A stretch of 64,000 nucleotides of DNA from Bacteroidales bacterium (GTDB lineage: Bacteria; Bacteroidota; Bacteroidia; Bacteroidales; WCHB1-69), in the NCBI GenBank assembly GCA_045598105.1, contig JAZLLK010000049.1:38072-102071 (forward strand), given 5' to 3'. The translations under genes were made by a program, and so were the position numbers. The notes under the pieces were generated by a model. It saw nothing but the letters and a program-made list of their open reading frames with translations, was not told the origin of the DNA and searched no databases. This document shows positions 1 through 64,000 of the stretch, in pieces (positions within the stretch are counted from its first letter, which is position 1; each line of letters starts with the position of its first letter).

Positions 1-612
1 GAAACTCAATCATTTCATTGGCTTATATGTGATGCACATCGTAGTGTAATTTTGGAATTTATGGATAATAAAGCCCATTATGTAGAGGCCTCTTCTATAA
101 CGGAGCCCGGGTATGGTACCATTATGACCAATTTTACCAATAGTCTTATGGAATCAGGTATGATGCAAATAAACGGCATAGGTTATGAGCGGTATGATAT
201 ACTTTATGATAACTATAAAAATTATGATGCTTATCCTGATAACTTTGAAGGTATGCAAAATTTAATGAAGCAGGTATGGTTCTCCAATACATATACTATA
301 CCTATTGATTCTAAAGATATATGGCTTACTGAATTTGCTTCAGATAATTTACCTGCATCATTCCTGTATCATAATTATGATATTTTGCTTGACCCCGATC
401 TCTATAGTGCTTTACAGCAAGAAGTGAATGGTTTTAAAAACAAGGTGGGGTGGTTTACCGATGAATGTGCCTATTGGTTCTCCACTTATACCGCTGTGTA
501 TAACCTGACAAGTCTTAAGTTTCGTGTGTTGGCTCATGAAGGCAGAAGTGGCATGAAATCATATTATGAAGCTTCATTCAGCAGTCATTTTGCTAAGCCG
601 CTGGAACAATAA
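1..612 (+). CDS. Linear amide C-N hydrolase (choloylglycine hydrolase / Ntn family), C-terminal part; the 5' end lies outside the window
   Basis: Frame 1 is open from base 1 (ETQSFHWLICDAHRSVILEF precedes the listed Met). The H-W-x-x-x-D...S-V-I-x-E and G-x-x-MTN segments resemble this family. Recognised by eye only. Confidence 0.45.
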   Translation, partial: ETQSFHWLICDAHRSVILEFMDNKAHYVEASSITEPGYGTIMTNFTNSLMESGMMQINGIGYERYDILYDNYKNYDAYPDNFEGMQNLMKQVWFSNTYTIPIDSKDIWLTEFASDNLPASFLYHNYDILLDPDLYSALQQEVNGFKNKVGWFTDECAYWFSTYTAVYNLTSLKFRVLAHEGRSGMKSYYEASFSSHFAKPLEQ

Positions 613-633
613 GCGGGGGGGATAAGTATATCG

Positions 634-681
634 GAATGCCTTATTTTCTCGGTATAAATGTATCGGGTAAATAAGGCATTC
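634..681. other. Perfect 13-bp inverted repeat (GAATGCCTTATTT / AAATAAGGCATTC) with a 22-nt loop, just after a G7 tract
   Basis: Read directly. It lies 22 nt after the stop codon at 610-612. No U-run follows it. Confidence 0.5.
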
Positions 682-783
682 TGTTTAGGTGATATATATT
701 CGGCAGAATAATACGGAAACATAATTTTGCCTTTATCATTTTCTCATAATAAAATGTAGGAAAATAATATAGCTTTTGAATAT

Positions 784-826
784 AAAAGTAAAGCAGTTGT
801 CCGGAATTGACAACTGCTATTGTTTT
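784..826. terminator. Bidirectional Rho-independent terminator candidate between the hydrolase gene (+) and rluB (-)
   Basis: 9-bp stem GCAGTTGTC / GACAACTGC (793-801 / 809-817) with a 7-nt loop. A-rich on the left and T-rich on the right, so a U-run follows on either strand. Confidence 0.6.
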
Positions 827-903
827 ACAGATACTGATATTAGTAATTCTGTATCTATGAAAATGGGCAGTTTTTCCCCATTTATTGGGGATGAGTAGTT
901 TTA

Positions 904-2268
904 TTATAAGCTCATTTTGAGCATGTTGATTTCTGCTTGTGTTAAAAATCGGTATTGACCTCTTGGCAGGTCTTTTTTGGTAAGGCCTGCGTAGTAAACT
1001 CTATCCAATTTTTCCACTTCATATCCTAAATGGCCAAACATACGTCTTACTATACGATTTTTGCCCGAATGCAGGGTAATACCTAATACATTGCGTTGTT
1101 CACCTACAAATTCAAGTTCATCGGGTTTAATAAACCCGTCATATAGTTCTATTCCGTTCGCCAATGTTTCAAAATCACTCAGGGTCATGTTTTTATCCAA
1201 TTCAACCTGATATATTTTTTTTATTTCAAATTTCGGGTGAGTGAGTTTTTTTGTCATTTCGCCATCATTGGTGAAAAGCAACAAGCCGGTGGTATTCCTA
1301 TCCAAACGACCCACGGGGTATATCCTTTCGGGGCATACACCTTCTACCAATGACATTACGCTATTGCGGTCTCTTTCGTCTTCGGTGGTGGTAATAAAGT
1401 CTTTAGGCTTGTTTAAAAGCAAATATACGGGCTTTTCTCTTTGAAGTATTTTGTCTTCATATCGTACTTCGTCAGTGGGCATTACTTTGGTGCCCAGTTC
1501 ACTTACTATTACACCATTCACTTTAATGGCACCGGCTATAATAAGGTTATCGGCTTCTCTACGGGAACAAATACCGCTATTGGATATGTATTTATTCAGG
1601 CGTATAGGGCCTCTTTCTTCATTCCATGCCAAGGACAGTACCTTAGGCTTACGCTCGCTATAGCGGCCTTCTTTATGTCTGTGGTTGATAATTTCTTCTA
1701 ATATTTCCGACTTTTGAGCGGGTGTTTTGCCCATATTTTTATCATAGCGTGGCCTGCGTTCGCCATAGTTGTGTCCGCGGCGTTCTTCGCCGTAAGAACG
1801 TTCGCCTTGCTCGTGGTCATTATAGCGGGAACGGCGTTCATTACGATCCGAATTGTCGGAAAATGCTCTGTAGCGACCTTGGTCTTCTCTATCTTCCCTG
1901 TTATAGCGTCTTCTTTTGTCCTCTTTTTCGTTTCGGTGATATGGTTTGCGGTAGCCTGTATCATCACGGCGGACTTTGTTATTATGATAGGATGAATATT
2001 CCTGATTTTCAGCTGTTATATCGGTGGATTCGGCAGCTGTGCCAAATTTACGCATGCGACGTTCTTTACGTGATTTAGTTAAAAAACCGAATTTTTCAGT
2101 GAAAAACGACCTGCGGGCTTCTCTTTTGTTCCCGGTAGTGTCAAATGTAAATGGTGAGGATGATTTTCTCTCTTGGGCGTGTGTGCTATTTGAGCGGCTG
2201 CCTCTTTGTTCTTTACCTGCGAATGATTCGCTACGACGGTTTTTACCGTAATTTTTATTTGCTTCCAT
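904..2268 (-). CDS. rluB: Pseudouridine synthase (RluB/RsuA family) with S4 domain and a ~215-aa Arg/Glu/Lys-rich N-terminal extension
   Basis: S4 motif RLNKYISNSGICSRREAD and catalytic motif GRLDRNTTGLLLFTNDG. ATG at 2268. The N-terminal third is low-complexity (RR, ER and RY repeats). Confidence 0.85.
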   Translation of the reverse strand: MEANKNYGKNRRSESFAGKEQRGSRSNSTHAQERKSSSPFTFDTTGNKREARRSFFTEKFGFLTKSRKERRMRKFGTAAESTDITAENQEYSSYHNNKVRRDDTGYRKPYHRNEKEDKRRRYNREDREDQGRYRAFSDNSDRNERRSRYNDHEQGERSYGEERRGHNYGERRPRYDKNMGKTPAQKSEILEEIINHRHKEGRYSERKPKVLSLAWNEERGPIRLNKYISNSGICSRREADNLIIAGAIKVNGVIVSELGTKVMPTDEVRYEDKILQREKPVYLLLNKPKDFITTTEDERDRNSVMSLVEGVCPERIYPVGRLDRNTTGLLLFTNDGEMTKKLTHPKFEIKKIYQVELDKNMTLSDFETLANGIELYDGFIKPDELEFVGEQRNVLGITLHSGKNRIVRRMFGHLGYEVEKLDRVYYAGLTKKDLPRGQYRFLTQAEINMLKMSL

Positions 2269-2349
2269 TGCTATTACTTGTTTGTCTCTACGACAACATA
2301 TTGAAATTATGTATATTACTATTATTGTTTAGAACTTATATCAAAACTG

Positions 2350-2357
2350 CAAATGTA
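2350..2357 (-). promoter_or_regulatory. Bacteroidota -7 box TACATTTG upstream of rluB
   Basis: CAAATGTA on the plus strand equals TAnnTTTG on the minus strand, ~82 nt upstream of the ATG at 2268. Confidence 0.5.
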
Positions 2358-2414
2358 TAATTTTTTTTAATACCATAGGTCTGTTAAAATGTTTTTTTTG
2401 TTTATTGTGTGGTA

Positions 2415-3542
2415 TTATTCAAAATGGATAATCATTATTTCGGAAGAAGGAACGCCTATGCGGTAGAGCGGCCCCCATATGCCGACGCCGGAACTTACAC
2501 ACATCCATGTATTTTGTATAAGTTTGCAGCCGTATCCCATATCGTTTGCTGCATTAATAGCGTATGAAAGTGGCCAAAACTGACCGGCATGGGTATGTCC
2601 CGAAAATTGAAAGTAAACATGATGGCTACATACCTCGCGGTAGCTGTTAGGCTGGTGGTCTATCATAAGTGTAGGAAGGGTGGTATTGGCCTGTTTTAGC
2701 AGTTGGCTTACAGGGAGTCTGTCAGTATCTGTTTTATCTTTTCTTCCTATGAGTTGTGCTTGCGACGGGAGCGTTATTATGCTATCTTCCAGTATATTAA
2801 ACTCGCATTCCTGTAATAATTCTTTTGCTTTTTCATAGTCGGAGTAGTGTTCATGGTTGCCGCATACGGCCCACACCCCCCATGGCGCCTGTATTTTTTT
2901 TAGTTCATCAATAACTTGTGGTTGCATATATTGGTCAAATCCTTTATCTACCAAGTCTCCACCTGTTATTACTATATGAGGGTGTGCGTTATTGATGGCT
3001 TGCACGCAGGCTTGAGTTTGGGTAAGGCCTATTTGTGCACTCAGGTGCAAATCACTAAATGCCACCATGGTAAATGGTCGCGTATGCGGATATTGTTTTA
3101 GTAGGGGAATGTGTATGTGAGTGGATTGTATATGTGTGAACTTATAGTGCCCTACGTATAGCAGCGTAGTGAGTATAAGAGCTAACGTGCCCAATGGAAT
3201 CCATGGGTACCGGTGTAGTAGTGCCGGCAATGGCGACTGAAAATGGTACAATATACATATAATAATATGGTATAATAGTACAAGTAGTGTGCCATAGAGC
3301 AGTATGGGCAGCCATGTATAGCAGGTATTAAGCCATAAGGCTTGCCATGAAACCTGTTTAAACGATATAAAGAATGACAAAAAAGGAAGTACTGACCATA
3401 TGCATAATAGGGTAACAAGTATGCGTTTTCCCCACGTTCGGTGATGTAATTCATGCCCTATATGGCTGATGAAAAATACGCAGGCACCTATATATATAAG
3501 CAACATGAGCAGTAAAATGAGTATATGTATCGGCTTGTGCAT
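2415..3542 (-). CDS. Membrane-anchored metallophosphoesterase (calcineurin-like, YkuE-type)
   Basis: N-terminal half is polytopic and hydrophobic. C-terminal half carries SDLH, GGDLVD, GNHE and GHTH metallophosphoesterase motifs. Confidence 0.8.
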   Translation of the reverse strand: MHKPIHILILLLMLLIYIGACVFFISHIGHELHHRTWGKRILVTLLCIWSVLPFLSFFISFKQVSWQALWLNTCYTWLPILLYGTLLVLLYHIIICILYHFQSPLPALLHRYPWIPLGTLALILTTLLYVGHYKFTHIQSTHIHIPLLKQYPHTRPFTMVAFSDLHLSAQIGLTQTQACVQAINNAHPHIVITGGDLVDKGFDQYMQPQVIDELKKIQAPWGVWAVCGNHEHYSDYEKAKELLQECEFNILEDSIITLPSQAQLIGRKDKTDTDRLPVSQLLKQANTTLPTLMIDHQPNSYREVCSHHVYFQFSGHTHAGQFWPLSYAINAANDMGYGCKLIQNTWMCVSSGVGIWGPLYRIGVPSSEIMIIHFE

Positions 3543-3570
3543 GGTAAGTTTTTTGTGTGAAATATGTTTT

Positions 3571-4347
3571 TTAATTGCCTATGGTTTTACGTGAATTGTT
3601 TATAGTTTTATTTATGTAAATCGTGTAGTACCCGTTTTTTTTATTCAAAGCATATAATAGTCCGCTATATACCGAGCCTATTTCATAATTGTATGTGCCT
3701 AATCGTATGGTATTCAGGTGTTCGGCTCTCAGTTGGTCACGGTGGGCATTTATTTCTTTTTCTGCCATGTTGGCCGCGTCAAGGTCTATGTTATTATAAT
3801 TAGATTGCAAGTCGGAATTCATTATTTCCAATGTTTTTTGTACCGGCAGGTGCATAGTATTAAGGTTGTTTTTAAGGTGCCGGTCAAAATGGATGGCTGT
3901 TCCCAATTTGTTTTTGCGGTATATGGCTATTGGGTATATGGCATTGCCTATACTTTCCAAATTATCAATTATTTTCAGCATGGAGCTGATATGTCGAAAC
4001 CCGTCTTTTGACAGGTCGCCTTCCGATACTATGGTGAGGAAGTTAGCTATTTCATATTCCATGCGGTTGGTAATAGTTTCATGCTTATGTATGCGGTCAA
4101 AATATTTGTTGAATTTTTTTTCATCCCCTGCATTCTTCAACGGCTTTAAAAAAGTAAACATGCGTAGTCCCCGTTCGGAAAAGTTTTCTATCTTATGATG
4201 GGCACTTCGTATATTCGGTTCAGACGTGTTGGTATAGCCTTCGGATATAAATTTCATACATTCACACATGAGCTTCATGCTATATATAAATACGCCTACG
4301 GCACCGGCATACTTGAGAATGATGATGAAACTGTTATAAAAATTCAT
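3571..4347 (-). pseudogene. Na/Pi-cotransporter family remnant: N-terminal helix fused to the C-terminal PhoU-like domain, with the transmembrane core missing
   Basis: AGAVGVFIYSMKLM resembles the family N-terminus (GLGLFLYGMKLMS). The rest resembles the cytoplasmic PhoU-like tail (NRMEYEIANFLTIVSEGDLSKDG, ESIGN). It is 258 aa versus about 550-600 aa expected. Confidence 0.55.
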
Positions 4348-4406
4348 TTTAAATTATTGATAATTAGATGCTCGTGTGTTATTAAAACCTGTAATAACAA
4401 CAAATG

Positions 4407-4414
4407 CAAAGATA
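4407..4414 (-). promoter_or_regulatory. -7 box TATCTTTG upstream of the Na/Pi remnant and metallophosphoesterase unit
   Basis: CAAAGATA on the plus strand, 60 nt upstream of the ATG at 4347. Confidence 0.55.
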
Positions 4415-4524
4415 GTCAGTTTATAAACCGAAAGCGGAAAAAAGACGTTTTTCTTAAAGTTTAATTGTTATATTATTGAAAATGAATATCATGAGTTTGA
4501 TAATGGCATAAAAGTAGTATGTAT

Positions 4525-4553
4525 AAAAAAGAGGGCTGAAAGTGCCCTCTTTT
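4525..4553 (-). terminator. Rho-independent terminator of tnaA (usable in both directions)
   Basis: AGAGGGC / GCCCTCT stem with a 7-nt loop. An A6 run on the plus side gives a U6 tail on the minus strand. It lies 26 nt past the tnaA stop. Confidence 0.75.
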
Positions 4554-4578
4554 AAGTTGTATATAACATTAGGGTATG

Positions 4579-5955
4579 TTATTTCAAGCGGCGGAACTGA
4601 CAGGTAAAGTGACGCATCAGTTCGGCTTCCCATGTAATTTCCAATCCGCGTTTAATGCTGTTTCTGCGGTCATATACGTTCTTTAATGCTGCAGCTATTA
4701 CATCCATGTGGTTATTGGTGTAAACACGGCGAGGTATGCATAAACGTACAAAATCCAAACCGCCAAAACGGTTTTCACGGGTTACAGGATCTCTATCGGC
4801 TAATACATAACCTATTTCACAGGCACGAATACCGGCTTCCAAATATAATTCGCAGGTTAATGTTTGAGCCGGGAATTCTTCTTTAGGAATATTGGTTAAT
4901 ACTTTGTCGGCATCTACAAATATGGCGTGACCACCGGCAGGGCGTTGGTAAGGAATGCCATATTCATCTAATTTTCCGGCTAAGTAAGCCACCTGTTTAA
5001 TACGGGTTTCTATCATGGAAAATTCCAGGTTTTCTCTCAAACCTACAGCCAAAGCATCCATATCACGGCCGTTCATACCGCCATAAGTAAGAAATCCTTC
5101 GAAAGGAATACAGAATCTTTTGGCTCCTTCATACCAGTCTTCTTTTCGGGTGGCTATAAAGCCGCCCATGTTTACCAAACCGTCTTTTTTAGCTGACATG
5201 GTCATGCTGTCAGCATAGGAGAACATTTCTTTGGCAATTTCGGCAATGGTTTTATTGGCATAACCTTCTTCACGGGTTTTAATGAAATAAGCATTTTCAA
5301 TAAAACGGGCGGAATCCATATTTACGGGAACACCATATTTGTGACACAGTTCACAGGTTTCACGAATGTTTTTCATGCTTACCGGCTGACCGCCAACGGT
5401 GTTATTAGTAACGGTTAATACCATGAAAGGAATATTTCCCTTGTGCTCTTTTAATACTTTTTCCAGCTTTTCCAAGCCTACATTACCCTTAAACGGAACT
5501 TCCAATTGGGTGTCATGTGCTTCATCACAGGTAACATCTATTGCAAATGCTTTACGGCTTTCAATATGGCCTTTGGTAGTGTCAAAGTGGGCGTTACCGG
5601 GTATAATCATACCGGGCTTAACCAGATAGGAAAATAATACGTTTTCTGCAGCACGACCCTGGTGAGTGGGTATTACATATTCAAAACCGGTAATGTCGGT
5701 AATGGTGTTTTTCATGTTGAAGAAACTGCGGGCACCTGCATAGCTTTCATCACCAAGCATCATGGCACTCCATTGTTTATCACTCATGGCGCCTGTACCT
5801 GAGTCAGTACACAAGTCAATGTAAACCTGTTCTGATTTCAACATGAAAATGTTGTTGTGGGCTTCTTCCAGCCATTTTTCTCTTTCTTCTCTGGTGGATT
5901 TTTTAATGGGTTCAACCATTTTTATTTTCCACGCTTCTGCAAATGGTAATTCCAT
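4579..5955 (-). CDS. tnaA: Tryptophanase (beta-eliminating lyase family; tyrosine phenol-lyase not excluded)
   Basis: Full-length match by eye to the tryptophanase pattern: N-terminus FAEAWKIKMVEPI, DSGTGAMSDKQW, and the PLP-lysine region SAKKDGLVNMGGF. Confidence 0.85.
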   Translation of the reverse strand: MELPFAEAWKIKMVEPIKKSTREEREKWLEEAHNNIFMLKSEQVYIDLCTDSGTGAMSDKQWSAMMLGDESYAGARSFFNMKNTITDITGFEYVIPTHQGRAAENVLFSYLVKPGMIIPGNAHFDTTKGHIESRKAFAIDVTCDEAHDTQLEVPFKGNVGLEKLEKVLKEHKGNIPFMVLTVTNNTVGGQPVSMKNIRETCELCHKYGVPVNMDSARFIENAYFIKTREEGYANKTIAEIAKEMFSYADSMTMSAKKDGLVNMGGFIATRKEDWYEGAKRFCIPFEGFLTYGGMNGRDMDALAVGLRENLEFSMIETRIKQVAYLAGKLDEYGIPYQRPAGGHAIFVDADKVLTNIPKEEFPAQTLTCELYLEAGIRACEIGYVLADRDPVTRENRFGGLDFVRLCIPRRVYTNNHMDVIAAALKNVYDRRNSIKRGLEITWEAELMRHFTCQFRRLK

Positions 5956-6157
5956 AATTTGTATGTTTTTGTTAATATTATATTGCTTGAGTAATGCTCA
6001 TTAGTGGTGTAAAAATGCATATACAGGCTTATATGAATTGTTTTTTACTTATCATTAATGCCTTAATATGCGAAATTCTTTTCTTCTGAATTTCACATAT
6101 TTCTGCAGCATTTTAGCCTTTTTGCTGTATTTTGCACCGGCTCTTTTGCATTTGCGT

Positions 6158-6165
6158 CAAAGTTA
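6158..6165 (-). promoter_or_regulatory. Candidate -7 box TAACTTTG for tnaA (implies a ~200-nt leader)
   Basis: CAAAGTTA on the plus strand. This is the only TAnnTTTG match I found on the minus strand between 5956 and 6531. Confidence 0.35.
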
Positions 6166-6273
6166 CTACATTTTTTTTAAATAATCAAGTTATTATTATA
6201 TTTTTTGTAAAAAAAAGAAAAATCAAGGTTTTTTTTGAATTTATCCCGAATATCCGGACTAAAAGCATATATG

Positions 6274-6315
6274 TGAAAATAATAGTTATGTGCTGAAAAT
6301 AATATAGTTATATGT
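6274..6315. repeat. Imperfect tandem duplication TGAAAATAATAGTTATGTGC / TGAAAATAATATAGTTATATGT
   Basis: Read directly. Adjacent 20-nt and 22-nt copies in the tnaA/tlpA divergent spacer. Confidence 0.7.
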
Positions 6316-6452
6316 TTTGTTTGTGAATAACTTTTCCTGTTTTTTGTTAAAAACAATTGAAAAAAGAAAAGCAGAAAAAATATTTGTGAAAAGAAAAAAA
6401 TGAAAATGGCGAGTATTTTGTATATATATGTAGGTGGTATTGATTTTTTTTG

Positions 6453-6460
6453 TACCTTTG
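6453..6460 (+). promoter_or_regulatory. -7 box TACCTTTG for the tlpA-to-lpxB gene string
   Basis: Exact TAnnTTTG, 72 nt upstream of the ATG at 6532. Confidence 0.65.
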
Positions 6461-6531
6461 TCAATTGAAATTCCGGCAGGTGAAAAGCCTGTTAGGTGCT
6501 GAAAATAAGTATTAATTATAAAGAATGTAAC

Positions 6532-7044
6532 ATGAAAAAATTAGTATTTGCAGCTTTGTTAGCTTGTGTATGTATGAGTGTCATGTGTCAGGAAGGTATA
6601 TCCGGCAGGGTTATACCATTGCCTTTGGTAGATATTAAAACACTGGATGGTAATGCGTTCAATACTAAAAATATTAAAAATGACGGCAAGCCGGTGATTA
6701 TATGTTTTTTTGCCACATGGTGTAAGCCCTGCATGGCGGAATTAAAGAATATATCTGATGAGTATGAGGATTGGCAGGACGAAACCGGAGTAAAATTATA
6801 TGCCGTGTCAATAGATGATACACGTTCCAGTTCCAGAGTGGCTCCTTTGGTAAAGGGGCAGGGCTGGGAGTATGAATTTTTGTTGGATGAGAATTCCGAT
6901 TTTAAGCGTGCCATGAATGTGAATGATATTCCGCACACCTTTGTGTTGGATGGCGAAGGTAATATAGTATGGCAGCATGCTTCCTATGCACCCGGAGTGG
7001 AGCAGGAATACATAGAAGTGGTTAAAAAGCTTATAGCCAAATAG
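6532..7044 (+). CDS. TlpA-family periplasmic thiol-disulfide oxidoreductase (thioredoxin fold)
   Basis: Signal peptide MKKLVFAALLACVCMSVMCQ and active site FFATWCKPC. The track ORF begins at a GTG at 6496; the ATG at 6532 gives the signal peptide. Confidence 0.85.
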   Translation: MKKLVFAALLACVCMSVMCQEGISGRVIPLPLVDIKTLDGNAFNTKNIKNDGKPVIICFFATWCKPCMAELKNISDEYEDWQDETGVKLYAVSIDDTRSSSRVAPLVKGQGWEYEFLLDENSDFKRAMNVNDIPHTFVLDGEGNIVWQHASYAPGVEQEYIEVVKKLIAK

Positions 7045-7047
7045 CAT

Positions 7048-8703
7048 ATGACAAAAAAAAGAATATTACTATTCTTATTATGTGCAGGTGTGTCCTTGTC
7101 GTTTGCACAAAATAATTTTTTGAAGAATAGTCGCATATCAGGTAATTTCCAAACGGACGCCCAGTATTATATACCCAATGCTGCCATAGGTGCCGATACG
7201 GTAGAAAACAAGGTGAGAGCCAATGCGTATTTGAACCTTAATTACTCTAATGGAGGATTTTCAGCCGGCTTTAGGTATGAGTTTTATAAGTATCCTTTAA
7301 TTGATTTTGAAAAGTTGAACTATGTGGGGCATGGTATTCCGCATTATTATGCCGGCTATAACCACGAGTATTTTGAAGTGGTGGTAGGCAGTTTTTATGA
7401 ACAATTCGGTAACGGGCTCATATACCGTTCGTATGAAAATCGTAATTTGGGTTATGACAATGCTACTAATGGTATTAAGGTGGTAGGTAAGCCGTATAAG
7501 GGTATTACCATTACCGGAATATGGGGTACGCAGCGTAACCTGTTTGTAAAAGAAGGTGAAATACGGGGTGCAGACTTGGATTTATCGTTCACCGATATGA
7601 TAGATAAAATTAAAACCAGCGGTTTCCGCTTTGGTATGGGTGGCAGTTTTGTATCCAAATATGAAAAAGATAATGACGCTGATTATTATCTTCCTCAAAA
7701 TGTAGCTGCATGGGCGGCCCGTATGAATTTCGGATATAAGGATTTTAATATCAATGCCGAGTATGCTTATAAGTTTAATGATCCGGGTTCCCTTAATAAT
7801 ATGATATATAAGCCGGGAGAGGCCTTGTTTGTTACTGCTTCTTATGCCATGAAGGGTTTGGGAGTATATATTACGGGTATGCGTACCGATAATATGGACT
7901 ATCGTACTAAGCGTAATGCCGTAAGTAATAATAATATTATCAATTATATACCTACTATTACCCGAGAGCACACTTATGCATTGCCTTCTATGTATCCTTA
8001 TGCATCGCAGGCCTTAGGCCAAATGGGTTTTCAGGCACAGGTGAATTACCAGATACCTAAAAAGACCAAAATAGGCGGTAAGTACGGCACCGATATTATG
8101 CTGAACTATTCCCGTATGCATGGTATAAAGCAGCAAATGGTAGCGGAAGCGGTGGAAAACGGCGGTGATATGGCCGGTACCGACGGCTATACATCTAAGT
8201 TTTTTGCCTTTGGCGATTTATATTATCAGGATTTTAATATAGAAATAAGCCGTAAATTTACTAAGGCCTGGAAATTGGCCTTGTCGTATGTGTTTCTTAC
8301 CTACAATCAGTCTGTAATAGAAGGTCATGTGGGGGAACCTGATGTGAATTCACACACGGTAATAGCTGATTTAACGTATAAAATAAACAATAAGCATGCT
8401 CTAAGGCTGGAATTGCAGCACATGTATGCTAAGGAACATAAGGGAAGTTGGGCCTATGCCCAACTGGAATACACCATAGCACCCAAATGGTTTATATCCG
8501 TATTAGACCGCTGGAATTATGGTAATCCTGATCCATCCAAACGAATACATTACTACATGGTGTCAGGGTCCTTTGTGTATAAAACCACCAAGGTTACTCT
8601 TAATTTTGGCAAGCAATATGAAGGAATATTGTGCGTGGGCGGAGTGTGCAGGGCTGTGCCTGCCTCCTATGGTGTAGGCTTATCGGTGGTAACAAGTTTT
8701 TAA
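7048..8703 (+). CDS. Outer-membrane beta-barrel protein, DUF6029-like
   Basis: Signal peptide ending SFAQ, alternating aromatic beta-strand pattern, and C-terminal ...CVGGVCRAVPASYGVGLSVVTSF with a terminal Phe. Starts 3 nt after the tlpA stop. Confidence 0.6.
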   Translation: MTKKRILLFLLCAGVSLSFAQNNFLKNSRISGNFQTDAQYYIPNAAIGADTVENKVRANAYLNLNYSNGGFSAGFRYEFYKYPLIDFEKLNYVGHGIPHYYAGYNHEYFEVVVGSFYEQFGNGLIYRSYENRNLGYDNATNGIKVVGKPYKGITITGIWGTQRNLFVKEGEIRGADLDLSFTDMIDKIKTSGFRFGMGGSFVSKYEKDNDADYYLPQNVAAWAARMNFGYKDFNINAEYAYKFNDPGSLNNMIYKPGEALFVTASYAMKGLGVYITGMRTDNMDYRTKRNAVSNNNIINYIPTITREHTYALPSMYPYASQALGQMGFQAQVNYQIPKKTKIGGKYGTDIMLNYSRMHGIKQQMVAEAVENGGDMAGTDGYTSKFFAFGDLYYQDFNIEISRKFTKAWKLALSYVFLTYNQSVIEGHVGEPDVNSHTVIADLTYKINNKHALRLELQHMYAKEHKGSWAYAQLEYTIAPKWFISVLDRWNYGNPDPSKRIHYYMVSGSFVYKTTKVTLNFGKQYEGILCVGGVCRAVPASYGVGLSVVTSF

Positions 8704-8740
8704 TACTCTAGTATAAAGCAAAACAGAAACATACTATAAA

Positions 8741-9622
8741 ATGAAAAAAATAACAATAATGCTAGCCGCCGTAGTGCTTATGGCAGCTTGTGATAAAATA
8801 GAAAAACCTTATAAGGTAGAGCACCCTAAGGTGCTTATAAGCGTGGACACTCCTTCGTTTGAGCCTGTGAATAGTGCCATAAAGAAAATATTGGCAGAAG
8901 AATATACGGGGCACCGTTGTGTGAATTGTCCTCAAGGGCATAAGACATTGGCCGATTTAAAGGCCAACATGAAGGATACCCTGGTGGTGCTGGCCTTACA
9001 TGTATCAGAGCAGCAGGCTGCTCCTGATCCTAATGATACCACTTGCCCTGTAGGCTATATTATGGATTATCGTACCACGGCAGGTAATGCTTACGAAAAT
9101 AATTTTTCCATAGGATCTTTGCCGGCTGCGGTGTTTAACCGCACTCTTATTAACGGAATGTATGGGCAGAATTCGGTGAGTTCATGGAAAACCATGGCAG
9201 AAAGCCAGTCTCACGGGGCGGCAGATGCCGGTTTGCAAATAATACCGGTGTGGAATGCCAATGAAGATACCGTATTTGTATTTGTAAACACAACCTTATT
9301 TACCAATATAAATAATAGTATGCGGTTATGTGTGTTATTGTCGGAAAATAACATAGTATCTCCGCAAAAAAACGGTAAACCTGCTATAGGCAGTGTGCCC
9401 AGTATATGTGATTACACGCACCAGCACATGCTGCGTACCAATATATCTCCTATAGAAGGTACTCCCATAAGTATATCACAGCAGTCGGAACATGTAATAT
9501 GTGCCTATGCTTTGCCTTGGAACAGCAAGTGGCAAAAAAATAACAGCAATGTAGTAGCCATGCTTCTCAATGCCGATACGCAGGAAGTGATGCAGGTAGA
9601 AGAAATACAGGTAGCGGAATAA
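8741..9622 (+). CDS. Omp28-related outer-membrane lipoprotein with a thioredoxin-like CxxC
   Basis: Lipobox LMAAC. EEYTGHRCVNCPQGH matches the family signature E-x-F-T-G-x-x-C-x-x-C-P as I remember it. Confidence 0.6.
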   Translation: MKKITIMLAAVVLMAACDKIEKPYKVEHPKVLISVDTPSFEPVNSAIKKILAEEYTGHRCVNCPQGHKTLADLKANMKDTLVVLALHVSEQQAAPDPNDTTCPVGYIMDYRTTAGNAYENNFSIGSLPAAVFNRTLINGMYGQNSVSSWKTMAESQSHGAADAGLQIIPVWNANEDTVFVFVNTTLFTNINNSMRLCVLLSENNIVSPQKNGKPAIGSVPSICDYTHQHMLRTNISPIEGTPISISQQSEHVICAYALPWNSKWQKNNSNVVAMLLNADTQEVMQVEEIQVAE

Positions 9623-11118
9623 TGGTACAATTGAAAAAACTGGTAGGGCAAACAGCCATATATGGCTTAAGCAGCATAATAGGTCGTTTTCTTAATTATT
9701 TGCTGGTCCCGTTATACACTTATAAAATAGCTGCCGAATCGGGAGGTTACGGTGTGGTTACCAATATGTATGCATATACGGGACTATTGTTGGTATTACT
9801 CACTTTTGGTATGGAAACCACTTATTTCCGATTTGCCAATAAAGAAGGCGTTGATCCAGACAAGGCTTTTTCCACGGCACAATGGGCAGTAGGCATAGTA
9901 GCCATGGTATTTGTAACCGTATTGGCCTTGTTTTATAAGCCTATAGCCGGAATTATGAATTATGCGGCACATTCGGAATATGTGCTCATGATGGGCATAG
10001 TGGTGGCTTTTGATGCCTTTCAGGCCATATTGTTTTCCCGTTTGCGTTATGAGAATAGGGCGGTAAAGTTTGCCGGATTAAAGTTGTTGTTTATAATATG
10101 TAACATTATGCTCAATTTGTTCATATTTGTAGCAGCACCGGTGCTATATGTGCGTTATCCTCAGCTTATGGCATGGTATAATCCGCATTATCAGGTGGGG
10201 TACATATTTGTAGTAAATATGATATGTACGGTAAGTATCACTTTAGGGTTTATCCCCGAAATGCGAAAAATGCGTAACGGTTTAGATGTGACTATGCTTA
10301 AGCAAATGTTGAAATATACCTGGCCGTTATTGCTTTTGGGCTTGGCCGGCATACTTAATCAGGTGGCCGATAAAATATGCTATCGTTATATAGTGCCCGG
10401 GCAGGAGGGAGAAGTGCAGTTGGGTATATATGGTGCCTGTGTGAAAATAGCCATGATTATGGCCATGATTACTCAGGCTTTTCGTTATGCGTATGAGCCT
10501 TTTGTATTTGGCGGAAGCCGCAATAACCAAAATAAGGACGTGCAGGCTTTGGTAATGAAGTATTTTGTAATGTTTACTTTATTCGCATTTATGGCCGTAG
10601 TGGCCTATATGCCTTTGCTTAAATATATTATTAAATCCGATTATTGGGAGGGCTTAAAGGCGGTGCCTATAGTAATGATAGCGGAAATATTTATGGGTAT
10701 ATATTTTAACTTGTCGTTTTGGTATAAGCTTACTGATCAAACGTGGTGGGGCGCCGTATTTTCTGGTATAGGGTGTGCGGTACTGCTGGCTGTTAACTTT
10801 ATATTTGTACCGCAATGCGGGTACATGGCCTGTGCATGGGGCGGTTTTGCCGGTTACGGCACCTGTATGGTACTTTCGTATCTGGTAGGTCAAAAACTGG
10901 CTCCGGTGCCGTATCCGGTAAAAGCTATAGCTTTGTATTTTATGCTTACCTTATTGCTATACATGGTAATGACGCATATATACATAGCTAATATGTGGTG
11001 GAGCTTAGTGGTAAATACGTTTATATTGTTGGTGTATGTGGGCGTAATAGCCTATAATGAGCGGGCATTGTTAATCAATGTGGCAGGTGTTATAAAGCGT
11101 AAAGTGCTTAAACGGTAA
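9622..11118 (+). CDS. Oligosaccharide flippase family protein (Wzx/MOP superfamily)
   Basis: About 14 hydrophobic segments and the N-terminus GQTAIYGLSSIIGRFLNYLLVPLYT. Its ATG overlaps the previous stop (TAATG). Confidence 0.75.
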   Translation: MVQLKKLVGQTAIYGLSSIIGRFLNYLLVPLYTYKIAAESGGYGVVTNMYAYTGLLLVLLTFGMETTYFRFANKEGVDPDKAFSTAQWAVGIVAMVFVTVLALFYKPIAGIMNYAAHSEYVLMMGIVVAFDAFQAILFSRLRYENRAVKFAGLKLLFIICNIMLNLFIFVAAPVLYVRYPQLMAWYNPHYQVGYIFVVNMICTVSITLGFIPEMRKMRNGLDVTMLKQMLKYTWPLLLLGLAGILNQVADKICYRYIVPGQEGEVQLGIYGACVKIAMIMAMITQAFRYAYEPFVFGGSRNNQNKDVQALVMKYFVMFTLFAFMAVVAYMPLLKYIIKSDYWEGLKAVPIVMIAEIFMGIYFNLSFWYKLTDQTWWGAVFSGIGCAVLLAVNFIFVPQCGYMACAWGGFAGYGTCMVLSYLVGQKLAPVPYPVKAIALYFMLTLLLYMVMTHIYIANMWWSLVVNTFILLVYVGVIAYNERALLINVAGVIKRKVLKR

Positions 11119-12077
11119 TGCTTATGGGGAATAAGGGTAAAGTATTGTTTATAGATAAAGCGCATGCAGATTTTGCACCTGCATTGGAAGCCATTGGTTA
11201 TGAATGTGAAAGCAGACCTGTGGAGTATGCCGACCTTATGACTTGTGCTCATGAGTATACAGGATATGTAATCCGTAGCCGATTTGTCATAGATGCTCCG
11301 TTAATAGATGCGTCAGTTAATTTAAAGTTTATAGCCCGTGTAGGGGCAGGCATGGAAAATATAGATGTGGCTTATGCAGCCGATAAAGGTATAACCTGTC
11401 TTAATTCACCTGAAGGCAATACTGATGCGGTGGGTGAATATGTGGTAGGTGCTATGGTGAATTTGCTGAGGCGTACTATGCAGAGTAACAGTCAGGTAAA
11501 GCAGGGTGTATGGTTGCGTGAGGCTAATAGAGGATATGAGTTGGGTAGCCAAACGGTAGGCATAATAGGTTATGGTAATATGGGGCATAGTTTGGCCAAA
11601 AAGTTGAGCGGTTTTGGTTGCAGGGTGCTGACGTATGATAAATATAAGTCTCATTGCGGTGATGCATACGCTACACAGGTTACATTAGAGGAATTGCAAA
11701 AGGAAAGTGATATAATAAGTATTCATATTAATTATACAATTGATAACTATTATTATATTAATGAATCTTTTTTGAATAATTTTAGCAAAAATATTTATGT
11801 AATAAATACTTCCAGAGGTAAAGTGCTGGATACCGCTGCTTTGTGGAGTTTGCTGCAAAGCGGAAAGGTAAAAGGTGCTGTGCTGGATGTGTTGGAATAT
11901 GAAAATATACGTCTGCAGAACAAACCCTTACAGGAATGGAATGAGGTGATGAGGGGTATAGCTCATAGTAACAAGGTAATATTATCGCCGCATATAGCAG
12001 GCCAAACCCATGAATCATTGCAAAAGCATGTGAAAGTGCTGGTGGAAAAAATAAAACAGTTATCATATATGCAGTAG
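11118..12077 (+). CDS. D-isomer-specific 2-hydroxyacid dehydrogenase (phosphoglycerate dehydrogenase-like)
   Basis: NAD-binding GIIGYGNMGHSLAKKL and a catalytic-domain pattern ending SPHIAGQT. TAATG overlap with the flippase stop; a start at 11124 is also possible. Confidence 0.85.
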   Translation: MLMGNKGKVLFIDKAHADFAPALEAIGYECESRPVEYADLMTCAHEYTGYVIRSRFVIDAPLIDASVNLKFIARVGAGMENIDVAYAADKGITCLNSPEGNTDAVGEYVVGAMVNLLRRTMQSNSQVKQGVWLREANRGYELGSQTVGIIGYGNMGHSLAKKLSGFGCRVLTYDKYKSHCGDAYATQVTLEELQKESDIISIHINYTIDNYYYINESFLNNFSKNIYVINTSRGKVLDTAALWSLLQSGKVKGAVLDVLEYENIRLQNKPLQEWNEVMRGIAHSNKVILSPHIAGQTHESLQKHVKVLVEKIKQLSYMQ

Positions 12078-12082
12078 GCGTA

Positions 12083-13423
12083 ATGGAAGTAGCACTCACA
12101 TTGTTATACACGGTTTTGTTTATGGTACTTATATGTAAGTGTCCGTATTTTAAATCCAAAAGCCTGTCATCGCGAGCATTGTGTGTGCTATTTGGTATGA
12201 AGGTAATGGCCGGTGTATGCATGTATATGATATATACATATTATTATCCTAATAGGAATGAGGCTGATATATTCCGTTATTTTGATGATGCCAGGGTGAT
12301 ATATGAGGCTTTGCCCGAAAGACCTATGGATTATATTAAAATATTATTTGGTATAGGTAATAATACCCCTTATTTTAACGATCATTATTATGTGTATCTT
12401 AATCATTGGGAGCGGCTGGTAGTAACAAATATATTCAGTGATTCGCATACTATTATTCGCTTTAATGCCTTGGTAATGTTGTTCTCGTTCGGGTATTTCA
12501 ATGTGCACAATGTATTTGCGTCTTTTTTGGCCTTTGTAGGCTTATTTTCCATATATAAATGGGTAGAAAATAATATAAAGCAGGTGCATATGTGGTATGT
12601 TATTGCCATATTTTTATTGCCTTCGGTGGTGTTTTGGACCTCGGGAGTACTTAAGGAAAGTATTATTATGTTCGGTACAGGCCTGTTAATATATTCTATG
12701 GATAGTATGGTTCAAAAGCGTGTGTCATGGTATAAGGTTTCCATATATATATTATGTATGATATTGGGAATAGCGGTATTGGTGTATACCAAATTGTATT
12801 ATTGTTTACTCATAGTATTGTTGGGAGTTGTATTTGTACTGAATAAAAAATACAATATAAAACATCCTTTATGGGCGTATATGATTACGATATTGGTAAT
12901 GATACCTTCCTTGTATTTTATGGCTCTTTATTATGATAATAATTATAATGCTTTGTATTTGATAGCCTATAAACATAATGATATGGTGTATTTAGGCATG
13001 GAGGAAGGTGCCCGTATGGCTGACGAGGTAATATTGCAGGATAATATAGCATCGTTTGCGGCCTATATGCCTAAGGCATTGTATAATGCCATGCTGTTGC
13101 CGTTGCCGTTTACTGATTTTTCTCCTATGATGCTTATGGCATGGGGAGAGCAGCTGTTATTAATGGCGGGTATGGTGTTGTTATTGGCAATGGGGGCGCA
13201 TGTACCTATAAAGAATAAGAATATGTTTTGGTTTTGCATGCTGTTCTACATAGCCAATGCTATGGTAATAGGTATAAGTGTACCCATAATAGGGGCCATA
13301 GTGCGGTATAGGAGTGTGAGTTTGCCATTTTTAATAGTAGCAGTGTGCTTGTGCTGTGATACATATACCATAAAAAAAAGAAGCCGTAAGGTGATCAAGT
13401 ATATACAAAAACATTCTATATGA
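12083..13423 (+). CDS. Polytopic membrane protein of unknown function
   Basis: 446-aa ORF with at least 10 hydrophobic spans. It sits 5 nt after the previous stop and overlaps lpxB by 4 nt. I recognised no family. Confidence 0.6.
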   Translation: MEVALTLLYTVLFMVLICKCPYFKSKSLSSRALCVLFGMKVMAGVCMYMIYTYYYPNRNEADIFRYFDDARVIYEALPERPMDYIKILFGIGNNTPYFNDHYYVYLNHWERLVVTNIFSDSHTIIRFNALVMLFSFGYFNVHNVFASFLAFVGLFSIYKWVENNIKQVHMWYVIAIFLLPSVVFWTSGVLKESIIMFGTGLLIYSMDSMVQKRVSWYKVSIYILCMILGIAVLVYTKLYYCLLIVLLGVVFVLNKKYNIKHPLWAYMITILVMIPSLYFMALYYDNNYNALYLIAYKHNDMVYLGMEEGARMADEVILQDNIASFAAYMPKALYNAMLLPLPFTDFSPMMLMAWGEQLLLMAGMVLLLAMGAHVPIKNKNMFWFCMLFYIANAMVIGISVPIIGAIVRYRSVSLPFLIVAVCLCCDTYTIKKRSRKVIKYIQKHSI

Positions 13424-14529
13424 AATATTATATTATATCAGGTGAGGCATCAGGCGACCTGCATGCGGCCAATTTAGTGCGGCACCTTATGCAAAGTGAT
13501 ACTCAGGCGCAGGTACGTGCCTGGGGTGGTCCCTTACTGAGGCAGGCAGGAGCCTGTGTGGTAAAAGATTATAGTGAAACAGCCTATATGGGGTTTGTAG
13601 AAGTGCTTACTCATGCGGATAAAATAATGCGTAACTTTTCATTTTGCAAAAAAGACATATTAGCTTATGCTCCTGATGTGGTAATATTGGTGGACTATCC
13701 GGGCTTTAATTTACGCATAGCCAAATTTTTGCATGAGCATCATTTGCGGGTATTTTATTATATTTCACCGCAGGTGTGGGCATGGAAGAAGAACAGGGTG
13801 CATGCTATACGCAAATATGTGGATGAAATGTTTGTAATACTGCCTTTTGAACAGCAATTTTATGCGCAGCATAACATGAAGGTGCATTATTTTGGTCACC
13901 CTTTGCTTGATGTGGTGAAGCAGGCTTGTATTGATGCCCGTTTTAAAGAAAGGCATAGCCTTTCAAACAAGCCTGTTATAGCCGTGTTACCCGGCAGCCG
14001 CCGACAGGAAATATTGCGTATGCTTCCCACTATGCTCAAGGTAGCATCACAGTATGATACCTGCCAAATAGTAATAGCAGGTGTGGAGCATCACAAGAAC
14101 CTGTATACCCCTTATGAACAGGAGTATAAGGTAAAAGTGGTGTATAACAGTACCTATGATTTGTTACACTGTGCTCATGTGGCATTGGTTACTTCAGGCA
14201 CAGCCACATTAGAAACGGCTTTGTTCAATGTACCTCAGGTAGTGTGCTATAAGGCCAATTATTTGTCGTATGTAATAGCTAAACATTTAATTAAGGGTAT
14301 CAGTTATATTTCATTGGTAAATTTAATAGCGGATGCCCCGGTGGTAACCGAATTAATACAGCAGGACATGAATCCGTGTACACTGAAAAATGAAACCGAT
14401 AAAATAATGGGAGGTTACTGTAGGGAACGTATGTTGCAGCAGTATGCACAATTACAATATAGTATGGGTAATGGCGAAGCCTCCATGCGTATAGCGGAGC
14501 AAATGGTGAAATTATTAGAAAAAAAATAA
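13420..14529 (+). CDS. lpxB: Lipid-A-disaccharide synthase
   Basis: YYIISGEASGDLHAANL, DYPGFNLR and SPQVWAWKKNR motifs. ATGA start/stop overlap with the upstream gene. Confidence 0.9.
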   Translation: MKYYIISGEASGDLHAANLVRHLMQSDTQAQVRAWGGPLLRQAGACVVKDYSETAYMGFVEVLTHADKIMRNFSFCKKDILAYAPDVVILVDYPGFNLRIAKFLHEHHLRVFYYISPQVWAWKKNRVHAIRKYVDEMFVILPFEQQFYAQHNMKVHYFGHPLLDVVKQACIDARFKERHSLSNKPVIAVLPGSRRQEILRMLPTMLKVASQYDTCQIVIAGVEHHKNLYTPYEQEYKVKVVYNSTYDLLHCAHVALVTSGTATLETALFNVPQVVCYKANYLSYVIAKHLIKGISYISLVNLIADAPVVTELIQQDMNPCTLKNETDKIMGGYCRERMLQQYAQLQYSMGNGEASMRIAEQMVKLLEKK

Positions 14530-14574
14530 TTTGAAAAAAAAAACGGAAATATTGGTAAAACTATAAAAAAGTGT

Positions 14575-14582
14575 TACCTTTG
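14575..14582 (+). promoter_or_regulatory. -7 box TACCTTTG for rocD
   Basis: Extended context AAAGTGTTACCTTTGCA, 43 nt upstream of the ATG at 14625. Confidence 0.65.
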
Positions 14583-14624
14583 CATAGTGAAATAAATAGA
14601 ATTTATCAATAAAAAATCATAAAT

Positions 14625-15860
14625 ATGGAAATTGAAAAAATAACATCAAGTCAGCAAGCCATGGATATGGAAGCCAAATACGGTGCACACAATTATCATC
14701 CGCTTCCGGTAGTATTGGCAAAAGGTAAAGGTGCATTTGTGTGGGATGTGGAAGGTAAAAAATATTTTGACTTTCTATCAGCTTATTCAGCAGTAAACCA
14801 GGGTCATTGTCATCCTAAAATTATTCAGGCATTGTGTGATCAGGCACAGCGTTTAACATTGAGTTCACGTGCATTCTACAATGATTGTTTGGGTTCATGG
14901 GAAAAATATGTTACCGAATATTTCGGTTATGAAAAAGTATTACCTATGAATAGCGGTGCCGAAGCCGATGAAACAGCCTTAAAGTTGGCTCGTCGTTGGG
15001 GTGTGGTTAAAAAAGGTATTCCTAATGATGAAGTAATGATAGTATGCTGTGAAGGTAACTTCCATGGTAGAACCATTACTATTATCACCATGAGTAATGA
15101 CCCTGAAAGTTATGCTAACTATGGTCCTATGACTCCCGGTTTTATTCGTATTCCATATAATGATGCCGATGCATTGGAAAAGGTATTAGCCGAAAAAGCT
15201 GATAAAATAGCCGGTTTCTTATTGGAACCTATTCAAGGTGAAGCAGGAGTATATGTTCCTGATGACGGTTATTTGAAAAAATGCTATGATATATGTCATA
15301 AATATAATGTATTGTTCATGGCCGATGAGGTACAGTGCGGCATAGCCCGTACCGGTAAAATGTTAGCATGTGACCATGAAGACGTACGTCCTGATATATT
15401 AATATTAGGTAAGGCATTAGGCGGTGGTGTGGTTCCTGTATCAGCAGTATTGGCCGATGATGAAATTATGTTGAATATTAAGCCCGGAGAACACGGTTCC
15501 ACTTTTGGCGGTAACCCCATAGCTGCTAAAGTCAGCATGGCTGCTTTGGAAGTTATTAAGGAAGAGCACCTCATGGAAAAGGCCGATCGTTTAGGTAAAA
15601 TATTCCGTGAGGAAATAGGCAAAATTAAATCACCTATGATAGAAAAAGTACGTGGTAAGGGCTTGTTGAATGCTGTTATCATTCGTCCTAAAAACGGTAA
15701 GGAAGCATGGGATGTATGCTTGAAAATGCGTGATATGGGTCTGTTGGCTAAGCCTACACATCAGCACATTATTCGTTTCGCGCCTCCATTGGTTATTACC
15801 GAAGAAGAATTGCGAGAAGCTATTGAAATTATTAAAAACGCTATTCTTTCATTTGAATAA
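14625..15860 (+). CDS. rocD: Ornithine aminotransferase (ornithine--oxo-acid transaminase)
   Basis: [37 protein letters not shown] and ILGKALGGG motifs (class III PLP aminotransferase, ornithine aminotransferase type). Confidence 0.9.
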
Positions 15861-15880
15861 TATACATGAAAGGTATATCA

Positions 15881-15915
15881 AAAAAAAGCAGCAATTTTAC
15901 ATTGTTGCTTTTTTT
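15881..15915. terminator. Bidirectional terminator between rocD (+) and pnuC (-)
   Basis: GCAGCAAT / ATTGTTGC stem (one G-U pair), flanked by an A7 run on the left and a T7 run on the right. Confidence 0.75.
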
Positions 15916-15938
15916 GTACTTATGTTTTTTAGGCTTGT

Positions 15939-16502
15939 TTAGTTAATACTTTCTTTTTTCCACTTAAAGTATCCCATTACCGATATTATGGAATATGTGG
16001 CATATAGTATGGCCGACGGAATGAGCATTTTGCCGGCAAACATAACGGTAAGTATAGGATCTACCATTAGCCAACACAACCATTTTTGATAATATTTTTT
16101 TGTCATCATCCACATGCCGGTAATACTTATGCCGGTAGAAAATCCGTCCATTAAATATATATCGCTTTCGTGCATCAGGTATAATATATAGGATATAACG
16201 CTGCTAATGGTAATAGTGAATAATATGGCGGGGAGTATGTATTTTTTTGGCATGGAGCATATATGTTGTTCGGAATTGTTGCGAGGATGAATTACATTGG
16301 TCCATACCAATAGTCCGTATATATAGGCCATTACGTAGTATATATTGATGCACATATTGGCATATATGCCATTTTGAAAGCATACTATGGTGTATAGTAT
16401 AGGCATAATGAGCCCAAATATCCATAGCCATACTGAAGCCTTGTATTCAAAGAATACAGCTATAAGACCTACAATTGCTCCTGTTATTTCTATGTAGTTC
16501 AT
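15939..16502 (-). CDS. pnuC: PnuC-family vitamin permease, probably thiamine-type (PnuT) given the riboswitch context
   Basis: 187 aa with seven hydrophobic spans and the typical N-terminus YIEITGAIVGLIAVFFEYKASVWLW. It lies 6 nt downstream of the riboswitch-controlled receptor. Confidence 0.8.
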   Translation of the reverse strand: MNYIEITGAIVGLIAVFFEYKASVWLWIFGLIMPILYTIVCFQNGIYANMCINIYYVMAYIYGLLVWTNVIHPRNNSEQHICSMPKKYILPAILFTITISSVISYILYLMHESDIYLMDGFSTGISITGMWMMTKKYYQKWLCWLMVDPILTVMFAGKMLIPSAILYATYSIISVMGYFKWKKESIN

Positions 16503-16508
16503 GTGTTT

Positions 16509-18983
16509 TTACAATTTAAATATAATTCGACCGGCTACGTTGGTGCCGGGTTGTGCGTATAGTCCGTTGGTAATATATGGTTCACTGCCGTCGGCAAAGC
16601 GGGCGGTGTATCCCCATCCGTTGTTTACGTATAGGGTGTTGAGTATATTGTTTACCTGAAATTGCAGTTCTATACTATATTCTTTTTTTAGAGGAAGGGT
16701 ATAGCTTATTTGTGAGTTTATTATAAAGTAGTCTTTTAATAGGGAGCAGGGGCGTGATGTGTTGTCATAGTATTGTTTGCCTACATATTTACCTGTGAGG
16801 AGAATGTATAAATTTTTGCAAGGTTCAAAGTGAAGTGTAGCTACACCTATTATATTGGGTGAAAGTGCCAAATTGGTAGTACCCATGTCTATACGGGTTT
16901 GTGCCATGGGTGCCCGGTCGGAGGGGTTGTTGAATGTATCTTCATAATATACGTAGTTGAGTATTTTATTGCGGCTCAGGCTCAGGTTGGCATCTATTTT
17001 CAGCCAGCGACATACATTTACGCCTCCGCATATTTCTACACCCATACGATAGCTTTTATTCACATTTTCCATTATAGCATAGCCAATAGTATTGAGTTTG
17101 CCGGTAGCGGTAAGTTGGTCTTTGTATCCCATAAAATACATGTTTATACCTATTTTCCATTTCGAAGGGTGGTATTCATAGCCGGCTTCCACATCCAGCA
17201 TGTGTTCGGCCTTAGGAATGTCGTGTGCTCCGTATTTGGCGGCGTCTTTTATGTCGGAGCGGGTGGGCTCTCTATTGGCCAGTCCTGCTACCATATATAC
17301 TTTATGCGGGCTGTTAGGGTGGTAGGTAAAGCCTATTTTAGGGTTGGCAAAATGGTATATGTTTTTTTGGCTCATGGGAGCCATATCATTATCTATACCG
17401 TTTATTATATAATATATGTAGCGATATTGCAGGTCGGCATACAGCAGCCAGTGAGGGGTAATATGATAATTTATTTTGGCAAAGGTGGTGGCATCAAGTT
17501 TGTTGCTGTTATTTTCATACCATACCACATTGCCGTGAATATTTTCGTTGTATTTTATCCATAATGTTTTACCATAGTAAAAACCATGATAATAGGTGAA
17601 TGTTTCCCCAAATGACAGGTCCGTTTTTTTTTCTTTATAGTCTGCTGAAATTATGGCTACGCCATAGTGGTTTTTTTCACATTCCCGTTTGGTAAGGTCG
17701 GAGCAGGAGTGGGTTACGTTATTTATGGTTTGTACAGGTATGCCCATAGATGGCAGGTCGGCATCGGCTACATAGTTTTCATAATAGCCATAGCCGTGGG
17801 TATAGTTGCCGGTAATATTGAGTTGCCAGGCTTTATTAAAGGAGTAGGAATAGTATAGTTGAAACAGTTGTTGCCCGTAGTTGTCGGTTTCATTGTCATA
17901 GTATTTTTCATTGCCTGCATCGTCATAGTATAGGCCTGCATTGTTATAGGTACGGTCTATACACAGCATGTATGAAGGGGTGCCGTTCCATGTAATGCCT
18001 GTTTTTTGTTGCCCTATAATGGCAATGAATTTAAGCAGACTTTTAGGACTATATTTACCTAAACTTACAAATACTGAATGGTGGTTGCAGTTTCCGTTAC
18101 GTATGTAGCCGTCAGTACTCAGGTGTGTGTAGCTGGCTTCGGCCGAAAATCCATGGCGTGTAATGCCGCTAGCCAGGTTAATGGTAGCCTGAAAAGTATT
18201 AAAAGAGCCCAAAGAAAGGTCGGCCATGGCCGAAAAATTTTCTTTAGGATAGAGTGTGAGCAGGCTTACGGATCCGCCAAAAGTACCGGTGCCGCCGGTA
18301 TTGGCACCTATACCTCGTTGTATTTGCACCGATTGAGCCATATTGGTAATATTGGGTATGTTTGCCCAAAAAACCTGCTGTGATTCCGCATCGTTGAGCG
18401 GAATGCCGTTAATGTTGACATTAATACGGCTGGGGTCAGTACCTCTTAACCTAAAGGAGGTGTTGCCTACCTGAGTGCCGTTTTCGGAGGAGGCCACTAC
18501 TGAAGGTTCCATTTCTATTACATAGGGCAGGGCTGATTCTATGTTTTTACTATGCAGTTCTTCCTTGTTAAGAGTGCTTATGCTCATAGGGGTTTCTTTA
18601 TTGGCATATGATGAAGACACTATAATACCTTCACATAGTACCGAGGTGGCATGAAGAGTGAACAGCAGCATGCTGTCGGTAGGGCATGATATGTCGGCTA
18701 TAATACTTTCGTAACCTATACATGATAGTTTAAGCCGATGAGTACCTTCGGGTAAAAACAGGGAAAATATTCCTTCCTGATTGGTAACAGTTCCTGTATA
18801 TGTGTTACTTACCCATACGTTTACATTCTCTATGGCTTGAAGTTGCTCGTCCACTACACGGGCTTTTATCTGGTAATTTTTTTTGTTGTTTTCATCGGCG
18901 TATGCCGTGCTTAGGCTTATGGCTGCCCACAGGCATATTGTCGTTTTTATCAGCCTTACGGCTGTAAATGAATGAGTTTTCAT
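16509..18983 (-). CDS. TonB-dependent outer-membrane receptor with a carboxypeptidase-regulatory-like N-domain; candidate thiamine receptor
   Basis: Signal peptide, CarbopepD-like domain (IKARVVDEQLQAIENVNVWV), plug, barrel, and a C-terminal aromatic end (RIIFKL). The track start at 19010 is a TTG; the ATG at 18983 gives MKTHSF... plus a signal peptide. Confidence 0.85.
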   Translation of the reverse strand: MKTHSFTAVRLIKTTICLWAAISLSTAYADENNKKNYQIKARVVDEQLQAIENVNVWVSNTYTGTVTNQEGIFSLFLPEGTHRLKLSCIGYESIIADISCPTDSMLLFTLHATSVLCEGIIVSSSYANKETPMSISTLNKEELHSKNIESALPYVIEMEPSVVASSENGTQVGNTSFRLRGTDPSRINVNINGIPLNDAESQQVFWANIPNITNMAQSVQIQRGIGANTGGTGTFGGSVSLLTLYPKENFSAMADLSLGSFNTFQATINLASGITRHGFSAEASYTHLSTDGYIRNGNCNHHSVFVSLGKYSPKSLLKFIAIIGQQKTGITWNGTPSYMLCIDRTYNNAGLYYDDAGNEKYYDNETDNYGQQLFQLYYSYSFNKAWQLNITGNYTHGYGYYENYVADADLPSMGIPVQTINNVTHSCSDLTKRECEKNHYGVAIISADYKEKKTDLSFGETFTYYHGFYYGKTLWIKYNENIHGNVVWYENNSNKLDATTFAKINYHITPHWLLYADLQYRYIYYIINGIDNDMAPMSQKNIYHFANPKIGFTYHPNSPHKVYMVAGLANREPTRSDIKDAAKYGAHDIPKAEHMLDVEAGYEYHPSKWKIGINMYFMGYKDQLTATGKLNTIGYAIMENVNKSYRMGVEICGGVNVCRWLKIDANLSLSRNKILNYVYYEDTFNNPSDRAPMAQTRIDMGTTNLALSPNIIGVATLHFEPCKNLYILLTGKYVGKQYYDNTSRPCSLLKDYFIINSQISYTLPLKKEYSIELQFQVNNILNTLYVNNGWGYTARFADGSEPYITNGLYAQPGTNVAGRIIFKL

Positions 18984-19074
18984 GTTTTTTTTGTTTTTTA
19001 ATTTATACAATAAATAAAAATTGAATATGCCAACCTTATGCAGGCGGGCTAAATTAAAAAAACAAGGTGAAAAA

Positions 19075-19160
19075 TCGATTGAATCCCTACGTCGGCATTA
19101 TCCGTACAGGTTCAAAGGGTATAATCTCAGCCTATTACAAGTAAGGCACCCCGTTTTTTT
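19075..19160 (-). promoter_or_regulatory. TPP (THI-box) riboswitch aptamer
   Basis: Minus-strand core GGGGTGCC..GGCTGAGATTATACCCTTTGAACCTGTACGGATAATGCCGACGTAGGGA (19152 down to 19084) matches the conserved TPP aptamer blocks. Confidence 0.9.
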
Positions 19161-19199
19161 TGCTTTCTGCAACTATAATACAGCTATAGAAAGATGCTG

Positions 19200-19207
19200 C
19201 AAAGGTA
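19200..19207 (-). promoter_or_regulatory. -7 box TACCTTTG driving the riboswitch/receptor/pnuC transcript
   Basis: CAAAGGTA on the plus strand, ~45 nt upstream of the aptamer. Confidence 0.65.
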
Positions 19208-19251
19208 TAATATTTTTTTTATATTGCGGCCTGTGCCTGCAAAAAAAAATA

Positions 19252-19259
19252 TATCTTTG
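19252..19259 (+). promoter_or_regulatory. -7 box TATCTTTG for the nitroreductase and thiamine pyrophosphokinase pair
   Basis: Exact TAnnTTTG, 74 nt upstream of the ATG at 19333. It is divergent from the riboswitch promoter. Confidence 0.6.
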
Positions 19260-19332
19260 CATTTTTGTACCATATAAGTGCAGGTATAGGGTGTATATAT
19301 GGTATAATGAGTAAAATATTAAGTGTATATTT

Positions 19333-19977
19333 ATGGCAGACAATTATTTAGAGAGTAGATATGATGCCGTGTTTGGTCAAAAGTCCAAAAAAGTGGTGCT
19401 TAAGCCGGTGGGTAAAAGCATAGATACTTTATTACAACGTAACAGAAGTTGTCGCGGATATAATAAAGCGTATGAGGTGAGTATGGATCAGCTGAAGCAA
19501 ATAGTGCATATAAATACGCTCATACCGTCGGCACGTAATGAGCAGGTGCTTCGTTTTAAATTGGTAACACGCACCACGGGTGCAGAAAAAATATTGCCTC
19601 ATATAATGCTTGGCGGTGCATTACCTGAGTTAAAGCTACCTTTTGCCGGTACCGAGCCGGAGGCTTATATTATAGTGTGTTCTTTAGTGGAAGAAAATCG
19701 TATGGTGAACATAGATATGGGCATATCGGTGCAAAGCATGTTGCTTAAGGCGGTAGATATGGGCTTGAACGGCATAATTATAGGAGCTTTTCATAAGGAG
19801 GAAATAAAGCAGGCTTTTAGTTTGCCCTATGAGCCGTCATTGATAGTAGCCATAGGTAAAGGGGCAGAAAAGTATAGATGTGTACCTATACACACTGCTG
19901 ATAATCACAGCTATTATCGTGAGAACGGTATACATTGTATCCCCAAGGTGGTAGTGGAAGATTTACTTATACCATAA
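19333..19977 (+). CDS. Nitroreductase-family flavoprotein
   Basis: N-terminus MADNYLESRY, then RRSCRGY-like and IPSARNEQ segments typical of the nitroreductase fold. Confidence 0.75.
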   Translation: MADNYLESRYDAVFGQKSKKVVLKPVGKSIDTLLQRNRSCRGYNKAYEVSMDQLKQIVHINTLIPSARNEQVLRFKLVTRTTGAEKILPHIMLGGALPELKLPFAGTEPEAYIIVCSLVEENRMVNIDMGISVQSMLLKAVDMGLNGIIIGAFHKEEIKQAFSLPYEPSLIVAIGKGAEKYRCVPIHTADNHSYYRENGIHCIPKVVVEDLLIP

Positions 19978-19979
19978 GT

Positions 19980-20618
19980 ATGTGTTGGAATATGAATTAT
20001 GACGCGGTGTTGGTGGCCAATGGAGAATATCCCACCCATAAAGTACCATTGAATATACTACATAGTGCCAAGCATGTAATATGTTGTGACGGGGCAGTGA
20101 GTGAGGTATATAATAGAGGTATATCCATAGAAGCCGTAATAGGGGATGGTGATTCCGTGCCTGCCAATATGAAGCAGTTATATGCTGACAGGCTGTGTGT
20201 GGTGAATGATCAGGAAACCAATGATCTTACCAAGGCCGTACTATGGGCAGTGGCCCGCGGATATAAGTCTATAGCCATAGTGGGAGCTACAGGAAAGCGA
20301 GAGGATCATTGTTTGGGTAATATAAGTTTGCTCTTACAATATGCCCGCTTGTGTAAGGTGAATATGTATAGTGATTACGGTGTGTTTTCGGCGGTGTATG
20401 GTACTACTGATTTCCCTTCATTTTCCCGTCAGCAGGTGTCTATATTTAACCTTACGCCGCAGGTAGCTCTTACAGTGAGAGGTTTAAAATATCCTATAGA
20501 AAACCGCTGTATGCGTCAGTGGTGGGAAGGTACGTTGAATGAAAGTACGGGAGGTAGTTTTCGTTTGGAATTTTTACAAGGTGAAATGCTTGTGTTTCAA
20601 ACTTATGAACCTAAGTAG
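19980..20618 (+). CDS. thiN: Thiamine pyrophosphokinase
   Basis: Motifs GDGDS, DQETNDLTKA and GATGKREDHCLGN. The start is at 19980 or 19992; the track start at 19935 overlaps the nitroreductase gene and is unlikely. Confidence 0.85.
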   Translation: MCWNMNYDAVLVANGEYPTHKVPLNILHSAKHVICCDGAVSEVYNRGISIEAVIGDGDSVPANMKQLYADRLCVVNDQETNDLTKAVLWAVARGYKSIAIVGATGKREDHCLGNISLLLQYARLCKVNMYSDYGVFSAVYGTTDFPSFSRQQVSIFNLTPQVALTVRGLKYPIENRCMRQWWEGTLNESTGGSFRLEFLQGEMLVFQTYEPK

Positions 20619-20627
20619 TCGCGTCAA

Positions 20628-21179
20628 TTACAAATTATAGTCCACTATATGTTCTTCCGCGTGCATAAGCAGGGCACAATATCGGGCCAGTACAAATAAA
20701 TAATCCGATAATCTATTTATATACATTAATATATTATCATCTACTTGAGTTTTATGGTGTAGTGATATTATTCTGCGTTCACATCGGCGGCATACGGTGC
20801 GGGCTATGTGGCATTGTGCGCAGGTAGTATGTGCATCCAGCATGATAAAGGCATGCATGGTCGGCAGGTGTTGTTGTAGCGTATCTATGGCTTGCTCCAG
20901 TTGTTGTACCTGCTGAGGGGTAATAGGTGCTAGGGGGTATGGATAGTTGTGAATATTGTTTATTGCCAAATGTGTTTGTATTACAAATAGTGTTTTTTCT
21001 ATTAGTTGTAAAGTTTGTTGGCAGTATTCATCGGGAATAATGGTATGTAGCAGTGCTATGTGGGCATTCAGTTCGTCCACGGTACCATAGGCTTCCACTC
21101 TTATGTCGTTTTTGCTTACTCTTTGGTTGTCCAGCAATGAGGTTTCACCTTTATCGCCTGTTTTGGTATATACTTTCAT
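20628..21179 (-). CDS. pduO: ATP:cob(I)alamin adenosyltransferase, PduO type
   Basis: N-terminus MKVYTKTGDKGETSL...RVEAYGTVDELNAHIA is diagnostic of the PduO/MMAB family. Confidence 0.85.
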   Translation of the reverse strand: MKVYTKTGDKGETSLLDNQRVSKNDIRVEAYGTVDELNAHIALLHTIIPDEYCQQTLQLIEKTLFVIQTHLAINNIHNYPYPLAPITPQQVQQLEQAIDTLQQHLPTMHAFIMLDAHTTCAQCHIARTVCRRCERRIISLHHKTQVDDNILMYINRLSDYLFVLARYCALLMHAEEHIVDYNL

Positions 21180-21185
21180 GGTAAA

Positions 21186-22226
21186 TTATCTTTTTATTCC
21201 TTTATTATTCAATGCGGTGTGATAGCGGGCAGCGTTACGCTCGTGTTCAGTTAGAGTAGCGGCAAAATTATGCTTGCCTGAAAAGTCTTCCTTGGCGCAC
21301 ATATACAAATAGTTATGTTTTTGATAGTGGAGTACTGCATCTATGGCTTGTATAGAAGGTATGCGAATGGGGCCGGGGGTAAGCCCGATGTGGGTGTAGG
21401 TATTATAGGGAGAGTCTATTTGTTTGTCCTTATTGAGCAGCCGTTTTATGCCAAAATCACCTATGGCGTATTTAAGCGTGGGGTCCGATTGCAGGGGCAT
21501 GTGCTTATGGAGGCGGTTAATATATAGTCCTGCTATAACAGGCTGTTCTGTTGCCATGTGATTTTCTTCTTCTACTATGGCAGCCAGTATGCTCACTTCT
21601 ATACGGCTAAGGGGAATATTTTGGGCGGCCGTATTGCGGTTATGGTTCCAAAAACGGGTGTATTCCTTGTACATGCGTTCAACCCAGGCATTGGCGGAGG
21701 TATTCCACCAAAATTCATAGGTATTAGGTATAAACATAGCCATACAATTTTCGGCAGTGAAGCCGTATTGCGTCCAATAGTGCTCATCATTGAGTACTTG
21801 TAGCAGTTCTTCTGCTGTGCATTCTAATTGTTCCGATATGCGTTGGCATAGTTGTTCTTTAGTACGTATGTTGTTAAAAGTGAGTTTTACAGGCTCTTGT
21901 TTGCCGGAGCGAAGCATGTTTACAAGTTCATTATTACTCATGTTGGCCGTTATTTTATATTTACCGGCATGTATGTGTGTGGGATAGTGCTTTTTTTGAG
22001 CCAGCATGCGGAATATAGGTATGTCCTTTAGCACCTGATGAGCCTGTAAGGTATCTATTACCTGTTCATACGAAGCATGGGTGGGTATATATATATATGT
22101 AACATTTTCGGTGTTTACATTATTACCGAATATGGCCTTGTATCCGTATAGGGCAGCCGCTGTAAGGCCTACTATAAGTAGCACGGCTATTATAATGAGT
22201 GTGTTTGTTTGTTTTTTGGTCATCAT
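21186..22226 (-). CDS. mltG: Endolytic murein transglycosylase MltG (YceG-like)
   Basis: Single N-terminal transmembrane helix, then YceG motifs (ASILAAIVEEE-like, PLQSDPT, YNTYTHIGLTPGPI). The start is set at ATGATG (22226) because a -7 box lies within the longer ORF. Confidence 0.85.
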   Translation of the reverse strand: MMTKKQTNTLIIIAVLLIVGLTAAALYGYKAIFGNNVNTENVTYIYIPTHASYEQVIDTLQAHQVLKDIPIFRMLAQKKHYPTHIHAGKYKITANMSNNELVNMLRSGKQEPVKLTFNNIRTKEQLCQRISEQLECTAEELLQVLNDEHYWTQYGFTAENCMAMFIPNTYEFWWNTSANAWVERMYKEYTRFWNHNRNTAAQNIPLSRIEVSILAAIVEEENHMATEQPVIAGLYINRLHKHMPLQSDPTLKYAIGDFGIKRLLNKDKQIDSPYNTYTHIGLTPGPIRIPSIQAIDAVLHYQKHNYLYMCAKEDFSGKHNFAATLTEHERNAARYHTALNNKGIKR

Positions 22227-22231
22227 AGGTG

Positions 22232-22239
22232 CAAAGGTA
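22232..22239 (-). promoter_or_regulatory. -7 box TACCTTTG only 5 nt upstream of the mltG ATG (possible leaderless mRNA)
   Basis: Minus strand reads GTTACCTTTGCACCTATGATG. Confidence 0.45.
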
Positions 22240-22515
22240 ACATTTATATTTGGGTAAAAAGGCTGTTTTAAGGCTTTTTTTTGCTTCGTTTTCATGAAGC
22301 TTTTATGCGTTTTGGGAAAAAATGCTGACAAAATCTTCCATTTAGATACAGGAAAAATGGCATGAAAACAGTTTTAAATGGTCTAAAAAGCCTAAAAAGT
22401 AGAAAAAATATGAACTATAATAATATATATGTGTCTGATTAATAGTTGTTTATTATCTTTTATAATTTTTTTTGTAATTTTGTTGACAAACATGTAAAGC
22501 GAATAATAAAAGTGT

Positions 22516-22523
22516 TACCTTTG
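22516..22523 (+). promoter_or_regulatory. -7 box TACCTTTG for the acidic mini-lipoprotein gene
   Basis: Context AAAGTGTTACCTTTGCA, 49 nt upstream of the ATG at 22572. Confidence 0.65.
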
Positions 22524-22571
22524 CAATACAAAAATAAATCATTTAATTAATAACATTTAAACAATACTAGT

Positions 22572-22766
22572 ATGAAAAAGTTATTTGCATTGTTAGTTGT
22601 TGCAGGTTTAGTAATGGTATCTTGCAATAATGCAACTGAAGAAGAAACCGTAGCTGAAGAAGCAGTTGTTGAAGAAGCAGCAGTTGTTGAAGAAGCAGTT
22701 GAAGAAGCTGTTGAAATGCCTGCAGAAGAAGCAACTGAAGAAGCAACTGAAGTTGTTGCTGAATAA
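22572..22766 (+). CDS. Small (64 aa) highly acidic lipoprotein made of E/A/V repeats
   Basis: Signal peptide plus lipobox LVMVSC, with its own promoter and terminator. Mature part is NNATEEETVAEEAVVEEAAVVEEAVEEAVEMPAEEATEEATEVVAE. Confidence 0.65.
   Translation: MKKLFALLVVAGLVMVSCNNATEEETVAEEAVVEEAAVVEEAVEEAVEMPAEEATEEATEVVAE
22636..22763 (+). repeat. Imperfect 12-18-nt tandem repeats (GAAGAAGCAGTTGTT-like) encoding the acidic tail
   Basis: Read directly: GAAGAAGCAGTTGTT, GAAGAAGCAGCAGTTGTT, GAAGAAGCAGTT, GAAGAAGCTGTT, and GAAGAAGCAACT twice. Confidence 0.7.
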
Positions 22767-22786
22767 TTCAGATTCACAGAAAGCAA

Positions 22787-22820
22787 AGAGGGTCGCTTGC
22801 ATAAGGCGACTCTTTTTTTT
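22787..22820. terminator. Terminator shared by the acidic lipoprotein gene (+) and ruvC (-)
   Basis: AGAG(G)GTCGC / GCGACTCT stem followed by a T8 run on the plus strand. Confidence 0.7.
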
Positions 22821-22832
22821 GTGCGGTAAAGT

Positions 22833-23393
22833 CTATTTTACTATTTTGTCAGGATGCTGAGTAAGGTAGGCGTCCCAGCTGCTGTAGGATTTGTCGGGTT
22901 TAAGGCCGGTACTTTGTATATAGTGACAGTAGGCTATACTTAATGCATCGGAGGCATCATAGGTGGTGATATCTTCGGCATGATAGTTTTGCAGTAAATA
23001 TTGTAGCATGCCGGCTACCTGTTCTTTAGAGGCGCTTCCTTTACCCACTATGGCCATTTTTACCTTACGGGGTGCGTATTCGTGCACGGGCACGTTATTA
23101 TGCAGGCCGGCTGCTATGGCTACTCCTTGTGCCCGCCCTAATTTAAGCATTGATTGCACATTTTTACCATAGAAGGGCGCTTCTATGGCCATTTCATCAG
23201 GATGATATAGGGAAATGAGGGAACTTACAAACTCAAATATGTCTTGTAATTTGCTTAATGCATCTTTTTTTGTATTAAGTTTGAAAATACCGGCTTTTAT
23301 AACAGAAGTTTTTGTACCTTTGCCAATTATAATGCCGTATCCCATAATATTGGTGCCGGGGTCTATACCCAGTATGGTTTTATTGGTGTTCAC
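22833..23393 (-). CDS. ruvC: Crossover junction endodeoxyribonuclease RuvC
   Basis: ILGIDPGTNIMGYGII N-terminus, internal IEAPFYGKNVQS, and the C-terminal DASDALSIA motif. Confidence 0.9.
   Translation of the reverse strand: MNTNKTILGIDPGTNIMGYGIIIGKGTKTSVIKAGIFKLNTKKDALSKLQDIFEFVSSLISLYHPDEMAIEAPFYGKNVQSMLKLGRAQGVAIAAGLHNNVPVHEYAPRKVKMAIVGKGSASKEQVAGMLQYLLQNYHAEDITTYDASDALSIAYCHYIQSTGLKPDKSYSSWDAYLTQHPDKIVK
23315..23322 (+). promoter_or_regulatory. -7 box TACCTTTG inside the ruvC 5' coding region, facing the downstream (+) operon
   Basis: Exact motif, 93 nt upstream of the ATG at 23415. The true intergenic gap is only 21 bp. Confidence 0.5.
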
Positions 23394-23414
23394 TATGGTA
23401 ATATATTATTTTAT

Positions 23415-24419
23415 ATGAATAACGATTCTGCAAAATTACTAAAAAGTATCAACATAATAGCCTGTTTGGCCATATTTGTTTTGAGTTATTTGTTTGTTAT
23501 AGTAAAACTGAGCTCACAAACATCATGGCAGGAGATGAGTAATATGTATAAAGGGCCGGTGTGGCAACGAGAGTGGCCTATATTGTTATTCATGCTGTTA
23601 CTCATGCCTGTGAATTGGGCGGTAGAAGCCGTGAAGTGGAAATATTTAATGCGGCGTATATATCCGTTGTCGTTTTTTTCTTCGTTAAAATCGGTGTTGT
23701 CCGGTGTGAGTGTAAGCGTTATATTTCCTAATAGAGCAGGTGATTTTATAGGAAGAGCTTTTCTTTTGCCGCAAGGTTATGCTTTGCAGGGTACTTTGTC
23801 CACATGGGTGGGTAATATATCACAGCTTATTATTACCATGTGTGGAGGGGTGGCAGGTGTGGTGTATACATGGCAGCGTTGTGTTCATGGTGGTATAGCG
23901 GCTACATGGTGGATAGTATTGTTAGCAGTGTTATTGGTGTTAACGGTATTGGCAATGTGGGCTTATTTCAGTGTGGCGTCGTTTGCCTCGTTTTTGCGAA
24001 GGTTTAATGCACATTGGGTACAGCGTGTAGCTGATAAGTCAGCGTTTTTGGGGCAGTATACGCGTGGGGAATTGTGTAGGGTGTTGTTCATGTCCTGCCT
24101 GCGATATGTTGTATTTGTTTTTCAGTTGTATTTAGCCTTAAGGATTTTTGCTCCCGTTACCCCTTTGGGGCCGGCTATAGGCATATCATGTTTGTATTTT
24201 TTACTTACCACTATTACACCCACCTGGGTGTTAAGTGAAATAGGGGTGAGAGCATCGGTGGCTATATTGCTTTTTGGGCCGGTTACGGATATGTTTCCTT
24301 CATTGGGGCTGAGTGAGGTGGTGGTGATATTTCCTACCATATTGCTTTGGTGTGTGAATGTGGTGTTGCCTGCAGTGGCAGGCTCGTTTTTTGTACTTAA
24401 ATTAAAACTGTTACGATAA
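23415..24419 (+). CDS. Flippase-like membrane protein (UPF0104 / lysyl-PG-synthase transmembrane-region family)
   Basis: 334 aa with about 8 transmembrane spans. Family guess rests on the layout and on pairing with a GT2 gene. Confidence 0.6.
   Translation: MNNDSAKLLKSINIIACLAIFVLSYLFVIVKLSSQTSWQEMSNMYKGPVWQREWPILLFMLLLMPVNWAVEAVKWKYLMRRIYPLSFFSSLKSVLSGVSVSVIFPNRAGDFIGRAFLLPQGYALQGTLSTWVGNISQLIITMCGGVAGVVYTWQRCVHGGIAATWWIVLLAVLLVLTVLAMWAYFSVASFASFLRRFNAHWVQRVADKSAFLGQYTRGELCRVLFMSCLRYVVFVFQLYLALRIFAPVTPLGPAIGISCLYFLLTTITPTWVLSEIGVRASVAILLFGPVTDMFPSLGLSEVVVIFPTILLWCVNVVLPAVAGSFFVLKLKLLR
23431..23438 (-). promoter_or_regulatory. -7 box TAATTTTG for ruvC, inside codons 6-8 of the divergent gene
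   Basis: CAAAATTA on the plus strand, 38 nt upstream of the ruvC ATG at 23393. Confidence 0.45.
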
Positions 24420-24430
24420 TTTCAGAGCTG

Positions 24431-25561
24431 ATGATATCAATAGGGGGTGTAATAATAAGCGTAATAGTAGGTATAATAATTATAATGTATATAAGTATGG
24501 TGTTGCATTGGCTCTCGGGTTGGCATACACTATTGCGTAGCAGGCCGCAGTCGGCCATACAGCAGCAGTGCTTTAGTATAATTATACCTTTCTATAATGA
24601 AACAGAACATATAGCTGCATGCCTTCAAAGCATTGCAGCAGTGAATTATAGCAGGCATAATTATGAAGTTATATTGGCAAATGACGGCTCCACTGATGAC
24701 AGTGTGCAGCAGGCAGAGCAGTTTATGCGTGAGCATGAGGACATGGACATAACCTTGCTTTTTTTGCCCCATATGGGCAAAAAAAAAGCGGTGCGGCAGG
24801 CAGTGCAGCAGGCAAAATATGATTGGATACTCACCACCGATGCCGATTGTGAGGTGTCTGTAGAGTGGATGCATGAGTATAGCCGCTATATAGGGCAATA
24901 CCACTATAGTCTGCTGTGTGGTAGTGTGAGTTTTAAGCCACAACGTACACTTATGTACCGTTTGCAGCAGCTGGAAACAGGTGCTCTTATGGTGGCAGCG
25001 GCAGGCAGTATAGGCAGACATAAGTCGCTTATGTGCAGTGCAGCCAATATGTGCTATAAAAAGGACTTGTATGAGTCGGTGAGTGCCTATATGGAGGCTA
25101 CGCTGCAGTATGCATCGGGTGATGATGTGTTTTTGCTGCATGCCTGTGCCGATAAATACGGTGCTGATAGCATTGGCTATGTAATATCATCTCATGCGGT
25201 AGTGCATACGCATGCCGTATCTTCGCTGAGCGGTTTTTTGCGTCAGCGAAGCCGTTGGGCGGGCAAAACACCACATTATCAAATGTTATACCCTAAGTAT
25301 GTGGCTGCTGTAGTGTGGCTCATGAATATGCTGGTAGTAGCGTTTACGGCGGTAGCCTGCATAGATGTAGGCGTGTGGCCGATTATACTTATTATATTAG
25401 GTATAAAATGTATGGCTGATTTACCTATTATGATAGTATGGTGCAGGCATGTGAAGTGTAAGCCGATATTATGGTGGTATCCTGTAGCGGCCGTGTGTTA
25501 CCCATGGTACGTGGCGGCCGTAACGGTGTGCATGTGCCTTAAACGGACAGATTGGCATTAA
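24431..25561 (+). CDS. Family 2 glycosyltransferase with N- and C-terminal transmembrane segments
   Basis: FSIIIPFYNE, LANDGSTDDS and TTDADCEV (DxD) motifs, plus QRSRWAGK (a QxxRW-like processive signature). Confidence 0.8.
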   Translation: MISIGGVIISVIVGIIIIMYISMVLHWLSGWHTLLRSRPQSAIQQQCFSIIIPFYNETEHIAACLQSIAAVNYSRHNYEVILANDGSTDDSVQQAEQFMREHEDMDITLLFLPHMGKKKAVRQAVQQAKYDWILTTDADCEVSVEWMHEYSRYIGQYHYSLLCGSVSFKPQRTLMYRLQQLETGALMVAAAGSIGRHKSLMCSAANMCYKKDLYESVSAYMEATLQYASGDDVFLLHACADKYGADSIGYVISSHAVVHTHAVSSLSGFLRQRSRWAGKTPHYQMLYPKYVAAVVWLMNMLVVAFTAVACIDVGVWPIILIILGIKCMADLPIMIVWCRHVKCKPILWWYPVAAVCYPWYVAAVTVCMCLKRTDWH

Positions 25562-25576
25562 TAATAAAAAAAATAG

Positions 25577-25584
25577 TATATTTG
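25577..25584 (+). promoter_or_regulatory. -7 box TATATTTG upstream of the DUF2147 gene
   Basis: Exact TAnnTTTG, 41 nt upstream of the ATG at 25625. Confidence 0.5.
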
Positions 25585-25624
25585 CAAATTATTATTTGAT
25601 ATAAATACAAAAGATAAAAATAAT

Positions 25625-26056
25625 ATGATGAAAGTAAAAGTTGTGTGTATAATGTGCATAATAGCCTTGTGTGCAGGCATAAATGTTCAGGCACAAAATA
25701 AGGCCGATGATATAGTGGGCTATTATTATTCCGAAGATCCTTTTACGGGTGAAGGTTCACAAACATACATATACCGTGCCCCTGACGGTACTTATGAAGG
25801 TAAGGTGTGTTGGGTGGAAAATGTAGAAAAAAAAGGATTTTTGGGCTTGGTATTTCTTAAGGGGCTCCGGTATGACCCTCAAGAAAACGAGTGGAATAAA
25901 GGAGAAATTAAATACCCCGGTAAAAAAGGTAACTACAAAATGTATATGAAATTTGTAGGTGATAAAAAACTGAAAGTACGGGGGTACTGGGGTGTATCCA
26001 TGTTAGGAAAAAGCATGTACTGGTATAAGGAGAATAATCAACGTAAACAGCAATAG
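25625..26056 (+). CDS. DUF2147 domain protein (secreted)
   Basis: Signal peptide, then DIVGYYYSEDP...YEGKVCWVEN...KLKVRGYWGVSMLGKSMYW, which fits the DUF2147 pattern. Confidence 0.7.
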   Translation: MMKVKVVCIMCIIALCAGINVQAQNKADDIVGYYYSEDPFTGEGSQTYIYRAPDGTYEGKVCWVENVEKKGFLGLVFLKGLRYDPQENEWNKGEIKYPGKKGNYKMYMKFVGDKKLKVRGYWGVSMLGKSMYWYKENNQRKQQ

Positions 26057-26057
26057 T

Positions 26058-26861
26058 ATGCTTACTTCATCATATGTAGAGCAACAAGTAACCGAAGCTT
26101 CCCGGCCGGAATTTCAGAATTTTACATCCGTAAAGCAGGTGTATGCCTTTGCCTTGCATAGTGTGGACCTTACCACACTTGAAGGCAGTGATACCATAGC
26201 TAAGGTACAGGCCTTGTGTGCAAGGGCTTTGGAATTACAGCCTGCAGCCGTGTGCGTGTATCCTGTGTTTGCCCGTGAGGCTCGGGCGTGCTTATGCCAA
26301 AGTAATATACAGGTGGCGTGTGTGGCAGGTGCTTTTCCTGCAGGCCAAAGTCCCTTAGAGGTAAAGTTGGCCGAGGTTGCCTATGCCGTAGCCGAAGGGG
26401 CTAATGAAATAGACATGGTGATATCCCGCGGTAAATTTTTGGAGGGCAGGCATGATGAGGTATATAACGAAATAGCAACCATACGTAAGCAATGTGAGGG
26501 ACATAAGCTAAAGGTGATATTAGAAACGGGTGAGCTGCAAAGTATTGAAAACATATATGAGGCTGCCATGCTGGCCATGAAGGCCGGAGCCGATTATATT
26601 AAAACTTCCACCGGCAAAATACGGGTGAATGCTACCCCTCAGGCTTTTACGGTAATGTTGTATGCTATTAAGGATTATTATGCCCTTACGGGCAAAATGG
26701 TAGGTATTAAACCCGCAGGCGGTATATCGGAGGTGGAAGATGTGCTGTTATACGTACGTTTGCTGGAGCAGGTGCTGGGTGAAAAATGGCTGAATAATGC
26801 GTATTTTAGAATAGGAACCAGCCGTTTGGCTGACAAATTGGCTACAGAATTAGCAAAGTAA
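26058..26861 (+). CDS. deoC: Deoxyribose-phosphate aldolase
   Basis: IDMVI, LKVILETG, DYIKTSTGK (Schiff-base lysine) and IKPAGGI motifs. Confidence 0.85.
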   Translation: MLTSSYVEQQVTEASRPEFQNFTSVKQVYAFALHSVDLTTLEGSDTIAKVQALCARALELQPAAVCVYPVFAREARACLCQSNIQVACVAGAFPAGQSPLEVKLAEVAYAVAEGANEIDMVISRGKFLEGRHDEVYNEIATIRKQCEGHKLKVILETGELQSIENIYEAAMLAMKAGADYIKTSTGKIRVNATPQAFTVMLYAIKDYYALTGKMVGIKPAGGISEVEDVLLYVRLLEQVLGEKWLNNAYFRIGTSRLADKLATELAK

Positions 26862-26901
26862 TTATATAAAATAATACAAAATATATAAAAATCAATTATT
26901 T

Positions 26902-28149
26902 ATGCGGAGAATATCTTTTTTATTATTGTTTTCATGTTGTTTGTGCGTTTATTCGCAGCCTCGGGATTTGCGGGTTATGTATGTAGGAAACAGCTATACG
27001 GCTACCAATGATTTGCCTCGTATTATTACTACATTGGCCACCACGGTAGGTTATAATATTACTTCTGACGAAAATTTACCCGGTGGTACTACATGGGCGC
27101 AACATTGTCAAAATGAAAGTTATGTAAAAATATTAAAAGGCGGATGGGATTATGTGGTATTGCAGGAACAAAGCCTGCTGCCTTCATTTCCGTGGACGCA
27201 GTTCTATAGTGAGTGTGAGCCCTATGCCGATATATTGGATTCGGTAAATCATGTGTACAATCCGTGCGGGCGTACCATGTATTATATGACATGGGGGCGT
27301 AAGAACGGCGACCAGTTGAATTGTAATAATTTTCCGGTGCTGTGTACCTATGAAGGTATGGACAGTATGTTGCGTATAAGGTATGAGTATTTGGCTTATA
27401 AGCATCATGCCGATATTAGTCCGGTAGGTGTGCTATGGCATTACATACGTGATAACTATCCTTCCATAGAATTATACAGCGGTGACGAAAGTCATCCGTC
27501 AATGATAGGCTCCTATGCGGCTGCCTGTGCATTTGTTACGGTAATGTGTGAAGTGGATCCTACCTATATTACACATGATTACAATTTGGATCCTTCGGTT
27601 ACGGCTATAGTGCGTAGTGCTGCCAAGGCGGTGATATATGACAGCTTATCTAAGTGGAAGGCTGCACCTTCGGATAGTATTAAAACCGATTTTACCCATA
27701 GGAGCAATGATCTTACCGTGTATTTTACCGCAGGAGTAAAAGCTGCCGATGCATATTTGTGGAATTTTGGTGATGGCAATACCTCTACTGATGAAAATCC
27801 CATATATACTTATGCCGATTATGGTGAGTATGAGGTTACATTGGAAGTGCAACATTGTGGTAAGGTCGGTATAAAAAAGCATACTGTGGTGCTTTCCGAC
27901 GTGCAGGTGCAGGAAAGCGTAAGCAGTCATGTGAATGTATGGCCTAATCCTGCTAAGGATAATGTGCTTATTACCGTAGAGGATTATATGATAGGTTCAC
28001 AGGCCGTAATATATGATATAGCCGGCCGCAGGGTTTGGCAATTTATTATTAATGCCACTCATACCGAAGTGAATGTGTCAGGCTGGAGCAAAGGTGTGTA
28101 TTTGCTTAAACTCAATAATGGCGTAGCCAAAAAAATAATAGTGCTTTAG
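26902..28149 (+). CDS. Secreted SGNH-like hydrolase with a PKD domain and a T9SS C-terminal sorting domain
   Basis: VMYVGNSYT...WDYVVLQEQS (SGNH/DUF4886-like), WNFGDGNTSTDENPIYTY (PKD), and the C-terminus VWPNPAKDNVLI...GVYLLKLNNGVAKKIIVL. Confidence 0.75.
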   Translation: MRRISFLLLFSCCLCVYSQPRDLRVMYVGNSYTATNDLPRIITTLATTVGYNITSDENLPGGTTWAQHCQNESYVKILKGGWDYVVLQEQSLLPSFPWTQFYSECEPYADILDSVNHVYNPCGRTMYYMTWGRKNGDQLNCNNFPVLCTYEGMDSMLRIRYEYLAYKHHADISPVGVLWHYIRDNYPSIELYSGDESHPSMIGSYAAACAFVTVMCEVDPTYITHDYNLDPSVTAIVRSAAKAVIYDSLSKWKAAPSDSIKTDFTHRSNDLTVYFTAGVKAADAYLWNFGDGNTSTDENPIYTYADYGEYEVTLEVQHCGKVGIKKHTVVLSDVQVQESVSSHVNVWPNPAKDNVLITVEDYMIGSQAVIYDIAGRRVWQFIINATHTEVNVSGWSKGVYLLKLNNGVAKKIIVL

Positions 28150-28169
28150 CACAATATGCTTCAATATAT

Positions 28170-28210
28170 AAGGCAGATATGCTGTAATAACGGCATGTTT
28201 GCCTTTTTTT
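28170..28210 (+). terminator. Terminator after the T9SS hydrolase gene
   Basis: AAGGCA...TGCCTT outer stem with an inner ATGCTG/CGGCAT stem, followed by a T7 run. Confidence 0.6.
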
Positions 28211-28271
28211 ATTTGCCGCTATGCGGCATGAAAAAACTGTGTTGTATGGTATATACTTCAAAAAAAAATGT

Positions 28272-28279
28272 TATCTTTG
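28272..28279 (+). promoter_or_regulatory. -7 box TATCTTTG for gcvT
   Basis: Context TGTTATCTTTGCA, 50 nt upstream of the ATG at 28329. Confidence 0.65.
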
Positions 28280-28328
28280 CAAGATATTAAAAGTATAAGA
28301 TTAATAATTAAAACATTGATAATTAGAT

Positions 28329-29432
28329 ATGAAAAGCACACCGTTTACACAAAAGCACATTGATTTGGGTGCCAAAATGGCTGAATTTGCCGGTTACAAT
28401 ATGCCCATTCAATACGAAGGATTAATTATAGAACATAATAATGTAAGAAATGCAGTAGGCGTATTTGATGTATCACACATGGGTGAATTTAGAGCAAAAG
28501 GTCCTAAAGCATTTGAATTTATTCAGTATTGTACCTCTAATGATATAGCTACTTTATTTGACGGTAAGGTATTATACACCGTATTACCTAACGGTAAAGG
28601 CGGCATAGTAGATGATATGTTGGTATATCGTGTATCGGAGCAGGAATATTTTATGGTCCCTAATGCTGCCAATATAGAAAAGGATTGGAATTGGATGAGT
28701 AAAATAGCTGAAGAAAAAGGCTTGGTATTAGGTAAAGATTTTACTAATGAAAGTGATAACTACGGTCAGTTGGCCGTTCAGGGTCCTTTGGCACTTAAGG
28801 CTATGCAAAAGCTTACCTCCACTCCTATAGAAGATATGGAATACTACACCTTTAAATATTTAACCTTTGCCGGTGTAGATAACGTATTGTTATCCACTAC
28901 AGGTTACACCGGAGCCGGCGGTTGTGAAATATACTTTGACAAAAAGTATGCCGATAAAATATGGGATGCCGTATTTGAAGCCGGTAAAGAATTCGGTATT
29001 AAGCCTGCAGGTTTAGGTTGCCGTGATACCTTGCGTTTGGAAATGGGTTTCTGTTTATATGGTCATGAAATCAATGATGAAACCTCTCCTATAGAAGCCG
29101 GTTTGAACTGGTTAACTAAATTTGTAGATGGTAATAATTTTATAGACAGAGAACGTTTGGAAGCTCAAAAAGCCAATGGCGTTAGCAAAAAGCTGGTCGG
29201 CTTGGAAATGATAGAACGCGGTATTCCACGTCAGGGTTATGAAGTATGTGACGCTGAAGGTAATCACATAGGTGTTATATGCTCCGGTACCCAGTCGCCT
29301 TCTTGTAATAAGGCTATTGCTACCGCACATGTAGCTACCGCTTTCAGTAAAAAAGATACGGAAGTATATGTAAAAATAAGAGAAAAATTATTGAAGGCCG
29401 TAGTAGTTAAAATGCCCTTCTATAAAGGTTAA
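28329..29432 (+). CDS. gcvT: Glycine cleavage system aminomethyltransferase (T protein)
   Basis: TPFTQKHIDLGAKMAEFAGYNMP, VFDVSHMGEF, and the GYTGAGGCEIY pattern. Confidence 0.9.
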   Translation: MKSTPFTQKHIDLGAKMAEFAGYNMPIQYEGLIIEHNNVRNAVGVFDVSHMGEFRAKGPKAFEFIQYCTSNDIATLFDGKVLYTVLPNGKGGIVDDMLVYRVSEQEYFMVPNAANIEKDWNWMSKIAEEKGLVLGKDFTNESDNYGQLAVQGPLALKAMQKLTSTPIEDMEYYTFKYLTFAGVDNVLLSTTGYTGAGGCEIYFDKKYADKIWDAVFEAGKEFGIKPAGLGCRDTLRLEMGFCLYGHEINDETSPIEAGLNWLTKFVDGNNFIDRERLEAQKANGVSKKLVGLEMIERGIPRQGYEVCDAEGNHIGVICSGTQSPSCNKAIATAHVATAFSKKDTEVYVKIREKLLKAVVVKMPFYKG

Positions 29433-29450
29433 TCTTATTGTATAATAAGT

Positions 29451-29488
29451 AATAAGGCAGTGCCTGCAGGCACTGCCTTATTTTTTTG
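29451..29488 (+). terminator. gcvT terminator
   Basis: Perfect 14-bp palindromic stem AATAAGGCAGTGCC / GGCACTGCCTTATT around TGCA, followed by a T-run. Confidence 0.85.
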
Positions 29489-29889
29489 TATTTGTTATGC
29501 GGTGTTTGTTTTATTTATATCATAAGAAAAGAGCTTATGATTAGTGCTTTTTTCCTATTTCTTTTTCCAAATTGGATTTCAGCGTATTGTATTTCTTTAT
29601 GACAGTTTCGTCAGGTGAAAATAGAGGGTCGGTCAATATATCAAGCATTAAACATACCGCAAAGTAGTATTCGTTAAGTATATCGTTGCGTGAAACCGCA
29701 TTTTCGCATATATTGATGCATTTATTTGTTGAATTTAGGAAGACTCGTGTCTCCTTTCCCGTAAAATGCGGTAATAAAGTAATTGTTTTGTCCGTTTTTT
29801 TGTTATGTTTATATGGCTGTAATTAAGCGTATCCGACTATTTGGTGAAAAAAATAATATGCAAATGGCTGATATGTGAAAAAAAAATTG

Positions 29890-29897
29890 TACCTTTG
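29890..29897 (+). promoter_or_regulatory. -7 box TACCTTTG for rpmH
   Basis: 53 nt upstream of the ATG at 29950. Confidence 0.65.
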
Positions 29898-29949
29898 CAC
29901 TTTGTTAAATGAAAAGCATTATAGGGTTAATAAATAATATATAAGAGAG

Positions 29950-30114
29950 ATGAAAAGGACATTTCAACCTTCATTAAAGAAGAGAACCAACAAGCACGGT
30001 TTCAGAAAAAGAATGTCTACCGCTAATGGTAGAAGAGTATTAGCTGCAAGAAGAGCAAAAGGAAGAAAGAAATTAACTGTATCCGACGAGAAGTTGAGTG
30101 GCAGAAAATTCTAA
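29950..30114 (+). CDS. rpmH: 50S ribosomal protein L34
   Basis: Not in the ORF track (54 aa). My translation is [54 protein letters not shown], the canonical L34 sequence pattern. Confidence 0.9.
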
Positions 30115-30143
30115 TTTGGCAGTTTTCTACAACAAATGACATA

Positions 30144-30177
30144 GAGTGAGTAATTCAATTGGTTGCTCACTTTTTTT
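30144..30177 (+). terminator. rpmH terminator
   Basis: AGTGAG / CTCACT stem followed by a T7 run. It overlaps the spurious 5' extension of the next track ORF. Confidence 0.55.
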
Positions 30178-30193
30178 GTATTGTATTTTTTGG

Positions 30194-30201
30194 TACTTTT
30201 G
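30194..30201 (+). promoter_or_regulatory. -7 box TACTTTTG for the YfhO-like gene
   Basis: 25 nt upstream of the ATG at 30226. Confidence 0.55.
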
Positions 30202-30225
30202 TACACATATATAAAGTATATAGTT

Positions 30226-32733
30226 ATGACAAAAGAAAGTAAGATTAAAATTCTAAAGCATGTGTGTGCCGTAGCGGTAATGGCACTCATTACCTTGGTG
30301 TATTTCAAGCCGTTACTTAATGGTGAAGATGTGCGACAATCGGATATGATGTTCTTTGAGGGCATGAGTAAGGAGTTGAAGGATTATCATACCACCACAG
30401 GTGAATATTCCTATTGGACCAATGCCATGTTTTCGGGTATGCCGGCAGCCTACCTGTATGCTAAGCCCGATGCCAATGTGTTTTGGTGGATGGGTTTGCC
30501 CATACAAAAGGGTACGCCCATGATGAGTTATGGTATAGTATTTATGCTGTTATTGTGCTTTTATATAGCCATGTGTCAGTTAGATGTGCATCCTGTTATA
30601 GCTTTTGCTGCGGCTTTGGCCTATGCGTTTTGCTCATATAACCTTATTATTATAGAGGCAGGGCATGTAACCAAGGCCTATACCATAGCTACCATACCTT
30701 TAGTGGTAAGTGGTGTGGTGCTGGCCTATAGGAATAAACGGTTGTCCGGAGGCCTGATATTTATGATAGGCTTTGGTTTTAGTTTGGCACAGTCGCATCC
30801 GCAAATCACCTATTATACCGGTATAGCAGTGGCTTTGTATGCCATAGTGGCTTTGGTGTATGCTATAGCACGCCGAACCATCCCTGATTTTCTTAAGTCA
30901 TCGGCAGTGCTGGTGGTAGCGGGTATATTGGCCATATTGCCCAATATAAGTAACTTATATACTTCTTATGACTATTCTAAAGAAAGTATGCGAGGTAAAA
31001 GCGAGTTGGCTGCCAAGTCTGCCGACTCGGGTTTGGATTATGACTATGCGTATGCATGGAGTTATGGTAAGGGTGAAACTTTTACCCTTCTTGTACCTAA
31101 TGCCTGCGGCGGCTCCTCCGGCATGGAAAGTATGGAAGCCTTTGAGCAGGCATTGCCTAACACGCTCAATACATTAAGAACCGTGCCTATGGAGCAGGAT
31201 CCTAACCGGCTTATACAGCAATGTAATACCTATTGGGGGGCACAGCCTTTTACTTCAGGTCCCGTGTATGCGGGTGCAGTGGTGTGCCTGCTGTTTGTGC
31301 TGAGCATGTTCTTTATTAAAGGTGAAATGCGAATTTGGGCCATAGTGTTGTTTGTGTGTTCTATAGTGTTTGCATGGGGTAAGCATTGCCCTGCAGTAAA
31401 TGATTTTATGTTTTATCATTTCCCCATGTTTAATAAATTTAGAACGCCTTCCATGATATTGGTTCTCACCACGTTTGTTATGGTGTTTTTCGGTTTTTAC
31501 GGGCTTAAACACTTGTTTAATACCGAGACCGACAGGCAGGCTATGAAGAAATCCCTATATATTGCAGTCGGCATAGTGGGCGGTATTACCTTTGTTATGG
31601 CTGTAATGCCTACTTTATTTTTCAATTTTACCGTAGAGCGTGACGCTTCACTGCCGGCAGCCTTACAGTCTGCTTTGGCCGATGACCGAAAAGCATTGCT
31701 GGTGCATGATGCATGGCGTTCATTTTTGTTTATTGCCTTGGCATTTGTAGTATTGTGGATGGCTGTGAATAAGAATATAAAAGCCGAAAAAGCTATATTG
31801 GTATTGGGCGTATTGGCATTGGTAGATTTATGGGGTGTAGATAAACGTTATTTGAATGATAATGATTTTGAAAAACATGATCAGGCCGTATCACAGCAAT
31901 ATGCTGTTACTCCATGTGATGCGGCTATTATGGAAGATAAAACCCCCGGTTATCGTGTGCTCAATTTGGCTGCCAATCCTTTTACCGATACCCATGTGTC
32001 CTATTTTCATCATTCATTAGGAGGTTATCACGGAGCAAAATTAAGAAGATATCAGGAATTTGTGGATTCGGTAATGATGTATGATTTGAATCGTTTTACT
32101 ACACAAATAAATATGGTGCGCAGTGATTCGGATATGTTGGCACTTACCTCATCGCTTCACAGTTTGAATATGCTTAATACCAAGTATTTCATATTCAATT
32201 ATCAGTCTGCTCCATTTGTAAATGAGTCGGTATATGGTCCTGCATGGATAGTAAGTGATGTGCAGTGGGCTAAAAATGCTAACGAGGAGTTGGCTATGAC
32301 CAAATGTGCAAATACCCGTACTACGGCTGTAATAGATGAGCGGTTTAAGAGCCTGTTAGCCGGCTATACATCCGGTGAGGCTTCACAGAGTTCTATCAGT
32401 ATGACAGGGCAAACCTCCAATACCTGCACCTATAAGGTAAAGGCCGAGCGTAATGTGTTGGCTGTATTTTCTGAAATATATTATCCTAAATATTGGAAAG
32501 TGAGTATAGATGGCAAAGAAACCAATGGCTTATTACGTGCTGACTATATATTGAGAGCCTTGGTGGTACCACAGGGTGAGCATGAAATAAAATTTGAGTT
32601 CTACCCCTCTTCATGGTTTGTGGCCCGTAATATATCCATGATAAGTTCTATACTCATTATACTTATTATATTGGGCATAATAGGGTATAAAGTGGTATAT
32701 TTGCCTCGTAAAAAAGCAGTGAGTGAAGCGTAA
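30226..32733 (+). CDS. YfhO-family polytopic membrane protein (putative glycosyl-transfer/glycan-modifying)
   Basis: 835 aa with many transmembrane spans in the first 550 aa, a large C-terminal extracytoplasmic domain and a final transmembrane helix. The start is moved to the first ATG after the promoter. Confidence 0.7.
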   Translation: MTKESKIKILKHVCAVAVMALITLVYFKPLLNGEDVRQSDMMFFEGMSKELKDYHTTTGEYSYWTNAMFSGMPAAYLYAKPDANVFWWMGLPIQKGTPMMSYGIVFMLLLCFYIAMCQLDVHPVIAFAAALAYAFCSYNLIIIEAGHVTKAYTIATIPLVVSGVVLAYRNKRLSGGLIFMIGFGFSLAQSHPQITYYTGIAVALYAIVALVYAIARRTIPDFLKSSAVLVVAGILAILPNISNLYTSYDYSKESMRGKSELAAKSADSGLDYDYAYAWSYGKGETFTLLVPNACGGSSGMESMEAFEQALPNTLNTLRTVPMEQDPNRLIQQCNTYWGAQPFTSGPVYAGAVVCLLFVLSMFFIKGEMRIWAIVLFVCSIVFAWGKHCPAVNDFMFYHFPMFNKFRTPSMILVLTTFVMVFFGFYGLKHLFNTETDRQAMKKSLYIAVGIVGGITFVMAVMPTLFFNFTVERDASLPAALQSALADDRKALLVHDAWRSFLFIALAFVVLWMAVNKNIKAEKAILVLGVLALVDLWGVDKRYLNDNDFEKHDQAVSQQYAVTPCDAAIMEDKTPGYRVLNLAANPFTDTHVSYFHHSLGGYHGAKLRRYQEFVDSVMMYDLNRFTTQINMVRSDSDMLALTSSLHSLNMLNTKYFIFNYQSAPFVNESVYGPAWIVSDVQWAKNANEELAMTKCANTRTTAVIDERFKSLLAGYTSGEASQSSISMTGQTSNTCTYKVKAERNVLAVFSEIYYPKYWKVSIDGKETNGLLRADYILRALVVPQGEHEIKFEFYPSSWFVARNISMISSILIILIILGIIGYKVVYLPRKKAVSEA

Positions 32734-32754
32734 GGCTTCACTCACTTGTGTAAT

Positions 32755-32790
32755 ATAAAAAAACCGTACATGTCTCATGTACGGTTTTTA
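32755..32790. terminator. Bidirectional terminator between the yfhO-like gene (+) and rpmF (-)
   Basis: ACCGTACATG / CATGTACGGT 10-bp stem with a 3-nt loop, an A-run on the left and a T-run on the right. Confidence 0.85.
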
Positions 32791-32810
32791 TTTTTTAAGC
32801 ATTATAATAA

Positions 32811-33002
32811 TTATGCTTCAACTTCAGCTTTAGCTGCTATAGCTTGTTCTCCACGATAGTATCCGCATTCAGGGCATACGTGATGATACATAACTGCGCT
32901 ACCGCAGTTTGAGCATTCCATTAATTGAGGAGCAACCGCTTTGTCATGGGTTCTTCTTTTATCTCTTCTGGTTGCAGAATGTCTTCTTTTCGGATTTGGC
33001 AT
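32811..33002 (-). CDS. rpmF: 50S ribosomal protein L32
   Basis: MPNPKRRHSATRRDKRRTH N-terminus and a CxxC...CxxC zinc ribbon. Confidence 0.9.
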   Translation of the reverse strand: MPNPKRRHSATRRDKRRTHDKAVAPQLMECSNCGSAVMYHHVCPECGYYRGEQAIAAKAEVEA

Positions 33003-33037
33003 GACTAATGTTTTTTAAATTTATATACTTTTTTGTT

Positions 33038-33577
33038 TTATTCTTCTAATTTCAAATTTTTCAAGGCGTCCCATCGGCTGTCATATTGAGGCTCATGGGG
33101 CTGCTCTTGGGCTTGTTGTATAAGTTTAAGCATGTCGGGATTACACCTGTCATGGTCCGCAGTGTTACTATGCTGCTTACGTATGGGTATAAGCACCATC
33201 AAATATTCATATATGTATTGTTCTACATTAAACTTATAGTCCTTATCGGTGATAAAAGCTATATCTTCATCGTCACTTTCACGTGGTATAGATACCTTTT
33301 TTAGTATCAGTTTTTCATGTTTTTCTACCGGAATTTGCATTTCTTCCAAGCATATATCACAGGTAGAAACCATGTAACCTTGCAGATGAAAATTAAAATT
33401 CAACATGTTTTCCTCACAGGTAACCATGAGTTTAATGTTTACGCATGCATCTATAATATCTTCATTTACATGCTTTTCAAAGAACGTGTGGTCCACTTTT
33501 ATATCGAAATCATGGCTTCCGATTTTAAGGGAACTAATGTTTATCTCAAATTGTTTAAAATACGCTGTATCTTCCAT
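33038..33577 (-). CDS. yceD: YceD/DUF177 family protein (large-subunit rRNA accumulation protein)
   Basis: It holds the conserved position directly upstream of rpmF. CDICLEE motif and an acidic C-terminus. Confidence 0.75.
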   Translation of the reverse strand: MEDTAYFKQFEINISSLKIGSHDFDIKVDHTFFEKHVNEDIIDACVNIKLMVTCEENMLNFNFHLQGYMVSTCDICLEEMQIPVEKHEKLILKKVSIPRESDDEDIAFITDKDYKFNVEQYIYEYLMVLIPIRKQHSNTADHDRCNPDMLKLIQQAQEQPHEPQYDSRWDALKNLKLEE

Positions 33578-33600
33578 GAAACATATTCTAATAAGACTTG

Positions 33601-33608
33601 CAAAGGTA
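33601..33608 (-). promoter_or_regulatory. -7 box TACCTTTG for yceD-rpmF
   Basis: CAAAGGTA on the plus strand, 24 nt upstream of the ATG at 33577. Confidence 0.6.
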
Positions 33609-33715
33609 CAATTTTTTTCTTTAATAAAAGAGCAAGTGCATTATTTTTTTTACGTATAACTTTAATCTTATACAAAAAATAAGATTCATGATACGTATTT
33701 ATAGGGGTAAATATC

Positions 33716-38220
<4,505 letters not shown>

Positions 38221-38249
38221 ATTATCTAAGTATAATTTATATAAATACG

Positions 38250-38257
38250 CAAAAATA
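38250..38257 (-). promoter_or_regulatory. -7 box TATTTTTG for the receptor-like gene/ligA unit
   Basis: CAAAAATA on the plus strand, 30 nt upstream of the ATG at 38220. Confidence 0.5.
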
Positions 38258-38290
38258 CTATTTTTATTGCAATTATAAGTGAAAAACGGA

Positions 38291-38328
38291 TAAAAAAATA
38301 AGGTTGCTTAGTAAGTAAGCAACCTTAT
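38291..38328 (-). terminator. Aspartate aminotransferase gene terminator
   Basis: 13-bp perfect stem ATAAGGTTGCTTA / TAAGCAACCTTAT, with a U7 tail on the minus strand. Confidence 0.85.
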
Positions 38329-38346
38329 AGCGGATAATGTATGTTA

Positions 38347-39549
38347 TTATTGTAATTTACTCAGTGCTTCTTTTATACGGCGTACGGCTTCTATGAGCAA
38401 TTCTTCGGAAGTGGCATAGGATAAGCGTATGCAGTTGTCATCACCAAAAGCTGCACCCATTACGGTGGCTACATTGGCCTCGTGTAATAAATACATGGAT
38501 AAATCGGTACTATTATTGATAGTGTAATTTTTGTATGATTTACCATAGTATGCACTTACTTCGGGGAAGAAGTAGAAAGCGCCCTGCGGCAGGCGAACCT
38601 TGATATTGGGTATTCCCTGTAATAATTTGTATACCAAATCTCTTCTTTCCAAAAACTTGTTACGCATGTCTATGATATCTTTGCTTTCGGCAGGATTCAT
38701 CAGCATGGCTGCTACAGCAGCTTTTTGGGCTATAGAGCAGGTGGCTGAGGTAACCTGACCCTGTAATTTGTTACAGGCTTTGGCTATAGCTATAGGTGCA
38801 CCTATAAAACCTATACGCCAGCCTGTCATGGCAAATCCTTTGGCCACACCATTTACGGTAATTACTCTGTCTTTAATATTTTCAAATTGAGCTATGCTTT
38901 CGTGTTTGCCAACAAAATTAATGTGCTCGTATATTTCATCAGCCATTACCAATATGTTTTCGTGTTTGGCTACCACGTCGGCTATTCCTTTCAACTCTTC
39001 TTTGGTATAGAGCATGCCGGTAGGATTGGACGGACTGCTGAACATGATTAATTTGGTTTTAGGAGTAATGGCTTCTTCCAGCTGTTGAGGAGTAACTTTA
39101 AAGTCATTCTCTATTTTGGTTTTTACATATACGCATGTGCCACCGGCTACCTGTACTATGGCCTTGTATGATACCCAAAAAGGAGTGGGTATAATTACTT
39201 CATCACCGGGGTTTACGGTAGCCATTACCAATTGGTATATTGATTGCTTGGCACCGGTAGATACTATGATTTGTTCCGGCTTGTAATCCAGGTTATTGTC
39301 TCTTTTGAATTTTTTGCTGATGGCTTCACGTAAATCGGCATAGCCCGGAACAGGAGGATAATGGGTAAAGTTATCATCTATGGCTTTTTTAGCGGCTTCT
39401 TTTACTGTTTCGGGTGTATTAAAGTCGGGTTCGCCTATGCTTAAACTTATAACGTCTTTACCTTGAGCTTTCAGCTCACGTGCTGCTTGTGTCATGGCCA
39501 GGGTTTCTGATTCGGCCATTTGCATTATTCTGTCTGATACGTAATTCAT
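38347..39549 (-). CDS. aspC: Aspartate aminotransferase (class I PLP aminotransferase)
   Basis: LSIGEPDF, SNPTGM, and the PLP-lysine region NGVAKGFAMTGWRIG. Confidence 0.85.
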   Translation of the reverse strand: MNYVSDRIMQMAESETLAMTQAARELKAQGKDVISLSIGEPDFNTPETVKEAAKKAIDDNFTHYPPVPGYADLREAISKKFKRDNNLDYKPEQIIVSTGAKQSIYQLVMATVNPGDEVIIPTPFWVSYKAIVQVAGGTCVYVKTKIENDFKVTPQQLEEAITPKTKLIMFSSPSNPTGMLYTKEELKGIADVVAKHENILVMADEIYEHINFVGKHESIAQFENIKDRVITVNGVAKGFAMTGWRIGFIGAPIAIAKACNKLQGQVTSATCSIAQKAAVAAMLMNPAESKDIIDMRNKFLERRDLVYKLLQGIPNIKVRLPQGAFYFFPEVSAYYGKSYKNYTINNSTDLSMYLLHEANVATVMGAAFGDDNCIRLSYATSEELLIEAVRRIKEALSKLQ

Positions 39550-39590
39550 ATATCTTTTAATTTTTATGTTATTTCTGTTTTTTATATGTG

Positions 39591-39598
39591 CAAAGGTA
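39591..39598 (-). promoter_or_regulatory. -7 box TACCTTTG for the aminotransferase gene
   Basis: CAAAGGTA on the plus strand, 42 nt upstream of the ATG at 39549. Confidence 0.6.
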
Positions 39599-39620
39599 GC
39601 ACTTTTTATTATAATTACGG

Positions 39621-39821
39621 CTATTTTATTTCTAATGTATCATAGTCAGAGGCTATCCATATAATAAGGTATAGCAGCCCTCCGCTACATCCGGCTAATA
39701 GCAGTACTAACATAATAATACGAATAATGGTGGGGTCTGTTTCAAAATATTGGCCTAATCCGCTACATACGCCTGCTATTTTGGCTTCGGAACGATTGCG
39801 ATAAAATTTTTTGTAACTCAT
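39621..39821 (-). CDS. PspC-domain membrane protein
   Basis: FYRNRSEAKIAGVCSGLGQYF followed by a single transmembrane helix. Confidence 0.75.
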   Translation of the reverse strand: MSYKKFYRNRSEAKIAGVCSGLGQYFETDPTIIRIIMLVLLLAGCSGGLLYLIIWIASDYDTLEIK

Positions 39822-39838
39822 GTATAAGTTTTATATGG

Positions 39839-40612
39839 TTATATTTCTATGGTTAATCCGTCATATCCTAACCTGCACGGGCAGGCGGCCTGCTCAAATT
39901 CCCTATTTATCTCATCATGTATGCCCATATAATGACTTATGTGTGTAAAATAGGTGTATTTGGGCTGTATAATATGTATAAGGTTAAGGGCCTGTTCCAC
40001 ATTAAAATGTGAATAATGCTCCTCTTTACGCAGAGCGTCCAGTACCAACAGGTCTAACCCGTGTAACTTGGCTATTTCTTCCTGGGCTATGTAGCTGGCA
40101 TCGGTAATATAGGCAAAATTATGCATGCGATAGCCCAATATGGGCAAATTCATGTGCATTACCTGTATGGGCTCTATGTGTATTCCCTGTATATCTATAG
40201 GTTGTGCATGGTGTATGGGGTGTAAACTTATTTCCGGCACGCCGGGGTAAGGATGCTCACAAAAGGCGTAAGGAAATTCATTGCGTATGCACTGGCAGGT
40301 GGCGGGGTTAGCATATACATCCATTACCTGCTTTTGTAAATGATTAAAGGAGCGAATGTCATCCAAACCGCCTAAATGATCCTTGTGCTGGTGAGTATAT
40401 AGTACAAAATCTAAATGTGTAATGTGCTCCCGCAACATTTGAGTGCGAAAATCAGGACCGGTATCTATTACAAAGGCTTTGCCCTTGTGCTCCACATATA
40501 CCGAAGAACGTAGCCGCTTATCCTTAGCATGGGGTGAGGTGCATACTTTGCAATTACATCCTATTATGGGTACGCCCTGTGATGTGCCGGTGCCTAAAAG
40601 TATTATTTTCAA
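39839..40612 (-). CDS. MBL-fold metallo-hydrolase (PhnP-like)
   Basis: HQHKDH metal motif and an N-terminal GTGTSQGVP...CxCxxC zinc-knuckle pattern. Confidence 0.8.
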   Translation of the reverse strand: MKIILLGTGTSQGVPIIGCNCKVCTSPHAKDKRLRSSVYVEHKGKAFVIDTGPDFRTQMLREHITHLDFVLYTHQHKDHLGGLDDIRSFNHLQKQVMDVYANPATCQCIRNEFPYAFCEHPYPGVPEISLHPIHHAQPIDIQGIHIEPIQVMHMNLPILGYRMHNFAYITDASYIAQEEIAKLHGLDLLVLDALRKEEHYSHFNVEQALNLIHIIQPKYTYFTHISHYMGIHDEINREFEQAACPCRLGYDGLTIEI

Positions 40613-40650
40613 TTATTAATGATTTTGTATATAATGTTTCACCAAAAAAG

Positions 40651-40658
40651 CAAATATA
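40651..40658 (-). promoter_or_regulatory. -7 box TATATTTG for the MBL/pspC unit
   Basis: CAAATATA on the plus strand, 39 nt upstream of the ATG at 40612. Confidence 0.55.
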
Positions 40659-40753
40659 GCACTTTTTTATTTAAATATCGGCTGATATTAGAGATTTTAT
40701 CTCTGACAAAATAAAGAAGAGTTTTTATAGTGCTATAATTAAAATAAAAATGT

Positions 40754-40761
40754 TATCTTTG
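40754..40761 (+). promoter_or_regulatory. -7 box TATCTTTG for the THUMP methyltransferase gene
   Basis: 24 nt upstream of the GTG start at 40785. Confidence 0.6.
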
Positions 40762-40784
40762 CAGTTTGGACTAATAGTATAAAA

Positions 40785-41957
40785 GTGAAATTTATAGCCA
40801 AAACATTTGCCGGATTAGAACAGGTGGCAGCCCAAGAGTTGCAGCATTTGGGTGCAAGCCATGTGCAGGAACTTACACGTGCTGTGGCCTTTGAAGGCGA
40901 TACAACTTTATTGTATAAGGTGAATTATTGTTGTCATACCGTGCTTAGAGTGCTCATGATAGTGGCCGAATTTGAGTTTAAAACTAATGAGGACTTTTAC
41001 AAGTCGGTGTTTAATACGGACTTTTTCCCTTATTTGGATAAAAACGGCACTTTTTGCGTTCATTCCGTTATATCAGAGTCTATCTTCAGTAATTCTCAAT
41101 ATACCAGTCTGCTTACTAAAGATGCTATATGTGACAGGTATCGTGATGAGTATGACTGCCGTCCCGGAATAGATAAATTGTATCCGGATGTGTCTATAGA
41201 TGTACACATATATCGTAATAAGGCAACCATATCTTTAGACAGTTCAGGGGCATCATTGCACCGTAGAGGGTATAAAACTACCCGTCATAATGCAGCCCTT
41301 AATGAGGTAATGGCTGCCGGTATTATAGCCCTTAGCGGCTGGAAGGCCGACTGTGACCTTATAGACTTTATGTGCGGTTCGGGTACCATACCCATAGAGG
41401 CTGCTATGCTGGCATTGAATATGCCTTCGGGATATTACCGCACTGAAAATTACGGGTTCATGTACTGGAAAAATTATGATGAAGCCTTGTGGCAAAGTAT
41501 ACGTGCACAAGCCGATGATGCCTTAAAAGAAGATGTTCCCATTAAAATATATGGTAGTGATATTAACTATAAGTATATAAAGTATGATAGGGAAAATGTG
41601 GAACAATTGCGCTTAGATGATGTCATCATCTTTTCCATAGAGGACTTTGCCGATACGCAGCCGGAGCGTACACCTGCTTACGTTATTATTAATCCGCCTT
41701 ATGGTGAACGCTTACAGGTGGATGAAATAGAAAATTTTTATCAGTGTATAGGCAACATATTAAAGAAAAAATATATCAATTGTATAGCAGGAGTGCTTAC
41801 ATCCAATAAGCAGGCCATGAAATGCTTTGGACTCAAGTGCTCTCGTCGTTACAATGTATTCAATGCCGACTTGGAATGCGGATTCTATATATTTGAAATG
41901 TATTCCGGCAGTAAAAAACATAAATACGATAATATTGCAGAAAAAGAAAACGATTAA
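40785..41957 (+). CDS. THUMP-domain class I SAM-dependent RNA methyltransferase (RlmL/YpsC-like)
   Basis: N-terminal ferredoxin-like/THUMP pattern, DFMCGSGTIPIEA SAM-binding loop, and the NPPYGERL catalytic motif. GTG start. Confidence 0.85.
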   Translation: MKFIAKTFAGLEQVAAQELQHLGASHVQELTRAVAFEGDTTLLYKVNYCCHTVLRVLMIVAEFEFKTNEDFYKSVFNTDFFPYLDKNGTFCVHSVISESIFSNSQYTSLLTKDAICDRYRDEYDCRPGIDKLYPDVSIDVHIYRNKATISLDSSGASLHRRGYKTTRHNAALNEVMAAGIIALSGWKADCDLIDFMCGSGTIPIEAAMLALNMPSGYYRTENYGFMYWKNYDEALWQSIRAQADDALKEDVPIKIYGSDINYKYIKYDRENVEQLRLDDVIIFSIEDFADTQPERTPAYVIINPPYGERLQVDEIENFYQCIGNILKKKYINCIAGVLTSNKQAMKCFGLKCSRRYNVFNADLECGFYIFEMYSGSKKHKYDNIAEKEND

Positions 41958-41976
41958 TAATTAAAAAATAAGTAAA

Positions 41977-42549
41977 ATGAAAAAGTTAGTTTTAATATTA
42001 ATGTTAGGTATGGCTTGTTATGCTACTGCATGGGCCGATGGTAAAAATACCAAAGTGGCACTCAATAATGATAAGTCGGAATGGATAGACGCTACCGAAG
42101 TTACTGTGGCCGATTATAAAGAGTATGTGGATTTTTTACAGGCTAAATCAGGTGAAGCCTATGCCCAAATGGCTATGCCTAGTGTTACTATATGTAAGTC
42201 GGTATATGGTATGGTAGATTATATGCATGCGTCCTCTTGCCAAAAGCTGCCCATAGTGGGTTTAACCATGGAACAAATGCAAGCTTATTGCGCATGGCGT
42301 ACTGATAGAGAAAATTCACAAAACAAAAAGAATACCTCTTCATACGTTATATGTTCTTTGCCCACAATAAGCCACATGCAGGTAGCCTATGATAAAGGCG
42401 TAGCCGGCGTAGGTAGCGGAACGAATGAAATTACCGCTGACGGTAAAATAGTAGTAGGGGTAGGCACATACGGACTCAAAACCGAAAATGCTCCCGCAGA
42501 AGCCGGTAAATATGGTTTCCGCTGTGTTACCGTTAAAAAGGCCAGATAA
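41977..42549 (+). CDS. Small secreted SUMF1/FGE-sulfatase-fold protein
   Basis: Signal peptide, then TEVTVADYKEYVDF, LPIVGLTMEQMQAYCAW, LPTISHMQVAY and the C-terminal YGFRCV. These are the family hallmarks compressed into 190 aa. Confidence 0.55.
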   Translation: MKKLVLILMLGMACYATAWADGKNTKVALNNDKSEWIDATEVTVADYKEYVDFLQAKSGEAYAQMAMPSVTICKSVYGMVDYMHASSCQKLPIVGLTMEQMQAYCAWRTDRENSQNKKNTSSYVICSLPTISHMQVAYDKGVAGVGSGTNEITADGKIVVGVGTYGLKTENAPAEAGKYGFRCVTVKKAR

Positions 42550-42621
42550 TATAAGTATATATTAGTATGATATAATGCCCATAAGTAATGCTTGTGTGCA
42601 TTTTTTTTTGCAGAATAGCAT

Positions 42622-42660
42622 AAAAAAAGTGTTGCCCTTTGGATTTAAGGACAACACTTT
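42622..42660 (-). terminator. tdh terminator
   Basis: AGTGTTG(C)CC / GG(A)CAACACT stem, with a U7 tail on the minus strand. Confidence 0.65.
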
Positions 42661-42680
42661 ATACATTATGAACTATTGGC

Positions 42681-43640
42681 TTATATTAAGCCTTTAGCAT
42701 GTTTTGCTTTGAGGGTTTCAAGCATGTCTATAGTCATTTTATCTAAGTCATACTTGGGATTCCATCCCCATTCTTTACGTGCACAGGAATCATCCATTTT
42801 GTTCGGCCAGCTATTGGCTATGGCTTGTTTAATAGGCTCCGGTTCATATACCATTTCAAATGAAGGTATGTATTTTTTAATAGCCTGGTATATTATTTCA
42901 GGGTCAAAACTCATGGAAGTAACATTGAAAGAATTACGGTGTATCAGCTTGGAGGGATCGGCTTCCATAATGTCTACCATGGCATCTAAGGCATCCGGCA
43001 TGTACATCATGTCCATATAGGTGCCTTTTTCAAGCGGACATACAAATTTTTCACCTTTTACTGCAGCATAATATATTTCTACAGCGTAGTCGGTGGTGCC
43101 GCCACCGGGCAGGGTAAGATTTGATATTAAGCCCGGAAAACGTACCGAGCGAGTATCTACACCATAACGGGTGAAATAATAGTCACTCAACAATTCACCT
43201 GTAACCTTGGTAACACCATATATGGTATTAGGCCTTTGAATGGTGTCTTGAGGAGTGAGGTCATGAGGAGTGCTGGGGCCAAATGCACCTATAGATGAAG
43301 GTGTAAACATGGCACAATTGAATATACGGGCTGTTTCAAGGCAATTAACCAAGCTGCCTATACCTACATTCCATCCTAACATGGGGTTCTTTTCGGCTGT
43401 GGCCGAAAGAATGGCTGCCAAATTATATATGGTGTCTATTTTGTATTTTTTTACTACGTCAATTATTTGGGTAATTTGGGTAGAATCCACTCTTTCAAAA
43501 GGACCCTGCTCTACTATATCACCACTCAATTGACGAAGGTCACTGGCTACAACGTTAGAATTACCATAGGTAGCACGTAATTTTTTTACCAATTCTGTTC
43601 CGATTTGACCACCGGAACCCACAACTAATATTTTATTCAT
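42681..43640 (-). CDS. tdh: L-threonine 3-dehydrogenase, short-chain (UDP-glucose-4-epimerase-like) type
   Basis: ILVVGSGGQIGTELV Rossmann motif, the YGVTK catalytic Tyr-x-x-x-Lys, and ~319 aa as in the extended-SDR threonine dehydrogenase family. Confidence 0.75.
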   Translation of the reverse strand: MNKILVVGSGGQIGTELVKKLRATYGNSNVVASDLRQLSGDIVEQGPFERVDSTQITQIIDVVKKYKIDTIYNLAAILSATAEKNPMLGWNVGIGSLVNCLETARIFNCAMFTPSSIGAFGPSTPHDLTPQDTIQRPNTIYGVTKVTGELLSDYYFTRYGVDTRSVRFPGLISNLTLPGGGTTDYAVEIYYAAVKGEKFVCPLEKGTYMDMMYMPDALDAMVDIMEADPSKLIHRNSFNVTSMSFDPEIIYQAIKKYIPSFEMVYEPEPIKQAIANSWPNKMDDSCARKEWGWNPKYDLDKMTIDMLETLKAKHAKGLI

Positions 43641-43669
43641 GTCTCAATTATGCTTTTGAAATTTTTTTG

Positions 43670-43677
43670 CAAATGTA
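43670..43677 (-). promoter_or_regulatory. -7 box TACATTTG for tdh
   Basis: CAAATGTA on the plus strand, 30 nt upstream of the ATG at 43640. Confidence 0.55.
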
Positions 43678-43932
43678 AAAAAAAAGAGCGTATCAAACTC
43701 GCTTTTGTCGCTTTTTTTTTGCAAAAAAAATGAACTGTTCCTTAATGTGCTGTATTTTATTATCTTAAAAATAGTAGCCGATTGTTGTGCTCTATACAAA
43801 GCAGGGAATACCTTGTTCGTGTTTTACCAAATGAAAATCCCTGCTCTATATTATAATGTAGGTATTGGCATTTTTATGACAGTTTTTTTTGTAATATTGA
43901 TTTTTTTTTAATGAACATATTGATTTTTTTGC

Positions 43933-43940
43933 TACCTTTG
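43933..43940 (+). promoter_or_regulatory. -7 box TACCTTTG for ppiD
   Basis: 48 nt upstream of the ATG at 43988. Confidence 0.65.
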
Positions 43941-43987
43941 CAGATTATTTTAATTATAAAAACATAAAAGTACATACATAAAGCAAT

Positions 43988-46120
43988 ATGGCAGCAATAG
44001 GAAGAATTAGAAAGCATTCAACTATCTTGCTTATCGTAGTAGCAGGAGCATTGTTAGCATTTATTTTAGGAGACTTCGGTCGCAAAGGTGGCAATTCCAA
44101 ATTGCAGGATAAATTCATAGTAGTAGGTAAAAATACCATATCCTACAATGATTACATGCGTCAGTATAATTCATATCGTGATTTGGTAAAGGAAAGAGAA
44201 GGCCGTAATCTCTCTTCAGAAGAAGATTTTCAATTGGGTAACCAATTGTATGAATCGTTAGTGGATTCTATATTGTTAGCTGATGAGTCCGGCCGCTTAG
44301 GTATATCTGTTACGAATGAAGAAACCCGAGATTTGGTTGCCGGTCCTAACGCACATCAATATGCCCAGCGTTTTTTCTCTGACGGAACGTCGTACAATAT
44401 GCAGTTGGCTAATCAGTTTCTTGACAATATGGATCAATATGATACCACTATTGTAAAACAATACATGGAATTGGAACGCTATGTGGTAAGAGAAGCCGCT
44501 ATTAATAAATACTTCAATTTGCTCACCCATTCATTCAATATGCCTAAGGCTATGGTGAAAAAATTGCAGGAAGAAAATGCACTTAAGGCAGATATAGAAT
44601 TAGTACAGGTGTCCTACAATCACGAGTTGGTAAGTGATGATAAAATTTCCGTATCACAAGCCGATATTAAAAAATGGTATGAGGATAACAAATTCCGCTT
44701 TAAACAGGATGAAGAATATCGTGAAGTGGAATACGTAATGTTCCGTATAGAGCCTTCAGTAGGTGACTTGCAGCAAATAGAAGAAGATGTACACCGCATG
44801 TACACCGAATTTGCTACCTCCGAAAGGCCTCAGGACTATGTGAACCACATGGTAGATTCCCGTTATGATAGTACTTATAAGCGTCAGGGTGAGCTTGCTC
44901 CCGCATTAGATACCATATTATTTAACGCTCCTGCCGGTACTTTGGTAGAGCCGTTTGTAGATGGTAACATGTGGACATTTGCCAAGTTATTAAATGTAAA
45001 TGACCGTCCGGATTCGGTGAACATTAATTTTATATTCGTAGCAGAAAAAGGTGTACAAGGTGCTCCCAGAACCAAGGCAGAAGCTGACGCTAAAATAGAC
45101 AGCGCCATGCAGGCATTGCAGGCCGGTGAAGATTTTACCGCTGTAGCCAAAGCTTATTCCGATATTCCTATAGAAGGACAGCCCGATGAAGGCAGAATAT
45201 GGTTAATTGACGGTGTGGGTGATGGTCAGTTGTTCTTTGATACCTTATACAAACACGCTGAAGGCAGCTTGGTAAAATATGACTACCAGGGTGGTACTTA
45301 TATTTTCAGAATTAATGAACGCACCGCTTTTAATCGTAAAGTTCAGGTGGCTATAGGTAAAAAAGAAATAGCTCCTTCTACCGAAACGGTAGATAACATA
45401 GAAAGCAGAGCCAATTCATTTGTTAACGGTTTGAGTTCTATTAGTGATTTTGATAAGGCCGTTACCGCTCAAAATTTAGATAAACGCTCATTTGAAAGAG
45501 TAGAAAAAATGTCATATACTTTGCCCGGAGTTACAGTTACCAGTCGTGATATTATTCATTGGATATATGACAAAGATACTAAAAAAGGTGATGTATCACA
45601 AGTGTTTACTACCGAAAATGCTTATGTAGTAGTGGCTCTTAAAGGTATATATCCTAAAGGCTATATGTCATTGGAACAGGAGCAAATAAAAAATTACTGT
45701 GAAACCATGGCTAAAAGAGATAAAAAATCGGCCAAATTGGAAGAATTACTTGCTAAAGACGTAAAAGCAGGCAGCAGCCTTGCTTCCATAGCAGGTAAAT
45801 ATAAATCCGAAGCCGAGCAAATTACCGTAAGTTATGCTGACAGAAACTTTTCACACTATGGACCTGAAGATAAATTAATAGGTAAACTTATGGGTCAAAA
45901 AGCCGGCAGTACTCAGGTATATGTAGGTGACATGGGCGTATATGTAATTAAAATAAACAAAATAGACGTACCTTCATTAGATGTAAAGGCTAATGACGAA
46001 AACGCCGACATGTTAAAGCAGCAATACTCCATGATGATGCAAAGCAGAGTACAAAACCAAACTACTCCTGCCTTGAAGAAAATGGTGAAAATTAAAGATA
46101 ATCGTACATTAGTATTTTAA
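43988..46120 (+). CDS. ppiD: Periplasmic chaperone / peptidyl-prolyl isomerase PpiD-like (membrane-anchored SurA-type)
   Basis: N-terminus MAAIGRIRKHSTILLIVVAGALLAFILGDF is the typical PpiD anchor. A parvulin-like region lies mid-protein. Confidence 0.75.
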   Translation: MAAIGRIRKHSTILLIVVAGALLAFILGDFGRKGGNSKLQDKFIVVGKNTISYNDYMRQYNSYRDLVKEREGRNLSSEEDFQLGNQLYESLVDSILLADESGRLGISVTNEETRDLVAGPNAHQYAQRFFSDGTSYNMQLANQFLDNMDQYDTTIVKQYMELERYVVREAAINKYFNLLTHSFNMPKAMVKKLQEENALKADIELVQVSYNHELVSDDKISVSQADIKKWYEDNKFRFKQDEEYREVEYVMFRIEPSVGDLQQIEEDVHRMYTEFATSERPQDYVNHMVDSRYDSTYKRQGELAPALDTILFNAPAGTLVEPFVDGNMWTFAKLLNVNDRPDSVNINFIFVAEKGVQGAPRTKAEADAKIDSAMQALQAGEDFTAVAKAYSDIPIEGQPDEGRIWLIDGVGDGQLFFDTLYKHAEGSLVKYDYQGGTYIFRINERTAFNRKVQVAIGKKEIAPSTETVDNIESRANSFVNGLSSISDFDKAVTAQNLDKRSFERVEKMSYTLPGVTVTSRDIIHWIYDKDTKKGDVSQVFTTENAYVVVALKGIYPKGYMSLEQEQIKNYCETMAKRDKKSAKLEELLAKDVKAGSSLASIAGKYKSEAEQITVSYADRNFSHYGPEDKLIGKLMGQKAGSTQVYVGDMGVYVIKINKIDVPSLDVKANDENADMLKQQYSMMMQSRVQNQTTPALKKMVKIKDNRTLVF

Positions 46121-46139
46121 TGTTTAAATACCTTATAAA

Positions 46140-46655
46140 ATGAAAAAAATAATAGTTTTAGTATTAGGCGTGGTAGCTTTTACCATGGTGAGTTGTGATA
46201 AAAACACACCGGAAGAAGCAGTAAAAGAATATTATACACATTATTTTAAAGGTGAATTTGACCAAATACAGGAATGTGTATTAGAAGAACATCGTGCTTA
46301 CTATCAAATACTTCAAGGATTTGTATCAGAAGAAGATAAGCAGAACGCAGCTAATTTGAAAGTAGATATTAAAGACGTAAAATGCGAAATAGTAGATGAT
46401 ACATTGGCCACTTGTACCTGTATTATACGGGTAGAAGATAAGCAAACTTCTGAAGTGGAAGAAAATAAGGAAGTAATAGATTTGAAAAAAGTTGGCAAAA
46501 AATGGTTGGTAGATTCCGGTAAAGAAAATACTATGCCCGATGATACCGAAATGGATGACTTTGACGTAGATGCCGAAATGTCAGAACCTGCCGAATTAGA
46601 AGAAGCTATGATAGAGCCTGTAGAAGAAGAACCTGCAGATGAAGTAGCCGAATAA
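46140..46655 (+). CDS. Lipoprotein (DUF4878-like) with an acidic C-terminal tail
   Basis: Lipobox FTMVSC, then an EEAVKEYYTHYFKGEFDQI-type small globular domain, and the tail ...EPAELEEAMIEPVEEEPADEVAE. Confidence 0.6.
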   Translation: MKKIIVLVLGVVAFTMVSCDKNTPEEAVKEYYTHYFKGEFDQIQECVLEEHRAYYQILQGFVSEEDKQNAANLKVDIKDVKCEIVDDTLATCTCIIRVEDKQTSEVEENKEVIDLKKVGKKWLVDSGKENTMPDDTEMDDFDVDAEMSEPAELEEAMIEPVEEEPADEVAE

Positions 46656-46675
46656 GTTATACATTTAATATATAA

Positions 46676-46709
46676 TTAGCTGTTTGGTTTCAAACAGCTA
46701 ATTTTTTTT
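46676..46709 (+). terminator. Terminator after the ppiD/lipoprotein unit
   Basis: TTAGCTGTTTG / CAAACAGCTAA 11-bp stem followed by a T8 run. Confidence 0.85.
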
Positions 46710-46711
46710 AT

Positions 46712-47368
46712 ATGAAAAAGTATAGTATTGTAGCCATAGTTGTAGTAATAATAGCCGTATTTGCCCTGCTATGGATACGTAATGTAAAGGGAACCTCGTA
46801 TTATTATTCGCAACAGCCTGTAGCTGTATTGTCCCCTAAGGAATATGCTCAGTTACGTACGGGTGATGTAATCATGCGGCACGGTTTTGGCTTAATAAGT
46901 AATGCTATAGTAAAGTATGCACACGATAGTGTGCCTGTATCACATTGCGGTATAGTGGTGCAGCATGCTGATAGTACGTGGTGGGTTATACACACGGTGT
47001 CCAATTCTTTGGCCCATATTGACGGCATGCAGCAGGATGCTTTGCCTAAATTTTTGGCTGAAAGCCATAAAAACAGTATAGTAGTGCAACGTTATATATC
47101 CTGTGATACCATGTCAGGTAAGCGTATAGCCGAGGCAGCAGGGTATTATTTGCAACAAAAAGTCCCCTTTGATGACAGCTTTGATACCCAAGACAGTTCC
47201 GAATTCTTCTGCACGGAAATGCTTTGTTATGTATTTAAGCGTGCCTGCAATGATAATATTCTGCAGCTAAAAGGGCATACCGTTTATAATATGATGCAGT
47301 TTGCCATGCTGATGGATACTACACGGTTCACTACCATTATTAATCAAACCATAAATACATCCGAGTAA
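46712..47368 (+). CDS. YiiX-like permuted papain/NlpC-P60 family protein
   Basis: N-terminal transmembrane helix, then GDVIMRHG, SHCGIVV and FFCTEM motifs in the permuted order. Confidence 0.6.
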   Translation: MKKYSIVAIVVVIIAVFALLWIRNVKGTSYYYSQQPVAVLSPKEYAQLRTGDVIMRHGFGLISNAIVKYAHDSVPVSHCGIVVQHADSTWWVIHTVSNSLAHIDGMQQDALPKFLAESHKNSIVVQRYISCDTMSGKRIAEAAGYYLQQKVPFDDSFDTQDSSEFFCTEMLCYVFKRACNDNILQLKGHTVYNMMQFAMLMDTTRFTTIINQTINTSE

Positions 47369-47369
47369 A

Positions 47370-50300
47370 ATGAACATAAAGGATTTGTTAAAAGTATACG
47401 GGCAGTCGGTTAAAATGCAGCATGTAGCCGATCTGCTTACTCAGCAGCATACATGTAGAGTACATTTGCACGGATTAAAAGGAAGTGCAAAGGCATTTTA
47501 TATGGCGGCGGTAGCACAAGCAGTGCCTCGTATGCAGGTGTGCGTACTTCCTGATAAAGAATCGGCAGCTTTCTTTTATGGCGACTTGGAGCAAATATAT
47601 GAAGAACAGGACAAAGAGTTTAAAAGTAGAAAGGTGTTGTTTTTTCCTGCCAAAACTGCAAGTAGTAAAACCGATAGCTACAATACCTTATTGCGTAATA
47701 CGGTATTGCAAAAACTGGTAGACGGTAATGTGAGCATAGTGGTGTCCTATACCGAGGCTATGGCGGAAAAAGTGGCAGATATCAAGCATGCTGCCAACGA
47801 TGCTATACGCCTGCAAACCGATCAGGTGTATGATTTGGATGCCTTGGTGGAACAATTGTCACAGTCTGATTTTGAATACAGTGAGTATGTAGTGCAACCC
47901 GGACAATTTACCATACGTGGCGGATTGGTAGATGTGTTTTCCTATTCCGATGAAATGCCTGTACGCATAGAATTTAGCGGTGATAAAATAGCATCTATAC
48001 GTCTGTTTGATATAGAAAGCCAGCTCACGCAAAAAGTTTTGAAAAAAGTAAACATTATATCAGATATACAGTCCACCCTAAAGGGTGAAAAAATAAATGT
48101 AATGCAGTTATTACCTGCTAATGCGTGTGTGTGGGTAGATGATGTGGAAGCTTGTGATTATGCACTTAAAAAAGCCATATCTGCCGCTGAAATGCAGGAG
48201 GATGAATCAAACTTTATTCCACATGTAGGTGCCGAAGAGTTTAAGCGTAGTATGCTACAATATGCCATGGTGGAATTCGGGACCAATTATTATACGCAGG
48301 CCACCGGTGAAGCCCAATTTAATATACAGCCACAGTTGTCGTATAATAAGCAGTTTGATATGCTTATTAATGAATGGATACAGCATTATCAGCAGGGTGT
48401 GGTGAATGTATTTTCCTCTGCTAATGAAAATCAAAGCATGCGTGTGCGTAATATAGTGCGTGATATGTTGGCTTCCGATACATATACCCGAGCCTATAGT
48501 AATGAAGTATTGCAGCAAATGGAGCAAAATATGGTGCAGTATGTTAATTACTCTTTACATGAAGGCTTTACCGATGATGATAATAAGTTGGCATTGTATA
48601 CCGACCATCAGGTTTTTAATCGTTATCACCGGTATAAAATAGAGGATAAATATAAGAAAAACGAATCACTATCCCTTAAGGAATTGTACGATTTAAAACC
48701 CGGCGATTATATTACCCATATAGACCATGGTATAGGGCAATATGCGGGATTGGAAAAAATAGACGTGGGCGGTAAGCAGCAGGAAGCCATAAAGATAATA
48801 TATAAGGGTAATGATGTGCTGTATATAAGTATACATTCATTACAGCGAATAGCCAAATATTCCGGTAAAGACGGCATGGAGCCCACACTGAATCGTTTGG
48901 GTAGTAATGCATGGAATAAGGTGAAAGAAAAAACTAAAAGCAGAGTGAAGCAGTTGGTTTTCGACCTGGCGCAATTGTATGCCGAGCGTAAATCTGCCGA
49001 CGGATTTGCTTTTTCACCTGATAATTATATGCAAAATGAGTTGGAAGCATCGTTCATATATGAAGATACTCCTGATCAAATGAAAGCTACAGCCGATGTA
49101 AAAAAGGATATGGAAGCCGCTTGCCCCATGGATAGGCTTATATGTGGCGATGTGGGGTTTGGTAAAACCGAAATAGCCGTGCGTGCCGCTTTTAAGGCCG
49201 TGTGTGACAATAAGCAGGTGGCCATATTGGTGCCTACCACGGTATTGGCATTGCAGCATTATAACACATTTAGAGACCGATTGGCTCATTTCCCCTGCAG
49301 TGTGGATTATGTCAATAGGTTTAAGTCTGCCAAGCAGCAAAAAGAAGCTTTGCAAAAACTGAAGGAGGGTAAACTGGATATCATAATAGGAACTCACCGA
49401 TTGTTGGGAAAGGATGTGGAATTTAAGGATTTGGGGTTGCTTATAGTAGATGAGGAACAAAAATTTGGCGTGGGCGCCAAAGAAAAACTCCGTCGTATGA
49501 AAGTGAATGTAGATACGCTTACCATGACCGCTACTCCCATACCGCGTACATTGCAATTTTCCCTTATGGGAGCCCGTGATATATCTATAATGCGAACGCC
49601 TCCTTTGAACCGTTACCCTATAGAAACCTCAGTAAGGGTATATAGTGATGAAGTATTGTTCCAAGCCATAGAATATGAGGTGTTTCGCAACGGACAGGTA
49701 TTTGTAGTGCATAACAGGGTGCAAAATATAATGGATATAGCCAATTTGATACAGGCCCGTTTCCCTCATCATAGGGTAGCCGTGGGGCACGGCCAAATGG
49801 AAGGCGATAAGCTGGAAAAAATAATGATGGATTTTATAGACGGGTATTATGATATATTGGTGTCTACTACTATAGTGGAATCGGGACTGGATATACCTAA
49901 TGCCAATACTATTATAATAAATGAAGCTCAAAATTACGGATTGAGCGAATTGCACCAGCTGAGAGGGCGGGTAGGGCGTAAGAATAAAAAAGCATTTTGC
50001 TATTTGCTTACTCCGCCTAAAAGCATGCTTAGTGATGTCGCCCGTAAGCGGCTGGATGCCATAGAAGAGTATGCTGATATAGGCAGCGGATTCAATATAG
50101 CCATGCGTGATTTGGATATAAGAGGAGCCGGTAATTTGCTGGGTGCTGAACAAAGCGGATTCATAACCGAAATAGGATATGAAATGTATCAAAAAATATT
50201 GCAGGAGGCCATAGCAGAAATGCAGGCCGAAACTGCAATAGGTGATGGTACGCAGGAGGTGTGCTATGTGCGTGAATGCGCTATAGAAACTGATATGGAA

Positions 50301-50723
50301 CTGCTTATACCCGATAGCTATGTGTATGCTTCAGAAGAGCGTTTTTCGCTTTATAAGGAACTTAATACCCTTGCCACCGATGAGGAATTAGATCAGTATG
50401 AAATTCGCCTGGCCGATAGGTTTGGTGCGGTGCCACCGCAAACACGTGATTTGGTGCTTTCCATGAAAATACGTAACAGAGCCAAACAGGTGGGATTTGA
50501 AAAAATAGTGCTTAAGCAAAATAAATTGATAGGTTATTTTACATCGCAGCAGGATTCTTCGTATTATGAAACGCCGCAATTTCAGCATGTGCTTGGCTAT
50601 ATGCAGGCACACCCCCATATATGCCACATGAAAGAAATGCCAGGCAAACTTACGCTTACTATAGATAAAATACATAGTATAGAACAGGCTATGCAACTGA
50701 TGGTGGCATTAATGCTGCCATAG
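47370..50723 (+). CDS. mfd: Transcription-repair coupling factor
   Basis: 1117 aa with CarD-like region (GDYITHIDHGIGQYAG), Walker A GDVGFGKTE, DEEQKFG, and helicase C plus TRCF domains. Confidence 0.95.
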   Translation: MNIKDLLKVYGQSVKMQHVADLLTQQHTCRVHLHGLKGSAKAFYMAAVAQAVPRMQVCVLPDKESAAFFYGDLEQIYEEQDKEFKSRKVLFFPAKTASSKTDSYNTLLRNTVLQKLVDGNVSIVVSYTEAMAEKVADIKHAANDAIRLQTDQVYDLDALVEQLSQSDFEYSEYVVQPGQFTIRGGLVDVFSYSDEMPVRIEFSGDKIASIRLFDIESQLTQKVLKKVNIISDIQSTLKGEKINVMQLLPANACVWVDDVEACDYALKKAISAAEMQEDESNFIPHVGAEEFKRSMLQYAMVEFGTNYYTQATGEAQFNIQPQLSYNKQFDMLINEWIQHYQQGVVNVFSSANENQSMRVRNIVRDMLASDTYTRAYSNEVLQQMEQNMVQYVNYSLHEGFTDDDNKLALYTDHQVFNRYHRYKIEDKYKKNESLSLKELYDLKPGDYITHIDHGIGQYAGLEKIDVGGKQQEAIKIIYKGNDVLYISIHSLQRIAKYSGKDGMEPTLNRLGSNAWNKVKEKTKSRVKQLVFDLAQLYAERKSADGFAFSPDNYMQNELEASFIYEDTPDQMKATADVKKDMEAACPMDRLICGDVGFGKTEIAVRAAFKAVCDNKQVAILVPTTVLALQHYNTFRDRLAHFPCSVDYVNRFKSAKQQKEALQKLKEGKLDIIIGTHRLLGKDVEFKDLGLLIVDEEQKFGVGAKEKLRRMKVNVDTLTMTATPIPRTLQFSLMGARDISIMRTPPLNRYPIETSVRVYSDEVLFQAIEYEVFRNGQVFVVHNRVQNIMDIANLIQARFPHHRVAVGHGQMEGDKLEKIMMDFIDGYYDILVSTTIVESGLDIPNANTIIINEAQNYGLSELHQLRGRVGRKNKKAFCYLLTPPKSMLSDVARKRLDAIEEYADIGSGFNIAMRDLDIRGAGNLLGAEQSGFITEIGYEMYQKILQEAIAEMQAETAIGDGTQEVCYVRECAIETDMELLIPDSYVYASEERFSLYKELNTLATDEELDQYEIRLADRFGAVPPQTRDLVLSMKIRNRAKQVGFEKIVLKQNKLIGYFTSQQDSSYYETPQFQHVLGYMQAHPHICHMKEMPGKLTLTIDKIHSIEQAMQLMVALMLP

Positions 50724-50765
50724 AAAAAAATTTTTTTGTTTTTTTGTTCATGTTAAAAAAAATGT

Positions 50766-50773
50766 TATCTTTG
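50766..50773 (+). promoter_or_regulatory. -7 box TATCTTTG for the M28-like/trmN6 pair
   Basis: Context TGTTATCTTTGCA, 113 nt upstream of the ATG at 50886. Confidence 0.6.
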
Positions 50774-50885
50774 CATTGTCGTTAATATGGATATTTTATA
50801 GTAATGATATGAATTATTATTACGTAAAGTATTGTATAACACATTACAACTACAAATAATACAAACAAACAAAAAACTCAGTCTT

Positions 50886-52226
50886 ATGAAAAACTTCATC
50901 GTAACATTGTTAGCAGTAGCTATGTGCATAGGTAGCATAGCAAACGAACGTTCCTACAAGGTAGGAAACGTAAGTAAGCACGTAAAGTATTTATCGGGTC
51001 ATTCCTGTGCCGGTCGTCAGGCAGGAACTGCCGGGTTTAAAAGGTCGGTAGAGTATGTTTCCGCCGGTTTTGAAGCCGGAAAATTACTCCCGTTGTCGTA
51101 TAATTACACTAATGAGGTGCCCATGTCTGTAGCAGAAGTGAGCGAAGCTGACGTTAATATTCATTGTGACAATCAAAACATTAATTATCAGTGGGGTTTT
51201 GATTTTGTGGTAATGAATTTTTCAGGTTCTAAAAATGTATATGCGCCCATGGTTTTTTGCGGTTATGGATTGGATATGACATTCTATAGTGATTATGCCG
51301 AAGTGGATGTAGAAGGCAAAGTAGCCGTTATTATGGAAGAAATTCCTTCATTTTTGCGTAGCAGGGTGCCTGAATTATATAAAACACTCTATAGCAGAGC
51401 ACTCAATGCCAAGTTAAAGGGTGCTGTAGGTGTTATGTTTGTGGCAGACTATGTGTATTTTGATGAGCACATAGCTCCTGATATGACAGCTGATACCCTT
51501 CAGCTTATGTGTGATATGCCTATAGTGCGTATTACTTACGAACAGGGTGAAAAGTTATTACAAAATGAAGAAGATGAACTTCCAATAGTGCTGAACACTA
51601 TTCGTCTTACCCGTGATTCCAAGTCGTTTGATATGCGTAGCATGGCCAAAATAGACGTAGAAAAAAAGTACGTGCAGCACTCTGTTACTAAGGATGTATA
51701 TGCTCAGGTAAAAGGTACCGATAGTGAAGACAGCTCTTTTATATTGGTAGTAGCTAATTTGGACCATGTAGGCATGCAGAATAATAAAACATTCTCATGT
51801 ATGAATGATGATGTGTTTGCCGCCTCACTACTTATGGAGTTGGCCAGAGTGTATGGTCAAAATCCTCAAAGAAAAACCATAGTATTTGCGCTTAATGGTA
51901 TGTCTCAGCCTAATGATGATGTAGCTTTGATGCTCCAGCGTATGCCTAATCAATCGTGTGAAGCGGTATTATATTTGCACAATATTTGCTATAATACAAG
52001 TGTTACCATACAAGGTAATCAATTGGCTGAAGGTAGCATGCAAGCATCGGGTGTAAATTATACATGTAATGATAATTTATTCACCGAATCGTTGTCATGC
52101 AAGCAAATATTAATGGGTAGCACCTCTAATAATAATTATGTGCCCTCTATTAAAACCGTTACAAACGAGCAGTACGAGTTGGCCTTGCAGGTAGCTGATA
52201 ACATGATACAAGCATTGTCAAAATAA
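50886..52226 (+). CDS. M28-peptidase/PA-domain homolog, apparently lacking several metal ligands
   Basis: HVKYLSGHSCAGRQAGTAGFKRSVEYV N-domain and a PA-like insert. The core reads VVANLDHVG, MNDDVFAASLLMELAR and FALNGMSQPND where I expect AHYDH, GADDNASG and EE(x)GL. Confidence 0.6.
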   Translation: MKNFIVTLLAVAMCIGSIANERSYKVGNVSKHVKYLSGHSCAGRQAGTAGFKRSVEYVSAGFEAGKLLPLSYNYTNEVPMSVAEVSEADVNIHCDNQNINYQWGFDFVVMNFSGSKNVYAPMVFCGYGLDMTFYSDYAEVDVEGKVAVIMEEIPSFLRSRVPELYKTLYSRALNAKLKGAVGVMFVADYVYFDEHIAPDMTADTLQLMCDMPIVRITYEQGEKLLQNEEDELPIVLNTIRLTRDSKSFDMRSMAKIDVEKKYVQHSVTKDVYAQVKGTDSEDSSFILVVANLDHVGMQNNKTFSCMNDDVFAASLLMELARVYGQNPQRKTIVFALNGMSQPNDDVALMLQRMPNQSCEAVLYLHNICYNTSVTIQGNQLAEGSMQASGVNYTCNDNLFTESLSCKQILMGSTSNNNYVPSIKTVTNEQYELALQVADNMIQALSK

Positions 52227-52232
52227 TAATAG

Positions 52233-52946
52233 ATGTCTGCAATATTTCAGTTTAAGCAGTTTGCGGTTACACACGATAAGTCCACCATGAAAGTGGGTAC
52301 TGATGCTATGTTATTAGGAGCATGGGCTCGCATACCAAGCTCCTGTAGCCTGGCATTGGATATAGGTACAGGTAGCGGTGTGGTGGCATTAATGATAGCC
52401 CAGCGATGTAAGGCTGAAATATGTGGAGTAGATATACATGGTGCTTCCATAGAGCAGGCTGTGGATAATGCAATATGCTCACCGTGGGCTTCCAGAATGC
52501 ATTTTAAGCAAGGTGATATACGTGAAGTGGATTCGTACATGCGACATACATTTCAGCTTATAGTGTCCAATCCTCCATTTTTTAATGATTCATTGCATTC
52601 GCCTCAGCCGAGTAGAAATATAAGTAGGCATACCGATACGCTTACGTATGCCGAATTGGCATACGCAGTAAGTGAGTTATTAGCTGTAAATGGTACATTC
52701 AATGTAATATTGCCTGCCGATACAGCCTGCCTTATGGAGCAAAATATGCTGCATTATGGCTGCTATTTGCATAGAAAGTGCGTGGTATATCCCAAGCAGG
52801 GTAAGCCTGCGCATCGCGTGCTTATGGAATATGGTAACTATAAACTTGAAAAGGTAGTGCATGAAAGCTTGTGCATACGTAGCAGTGGTGGAGATTATAC
52901 TATGGAATATCGCTTGTTAACACAAGATTATCATATTATATTCTAA
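52233..52946 (+). CDS. tRNA1(Val) (adenine37-N6)-methyltransferase (YfiC/TrmN6-like)
   Basis: FQFKQF...V.HD N-terminus, the DIGTGSGVVALM SAM loop, and NPPFF. Confidence 0.8.
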   Translation: MSAIFQFKQFAVTHDKSTMKVGTDAMLLGAWARIPSSCSLALDIGTGSGVVALMIAQRCKAEICGVDIHGASIEQAVDNAICSPWASRMHFKQGDIREVDSYMRHTFQLIVSNPPFFNDSLHSPQPSRNISRHTDTLTYAELAYAVSELLAVNGTFNVILPADTACLMEQNMLHYGCYLHRKCVVYPKQGKPAHRVLMEYGNYKLEKVVHESLCIRSSGGDYTMEYRLLTQDYHIIF

Positions 52947-53071
52947 CGGATTGAAATGTGAGTGCTCAAGTATAGTTAAAGTGCTAACATATACAATTAT
53001 TGCCGTAAGGAGTCATGGTGCTAATGAGCATATTGTCCTATAGCAATGTCTTTTTAGATGTGTATATAACT

Positions 53072-53117
53072 AAGCCGGATAAAATGCCTGTATCGGCAAG
53101 TTTATCCGGCTTTTTTT
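53072..53117 (+). terminator. Terminator between trmN6 (+) and the C10 peptidase gene (-)
   Basis: 12-bp stem AAGCCGGATAAA / TTTATCCGGCTT with an inner TGCC/GGCA stem, and a T-run on the plus strand. Confidence 0.8.
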
Positions 53118-53134
53118 GCTTTAGTTGTTATATA

Positions 53135-55255
53135 CTATTGTATTGTTACTTTGCGGGTAGTGGTACCGTTAGAAGTGTTTATTTTCAATAAATACATACC
53201 TTTTGCCATATTGCTTACATTAATAGTTGCCCGGCTATTATTAGTAGTGGTTACTGCGACCTGTTCACCCAATACATTGTAGAGGGTAAGGGTGGCGTTT
53301 TCACCATTAATGGTGTTTACATTTATGTGAAGTAGGCTGTTGGCGGGGTTAGGATATACATTTATGGAACCGAAACCGGCGTTGGCTTCGTTAATGTTTA
53401 CATTGTCTATCCATTCTATTTCCCAACCGGTACCGGTTTCATAGTTATCGGATAGGAATTTTACATATACAGCATTGGAATTTACTACATATATGGAATC
53501 CAATGTCGGTTTTTTATCGTTAGAGAAGCGGTATTGGCCATGAGTAGGGTATTTCATTTGAGCGCCTACGGAGCTGCCCTGACGCATTAGTTCTATCATA
53601 TCCCCCTGACCAAGGTCGAATTTTTTGAATATAATGCCTACCTGTTCGGGAGCGGTAGAAGGAGCTATAGTCCAGTAGCATGAAATATCTTTATCATATT
53701 GGGCGCCTTCGCTACCATTGGTAATAGAGCCACAGGCGGCTGTTTGTTTGGTAGGATTGGTAGAGGTGGAGCAGTATCCTTTAGATTGTTTGGTAGAGGT
53801 GTAGGTAAAGCGGAATCCTTCACGGGTAGAGTCACTATTGGTGGTGAAGGTAATAAAGGCTTCGTTACCTGAAATATTGCATGTGGTACCTTTGTTTACG
53901 TCACCTGAGTAGGTGGCTTTTAGTTTGGACTCGTCAGCGCAGTTGCCTTGGTATATTTTTACTACGTCATAGCCCATTTCGGTAGCCAATGCTGCTACTG
54001 TAAGGGTGATGGAGGTAGTATTTTCACCCGGTGATATCAGCCATGAGCAGTTGGTATTGTTTCTATAGTTGATACGGCAACTTCCATCGTCAAATGATCC
54101 GTTGGAGGCGGTAAGTGTTTTGGTGCCGGTGAAAAAGTTGGTGGTATCGGTGCGGGGGCGTATGCCGAATATACCCATATTGTTCAGCGTATAGCCGTCC
54201 ATATTGCTAATGGCGAAAAAAGAGTTATTGTAGCCGCCCCATCCCCAATTAATGTGGAGGTAGTCGTTAGCATCGTAACCATCGCATATAAAGGCGTGGC
54301 CGGCGTGAACGCCGCTACCGCCATTATTGGCGCTATAGTATACAGGACAATTTTGGTCTATTTCTTCTTTTAACATTTTTATCCATTCCGTATCATTGTA
54401 TCCGCTTTTGCTTTTGGCATTGGTAGTAGTGGAATATAGGAATCGGCCTCTTAAGGCTGTAACCACATTGGCTGATTGGCTGCCGGATCCGTCAGGACCA
54501 TAGTCCATTTCTACCGATACACCGCAATGGTATATAAGGCGAGCTACAGCATCGTTATAATTGGTAACATCATCGGTCATGGCATTATAATTATAGGTAG
54601 TAGCACCATAATTGGCTGTTTGCTTGCCATATTGTTCCGATATGTATGAGCTGATACCATAGCCGTTTTGAGGATAGCGGTGATAGTATATAATTTGAGC
54701 CATGGCTACTGCTACGCAGCCGTTAGGGGTGTGAAAATCGTAACCGTTTGGAGCGTCTATTTCATCGGGACATAATGAATTGTAGTATTTATCCTGATTC
54801 CATTCGCTAGTGAGCAGTATTTTGCTGGTTCCATTGGCTTTTTGTACTTTGTTGGTTGCAAGGTTAGCCCATTCTTTGGCTACCTGTTCGTCAGCAGGTA
54901 AATTTTGACGGCGTATGTCTGATATTTTATGCTCGTACATGCTTACAAAGTCATCACATGCGGGTATTTTATTCAATATATATTCATTGGTGAGGGAGTA
55001 GCCTAATATGGGGTTCATGCGATTATCGGCAGCTACCAATACAAAACCACCATTGGTGAAGTTGATGACATAATATACAGGTTCATTATCGGCATTGCAC
55101 TTGGATTGTACATTGGCAATAGAGGTAGAGTGGTTGCGGTCCATAGCTTTTATGTGATTTTGAGCTATGGTTGTAGCGGTGTTTACGTCAACGTGTTGAC
55201 CAAAAACAAAAGCCGCTATTAACAGCATGCTTAATGTTAAACCTAACTTTTTCAT
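53135..55255 (-). CDS. C10-family (streptopain-like) cysteine peptidase with propeptide, two CUB-like domains and a T9SS sorting domain
   Basis: Catalytic Cys context PNGCVAVAMAQIIYYH, His context AGHAFICDGY, and WGWGG. Two C-x-W-x-I...(Y/I)xxG modules. C-terminus VYPNPANSLLHI...GMYLLKINTSNGTTTRKVTIQ. Confidence 0.85.
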   Translation of the reverse strand: MKKLGLTLSMLLIAAFVFGQHVDVNTATTIAQNHIKAMDRNHSTSIANVQSKCNADNEPVYYVINFTNGGFVLVAADNRMNPILGYSLTNEYILNKIPACDDFVSMYEHKISDIRRQNLPADEQVAKEWANLATNKVQKANGTSKILLTSEWNQDKYYNSLCPDEIDAPNGYDFHTPNGCVAVAMAQIIYYHRYPQNGYGISSYISEQYGKQTANYGATTYNYNAMTDDVTNYNDAVARLIYHCGVSVEMDYGPDGSGSQSANVVTALRGRFLYSTTTNAKSKSGYNDTEWIKMLKEEIDQNCPVYYSANNGGSGVHAGHAFICDGYDANDYLHINWGWGGYNNSFFAISNMDGYTLNNMGIFGIRPRTDTTNFFTGTKTLTASNGSFDDGSCRINYRNNTNCSWLISPGENTTSITLTVAALATEMGYDVVKIYQGNCADESKLKATYSGDVNKGTTCNISGNEAFITFTTNSDSTREGFRFTYTSTKQSKGYCSTSTNPTKQTAACGSITNGSEGAQYDKDISCYWTIAPSTAPEQVGIIFKKFDLGQGDMIELMRQGSSVGAQMKYPTHGQYRFSNDKKPTLDSIYVVNSNAVYVKFLSDNYETGTGWEIEWIDNVNINEANAGFGSINVYPNPANSLLHINVNTINGENATLTLYNVLGEQVAVTTTNNSRATINVSNMAKGMYLLKINTSNGTTTRKVTIQ

Positions 55256-55292
55256 TTTTTTCTTTTTTTTGATTAAAACGGATTTTGTCGAC

Positions 55293-55328
55293 TAAAAAAA
55301 AGATTGGCACTAAGGTGCCAATCTTTTG
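55293..55328 (-). terminator. Terminator after the Asp-box protein gene, 45 nt upstream of the C10 peptidase ATG
   Basis: Perfect 10-bp stem AGATTGGCAC / GTGCCAATCT with a 4-nt loop and a U8 tail on the minus strand. Confidence 0.85.
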
Positions 55329-55344
55329 TATGTATTTTCATGTA

Positions 55345-58191
55345 TTATTTTTGTACTACTAATTTAATAGATTTATTGTCATTGGCTGTGCGGAGGTTAA
55401 TAATGTATATACCGTTTGCCATGTTAGAGCAATCTATGTTTTCGGTATAAGTGCCTGCTGTCATGGTGCCCATGTTTTTGGTGCTTACCATTCTGCCGGT
55501 AATGTCATATACATTAATATTTACCTGTTCATCGCTTGCTAATTCAAATGCTAAAGTAGCCATATTGTGGGTGGGGTTAGGATATACCATTAAGTGGTTT
55601 TCCTGCATTTGTTGTGAAGCAAAGTGATTTTCTTCTATAGCATTGAAGTAGGTACTGTCAATGAATATGCCCAAACCATGAGTAGCAGCGTAGATATTAC
55701 CGTAGTTAGATACGCCGGGGAATGCTATTTTTACGCTTGAACCATCAGCGGAATAGGTGATAGATTGGTTGTTAGGGAAGTATTGGTTTTGTTGTGCCAA
55801 CTTGAATACGGGTATTTTTACATTAATACCATTATTATAGAGTGTCCATGTAGGCATGGAGGAAGTGAAGTTTTCGGTTTTATATATACCTACTTCTGTG
55901 CCCAAATAGGCTATGTCAGAGTTGGAGCATTCTACTAATGTAGTGTAAACAGCTACATTTTCAGGAATACCTTCACCTTCTTTTATTTCTTCTATTACGG
56001 TGCTTTCATCAGCGGTAAGAGCATTGGTAATAGCATTGATACGATAGTAACCCAATCCGTCACCATTGGTGGTGTATATTAAGGTATTGTTGTCTTGAGG
56101 ATCTAATGCTATAGATAATACATCCACACCTGATATTTCGGTTAACAGGGGAGTGGTGGTTAACATACGGCGGTCATTGTCGGTGGTAAAAGCAGCTTCA
56201 GGGTCATATACGTGTTTTGATACGTCTATTTGCTCGGGAGTGCGGTATTGGTCAAAACCGGATACTCTATATATGGCGTAGTTAGCCAAATTACCTACAT
56301 ATTTGCGGGTGAGTATGAATAAGTCATTACCATCATTGCTAACCTTGATATCCATGGCCTGTTCGGTAGAGTCATTGGTACGGAATATACATATGAATTC
56401 AGGTGTGTGTGAAAAATCCAAAGCCTGAGTTGTCATATACACGGGAGCACCTACAGCTATATTGGAGCCTTTGGCATATTTGTGAGGACCGCCGCCTATG
56501 AATAAGCGGGAGGTGATAATATCTTGAACTTTAATGGTGTCTTCATTACGGTTCAGTGTTTTGGAGCCGGTATACACATAGTGGATAGGGTAGTTATTAC
56601 GTTGGCTTTTTACGCAAATGGTATCACCTGTATTGTATGTTTTGTCTATAATGAATTCCACGCTGTCTATGCTGTTAAGGTCATTTATTGATTCCCACAT
56701 AACCATAGGAGTAACTCTGGCATCACAATAGTTTTTGGTCATATTGTTTTCATCAGGGTGCCAACGGGGGTATTTACCGCTTTTAGCCATAATGGTGGAT
56801 ATTTCTTCATTATTGCCGAACCATTCTACAGGTGTTTGGGCATCACTGTTAGCACTGGCCTGACGATAGCAGTAACCATAGTATCCGGTGTAGAACAAAG
56901 CTTCGGTTTTAATATAAGAGAATATAGCGTTACCGCCGTCACCTTGAGGGGTGCTTATTTCATTAGCATGCTTGGTGGTGCTGCGAGGATTAGCCAAATA
57001 GGCTATACCGCCGTTTTTCACACCGCTCATAAAACGTCCGTCATTAGCTATAGCCAATGTATAGGCCTGCATAGTGGCAAAGTAGTTGTTTTTGGCAGCC
57101 CATGCACCATCATTTGATGATTTAAGTATACCGTTTTGGGTGCAAAGGTATTTGTCATCACCACTTATTACAAAATCATATAAATATATGGTAGAACTGA
57201 TGCTGTTCCAGTTGAAATAATTTTCGGCACTGTACTCTTTACCTGCATAGAAAGCTCTGCCACCCACAAATATGGTAGTGGAATCTTTAGGGTCCACTAT
57301 TATTTGGTTGCAGGCTATACCTGAAGTACCGCCTATAGGGTCAATTAAGCCGCCAATGGGGCAAATACTTCTCCAAGTAGCACCGGCGTCTTTGGATTGA
57401 TATACACCATAGAACATGCCATTAGAATCAGCTAATAATGCGTATACCATGGTGGGGCAGGTGGGAGCTACGGCCAAACTTATTCTGGCGGCATTCGTTG
57501 GAAGTTTGGTTTTACTGCATACCGAAGTGAATGTTTTACCTGCATCGGTAGAAATAAATGCGTCAGCTTTACCGGCTGCATTACAATATGTTACCACATC
57601 GCCAATTACGTTTACGTCAGTACATTTAACTGCATTGCCTATAGCTGTAAATGATGTGCCGTTGTCTGCCGATACCTTTAAGCCTTCTGAGGTAGCTACA
57701 TATAATTTATTATTAGCGGCATCGTAGGCCATGGCATTTACGGCTTCCCATTCTTCCGTATTGGCTAACTGGGTAAAACTGGCACCGCCATCGGTGGATT
57801 TATACAAACCATCACCTTTAAGGCCATAATTGCTATATGCATTGGTAACACCGGGAGTTGCAAAACCGGAAGCACCGGGTATTAATCCGTCACCTGTGCC
57901 TACATATAATGCACCGCTATTATCCTGAGCTATGGCAGCTACAGCAGCTGAACCGTTAAAAGCTGCATTTCGGGCCCATGTGGAACCACCATTACTTGAT
58001 ACCCATAAGCCGCTACCGGCAGCACCGGCATAGAGCTTTAATGAGTTATCTTTATCCACACACACGGTGAGTGTACGACCTGATATGTTTGCCGGACCTA
58101 TGGACGTCCAACCATTACCTGTTTTTTGTGCCATACTGCTGAGCACAATACATAAGGACATACCTAATAAAATGTACTTACTTGTCTTCAT
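55345..58191 (-). CDS. BNR/Asp-box repeat (sortilin/VPS10-like beta-propeller) protein with a T9SS sorting domain
   Basis: At least six S-x-D-x-G-x-(T/S)-(W/F)-like boxes (SSNGGSTW, STDGGASF, SADNGTSF, STDAGKTF, SKDAGATW...). C-terminus VYPNPTHNMATL...GIYIINLRTANDNKSIKLVVQK. Confidence 0.8.
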   Translation of the reverse strand: MKTSKYILLGMSLCIVLSSMAQKTGNGWTSIGPANISGRTLTVCVDKDNSLKLYAGAAGSGLWVSSNGGSTWARNAAFNGSAAVAAIAQDNSGALYVGTGDGLIPGASGFATPGVTNAYSNYGLKGDGLYKSTDGGASFTQLANTEEWEAVNAMAYDAANNKLYVATSEGLKVSADNGTSFTAIGNAVKCTDVNVIGDVVTYCNAAGKADAFISTDAGKTFTSVCSKTKLPTNAARISLAVAPTCPTMVYALLADSNGMFYGVYQSKDAGATWRSICPIGGLIDPIGGTSGIACNQIIVDPKDSTTIFVGGRAFYAGKEYSAENYFNWNSISSTIYLYDFVISGDDKYLCTQNGILKSSNDGAWAAKNNYFATMQAYTLAIANDGRFMSGVKNGGIAYLANPRSTTKHANEISTPQGDGGNAIFSYIKTEALFYTGYYGYCYRQASANSDAQTPVEWFGNNEEISTIMAKSGKYPRWHPDENNMTKNYCDARVTPMVMWESINDLNSIDSVEFIIDKTYNTGDTICVKSQRNNYPIHYVYTGSKTLNRNEDTIKVQDIITSRLFIGGGPHKYAKGSNIAVGAPVYMTTQALDFSHTPEFICIFRTNDSTEQAMDIKVSNDGNDLFILTRKYVGNLANYAIYRVSGFDQYRTPEQIDVSKHVYDPEAAFTTDNDRRMLTTTPLLTEISGVDVLSIALDPQDNNTLIYTTNGDGLGYYRINAITNALTADESTVIEEIKEGEGIPENVAVYTTLVECSNSDIAYLGTEVGIYKTENFTSSMPTWTLYNNGINVKIPVFKLAQQNQYFPNNQSITYSADGSSVKIAFPGVSNYGNIYAATHGLGIFIDSTYFNAIEENHFASQQMQENHLMVYPNPTHNMATLAFELASDEQVNINVYDITGRMVSTKNMGTMTAGTYTENIDCSNMANGIYIINLRTANDNKSIKLVVQK

Positions 58192-58269
58192 TCTTTGTTA
58201 TTATTAATTATCTAATACTTTATCAATCAATATGTTCGGTAAAAACACACTTCTACCATTTACACGATG

Positions 58270-58277
58270 CAAAGATA
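58270..58277 (-). promoter_or_regulatory. -7 box TATCTTTG for the Asp-box protein gene
   Basis: CAAAGATA on the plus strand, 79 nt upstream of the ATG at 58191. Confidence 0.55.
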
Positions 58278-58514
58278 CATTATTATTCTATGCAATACAC
58301 ATTTTTTTTATTTTTTTTTCAAATAGTTGAATGTCACTATTATAAATACCGTAGGAAAAAATGAAAATGAAATTATTAAAACTGCCTTTTTGTCGTGAAA
58401 AAGGTACGCATGAAAGATGAATTCGGACATTATGTCATAAAAATGAGGGTTGGAACAGGTTTTGATAAATGGTGTTATGTGCAATTAACAAATAAAACAG
58501 AAAGGAAAAAAAAC

Positions 58515-61118
58515 ATGAATTTTGACAAATTTACCGTAAAAACGCAAAATGTAATAGCGCAAGCTGAACAAATGGCCATACAAAAGCATCATCAACTGGT
58601 TGACAATGCCCATATATTGGCCTGTATGATAGCAGAAGAAGGCGATGTGTGCACTTGGCTTATTAAAAAATGTGGTGCCAATGTAGCAACGTTAAAGACT
58701 TGTGCCGATAAGGGAATAGCCTCCATGCCTCAGGTGGAGGGCAATAATAATATGTATTTGTCGCAAAACGCCATAAAAATGTTGCAGCAGGCCATAGCTG
58801 CAGCCTCATCTATGCATGACGATTATGTATGCGAAGAGCATTTGTTATTGGCCATGGTGCAGGGCAGTGATAATACGGCATCTATGCTGAAGGATGCCGG
58901 TGTGAACAGTAAAATGTTACAGCAGGCCATAGCTGAAATGCGTAAGGGAAGCAAGGCATCATCGCCTCATGCCGAGGCCTCATACAATGCTTTGAACAAA
59001 TACGCCCGTAATTTGAATGATTTGGCCCATAAAGGCAAGCTGGATCCCGTGATAGGGCGTGATGAAGAAATAAGGCGGGTGTTGCAAATATTGTCACGTC
59101 GTACTAAGAATAACCCCATACTTATAGGCGAACCCGGTGTGGGTAAAACCGCCATAGCCGAAGGCCTGGCACACCGTATAGTGGAAGGTGATGTGCCCGA
59201 AAACCTTAAAACCAAGCAGGTGTACTCGTTGGATATGGGTGCATTGGTGGCAGGAGCCATGTACAAAGGAGAGTTTGAAGAAAGGCTGAAGAGTGTGATA
59301 AAGGAAGTGGTAGCATCGGAGGGTGAAATTATATTGTTTATTGACGAAATACACACGCTGGTAGGTGCCGGAGGTGGCGAAGGTGCCATGGATGCCGCCA
59401 ATATACTCAAGCCGGCTTTGGCACGTGGTGAACTTAGAGCCATAGGTGCTACTACTACAAGTGAATACCAAAAATATTTTGAAAAAGACAAGGCTTTGGA
59501 ACGCAGGTTTCAGGTGGTATATGTGGACGAGCCTGATGTGGAGTCGTCGGTATCGATATTGCGGGGACTTAAGGAACGCTACGAAACGCATCATCAGGTG
59601 CGTATATTAGACGAGGCTATTATAGCTGCGGTTACCTTGTCAAAGCGGTATATTACCGAGCGTTATTTGCCTGATAAGGCTATAGATTTAATAGATGAGG
59701 CTGCAGCCAAGCTTAGACTGGAAATAAATTCGGTGCCGCAGGAGTTAGACGAGATAGAGCGTAAAATACGTCAGTTAGAAATAGAGCGTGAGGCCATAAA
59801 GCGGGAAAGTGATACAGTCAAGGTGGAGCTGTTGTCGGGTAAAATTAACGAGCTTCGCTCGCAAAGAAACGGCATGTATGCCAAATGGAAAGAGGAAAAA
59901 AGCCTGGTAGATGCCATACAGCAGGCTAAAAATGAAATAGAAAGTTACCGTTTTGAGGCGGCCAAAGCCGAGCGTGACGGCGACTATGGGCGTGTAGCCG
60001 AGCTTCGCTACGGCAAAATACGTGACCGGGAGGCCGAAATAGAAAATGCTACCCGAAAATTACATCATTTGCAAGGTGATAAACCTATGATAGATGAGGT
60101 GGTGGATGCAGACGACATAGCCGAGGTGGTGGCACGCTGGACGGGCATACCCGTAAGTAAAATGATGCGTAGCGAAAAAGAAAAACTGCTGCATTTGGAA
60201 GATGAACTGCATAAAAGGGTAATAGGGCAGGAAGAGGCTATTGCTGCCATAGCCGATGCTATACGTCGCAGCCGTGCCGGCTTGCAGGATGAACGCCGCC
60301 CCATAGGTTCGTTTATATTCATGGGTACCACCGGCGTGGGTAAAACCGAATTGGCCAAGGCTTTGGCCGAATATTTGTTCAATAGTGAAGATGCCATGGT
60401 GAGAATAGATATGAGTGAATACCAGGAGGCTCACACCGTGAGTCGGCTGGTGGGTGCCCCTCCGGGATATGTGGGCTATGAAGAAGGCGGACAACTTACC
60501 GAAAAAGTACGTAGAAAACCATATTCGGTGGTGTTGTTTGATGAAATAGAAAAAGCCCACCCTGACGTGTTTAACATATTGCTGCAGGTGCTGGATGACG
60601 GCAGGCTTACCGACAACAAGGGGCGTGTGGCCGATTTTAAAAATACCATTATTATTATGACCTCTAATTTGGGTTCACACATCATAGAGGAAAACTATGA
60701 CCATGCCGATGAAGCAGATGCCGACGAACTGCAGGAAAAAACCAATAACGAGGTGATGGCATTGCTCAAAAAGACCATAAGACCCGAATTTTTGAATCGT
60801 ATAGATGAAATACTGATGTTTAAACCATTGAGTAAAAGTGAAATACGTTCTATAGTGAGCTTGCAGCTTAAAGCTATGCAGGCTCTGCTGGACAAAAACG
60901 AAATAAAGGTAAAACTTACCGACTATGCCTTGGGTGAATTGGCCGAAAAGGGGTACGATCCGCATTATGGAGCACGTCCGCTTAAAAGGGTGATACAACG
61001 AAATATTATGGACAATTTGTCAAAAATGATATTGAGCTCTAACTTTAACAAAGATAACATTATAGTAATAGATGTAATAGACGGACAGTTTGTAATGTAT
61101 GCCGAACACAAAAAATAA
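58515..61118 (+). CDS. clpB: ATP-dependent chaperone ClpB
   Basis: Starts MNFDKFTVKTQNVIAQAEQMA (Clp-N). Two AAA modules (GEPGVGKTA, GTTGVGKTE) and a coiled-coil middle domain. The 40-codon extension in the track starts at a GTG and is not family-like. Confidence 0.95.
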   Translation: MNFDKFTVKTQNVIAQAEQMAIQKHHQLVDNAHILACMIAEEGDVCTWLIKKCGANVATLKTCADKGIASMPQVEGNNNMYLSQNAIKMLQQAIAAASSMHDDYVCEEHLLLAMVQGSDNTASMLKDAGVNSKMLQQAIAEMRKGSKASSPHAEASYNALNKYARNLNDLAHKGKLDPVIGRDEEIRRVLQILSRRTKNNPILIGEPGVGKTAIAEGLAHRIVEGDVPENLKTKQVYSLDMGALVAGAMYKGEFEERLKSVIKEVVASEGEIILFIDEIHTLVGAGGGEGAMDAANILKPALARGELRAIGATTTSEYQKYFEKDKALERRFQVVYVDEPDVESSVSILRGLKERYETHHQVRILDEAIIAAVTLSKRYITERYLPDKAIDLIDEAAAKLRLEINSVPQELDEIERKIRQLEIEREAIKRESDTVKVELLSGKINELRSQRNGMYAKWKEEKSLVDAIQQAKNEIESYRFEAAKAERDGDYGRVAELRYGKIRDREAEIENATRKLHHLQGDKPMIDEVVDADDIAEVVARWTGIPVSKMMRSEKEKLLHLEDELHKRVIGQEEAIAAIADAIRRSRAGLQDERRPIGSFIFMGTTGVGKTELAKALAEYLFNSEDAMVRIDMSEYQEAHTVSRLVGAPPGYVGYEEGGQLTEKVRRKPYSVVLFDEIEKAHPDVFNILLQVLDDGRLTDNKGRVADFKNTIIIMTSNLGSHIIEENYDHADEADADELQEKTNNEVMALLKKTIRPEFLNRIDEILMFKPLSKSEIRSIVSLQLKAMQALLDKNEIKVKLTDYALGELAEKGYDPHYGARPLKRVIQRNIMDNLSKMILSSNFNKDNIIVIDVIDGQFVMYAEHKK

Positions 61119-61154
61119 ATAGAAAAAACACAGGCGTGGTAAATAAATAAATGT

Positions 61155-61162
61155 TACCTTTG
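61155..61162 (+). promoter_or_regulatory. -7 box TACCTTTG for the Cys-rich mini-lipoprotein gene
   Basis: Context AATGTTACCTTTGCA, 70 nt upstream of the ATG at 61232. Confidence 0.65.
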
Positions 61163-61231
61163 CAAATATTTTTATACGGAGGATACCGAAAATCCGATAA
61201 AGAGTAGGTTAAAGATAAAAAATAACATAAA

Positions 61232-61459
61232 ATGAAAAAAGTATTAATAGCATGCGCAGCTATAGCATTAATTGCCGGTTTTACTTCATGTGATAAAGTT
61301 TGTAAATGTAAAGTTTACGCTTTGGGTATAGAATCAAGTTTTGAAGCTAATCTTACCGAACTTGAAGAAGACTATGGTATTAAAGTTGACAAATGCAACA
61401 AAGCTAATACCGTAATAGAACAAGGTGATACCAAATGGGCAGGCATAGAATGCAAATAA
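61232..61459 (+). CDS. Small (75 aa) Cys-rich lipoprotein
   Basis: Lipobox GFTSC. Four further Cys residues (CKCK pair, DKCN, terminal IECK). It has its own promoter and terminator. Confidence 0.6.
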   Translation: MKKVLIACAAIALIAGFTSCDKVCKCKVYALGIESSFEANLTELEEDYGIKVDKCNKANTVIEQGDTKWAGIECK

Positions 61460-61481
61460 TAGTTTTATAACAACCATTTAT

Positions 61482-61518
61482 AATGGGCAATGAATTTCAT
61501 TGCCCATTAATTTTTTTT
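61482..61518 (+). terminator. Terminator of the mini-lipoprotein gene
   Basis: 12-bp perfect stem AATGGGCAATGA / TCATTGCCCATT followed by a T8 run. It overlaps the first 12 codons of track ORF 61483, so I move that gene's start to 61525. Confidence 0.85.
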
Positions 61519-61524
61519 CATGGA

Positions 61525-62463
61525 ATGAAGCTGATAAAAATAAACAGTAAGGTAGTATCCATATTGCTCAGGGTGCTTATAGGCGGAGTGTTTGTAGCCT
61601 CGGCCGTACTCAAATATATGTCTATAGATGTATTTGACCTGTATGTGTATGAGCATAATATATTCAATTTGGGTTTTACCGAAACCCTCACCCGCTTATT
61701 GGTTGTTGTAGAGTTTTGTTTAGGGGTAATGCTAATAAGCGGTTTGCAGTTCAGGTGGACATATTATGCATCGCTTGGCTTGCTTGTGGGTTTTACTATA
61801 TATTTAATACTCATGCCTTGGCTGTTCCATGTGGATATGGCTAATTGTCATTGTTTTGGTGATAAGGTAATACTCAGCCGGGCACAGTCAATAGTGAAGA
61901 ATGTGGTGCTGATAATCCTATTGTTGCTGCTTAAAACGCAGCAGGGTACATATGGCAGACGGGCATGGTGGGCAGCGGGTATTACCGCTGTGGTGGTATT
62001 GGGTACGGTAATGTGCCTTAATGCCCCTGATTATTTGTATATACGCATACATAATAGTGAGGTAAAAATAGATGAAAACCTGTATCATGCCGCCTTGCAG
62101 GTGGTGAATAAGGATAGCAACTATTCACAAGGTAAGCAAATAATATGTATGTATTCCACAGCATGTTCTTATTGTCGCAAGTCGGCACGTCGTGTGCAAC
62201 TTATGGCACAAAGAGAGCATTGGGATACGAAGCAAATTAAGCTTATATTTTGGAATATACAGGGAGAAAAGGCTATACAAAATTTCTTCACGGAACAGCA
62301 TCTTGACCAAATGGAATACACATCGTTTGCAGTAGATACCTTTCTTACCGTTACGCAGGGGCAGCAGCCGGTAATATTGCTGTCGGATAACGGTAAAATA
62401 GTAAAATCAATGGATTATATAGCCTTTAATGAGGCGGATGTGAATGCGTTTTTGAATGAGTAG
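61525..62463 (+). CDS. MauE/DoxX-family redox membrane protein fused to a C-terminal thioredoxin-like (CxxC) domain
   Basis: Four transmembrane spans with a NCHCFG motif (the family NCGCFG), then a soluble domain with STACSYCRKS. Confidence 0.7.
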   Translation: MKLIKINSKVVSILLRVLIGGVFVASAVLKYMSIDVFDLYVYEHNIFNLGFTETLTRLLVVVEFCLGVMLISGLQFRWTYYASLGLLVGFTIYLILMPWLFHVDMANCHCFGDKVILSRAQSIVKNVVLIILLLLLKTQQGTYGRRAWWAAGITAVVVLGTVMCLNAPDYLYIRIHNSEVKIDENLYHAALQVVNKDSNYSQGKQIICMYSTACSYCRKSARRVQLMAQREHWDTKQIKLIFWNIQGEKAIQNFFTEQHLDQMEYTSFAVDTFLTVTQGQQPVILLSDNGKIVKSMDYIAFNEADVNAFLNE

Positions 62464-62548
62464 AAAAAAAACTTATTGAATGCATATAGAACTATATAAA
62501 TTTTCTTTTTATGGGGTAATGCCGTAAAACAGCGGTGATTCTGTAAGT

Positions 62549-62562
62549 ATAGCGTATGCGGG
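62549..62562. repeat. Direct repeat copy 1: ATAGCGTATGCGGG
   Basis: An identical 14-mer recurs at 63042-63055. Confidence 0.8.
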
Positions 62563-62585
62563 AATTTTATTAAATTAAAGAAAAA

Positions 62586-62630
62586 CTCTTAGCGGGGGAG
62601 GGGGGGGGATTACGCCTTCCCTGCTAAGAG
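62586..62630 (-). other. G/C-rich hairpin (CTCTTAGCGGG...CCCTGCTAAGAG) with a G5-A-G9 tract; terminator-like on the minus strand
   Basis: Read directly. On the minus strand the hairpin is followed by TTTTTCTTTAATTT. It lies ~460 nt beyond the stop of the nearest minus-strand gene. Confidence 0.5.
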
Positions 62631-63041
62631 AAAATACACCACTTTTCTATGGCTAAAAAACTATTTTAAAACATGTTATACATGTGATAATTAACATTAT
62701 ATATTGTCATGATTGAGAAAAAACGTTTACTTATTTCGTAAAATTCTACATTGTTATTATCTTTATATGTTTATAAGTGTTTGTTTGTAAATATGTTGTA
62801 AATATATTTTGTCAAATAGTGTCAAAATATTAATATTATAAAAATCAACTATTTTAATAGTAAATTTATGGTTTAAGTTGTTAATCAAAGTGATAATGTG
62901 TATGTTTTTTCTCGTATGTTACCTGTAAAAACGCTTAATATACAATGGTAATAGGAGAGTAGAATGAGTTTTCTCGCCCTTTAGGGCATGTTTTTCTTAA
63001 TTTTTTTGCAAATACCGTTAAAAGTCGGTAATCTTATTGGC

Positions 63042-63055
63042 ATAGCGTATGCGGG
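63042..63055. repeat. Direct repeat copy 2: ATAGCGTATGCGGG
   Basis: Identical to 62549-62562, located 38 nt downstream of the stop (63093) of the minus-strand transglycosylase gene. Confidence 0.8.
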
Positions 63056-63092
63056 GAAAAGGACAATAGGGCTATGGGTGGAGATGTGTTTT

Positions 63093-63983
63093 TCAGTTTT
63101 CCGTTTCTTTGTTAATTACAGTGTTTACCACAGGGTTAAAGTTTTGGTATTCGGTTTCGGTCATAAGGTCTCGTTCCAGCATGTGTTGGGCTACAAATAG
63201 CAGTTCGTTTTGTCGGGCTTCGGTAATGGTGCCGTTAGGTTGCAGAGTGGAGGCATAGTGTTTGGGGGCACGTATAAGTGTGGCCAGGTATATGCATTCG
63301 GCCTGTGTGAGGTCGGCCGGTGATTTATGAAAATAGAATTCGGCGGCTTCACCTATGCCCACTATGTTGGGGCCCCATTCTATAATGTTTACGTATATTT
63401 CGAACATGCGTTCTTTGCTCAGCAGATGTTGTTCTTCTATCATCCACACCAGCAGTATTTCTTCCAGTTTGCGGGTGAATATTTTTTTACGGTTCAGGTA
63501 CAGGTTTTTTACCAGCTGCATAGATATGGTGCTACCGCCGCGACGCAGGCGTCCTGATTTAATATTGGTAATAAGGGCGTCTTGTATGGAGGAGGTAATA
63601 AAGCCTCTGTGTCGGAAGAAGGCGGCATCTTCCGATGCCAATATGGCATTACGCAGGTAGGGCGGTATGCGGCTAAAGGGGCAGAATAGTGGGTTAGTTG
63701 TTCCTATAGGAATATTGCGTATCAGTTCGCCGTTTATGTAGAAGGGGTATTCAAAGTCTTCATTGAATCGTGTAATCTGCTCCAGTCCTTGGGTAATGTG
63801 AAAGTGAGGCTGTCCCGAGTGTAAATTGAATGAGAACTTAAGGCTGTCAATATTATTCATATCTGCATGGAGCAGTGTGTATAAGCTGAAGTGCCCTGCG
63901 GGCTGCAGTAGAGGTAGTATTTGGAATTGTTTGGCCGGCAGAGCGGCAAAAAATGTAGCTGCATCTATATCGGGTTCGTTCAT
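63093..63983 (-). CDS. Peptidoglycan glycosyltransferase (GT51 transglycosylase domain) protein; the N-terminus may continue beyond the window
   Basis: ASEDAAFFRHRGF, RGGSTISMQLVKN and RKLEEILL motifs. The frame stays open upstream of the Met at 63983 to the window edge, and no transmembrane anchor is seen yet. Confidence 0.8.
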   Translation of the reverse strand: MNEPDIDAATFFAALPAKQFQILPLLQPAGHFSLYTLLHADMNNIDSLKFSFNLHSGQPHFHITQGLEQITRFNEDFEYPFYINGELIRNIPIGTTNPLFCPFSRIPPYLRNAILASEDAAFFRHRGFITSSIQDALITNIKSGRLRRGGSTISMQLVKNLYLNRKKIFTRKLEEILLVWMIEEQHLLSKERMFEIYVNIIEWGPNIVGIGEAAEFYFHKSPADLTQAECIYLATLIRAPKHYASTLQPNGTITEARQNELLFVAQHMLERDLMTETEYQNFNPVVNTVINKETEN

Positions 63984-64000
63984 GATGAATACTAGGCGTG

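What the first reader, a model, noticed from the sequence alone, without database searches (positions are those of the whole stretch)
6532..9622. TlpA reductase / DUF6029-like barrel / Omp28-like CxxC lipoprotein triad: a possible trans-envelope thiol-redox module
Three consecutive secreted proteins are spaced by 3 nt and 37 nt. The first is a periplasmic TlpA-type thioredoxin (WCKPC). The second is a 551-aa predicted outer-membrane beta-barrel ending in ...CVGGVCRAVPASYGVGLSVVTSF, with a Cys pair next to the C-terminal Phe signature. The third is an outer-membrane lipoprotein with a thioredoxin-like E-E-Y-T-G-H-R-C-V-N-C-P motif. Two CxxC proteins in different compartments flanking a barrel with its own Cys pair would fit an electron relay toward the outer membrane or cell surface. 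As far as I know, the barrel and Omp28-like families have no assigned biochemical function.
Basis: partly seen in the sequence, partly recalled or inferred. Interest (0 to 1): 0.55.

Follow-up and report, generated by a model that had tools for sequence, protein, structure and literature searches.

The report
Conserved outer-membrane thiol-redox gene trio
Three adjacent genes in a rumen-type Bacteroidales genome, encoding a periplasmic disulfide reductase, a large outer-membrane barrel with an invariant cysteine pair and a thioredoxin-fold lipoprotein, form a module conserved across Bacteroidota that has no described function and may carry reducing power to the outer membrane or cell surface.

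Summary
The three ORFs, their 3-nt and 37-nt spacing and all quoted motifs are present.

The trio is a conserved module, not a chance neighbourhood.
- A TlpA-like gene sits directly upstream of the DUF6029 barrel in 80/80 related genome loci.
- The Omp28-like lipoprotein follows the barrel in 56 of 77 scorable loci.
- Eight of eleven distant loci carry the trio, in unrelated contexts. One of these adds DsbD on the same strand.

The cysteines are conserved.
- The barrel pair (CxGGxC) supplies 2 of only 7 invariant positions over 113 sequences down to 27% identity.
- The lipoprotein CxxC and a candidate cis-proline are invariant.

The structure models are confident.
- The lipoprotein is a thioredoxin fold plus a beta-sandwich. 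Its best structural match is P. gingivalis HBP35, a surface protein with proven thioredoxin activity.
- The barrel has about 24 strands and no plug. The cysteine hairpin lies before the last strand, on the extracellular or lumenal side by strand parity.

A thiol-redox role is well supported. Electron relay through the barrel is plausible but unproven. No searched paper links these families.

The parts
6453..6460 (+). Candidate Bacteroidetes-type -7 promoter box (TACCTTTG), 72 nt upstream of the TlpA-like start codon
   Evidence: Pattern TANNTTTG. The same octamer recurs just upstream of other ORFs in the window, for example 14575, 23315 and 43933. Consensus match only. The whole-window count is not above chance (86 found against 84 expected).
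6532..7044 (+). TlpA-like periplasmic thiol-disulfide reductase (170 aa). Signal peptide aa 1-19, active site W63-C-K-P-C67, candidate cis-Pro P134
   Evidence: Pfam AhpC-TSA 70 bits and Redoxin 53 bits. C64, C67 and P134 are 81/81. It lies directly upstream of DUF6029 in 80/80 loci. It is 48-69% identical in distant trios, the most conserved of the three proteins.
6718..6732 (+). WCKPC redox motif of the TlpA-like protein
   Evidence: Translation. Conservation: W 80/81, C 81/81, P 80/81, C 81/81.
7048..8703 (+). DUF6029 outer-membrane beta-barrel (551 aa), about 24 strands with no plug domain. Signal peptide aa 1-20, mature N-terminus Q21, C-terminal Phe
   Evidence: PF19494 600 bits, full length. 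AF2 pLDDT 95.5 and pTM 0.90, with 24 long strands. Foldseek returns only generic large barrels at TM 0.3-0.47: FimD/PapC, LptD, TonB-dependent transporters, MtrB.
7387..7473 (+). Most conserved internal loop of the barrel (aa 114-142, GSFYEQFGNGLIYRSYENRNLGYDNATNG). It carries 4 of the 7 family-invariant residues
   Evidence: G114, G123, G135 and G142 are invariant in 113 sequences. Y117, Q119, F120, G121, R127 and N138 are 81/81. AF2 places it between strands 109-116 and 140-150. By strand parity it is an extracellular or lumenal loop (inference).
8617..8664 (+). Cys hairpin YEGILC529VGGVC534RAVPA, between the penultimate and last barrel strands
   Evidence: C529, G532 and C534 are invariant in 113 sequences down to 27% identity. 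C-x4-C is present in 139 of the 150 listed 50%-cluster representatives, and most of those lacking it are fragments. AF2 gives short strands 526-530 and 533-537 joined by the GG turn.
8741..9622 (+). Omp28-family lipoprotein (293 aa): thioredoxin-fold N-domain (about aa 45-135) plus a C-terminal beta-sandwich (Pfam Omp28, aa 116-292)
   Evidence: Pfam Omp28 80.5 bits. NCBIfam lipoprot_Omp28 133 bits, below the 150-bit cut-off. AF2 pLDDT 91. Foldseek top match HBP35 5y1a, E 7e-12 over 261 columns. Profile search: 2r2c E 2e-30 and 5y1a E 0.0017, with CxxC aligned.
8789..8812 (+). Lipidated Cys17 and the conserved tether motif C-D-K-I-E-K-P-Y
   Evidence: C17 and D18 are 57/57. Family pattern is C-D-[KR]-[IV]-E-[GK]-P-[YF]. 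It only partly matches the Bacteroidetes lipoprotein export signal C-X-K-(D/E)2-X (PMC5080379).
8897..8932 (+). E-E-Y-T-G-H-R-C60-V-N-C63-P thioredoxin-type active-site motif
   Evidence: E53, T56, G57, H58, C60, C63 and P64 are invariant in A2. CxxC is kept in 69/69 tblastn matches across loci. AF2 puts it at the N-terminus of helix 63-80, after strand 50-56. Distant members read WCGWCP, WCGFCP and WCPACP.
9413..9436 (+). Y-T-H-Q-H-M-L-R motif in the beta-sandwich domain
   Evidence: Y225, H227, H229 and R232 are 56/57. It aligns with YLHQH of HBP35 and YEHNHVLR of P. gingivalis Omp28. The HBP35 authors proposed H204-H206 as possible heme ligands (PMC2907840).

Best explanation
The trio is a dedicated thiol-reducing branch that ends at the outer membrane.

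Proposed path of electrons:
1. Reducing equivalents come from cytoplasmic thioredoxin through the inner-membrane transporter DsbD. DsbD is not encoded in this 64-kb window but is adjacent to the trio in one locus.
2. They pass to the soluble periplasmic TlpA-like reductase (WCKPC).
3. The reductase's direct client is the DUF6029 barrel. This is a roughly 24-stranded, plug-less barrel whose invariant C-x-G-G-x-C-R hairpin lies just before the last strand, on the extracellular or lumenal side.
4. The Omp28-family lipoprotein is an HBP35-like thioredoxin fold plus beta-sandwich. It works as the barrel's partner and is the terminal CxxC reductase. It most likely acts on disulfides of surface or extracellular substrates.

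Shown here: the gene order and its conservation, the conservation of every redox Cys, and confident models of the thioredoxin fold and the barrel.

Inferred: that the proteins form a complex, that TlpA acts on the barrel hairpin, that the lipoprotein faces outward, the direction of electron flow, and the substrate.
For: Synteny
- TlpA-like is directly upstream of DUF6029 in 80/80 loci (51-85% identical barrels). Omp28-like is directly downstream in 56/77. Median gaps are 9 and 19 nt.
- The trio recurs in distant loci with unrelated flanks: L081, L083, L084, L085, L091, L092, L093 and L094. DUF6029 with Omp28 occurs in 10 of 11 distant loci.
- All three distant Omp28-like queries (27-37% identity) landed in trios.
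- L091 reads Redoxin-DUF6029-Omp28-DsbD on one strand. L087 has DsbD about 5.5 kb away.

Cysteines
- Barrel C529 and C534 are 2 of 7 invariant positions in 113 sequences. They are present in 139/150 cluster representatives, and most of the exceptions are fragments.
- Lipoprotein C60, C63, P64 and P128 are invariant. CxxC is kept in 69/69 matches.
- TlpA C64, C67 and P134 are 81/81.

Fold
- The lipoprotein model (pLDDT 91) has CxxC at a helix N-terminus after a beta-strand.
- Its best PDB match is HBP35 (E 7e-12), with CxxC aligned in the sequence profile.
- HBP35 is surface-located and reduces insulin in a Cys-dependent way (PMC2907840).

Surface location of the partner
- Omp28-domain proteins with the CxxC and a T9SS sorting domain lie next to TlpA-DUF6029 in L085 and L072.

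Other
- NCBIfam has an 'Omp28-related selenoprotein' model that this protein hits weakly.
- The barrel is as large as the barrels that house a partner protein: usher, LptD, MtrB.
Against: - No experiment exists, and no multimer model could be run.
The position of the Cys hairpin rests on strand parity and on where indels fall. On that reading it is on the far side of the membrane from TlpA, unless it dips into the lumen.
- 21 of 77 close loci have TlpA and the barrel but no adjacent lipoprotein.
- Two distant loci have the barrel and lipoprotein without TlpA.
- DsbD is adjacent in only one of 94 loci. No DsbD homolog is detectable in the 64-kb window.
- The lipoprotein N-terminus only partly fits the export signal.
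- The physiological role of HBP35's thioredoxin activity is unknown.
- A hairpin C-x4-C could be a purely structural disulfide.
Confidence: 0.5

Rival explanations
1. The trio is an outer-membrane barrel-lipoprotein transport or binding complex with a biogenesis helper. The barrel and lipoprotein would form a nutrient channel or receptor, possibly for heme or protein as with HBP35, or a trypsin-binding type of surface protein. C529-C534 would be a structural disulfide. The TlpA-like protein would only assist maturation, by isomerising or proof-reading disulfides or by keeping Cys reduced before BAM insertion or export. No catalytic electron flow to the membrane would be involved.
For: - Stable surface-lipoprotein/barrel complexes are common in Bacteroidota (bioRxiv 10.1101/2025.01.31.636011).
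- HBP35 binds hemin through its C-terminal part, and the YxHxH motif is shared.
- An 'Omp28-related' T9SS protein of Paraprevotella clara recruits trypsin to the cell surface, with no redox step reported (PMC9477747).
- The hairpin geometry C-x-G-G-x-C suits a cross-strand disulfide.
- The window operon continues into envelope genes including LpxB. In L081 the trio follows uppS-bamA-skp-skp.
Against: - A helper needed only for folding would not be expected to stay glued to one barrel gene in 88 of 91 loci, or to be the most conserved of the three proteins.
- The lipoprotein keeps a complete thioredoxin active site (CxxC plus the candidate cis-Pro) in every member.
- Same-strand DsbD in L091 points to sustained electron supply.
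Confidence: 0.27
2. The trio is a metal or heme handling module of the TlpA-Sco type. The lipoprotein would be a metallochaperone or heme-binding protein whose CxxC and conserved histidines (H58, H87, H227, H229) ligate a metal. TlpA would keep the ligand cysteines reduced, as TlpA does for ScoI/CoxB, and the barrel would admit the metal or heme.
For: - H87 is invariant, and H227 and H229 are 56/57.
- HBP35 binds hemin.
- TlpA reducing Sco-type copper chaperones is established knowledge (own knowledge, not tested here).
Against: - H58 is replaced by Trp in distant members, which carry a canonical thioredoxin W-C-G-x-C-P motif. It is T, Q, A or C in 6/57 orthologs.
- HBP35's hemin binding does not need its CxxC.
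- No metal-related genes recur next to the trio.
- The spatial clustering of the histidines with the CxxC could not be checked.
Confidence: 0.08
3. DUF6029 is a Wzi-like polysaccharide porin and the locus serves polysaccharide export. The two redox proteins would be incidental.
For: - One paper reports HHpred similarity between plug-less Wzi-barrel homologs and DUF6029 (PMC9603273).
- In this window a Wzx-like membrane protein overlaps the lipoprotein stop codon by 1 nt.
Against: - The Wzx-like neighbour is kept only in the five closest loci, L001-L005, and is absent from all distant trios.
- A profile search of PDB sequences found nothing, and Wzi is not among the top 50 Foldseek matches.
- The reading does not explain the invariant Cys pair or the TlpA and Omp28 linkage.
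Confidence: 0.04

Closest known systems
DsbD-fed periplasmic reductases of the TlpA/ResA/CcmG (DsbE) type
   Same: Secreted thioredoxin-fold protein with W-C-x-P-C and a conserved proline at the cis-Pro position. It hits the ResA, StoA, DsbE and TlpA models. DsbD is adjacent in L091. It appears dedicated to particular client proteins.
   Different: It is below every equivalog or subfamily cut-off (ResA 66 bits against 170, TlpA 27.5 against 230). There are no cytochrome c maturation or Sco/Cox genes nearby. The conserved neighbours are an outer-membrane barrel and a lipoprotein, which is not a known client set.
HBP35 of Porphyromonas gingivalis (PDB 5y1a)
   Same: Same two-domain architecture, thioredoxin fold plus beta-sandwich (Foldseek E 7e-12, TM 0.62 over 261 columns). 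The CxxC and YxHxH motifs align. HBP35 is on the cell surface and has Cys-dependent thioredoxin activity in vitro.
   Different: HBP35 is a T9SS cargo anchored through A-LPS, not a lipoprotein. Sequence similarity is marginal (E 0.0017). Its active site is WCGYCP rather than H-x-C-x-N-C-P. Whether the HBP35 gene has TlpA or DUF6029 neighbours was not tested.
Omp28 lipoprotein of P. gingivalis (PG2173; PDB 2r2c; Pfam PF11551)
   Same: Family member by Pfam. The C-terminal beta-sandwich matches 2r2c (profile E 2e-30). It is a lipoprotein.
   Different: The solved structure and the Pfam model cover only the C-terminal domain. The thioredoxin domain that carries the CxxC lies outside both. The protein scores below the NCBIfam subfamily cut-off (133 against 150).
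MtrCAB porin-cytochrome conduit (PDB 6r2q) and LptDE plug-and-barrel
   Same: Each has a very large plug-less barrel encoded with a periplasmic partner and an outer-membrane lipoprotein. MtrB and LptD are among the Foldseek matches. The logic is the same: a barrel that lets a protein-borne function cross the outer membrane.
   Different: TM-scores are only 0.3-0.4, so there is no evidence of homology. There are no hemes. The carriers here would be cysteine pairs, for which no trans-outer-membrane precedent is known to me.
SprF/PorG - GldK/PorK disulfide tether of the gliding and T9SS machinery
   Same: A Bacteroidota outer-membrane barrel with an invariant Cys pair near its C-terminus that undergoes thiol-disulfide exchange with a lipoprotein partner (PMC12635249).
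   Different: There the motif is C-x-C in a periplasmic tail, the partner is a periplasmic-face lipoprotein, and the bond is a mechanical link. Here the motif is C-x4-C in a hairpin before the last strand, and it is accompanied by two thioredoxin-fold proteins.
[quoted passage not shown]
   Same: Annotated in the same family. It is surface-located through the T9SS, like the Omp28-domain T9SS proteins next to the module in L085 and L072.
   Different: Its reported function is trypsin recruitment and autodegradation, with no redox chemistry described. Whether it carries the CxxC domain, and what genes 00503-00508 encode, could not be checked.

Membership tests
TlpA/ResA/CcmG-type periplasmic thiol-disulfide reductases | Thioredoxin-fold domain (Pfam AhpC-TSA / Redoxin / Thioredoxin_8) above gathering score | tested here: met
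   70, 52.9 and 46.4 bits against cut-offs of 26-27.
TlpA/ResA/CcmG-type periplasmic thiol-disulfide reductases | Export signal and a W-C-x-x-C active site with a conserved cis-proline | tested here: met
   Signal peptide with A|Q-type cleavage in orthologs (A at position 19 in 72/81). C64, C67 and P134 are 81/81. The cis conformation itself was not modelled.
TlpA/ResA/CcmG-type periplasmic thiol-disulfide reductases | Membership of a named equivalog (ResA, StoA, DsbE/CcmG, rhizobial TlpA) | tested here: not met
   All NCBIfam scores are far below their cut-offs: 66/170, 57/210, 45/123 and 27.5/230.
TlpA/ResA/CcmG-type periplasmic thiol-disulfide reductases | Dependence on DsbD/CcdA for reduction | tested here: inconclusive
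   DsbD is a same-strand neighbour in L091 and lies about 5.5 kb away in L087/88. None is detectable in this window or in the 80 close loci.
DUF6029 (PF19494) | Full-length match above gathering score | tested here: met
   600 bits, residues 3-551 against profile positions 3-538 of 538.
DUF6029 (PF19494) | Outer-membrane beta-barrel with a C-terminal aromatic residue and the C-x-G-G-x-C-R hairpin | tested here: met
   AF2 pLDDT 95.5 with about 24 strands. F551, C529 and C534 are 81/81. The Cys pair is invariant in 113 sequences.
Omp28 family (PF11551 / NF033782) | Pfam Omp28 domain above gathering score | tested here: met
   80.5 bits against 34.9, residues 116-292.
Omp28 family (PF11551 / NF033782) | NCBIfam 'Omp28 family outer membrane lipoprotein' subfamily cut-off | tested here: not met
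   133.3 bits against a 150-bit cut-off, although aligned end to end (5-292 against 7-262 of 264).
Omp28 family (PF11551 / NF033782) | Lipoprotein signal peptide with lipobox Cys | tested here: met
   ...LMAAC17, with C17 in 57/57.
Thioredoxin-fold oxidoreductase (lipoprotein N-domain) | beta-alpha-beta core with CxxC at the helix N-terminus, and a conserved proline before the next strand | tested here: met
   AF2 gives strand 50-56, C60-x-x-C63 and helix 63-80, strand 81-87, and P128 before strand 129-132. C60, C63 and P128 are invariant. The profile also weakly hits archaeal thioredoxins.
Thioredoxin-fold oxidoreductase (lipoprotein N-domain) | Disulfide oxidoreductase activity | not testable with these tools
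   Shown only for the remote homolog HBP35 (PMC2907840).
HBP35-like surface thioredoxins | T9SS C-terminal sorting domain | tested here: not met
   No Por_Secre_tail hit. The protein is a lipoprotein instead. T9SS versions do occur beside the module in L085 and L072.
Bacteroidetes surface-exposed lipoproteins | Lipoprotein export signal C-X-K-(D/E)2-X | tested here: inconclusive
   The motif is C-D-K-I-E-K. K is at +3 and acidic residues at +2 and +5, but 0/39 sequences match the strict pattern. 36/39 have at least 2 acidic residues in +2 to +6.
Wzi-like polysaccharide porins | Detectable sequence or structure similarity to Wzi, and conserved polysaccharide-export neighbours | tested here: not met
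   No PDB sequence hit at E up to 10. Wzi is absent from the top 50 Foldseek matches. The Wzx-like neighbour occurs only in L001-L005. HHpred was not available.

The most novel reading that the evidence does not exclude
DUF6029 is an outer-membrane counterpart of DsbD. Its invariant C-x-G-G-x-C hairpin, hanging into the lumen of a 24-stranded barrel, would accept electrons from the periplasmic TlpA-like reductase. It would pass them by thiol-disulfide exchange to Omp28/HBP35-type thioredoxin domains on the cell surface, whether lipoprotein or T9SS-anchored. This would give Bacteroidota a catalytic extracellular disulfide reductase. It would be the first thiol-based electron conduit across an outer membrane.
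Probability: 0.22. Interest if true: 0.9.

Novelty: new variant of a known kind. Interest (0 to 1): 0.64.

Why it matters
Thioredoxin-fold proteins such as HBP35 sit on the Bacteroidota cell surface, yet no route is known by which they could be re-reduced outside the periplasm.

This module puts three things side by side in many loci across Bacteroidota (438 relatives found among one-genome-per-species assemblies; 1441 barrel clusters at 50% identity):
- a reductase of the DsbD-dependent type;
- a large barrel whose most conserved feature is a cysteine pair;
- a surface-type thioredoxin domain.

That turns the question into a defined three-gene hypothesis, which can be tested by deletions, Cys-to-Ser changes and thiol trapping.

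If the module does supply reducing power to the surface, it would bear on how gut, oral and rumen Bacteroidota attack disulfide-rich host and dietary proteins and cope with oxidants. It would also give DUF6029 and Omp28 a first biochemical role. If instead the cysteines are structural, the result still defines a widespread barrel-lipoprotein complex with a dedicated folding reductase.

Tried and rejected
- **Polysaccharide export.** I followed the only paper naming DUF6029 and rejected this reading as the main one. The polysaccharide-type neighbours are not conserved. No Wzi similarity was seen.
- **TlpA-like protein as a lipoprotein.** The sequence LLAC12 suggested this. I rejected it because C12, C14 and C19 are not conserved, and position 19 is Ala followed by Gln in most orthologs.
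- **Selenocysteine variants of the lipoprotein.** I searched the loci by tblastn for in-frame stops at the CxxC. There were none in 69 matches.
- **Thiol peroxidase role for the first gene.** The top Pfam hit is AhpC/TSA, but the W-C-x-P-C motif and the ResA/DsbE-type NCBIfam hits point to a reductase. AhpC scores 24.5 bits against a 272-bit cut-off.
- **Model coordinates.** I looked for them to place the Cys hairpin, but none are exposed to the sandbox.
- **P. gingivalis locus.** I tried to learn whether PG2174 and PG2175 next to Omp28 (PG2173) are the barrel and TlpA. The papers give no annotation.
- **P. clara locus.** I tried to learn what 00503-00508 encode. The annotation is only in a figure.
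- **Terminator and sigma-70 promoter scans** gave nothing above chance.

Full report
**What is in the window**

Three same-strand ORFs lie at 6532-7044, 7048-8703 and 8741-9622, separated by 3 and 37 nt.
- The first is a secreted thioredoxin-fold protein with W-C-K-P-C. It hits Pfam AhpC-TSA/Redoxin. Its NCBIfam hits to ResA, StoA, DsbE and TlpA are all below their cut-offs.
- The second is a full-length DUF6029 protein (600 bits) ending ...EGILCVGGVCRAVPASYGVGLSVVTSF.
- The third is a lipoprotein (lipobox ...MAAC17) whose C-terminal 177 residues match Pfam Omp28. Its N-terminal part carries E-E-Y-T-G-H-R-C-V-N-C-P.

A Bacteroidetes-type -7 box (TACCTTTG) lies 72 nt upstream of the first gene. 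The lipoprotein's stop codon overlaps the start of a Wzx-like membrane protein. That gene is followed by a 2-hydroxyacid dehydrogenase, a membrane protein and LpxB. The source is an uncultured Bacteroidales of the rumen type. The nearest relatives are rumen MAGs, and the exact proteins occur on one 124.8-kb NCBI contig.

**Is the trio more than a local accident?**

A scan of one genome per species found 438 loci encoding DUF6029 relatives. The 80 best (51-85% identity) were analysed.
- A TlpA-like gene lies immediately upstream of the barrel in 80/80.
- The Omp28-like gene lies immediately downstream in 56. Three contigs end too early to tell, and 21 have other genes there.
- Median intergenic gaps are 9 and 19 nt.

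To escape this close sample I took distant DUF6029 representatives from an exhaustive HMM search (1441 clusters at 50% identity) and looked up their contigs.
- Redoxin-DUF6029-Omp28 recurs in L081, L083, L085 and L091. In L084 the Omp28 gene is on the opposite strand.
- L087 and L089 have DUF6029-Omp28 without TlpA.
- L090 is a short contig whose barrel has lost the first Cys. It shows neither partner.

Going the other way, three distant homologs of the lipoprotein (27-37% identity) all sit in Redoxin-DUF6029-Omp28 trios. Flanking genes differ in every case: BamA-Skp, gingipain-like peptidases, restriction-modification genes, POR and others. What is conserved is therefore the module itself. 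Across distant trios the TlpA-like protein is the best conserved (48-69% identity), then the barrel (34-52%), then the lipoprotein (25-35%).

**The cysteines**

In 113 DUF6029 sequences down to 27% identity only seven positions are invariant: G114, G123, G135, G142, C529, G532 and C534. The C-x4-C motif (consensus G-x-x-C-x-G-G-x-C-R-x-x-P-A) is present in 139 of the 150 listed cluster representatives. Most of those lacking it are fragments. Many members have no other Cys.

In the lipoprotein family C17, D18, E53, T56, G57, H58, C60, C63, P64, H87, G115 and P128 are invariant. All 69 tblastn matches across loci keep CxxC. Distant Omp28-domain neighbours read W-C-G-W-C-P, W-C-G-F-C-P and W-C-P-A-C-P, which are classical thioredoxin motifs. 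TlpA C64, C67 and P134 are 81/81.

**Structures**

The lipoprotein model (pLDDT 91) has a disordered tether (18-30), a thioredoxin-type beta-alpha-beta unit with C60/C63 at the N-terminus of helix 63-80, P128 before the next strand, and a C-terminal beta-sandwich. Its best PDB match is HBP35 of P. gingivalis (E 7e-12, 261 aligned columns), followed by a DUF1223 protein and the Omp28 C-domain 2r2c. The sequence profile also reaches HBP35 (E 0.0017), with CxxC and the Y-x-H-x-H motif in register.

HBP35 is a T9SS-anchored surface protein whose recombinant form reduces insulin in a Cys-dependent manner. Its hemin binding maps to the C-terminal part (PMC2907840). So the 'Omp28-like CxxC lipoprotein' is a lipoprotein version of a known kind of surface thioredoxin-fold protein. 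The solved Omp28 fragment and the Pfam model simply omit the redox domain.

The barrel model (pLDDT 95.5, pTM 0.90) has about 24 long strands and no plug domain. Foldseek finds only generic large barrels: FimD/PapC ushers, LptD, TonB-dependent transporters and MtrB, at TM 0.3-0.47. C529 and C534 sit on the two short strands (526-530, 533-537) of a G-G-turn hairpin, between strand 514-523 and the last strand 540-550.

I counted strands from a periplasmic N-terminus and checked that family indels fall in the loops predicted to be external. On that count the hairpin is on the extracellular or lumenal side. The other invariant glycines lie in a long conserved loop (114-142) that by the same parity is also external or lumenal. 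This is the main gap.

**Links to an electron source and to the cell surface**

- In L091 the module is followed on the same strand by a full-length DsbD. In L087 a DsbD lies about 5.5 kb away.
- L089 has a thioredoxin-reductase-like gene upstream, and L084 a glutaredoxin-domain gene. These are single cases.
- In L085 two large proteins with the Omp28-type CxxC domain and a T9SS sorting domain precede the trio.
- In L072, one of the loci lacking the lipoprotein, a 575-aa protein with the same domain (C-G-Y-C) and a T9SS tail lies 3 kb upstream. T9SS cargo ends up outside the outer membrane, so at least these partners work at the surface.
- The lipoprotein's own N-terminus, C-D-[KR]-[IV]-E-[GK]-P-[YF], is unusually conserved. 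It only partly resembles the export signal C-X-K-(D/E)2-X. It may instead be a docking motif.

**Most likely mechanism and rivals**

I favour a dedicated reducing branch: DsbD, then the TlpA-like reductase, then the barrel hairpin and/or the Omp28-type thioredoxin domain. The barrel and lipoprotein would act as a complex (confidence 0.5). TlpA-barrel is the tightest association (88 of 91 loci with an upstream region), so the barrel's Cys pair is the most probable direct client of TlpA.

It needs the hairpin to be reachable from both sides.

The main rival (0.27) is a barrel-lipoprotein transport or binding complex in which the disulfide is structural and TlpA is a maturation factor. Two published cases frame the range of possibilities.
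- Bacteroidota barrels SprF and PorG use an invariant C-terminal Cys pair to form an exchangeable disulfide with a lipoprotein (PMC12635249).
- An 'Omp28-related' T9SS protein of Paraprevotella clara recruits trypsin to the surface and triggers its autodegradation (PMC9477747). Whether that protein carries the CxxC domain could not be checked. If it does, reduction of trypsin's disulfides would be an obvious hypothesis.

Metal or heme handling (0.08) and polysaccharide export (0.04) are less likely, for the reasons given under the rivals.

**Novelty**

Full-text searches for DUF6029, PF19494, PF11551, and Omp28 with thioredoxin, selenoprotein or thiol found no paper that connects these families. 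The only DUF6029 mention is a passing polysaccharide suggestion.

The components belong to known kinds, so I rate this a new variant of a known kind: an extracytoplasmic TlpA-type reducing pathway with an unprecedented outer-membrane end. If the trans-membrane relay is real it would be categorically new.

Interest is 0.64. The conservation evidence is strong and the hypothesis is sharply testable, but the mechanism rests on inference.

Noticed in passing
window 9622-14529 (+): The trio appears to head a longer same-strand gene string: a Wzx/HfsF-like membrane protein (start overlaps the lipoprotein stop by 1 nt), a 2-hydroxyacid dehydrogenase (start overlaps by 1 nt), a 446-aa membrane protein with no family, and LpxB. 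Only the five closest loci share the first of these neighbours.
   Followed up: partly
L081 1-10935: In a 3.9-Mb genome the trio lies directly downstream of uppS-bamA-skp-skp and next to a convergent Omp85-family gene. Together with LpxB in the window, this hints at a link with outer-membrane biogenesis loci.
   Followed up: no
L085 1-5182; L072 1081-2808: Large proteins combine the Omp28-type thioredoxin domain (W-C-G-F-C-P, N-C-G-Y-C-P) with a T9SS sorting domain. They sit beside TlpA-DUF6029, and in L072 they apparently replace the lipoprotein.
   Followed up: partly
L091 7292-9376; L087 13277-13705: DsbD genes lie next to or near the module. L089 has a thioredoxin-reductase-like gene just upstream of the barrel. 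L084 has a glutaredoxin-domain protein that lacks an obvious signal peptide.
   Followed up: partly
L090 (protein P0287): The only full-length DUF6029 seen with the first hairpin Cys replaced (LESAGGICRE) has no Omp28 gene downstream. A PorP/SprF gene follows instead. The contig is only 3.9 kb, so absence of the partners is not established.
   Followed up: no
window 8789-8812 and orthologs: The eight residues after the lipidated Cys, C-D-[KR]-[IV]-E-[GK]-P-[YF], are far more conserved than a sorting signal would need. This suggests a specific binding function for the tether.
   Followed up: partly
window 53135-58191 (-): Two T9SS cargo genes are present: a C10 (streptopain-like) peptidase with inhibitor-I69 and CUB domains, and a 948-aa protein with a sortilin-like repeat. 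Both carry Por_Secre_tail, so the organism has a T9SS.
   Followed up: no
window 30163-32733 (+): An 856-aa ORF with no Pfam family at E up to 1e-5.
   Followed up: no
window, many intergenic sites (for example 6453, 14575, 23315, 33601, 39591, 43933): The octamer TACCTTTG recurs just upstream of ORFs on the matching strand. This is consistent with the Bacteroidetes -7 promoter element, although the looser TANNTTTG pattern is not enriched overall.
   Followed up: partly
protein P0164 (alignment A2): An Omp28-related protein carries a partial duplication of the beta-sandwich region ahead of the CxxC domain and is truncated after it. It may be an assembly or gene-call artefact, or a rearranged variant.
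   Followed up: no
literature: PMC9477747: The trypsin-degrading factor 00502 of Paraprevotella clara is annotated 'Omp28-related outer membrane protein'. The paper never mentions thioredoxin or disulfides. Six genes (00503-00508) lie between it and its partner 00509, and I could not retrieve their annotation.
   Followed up: partly
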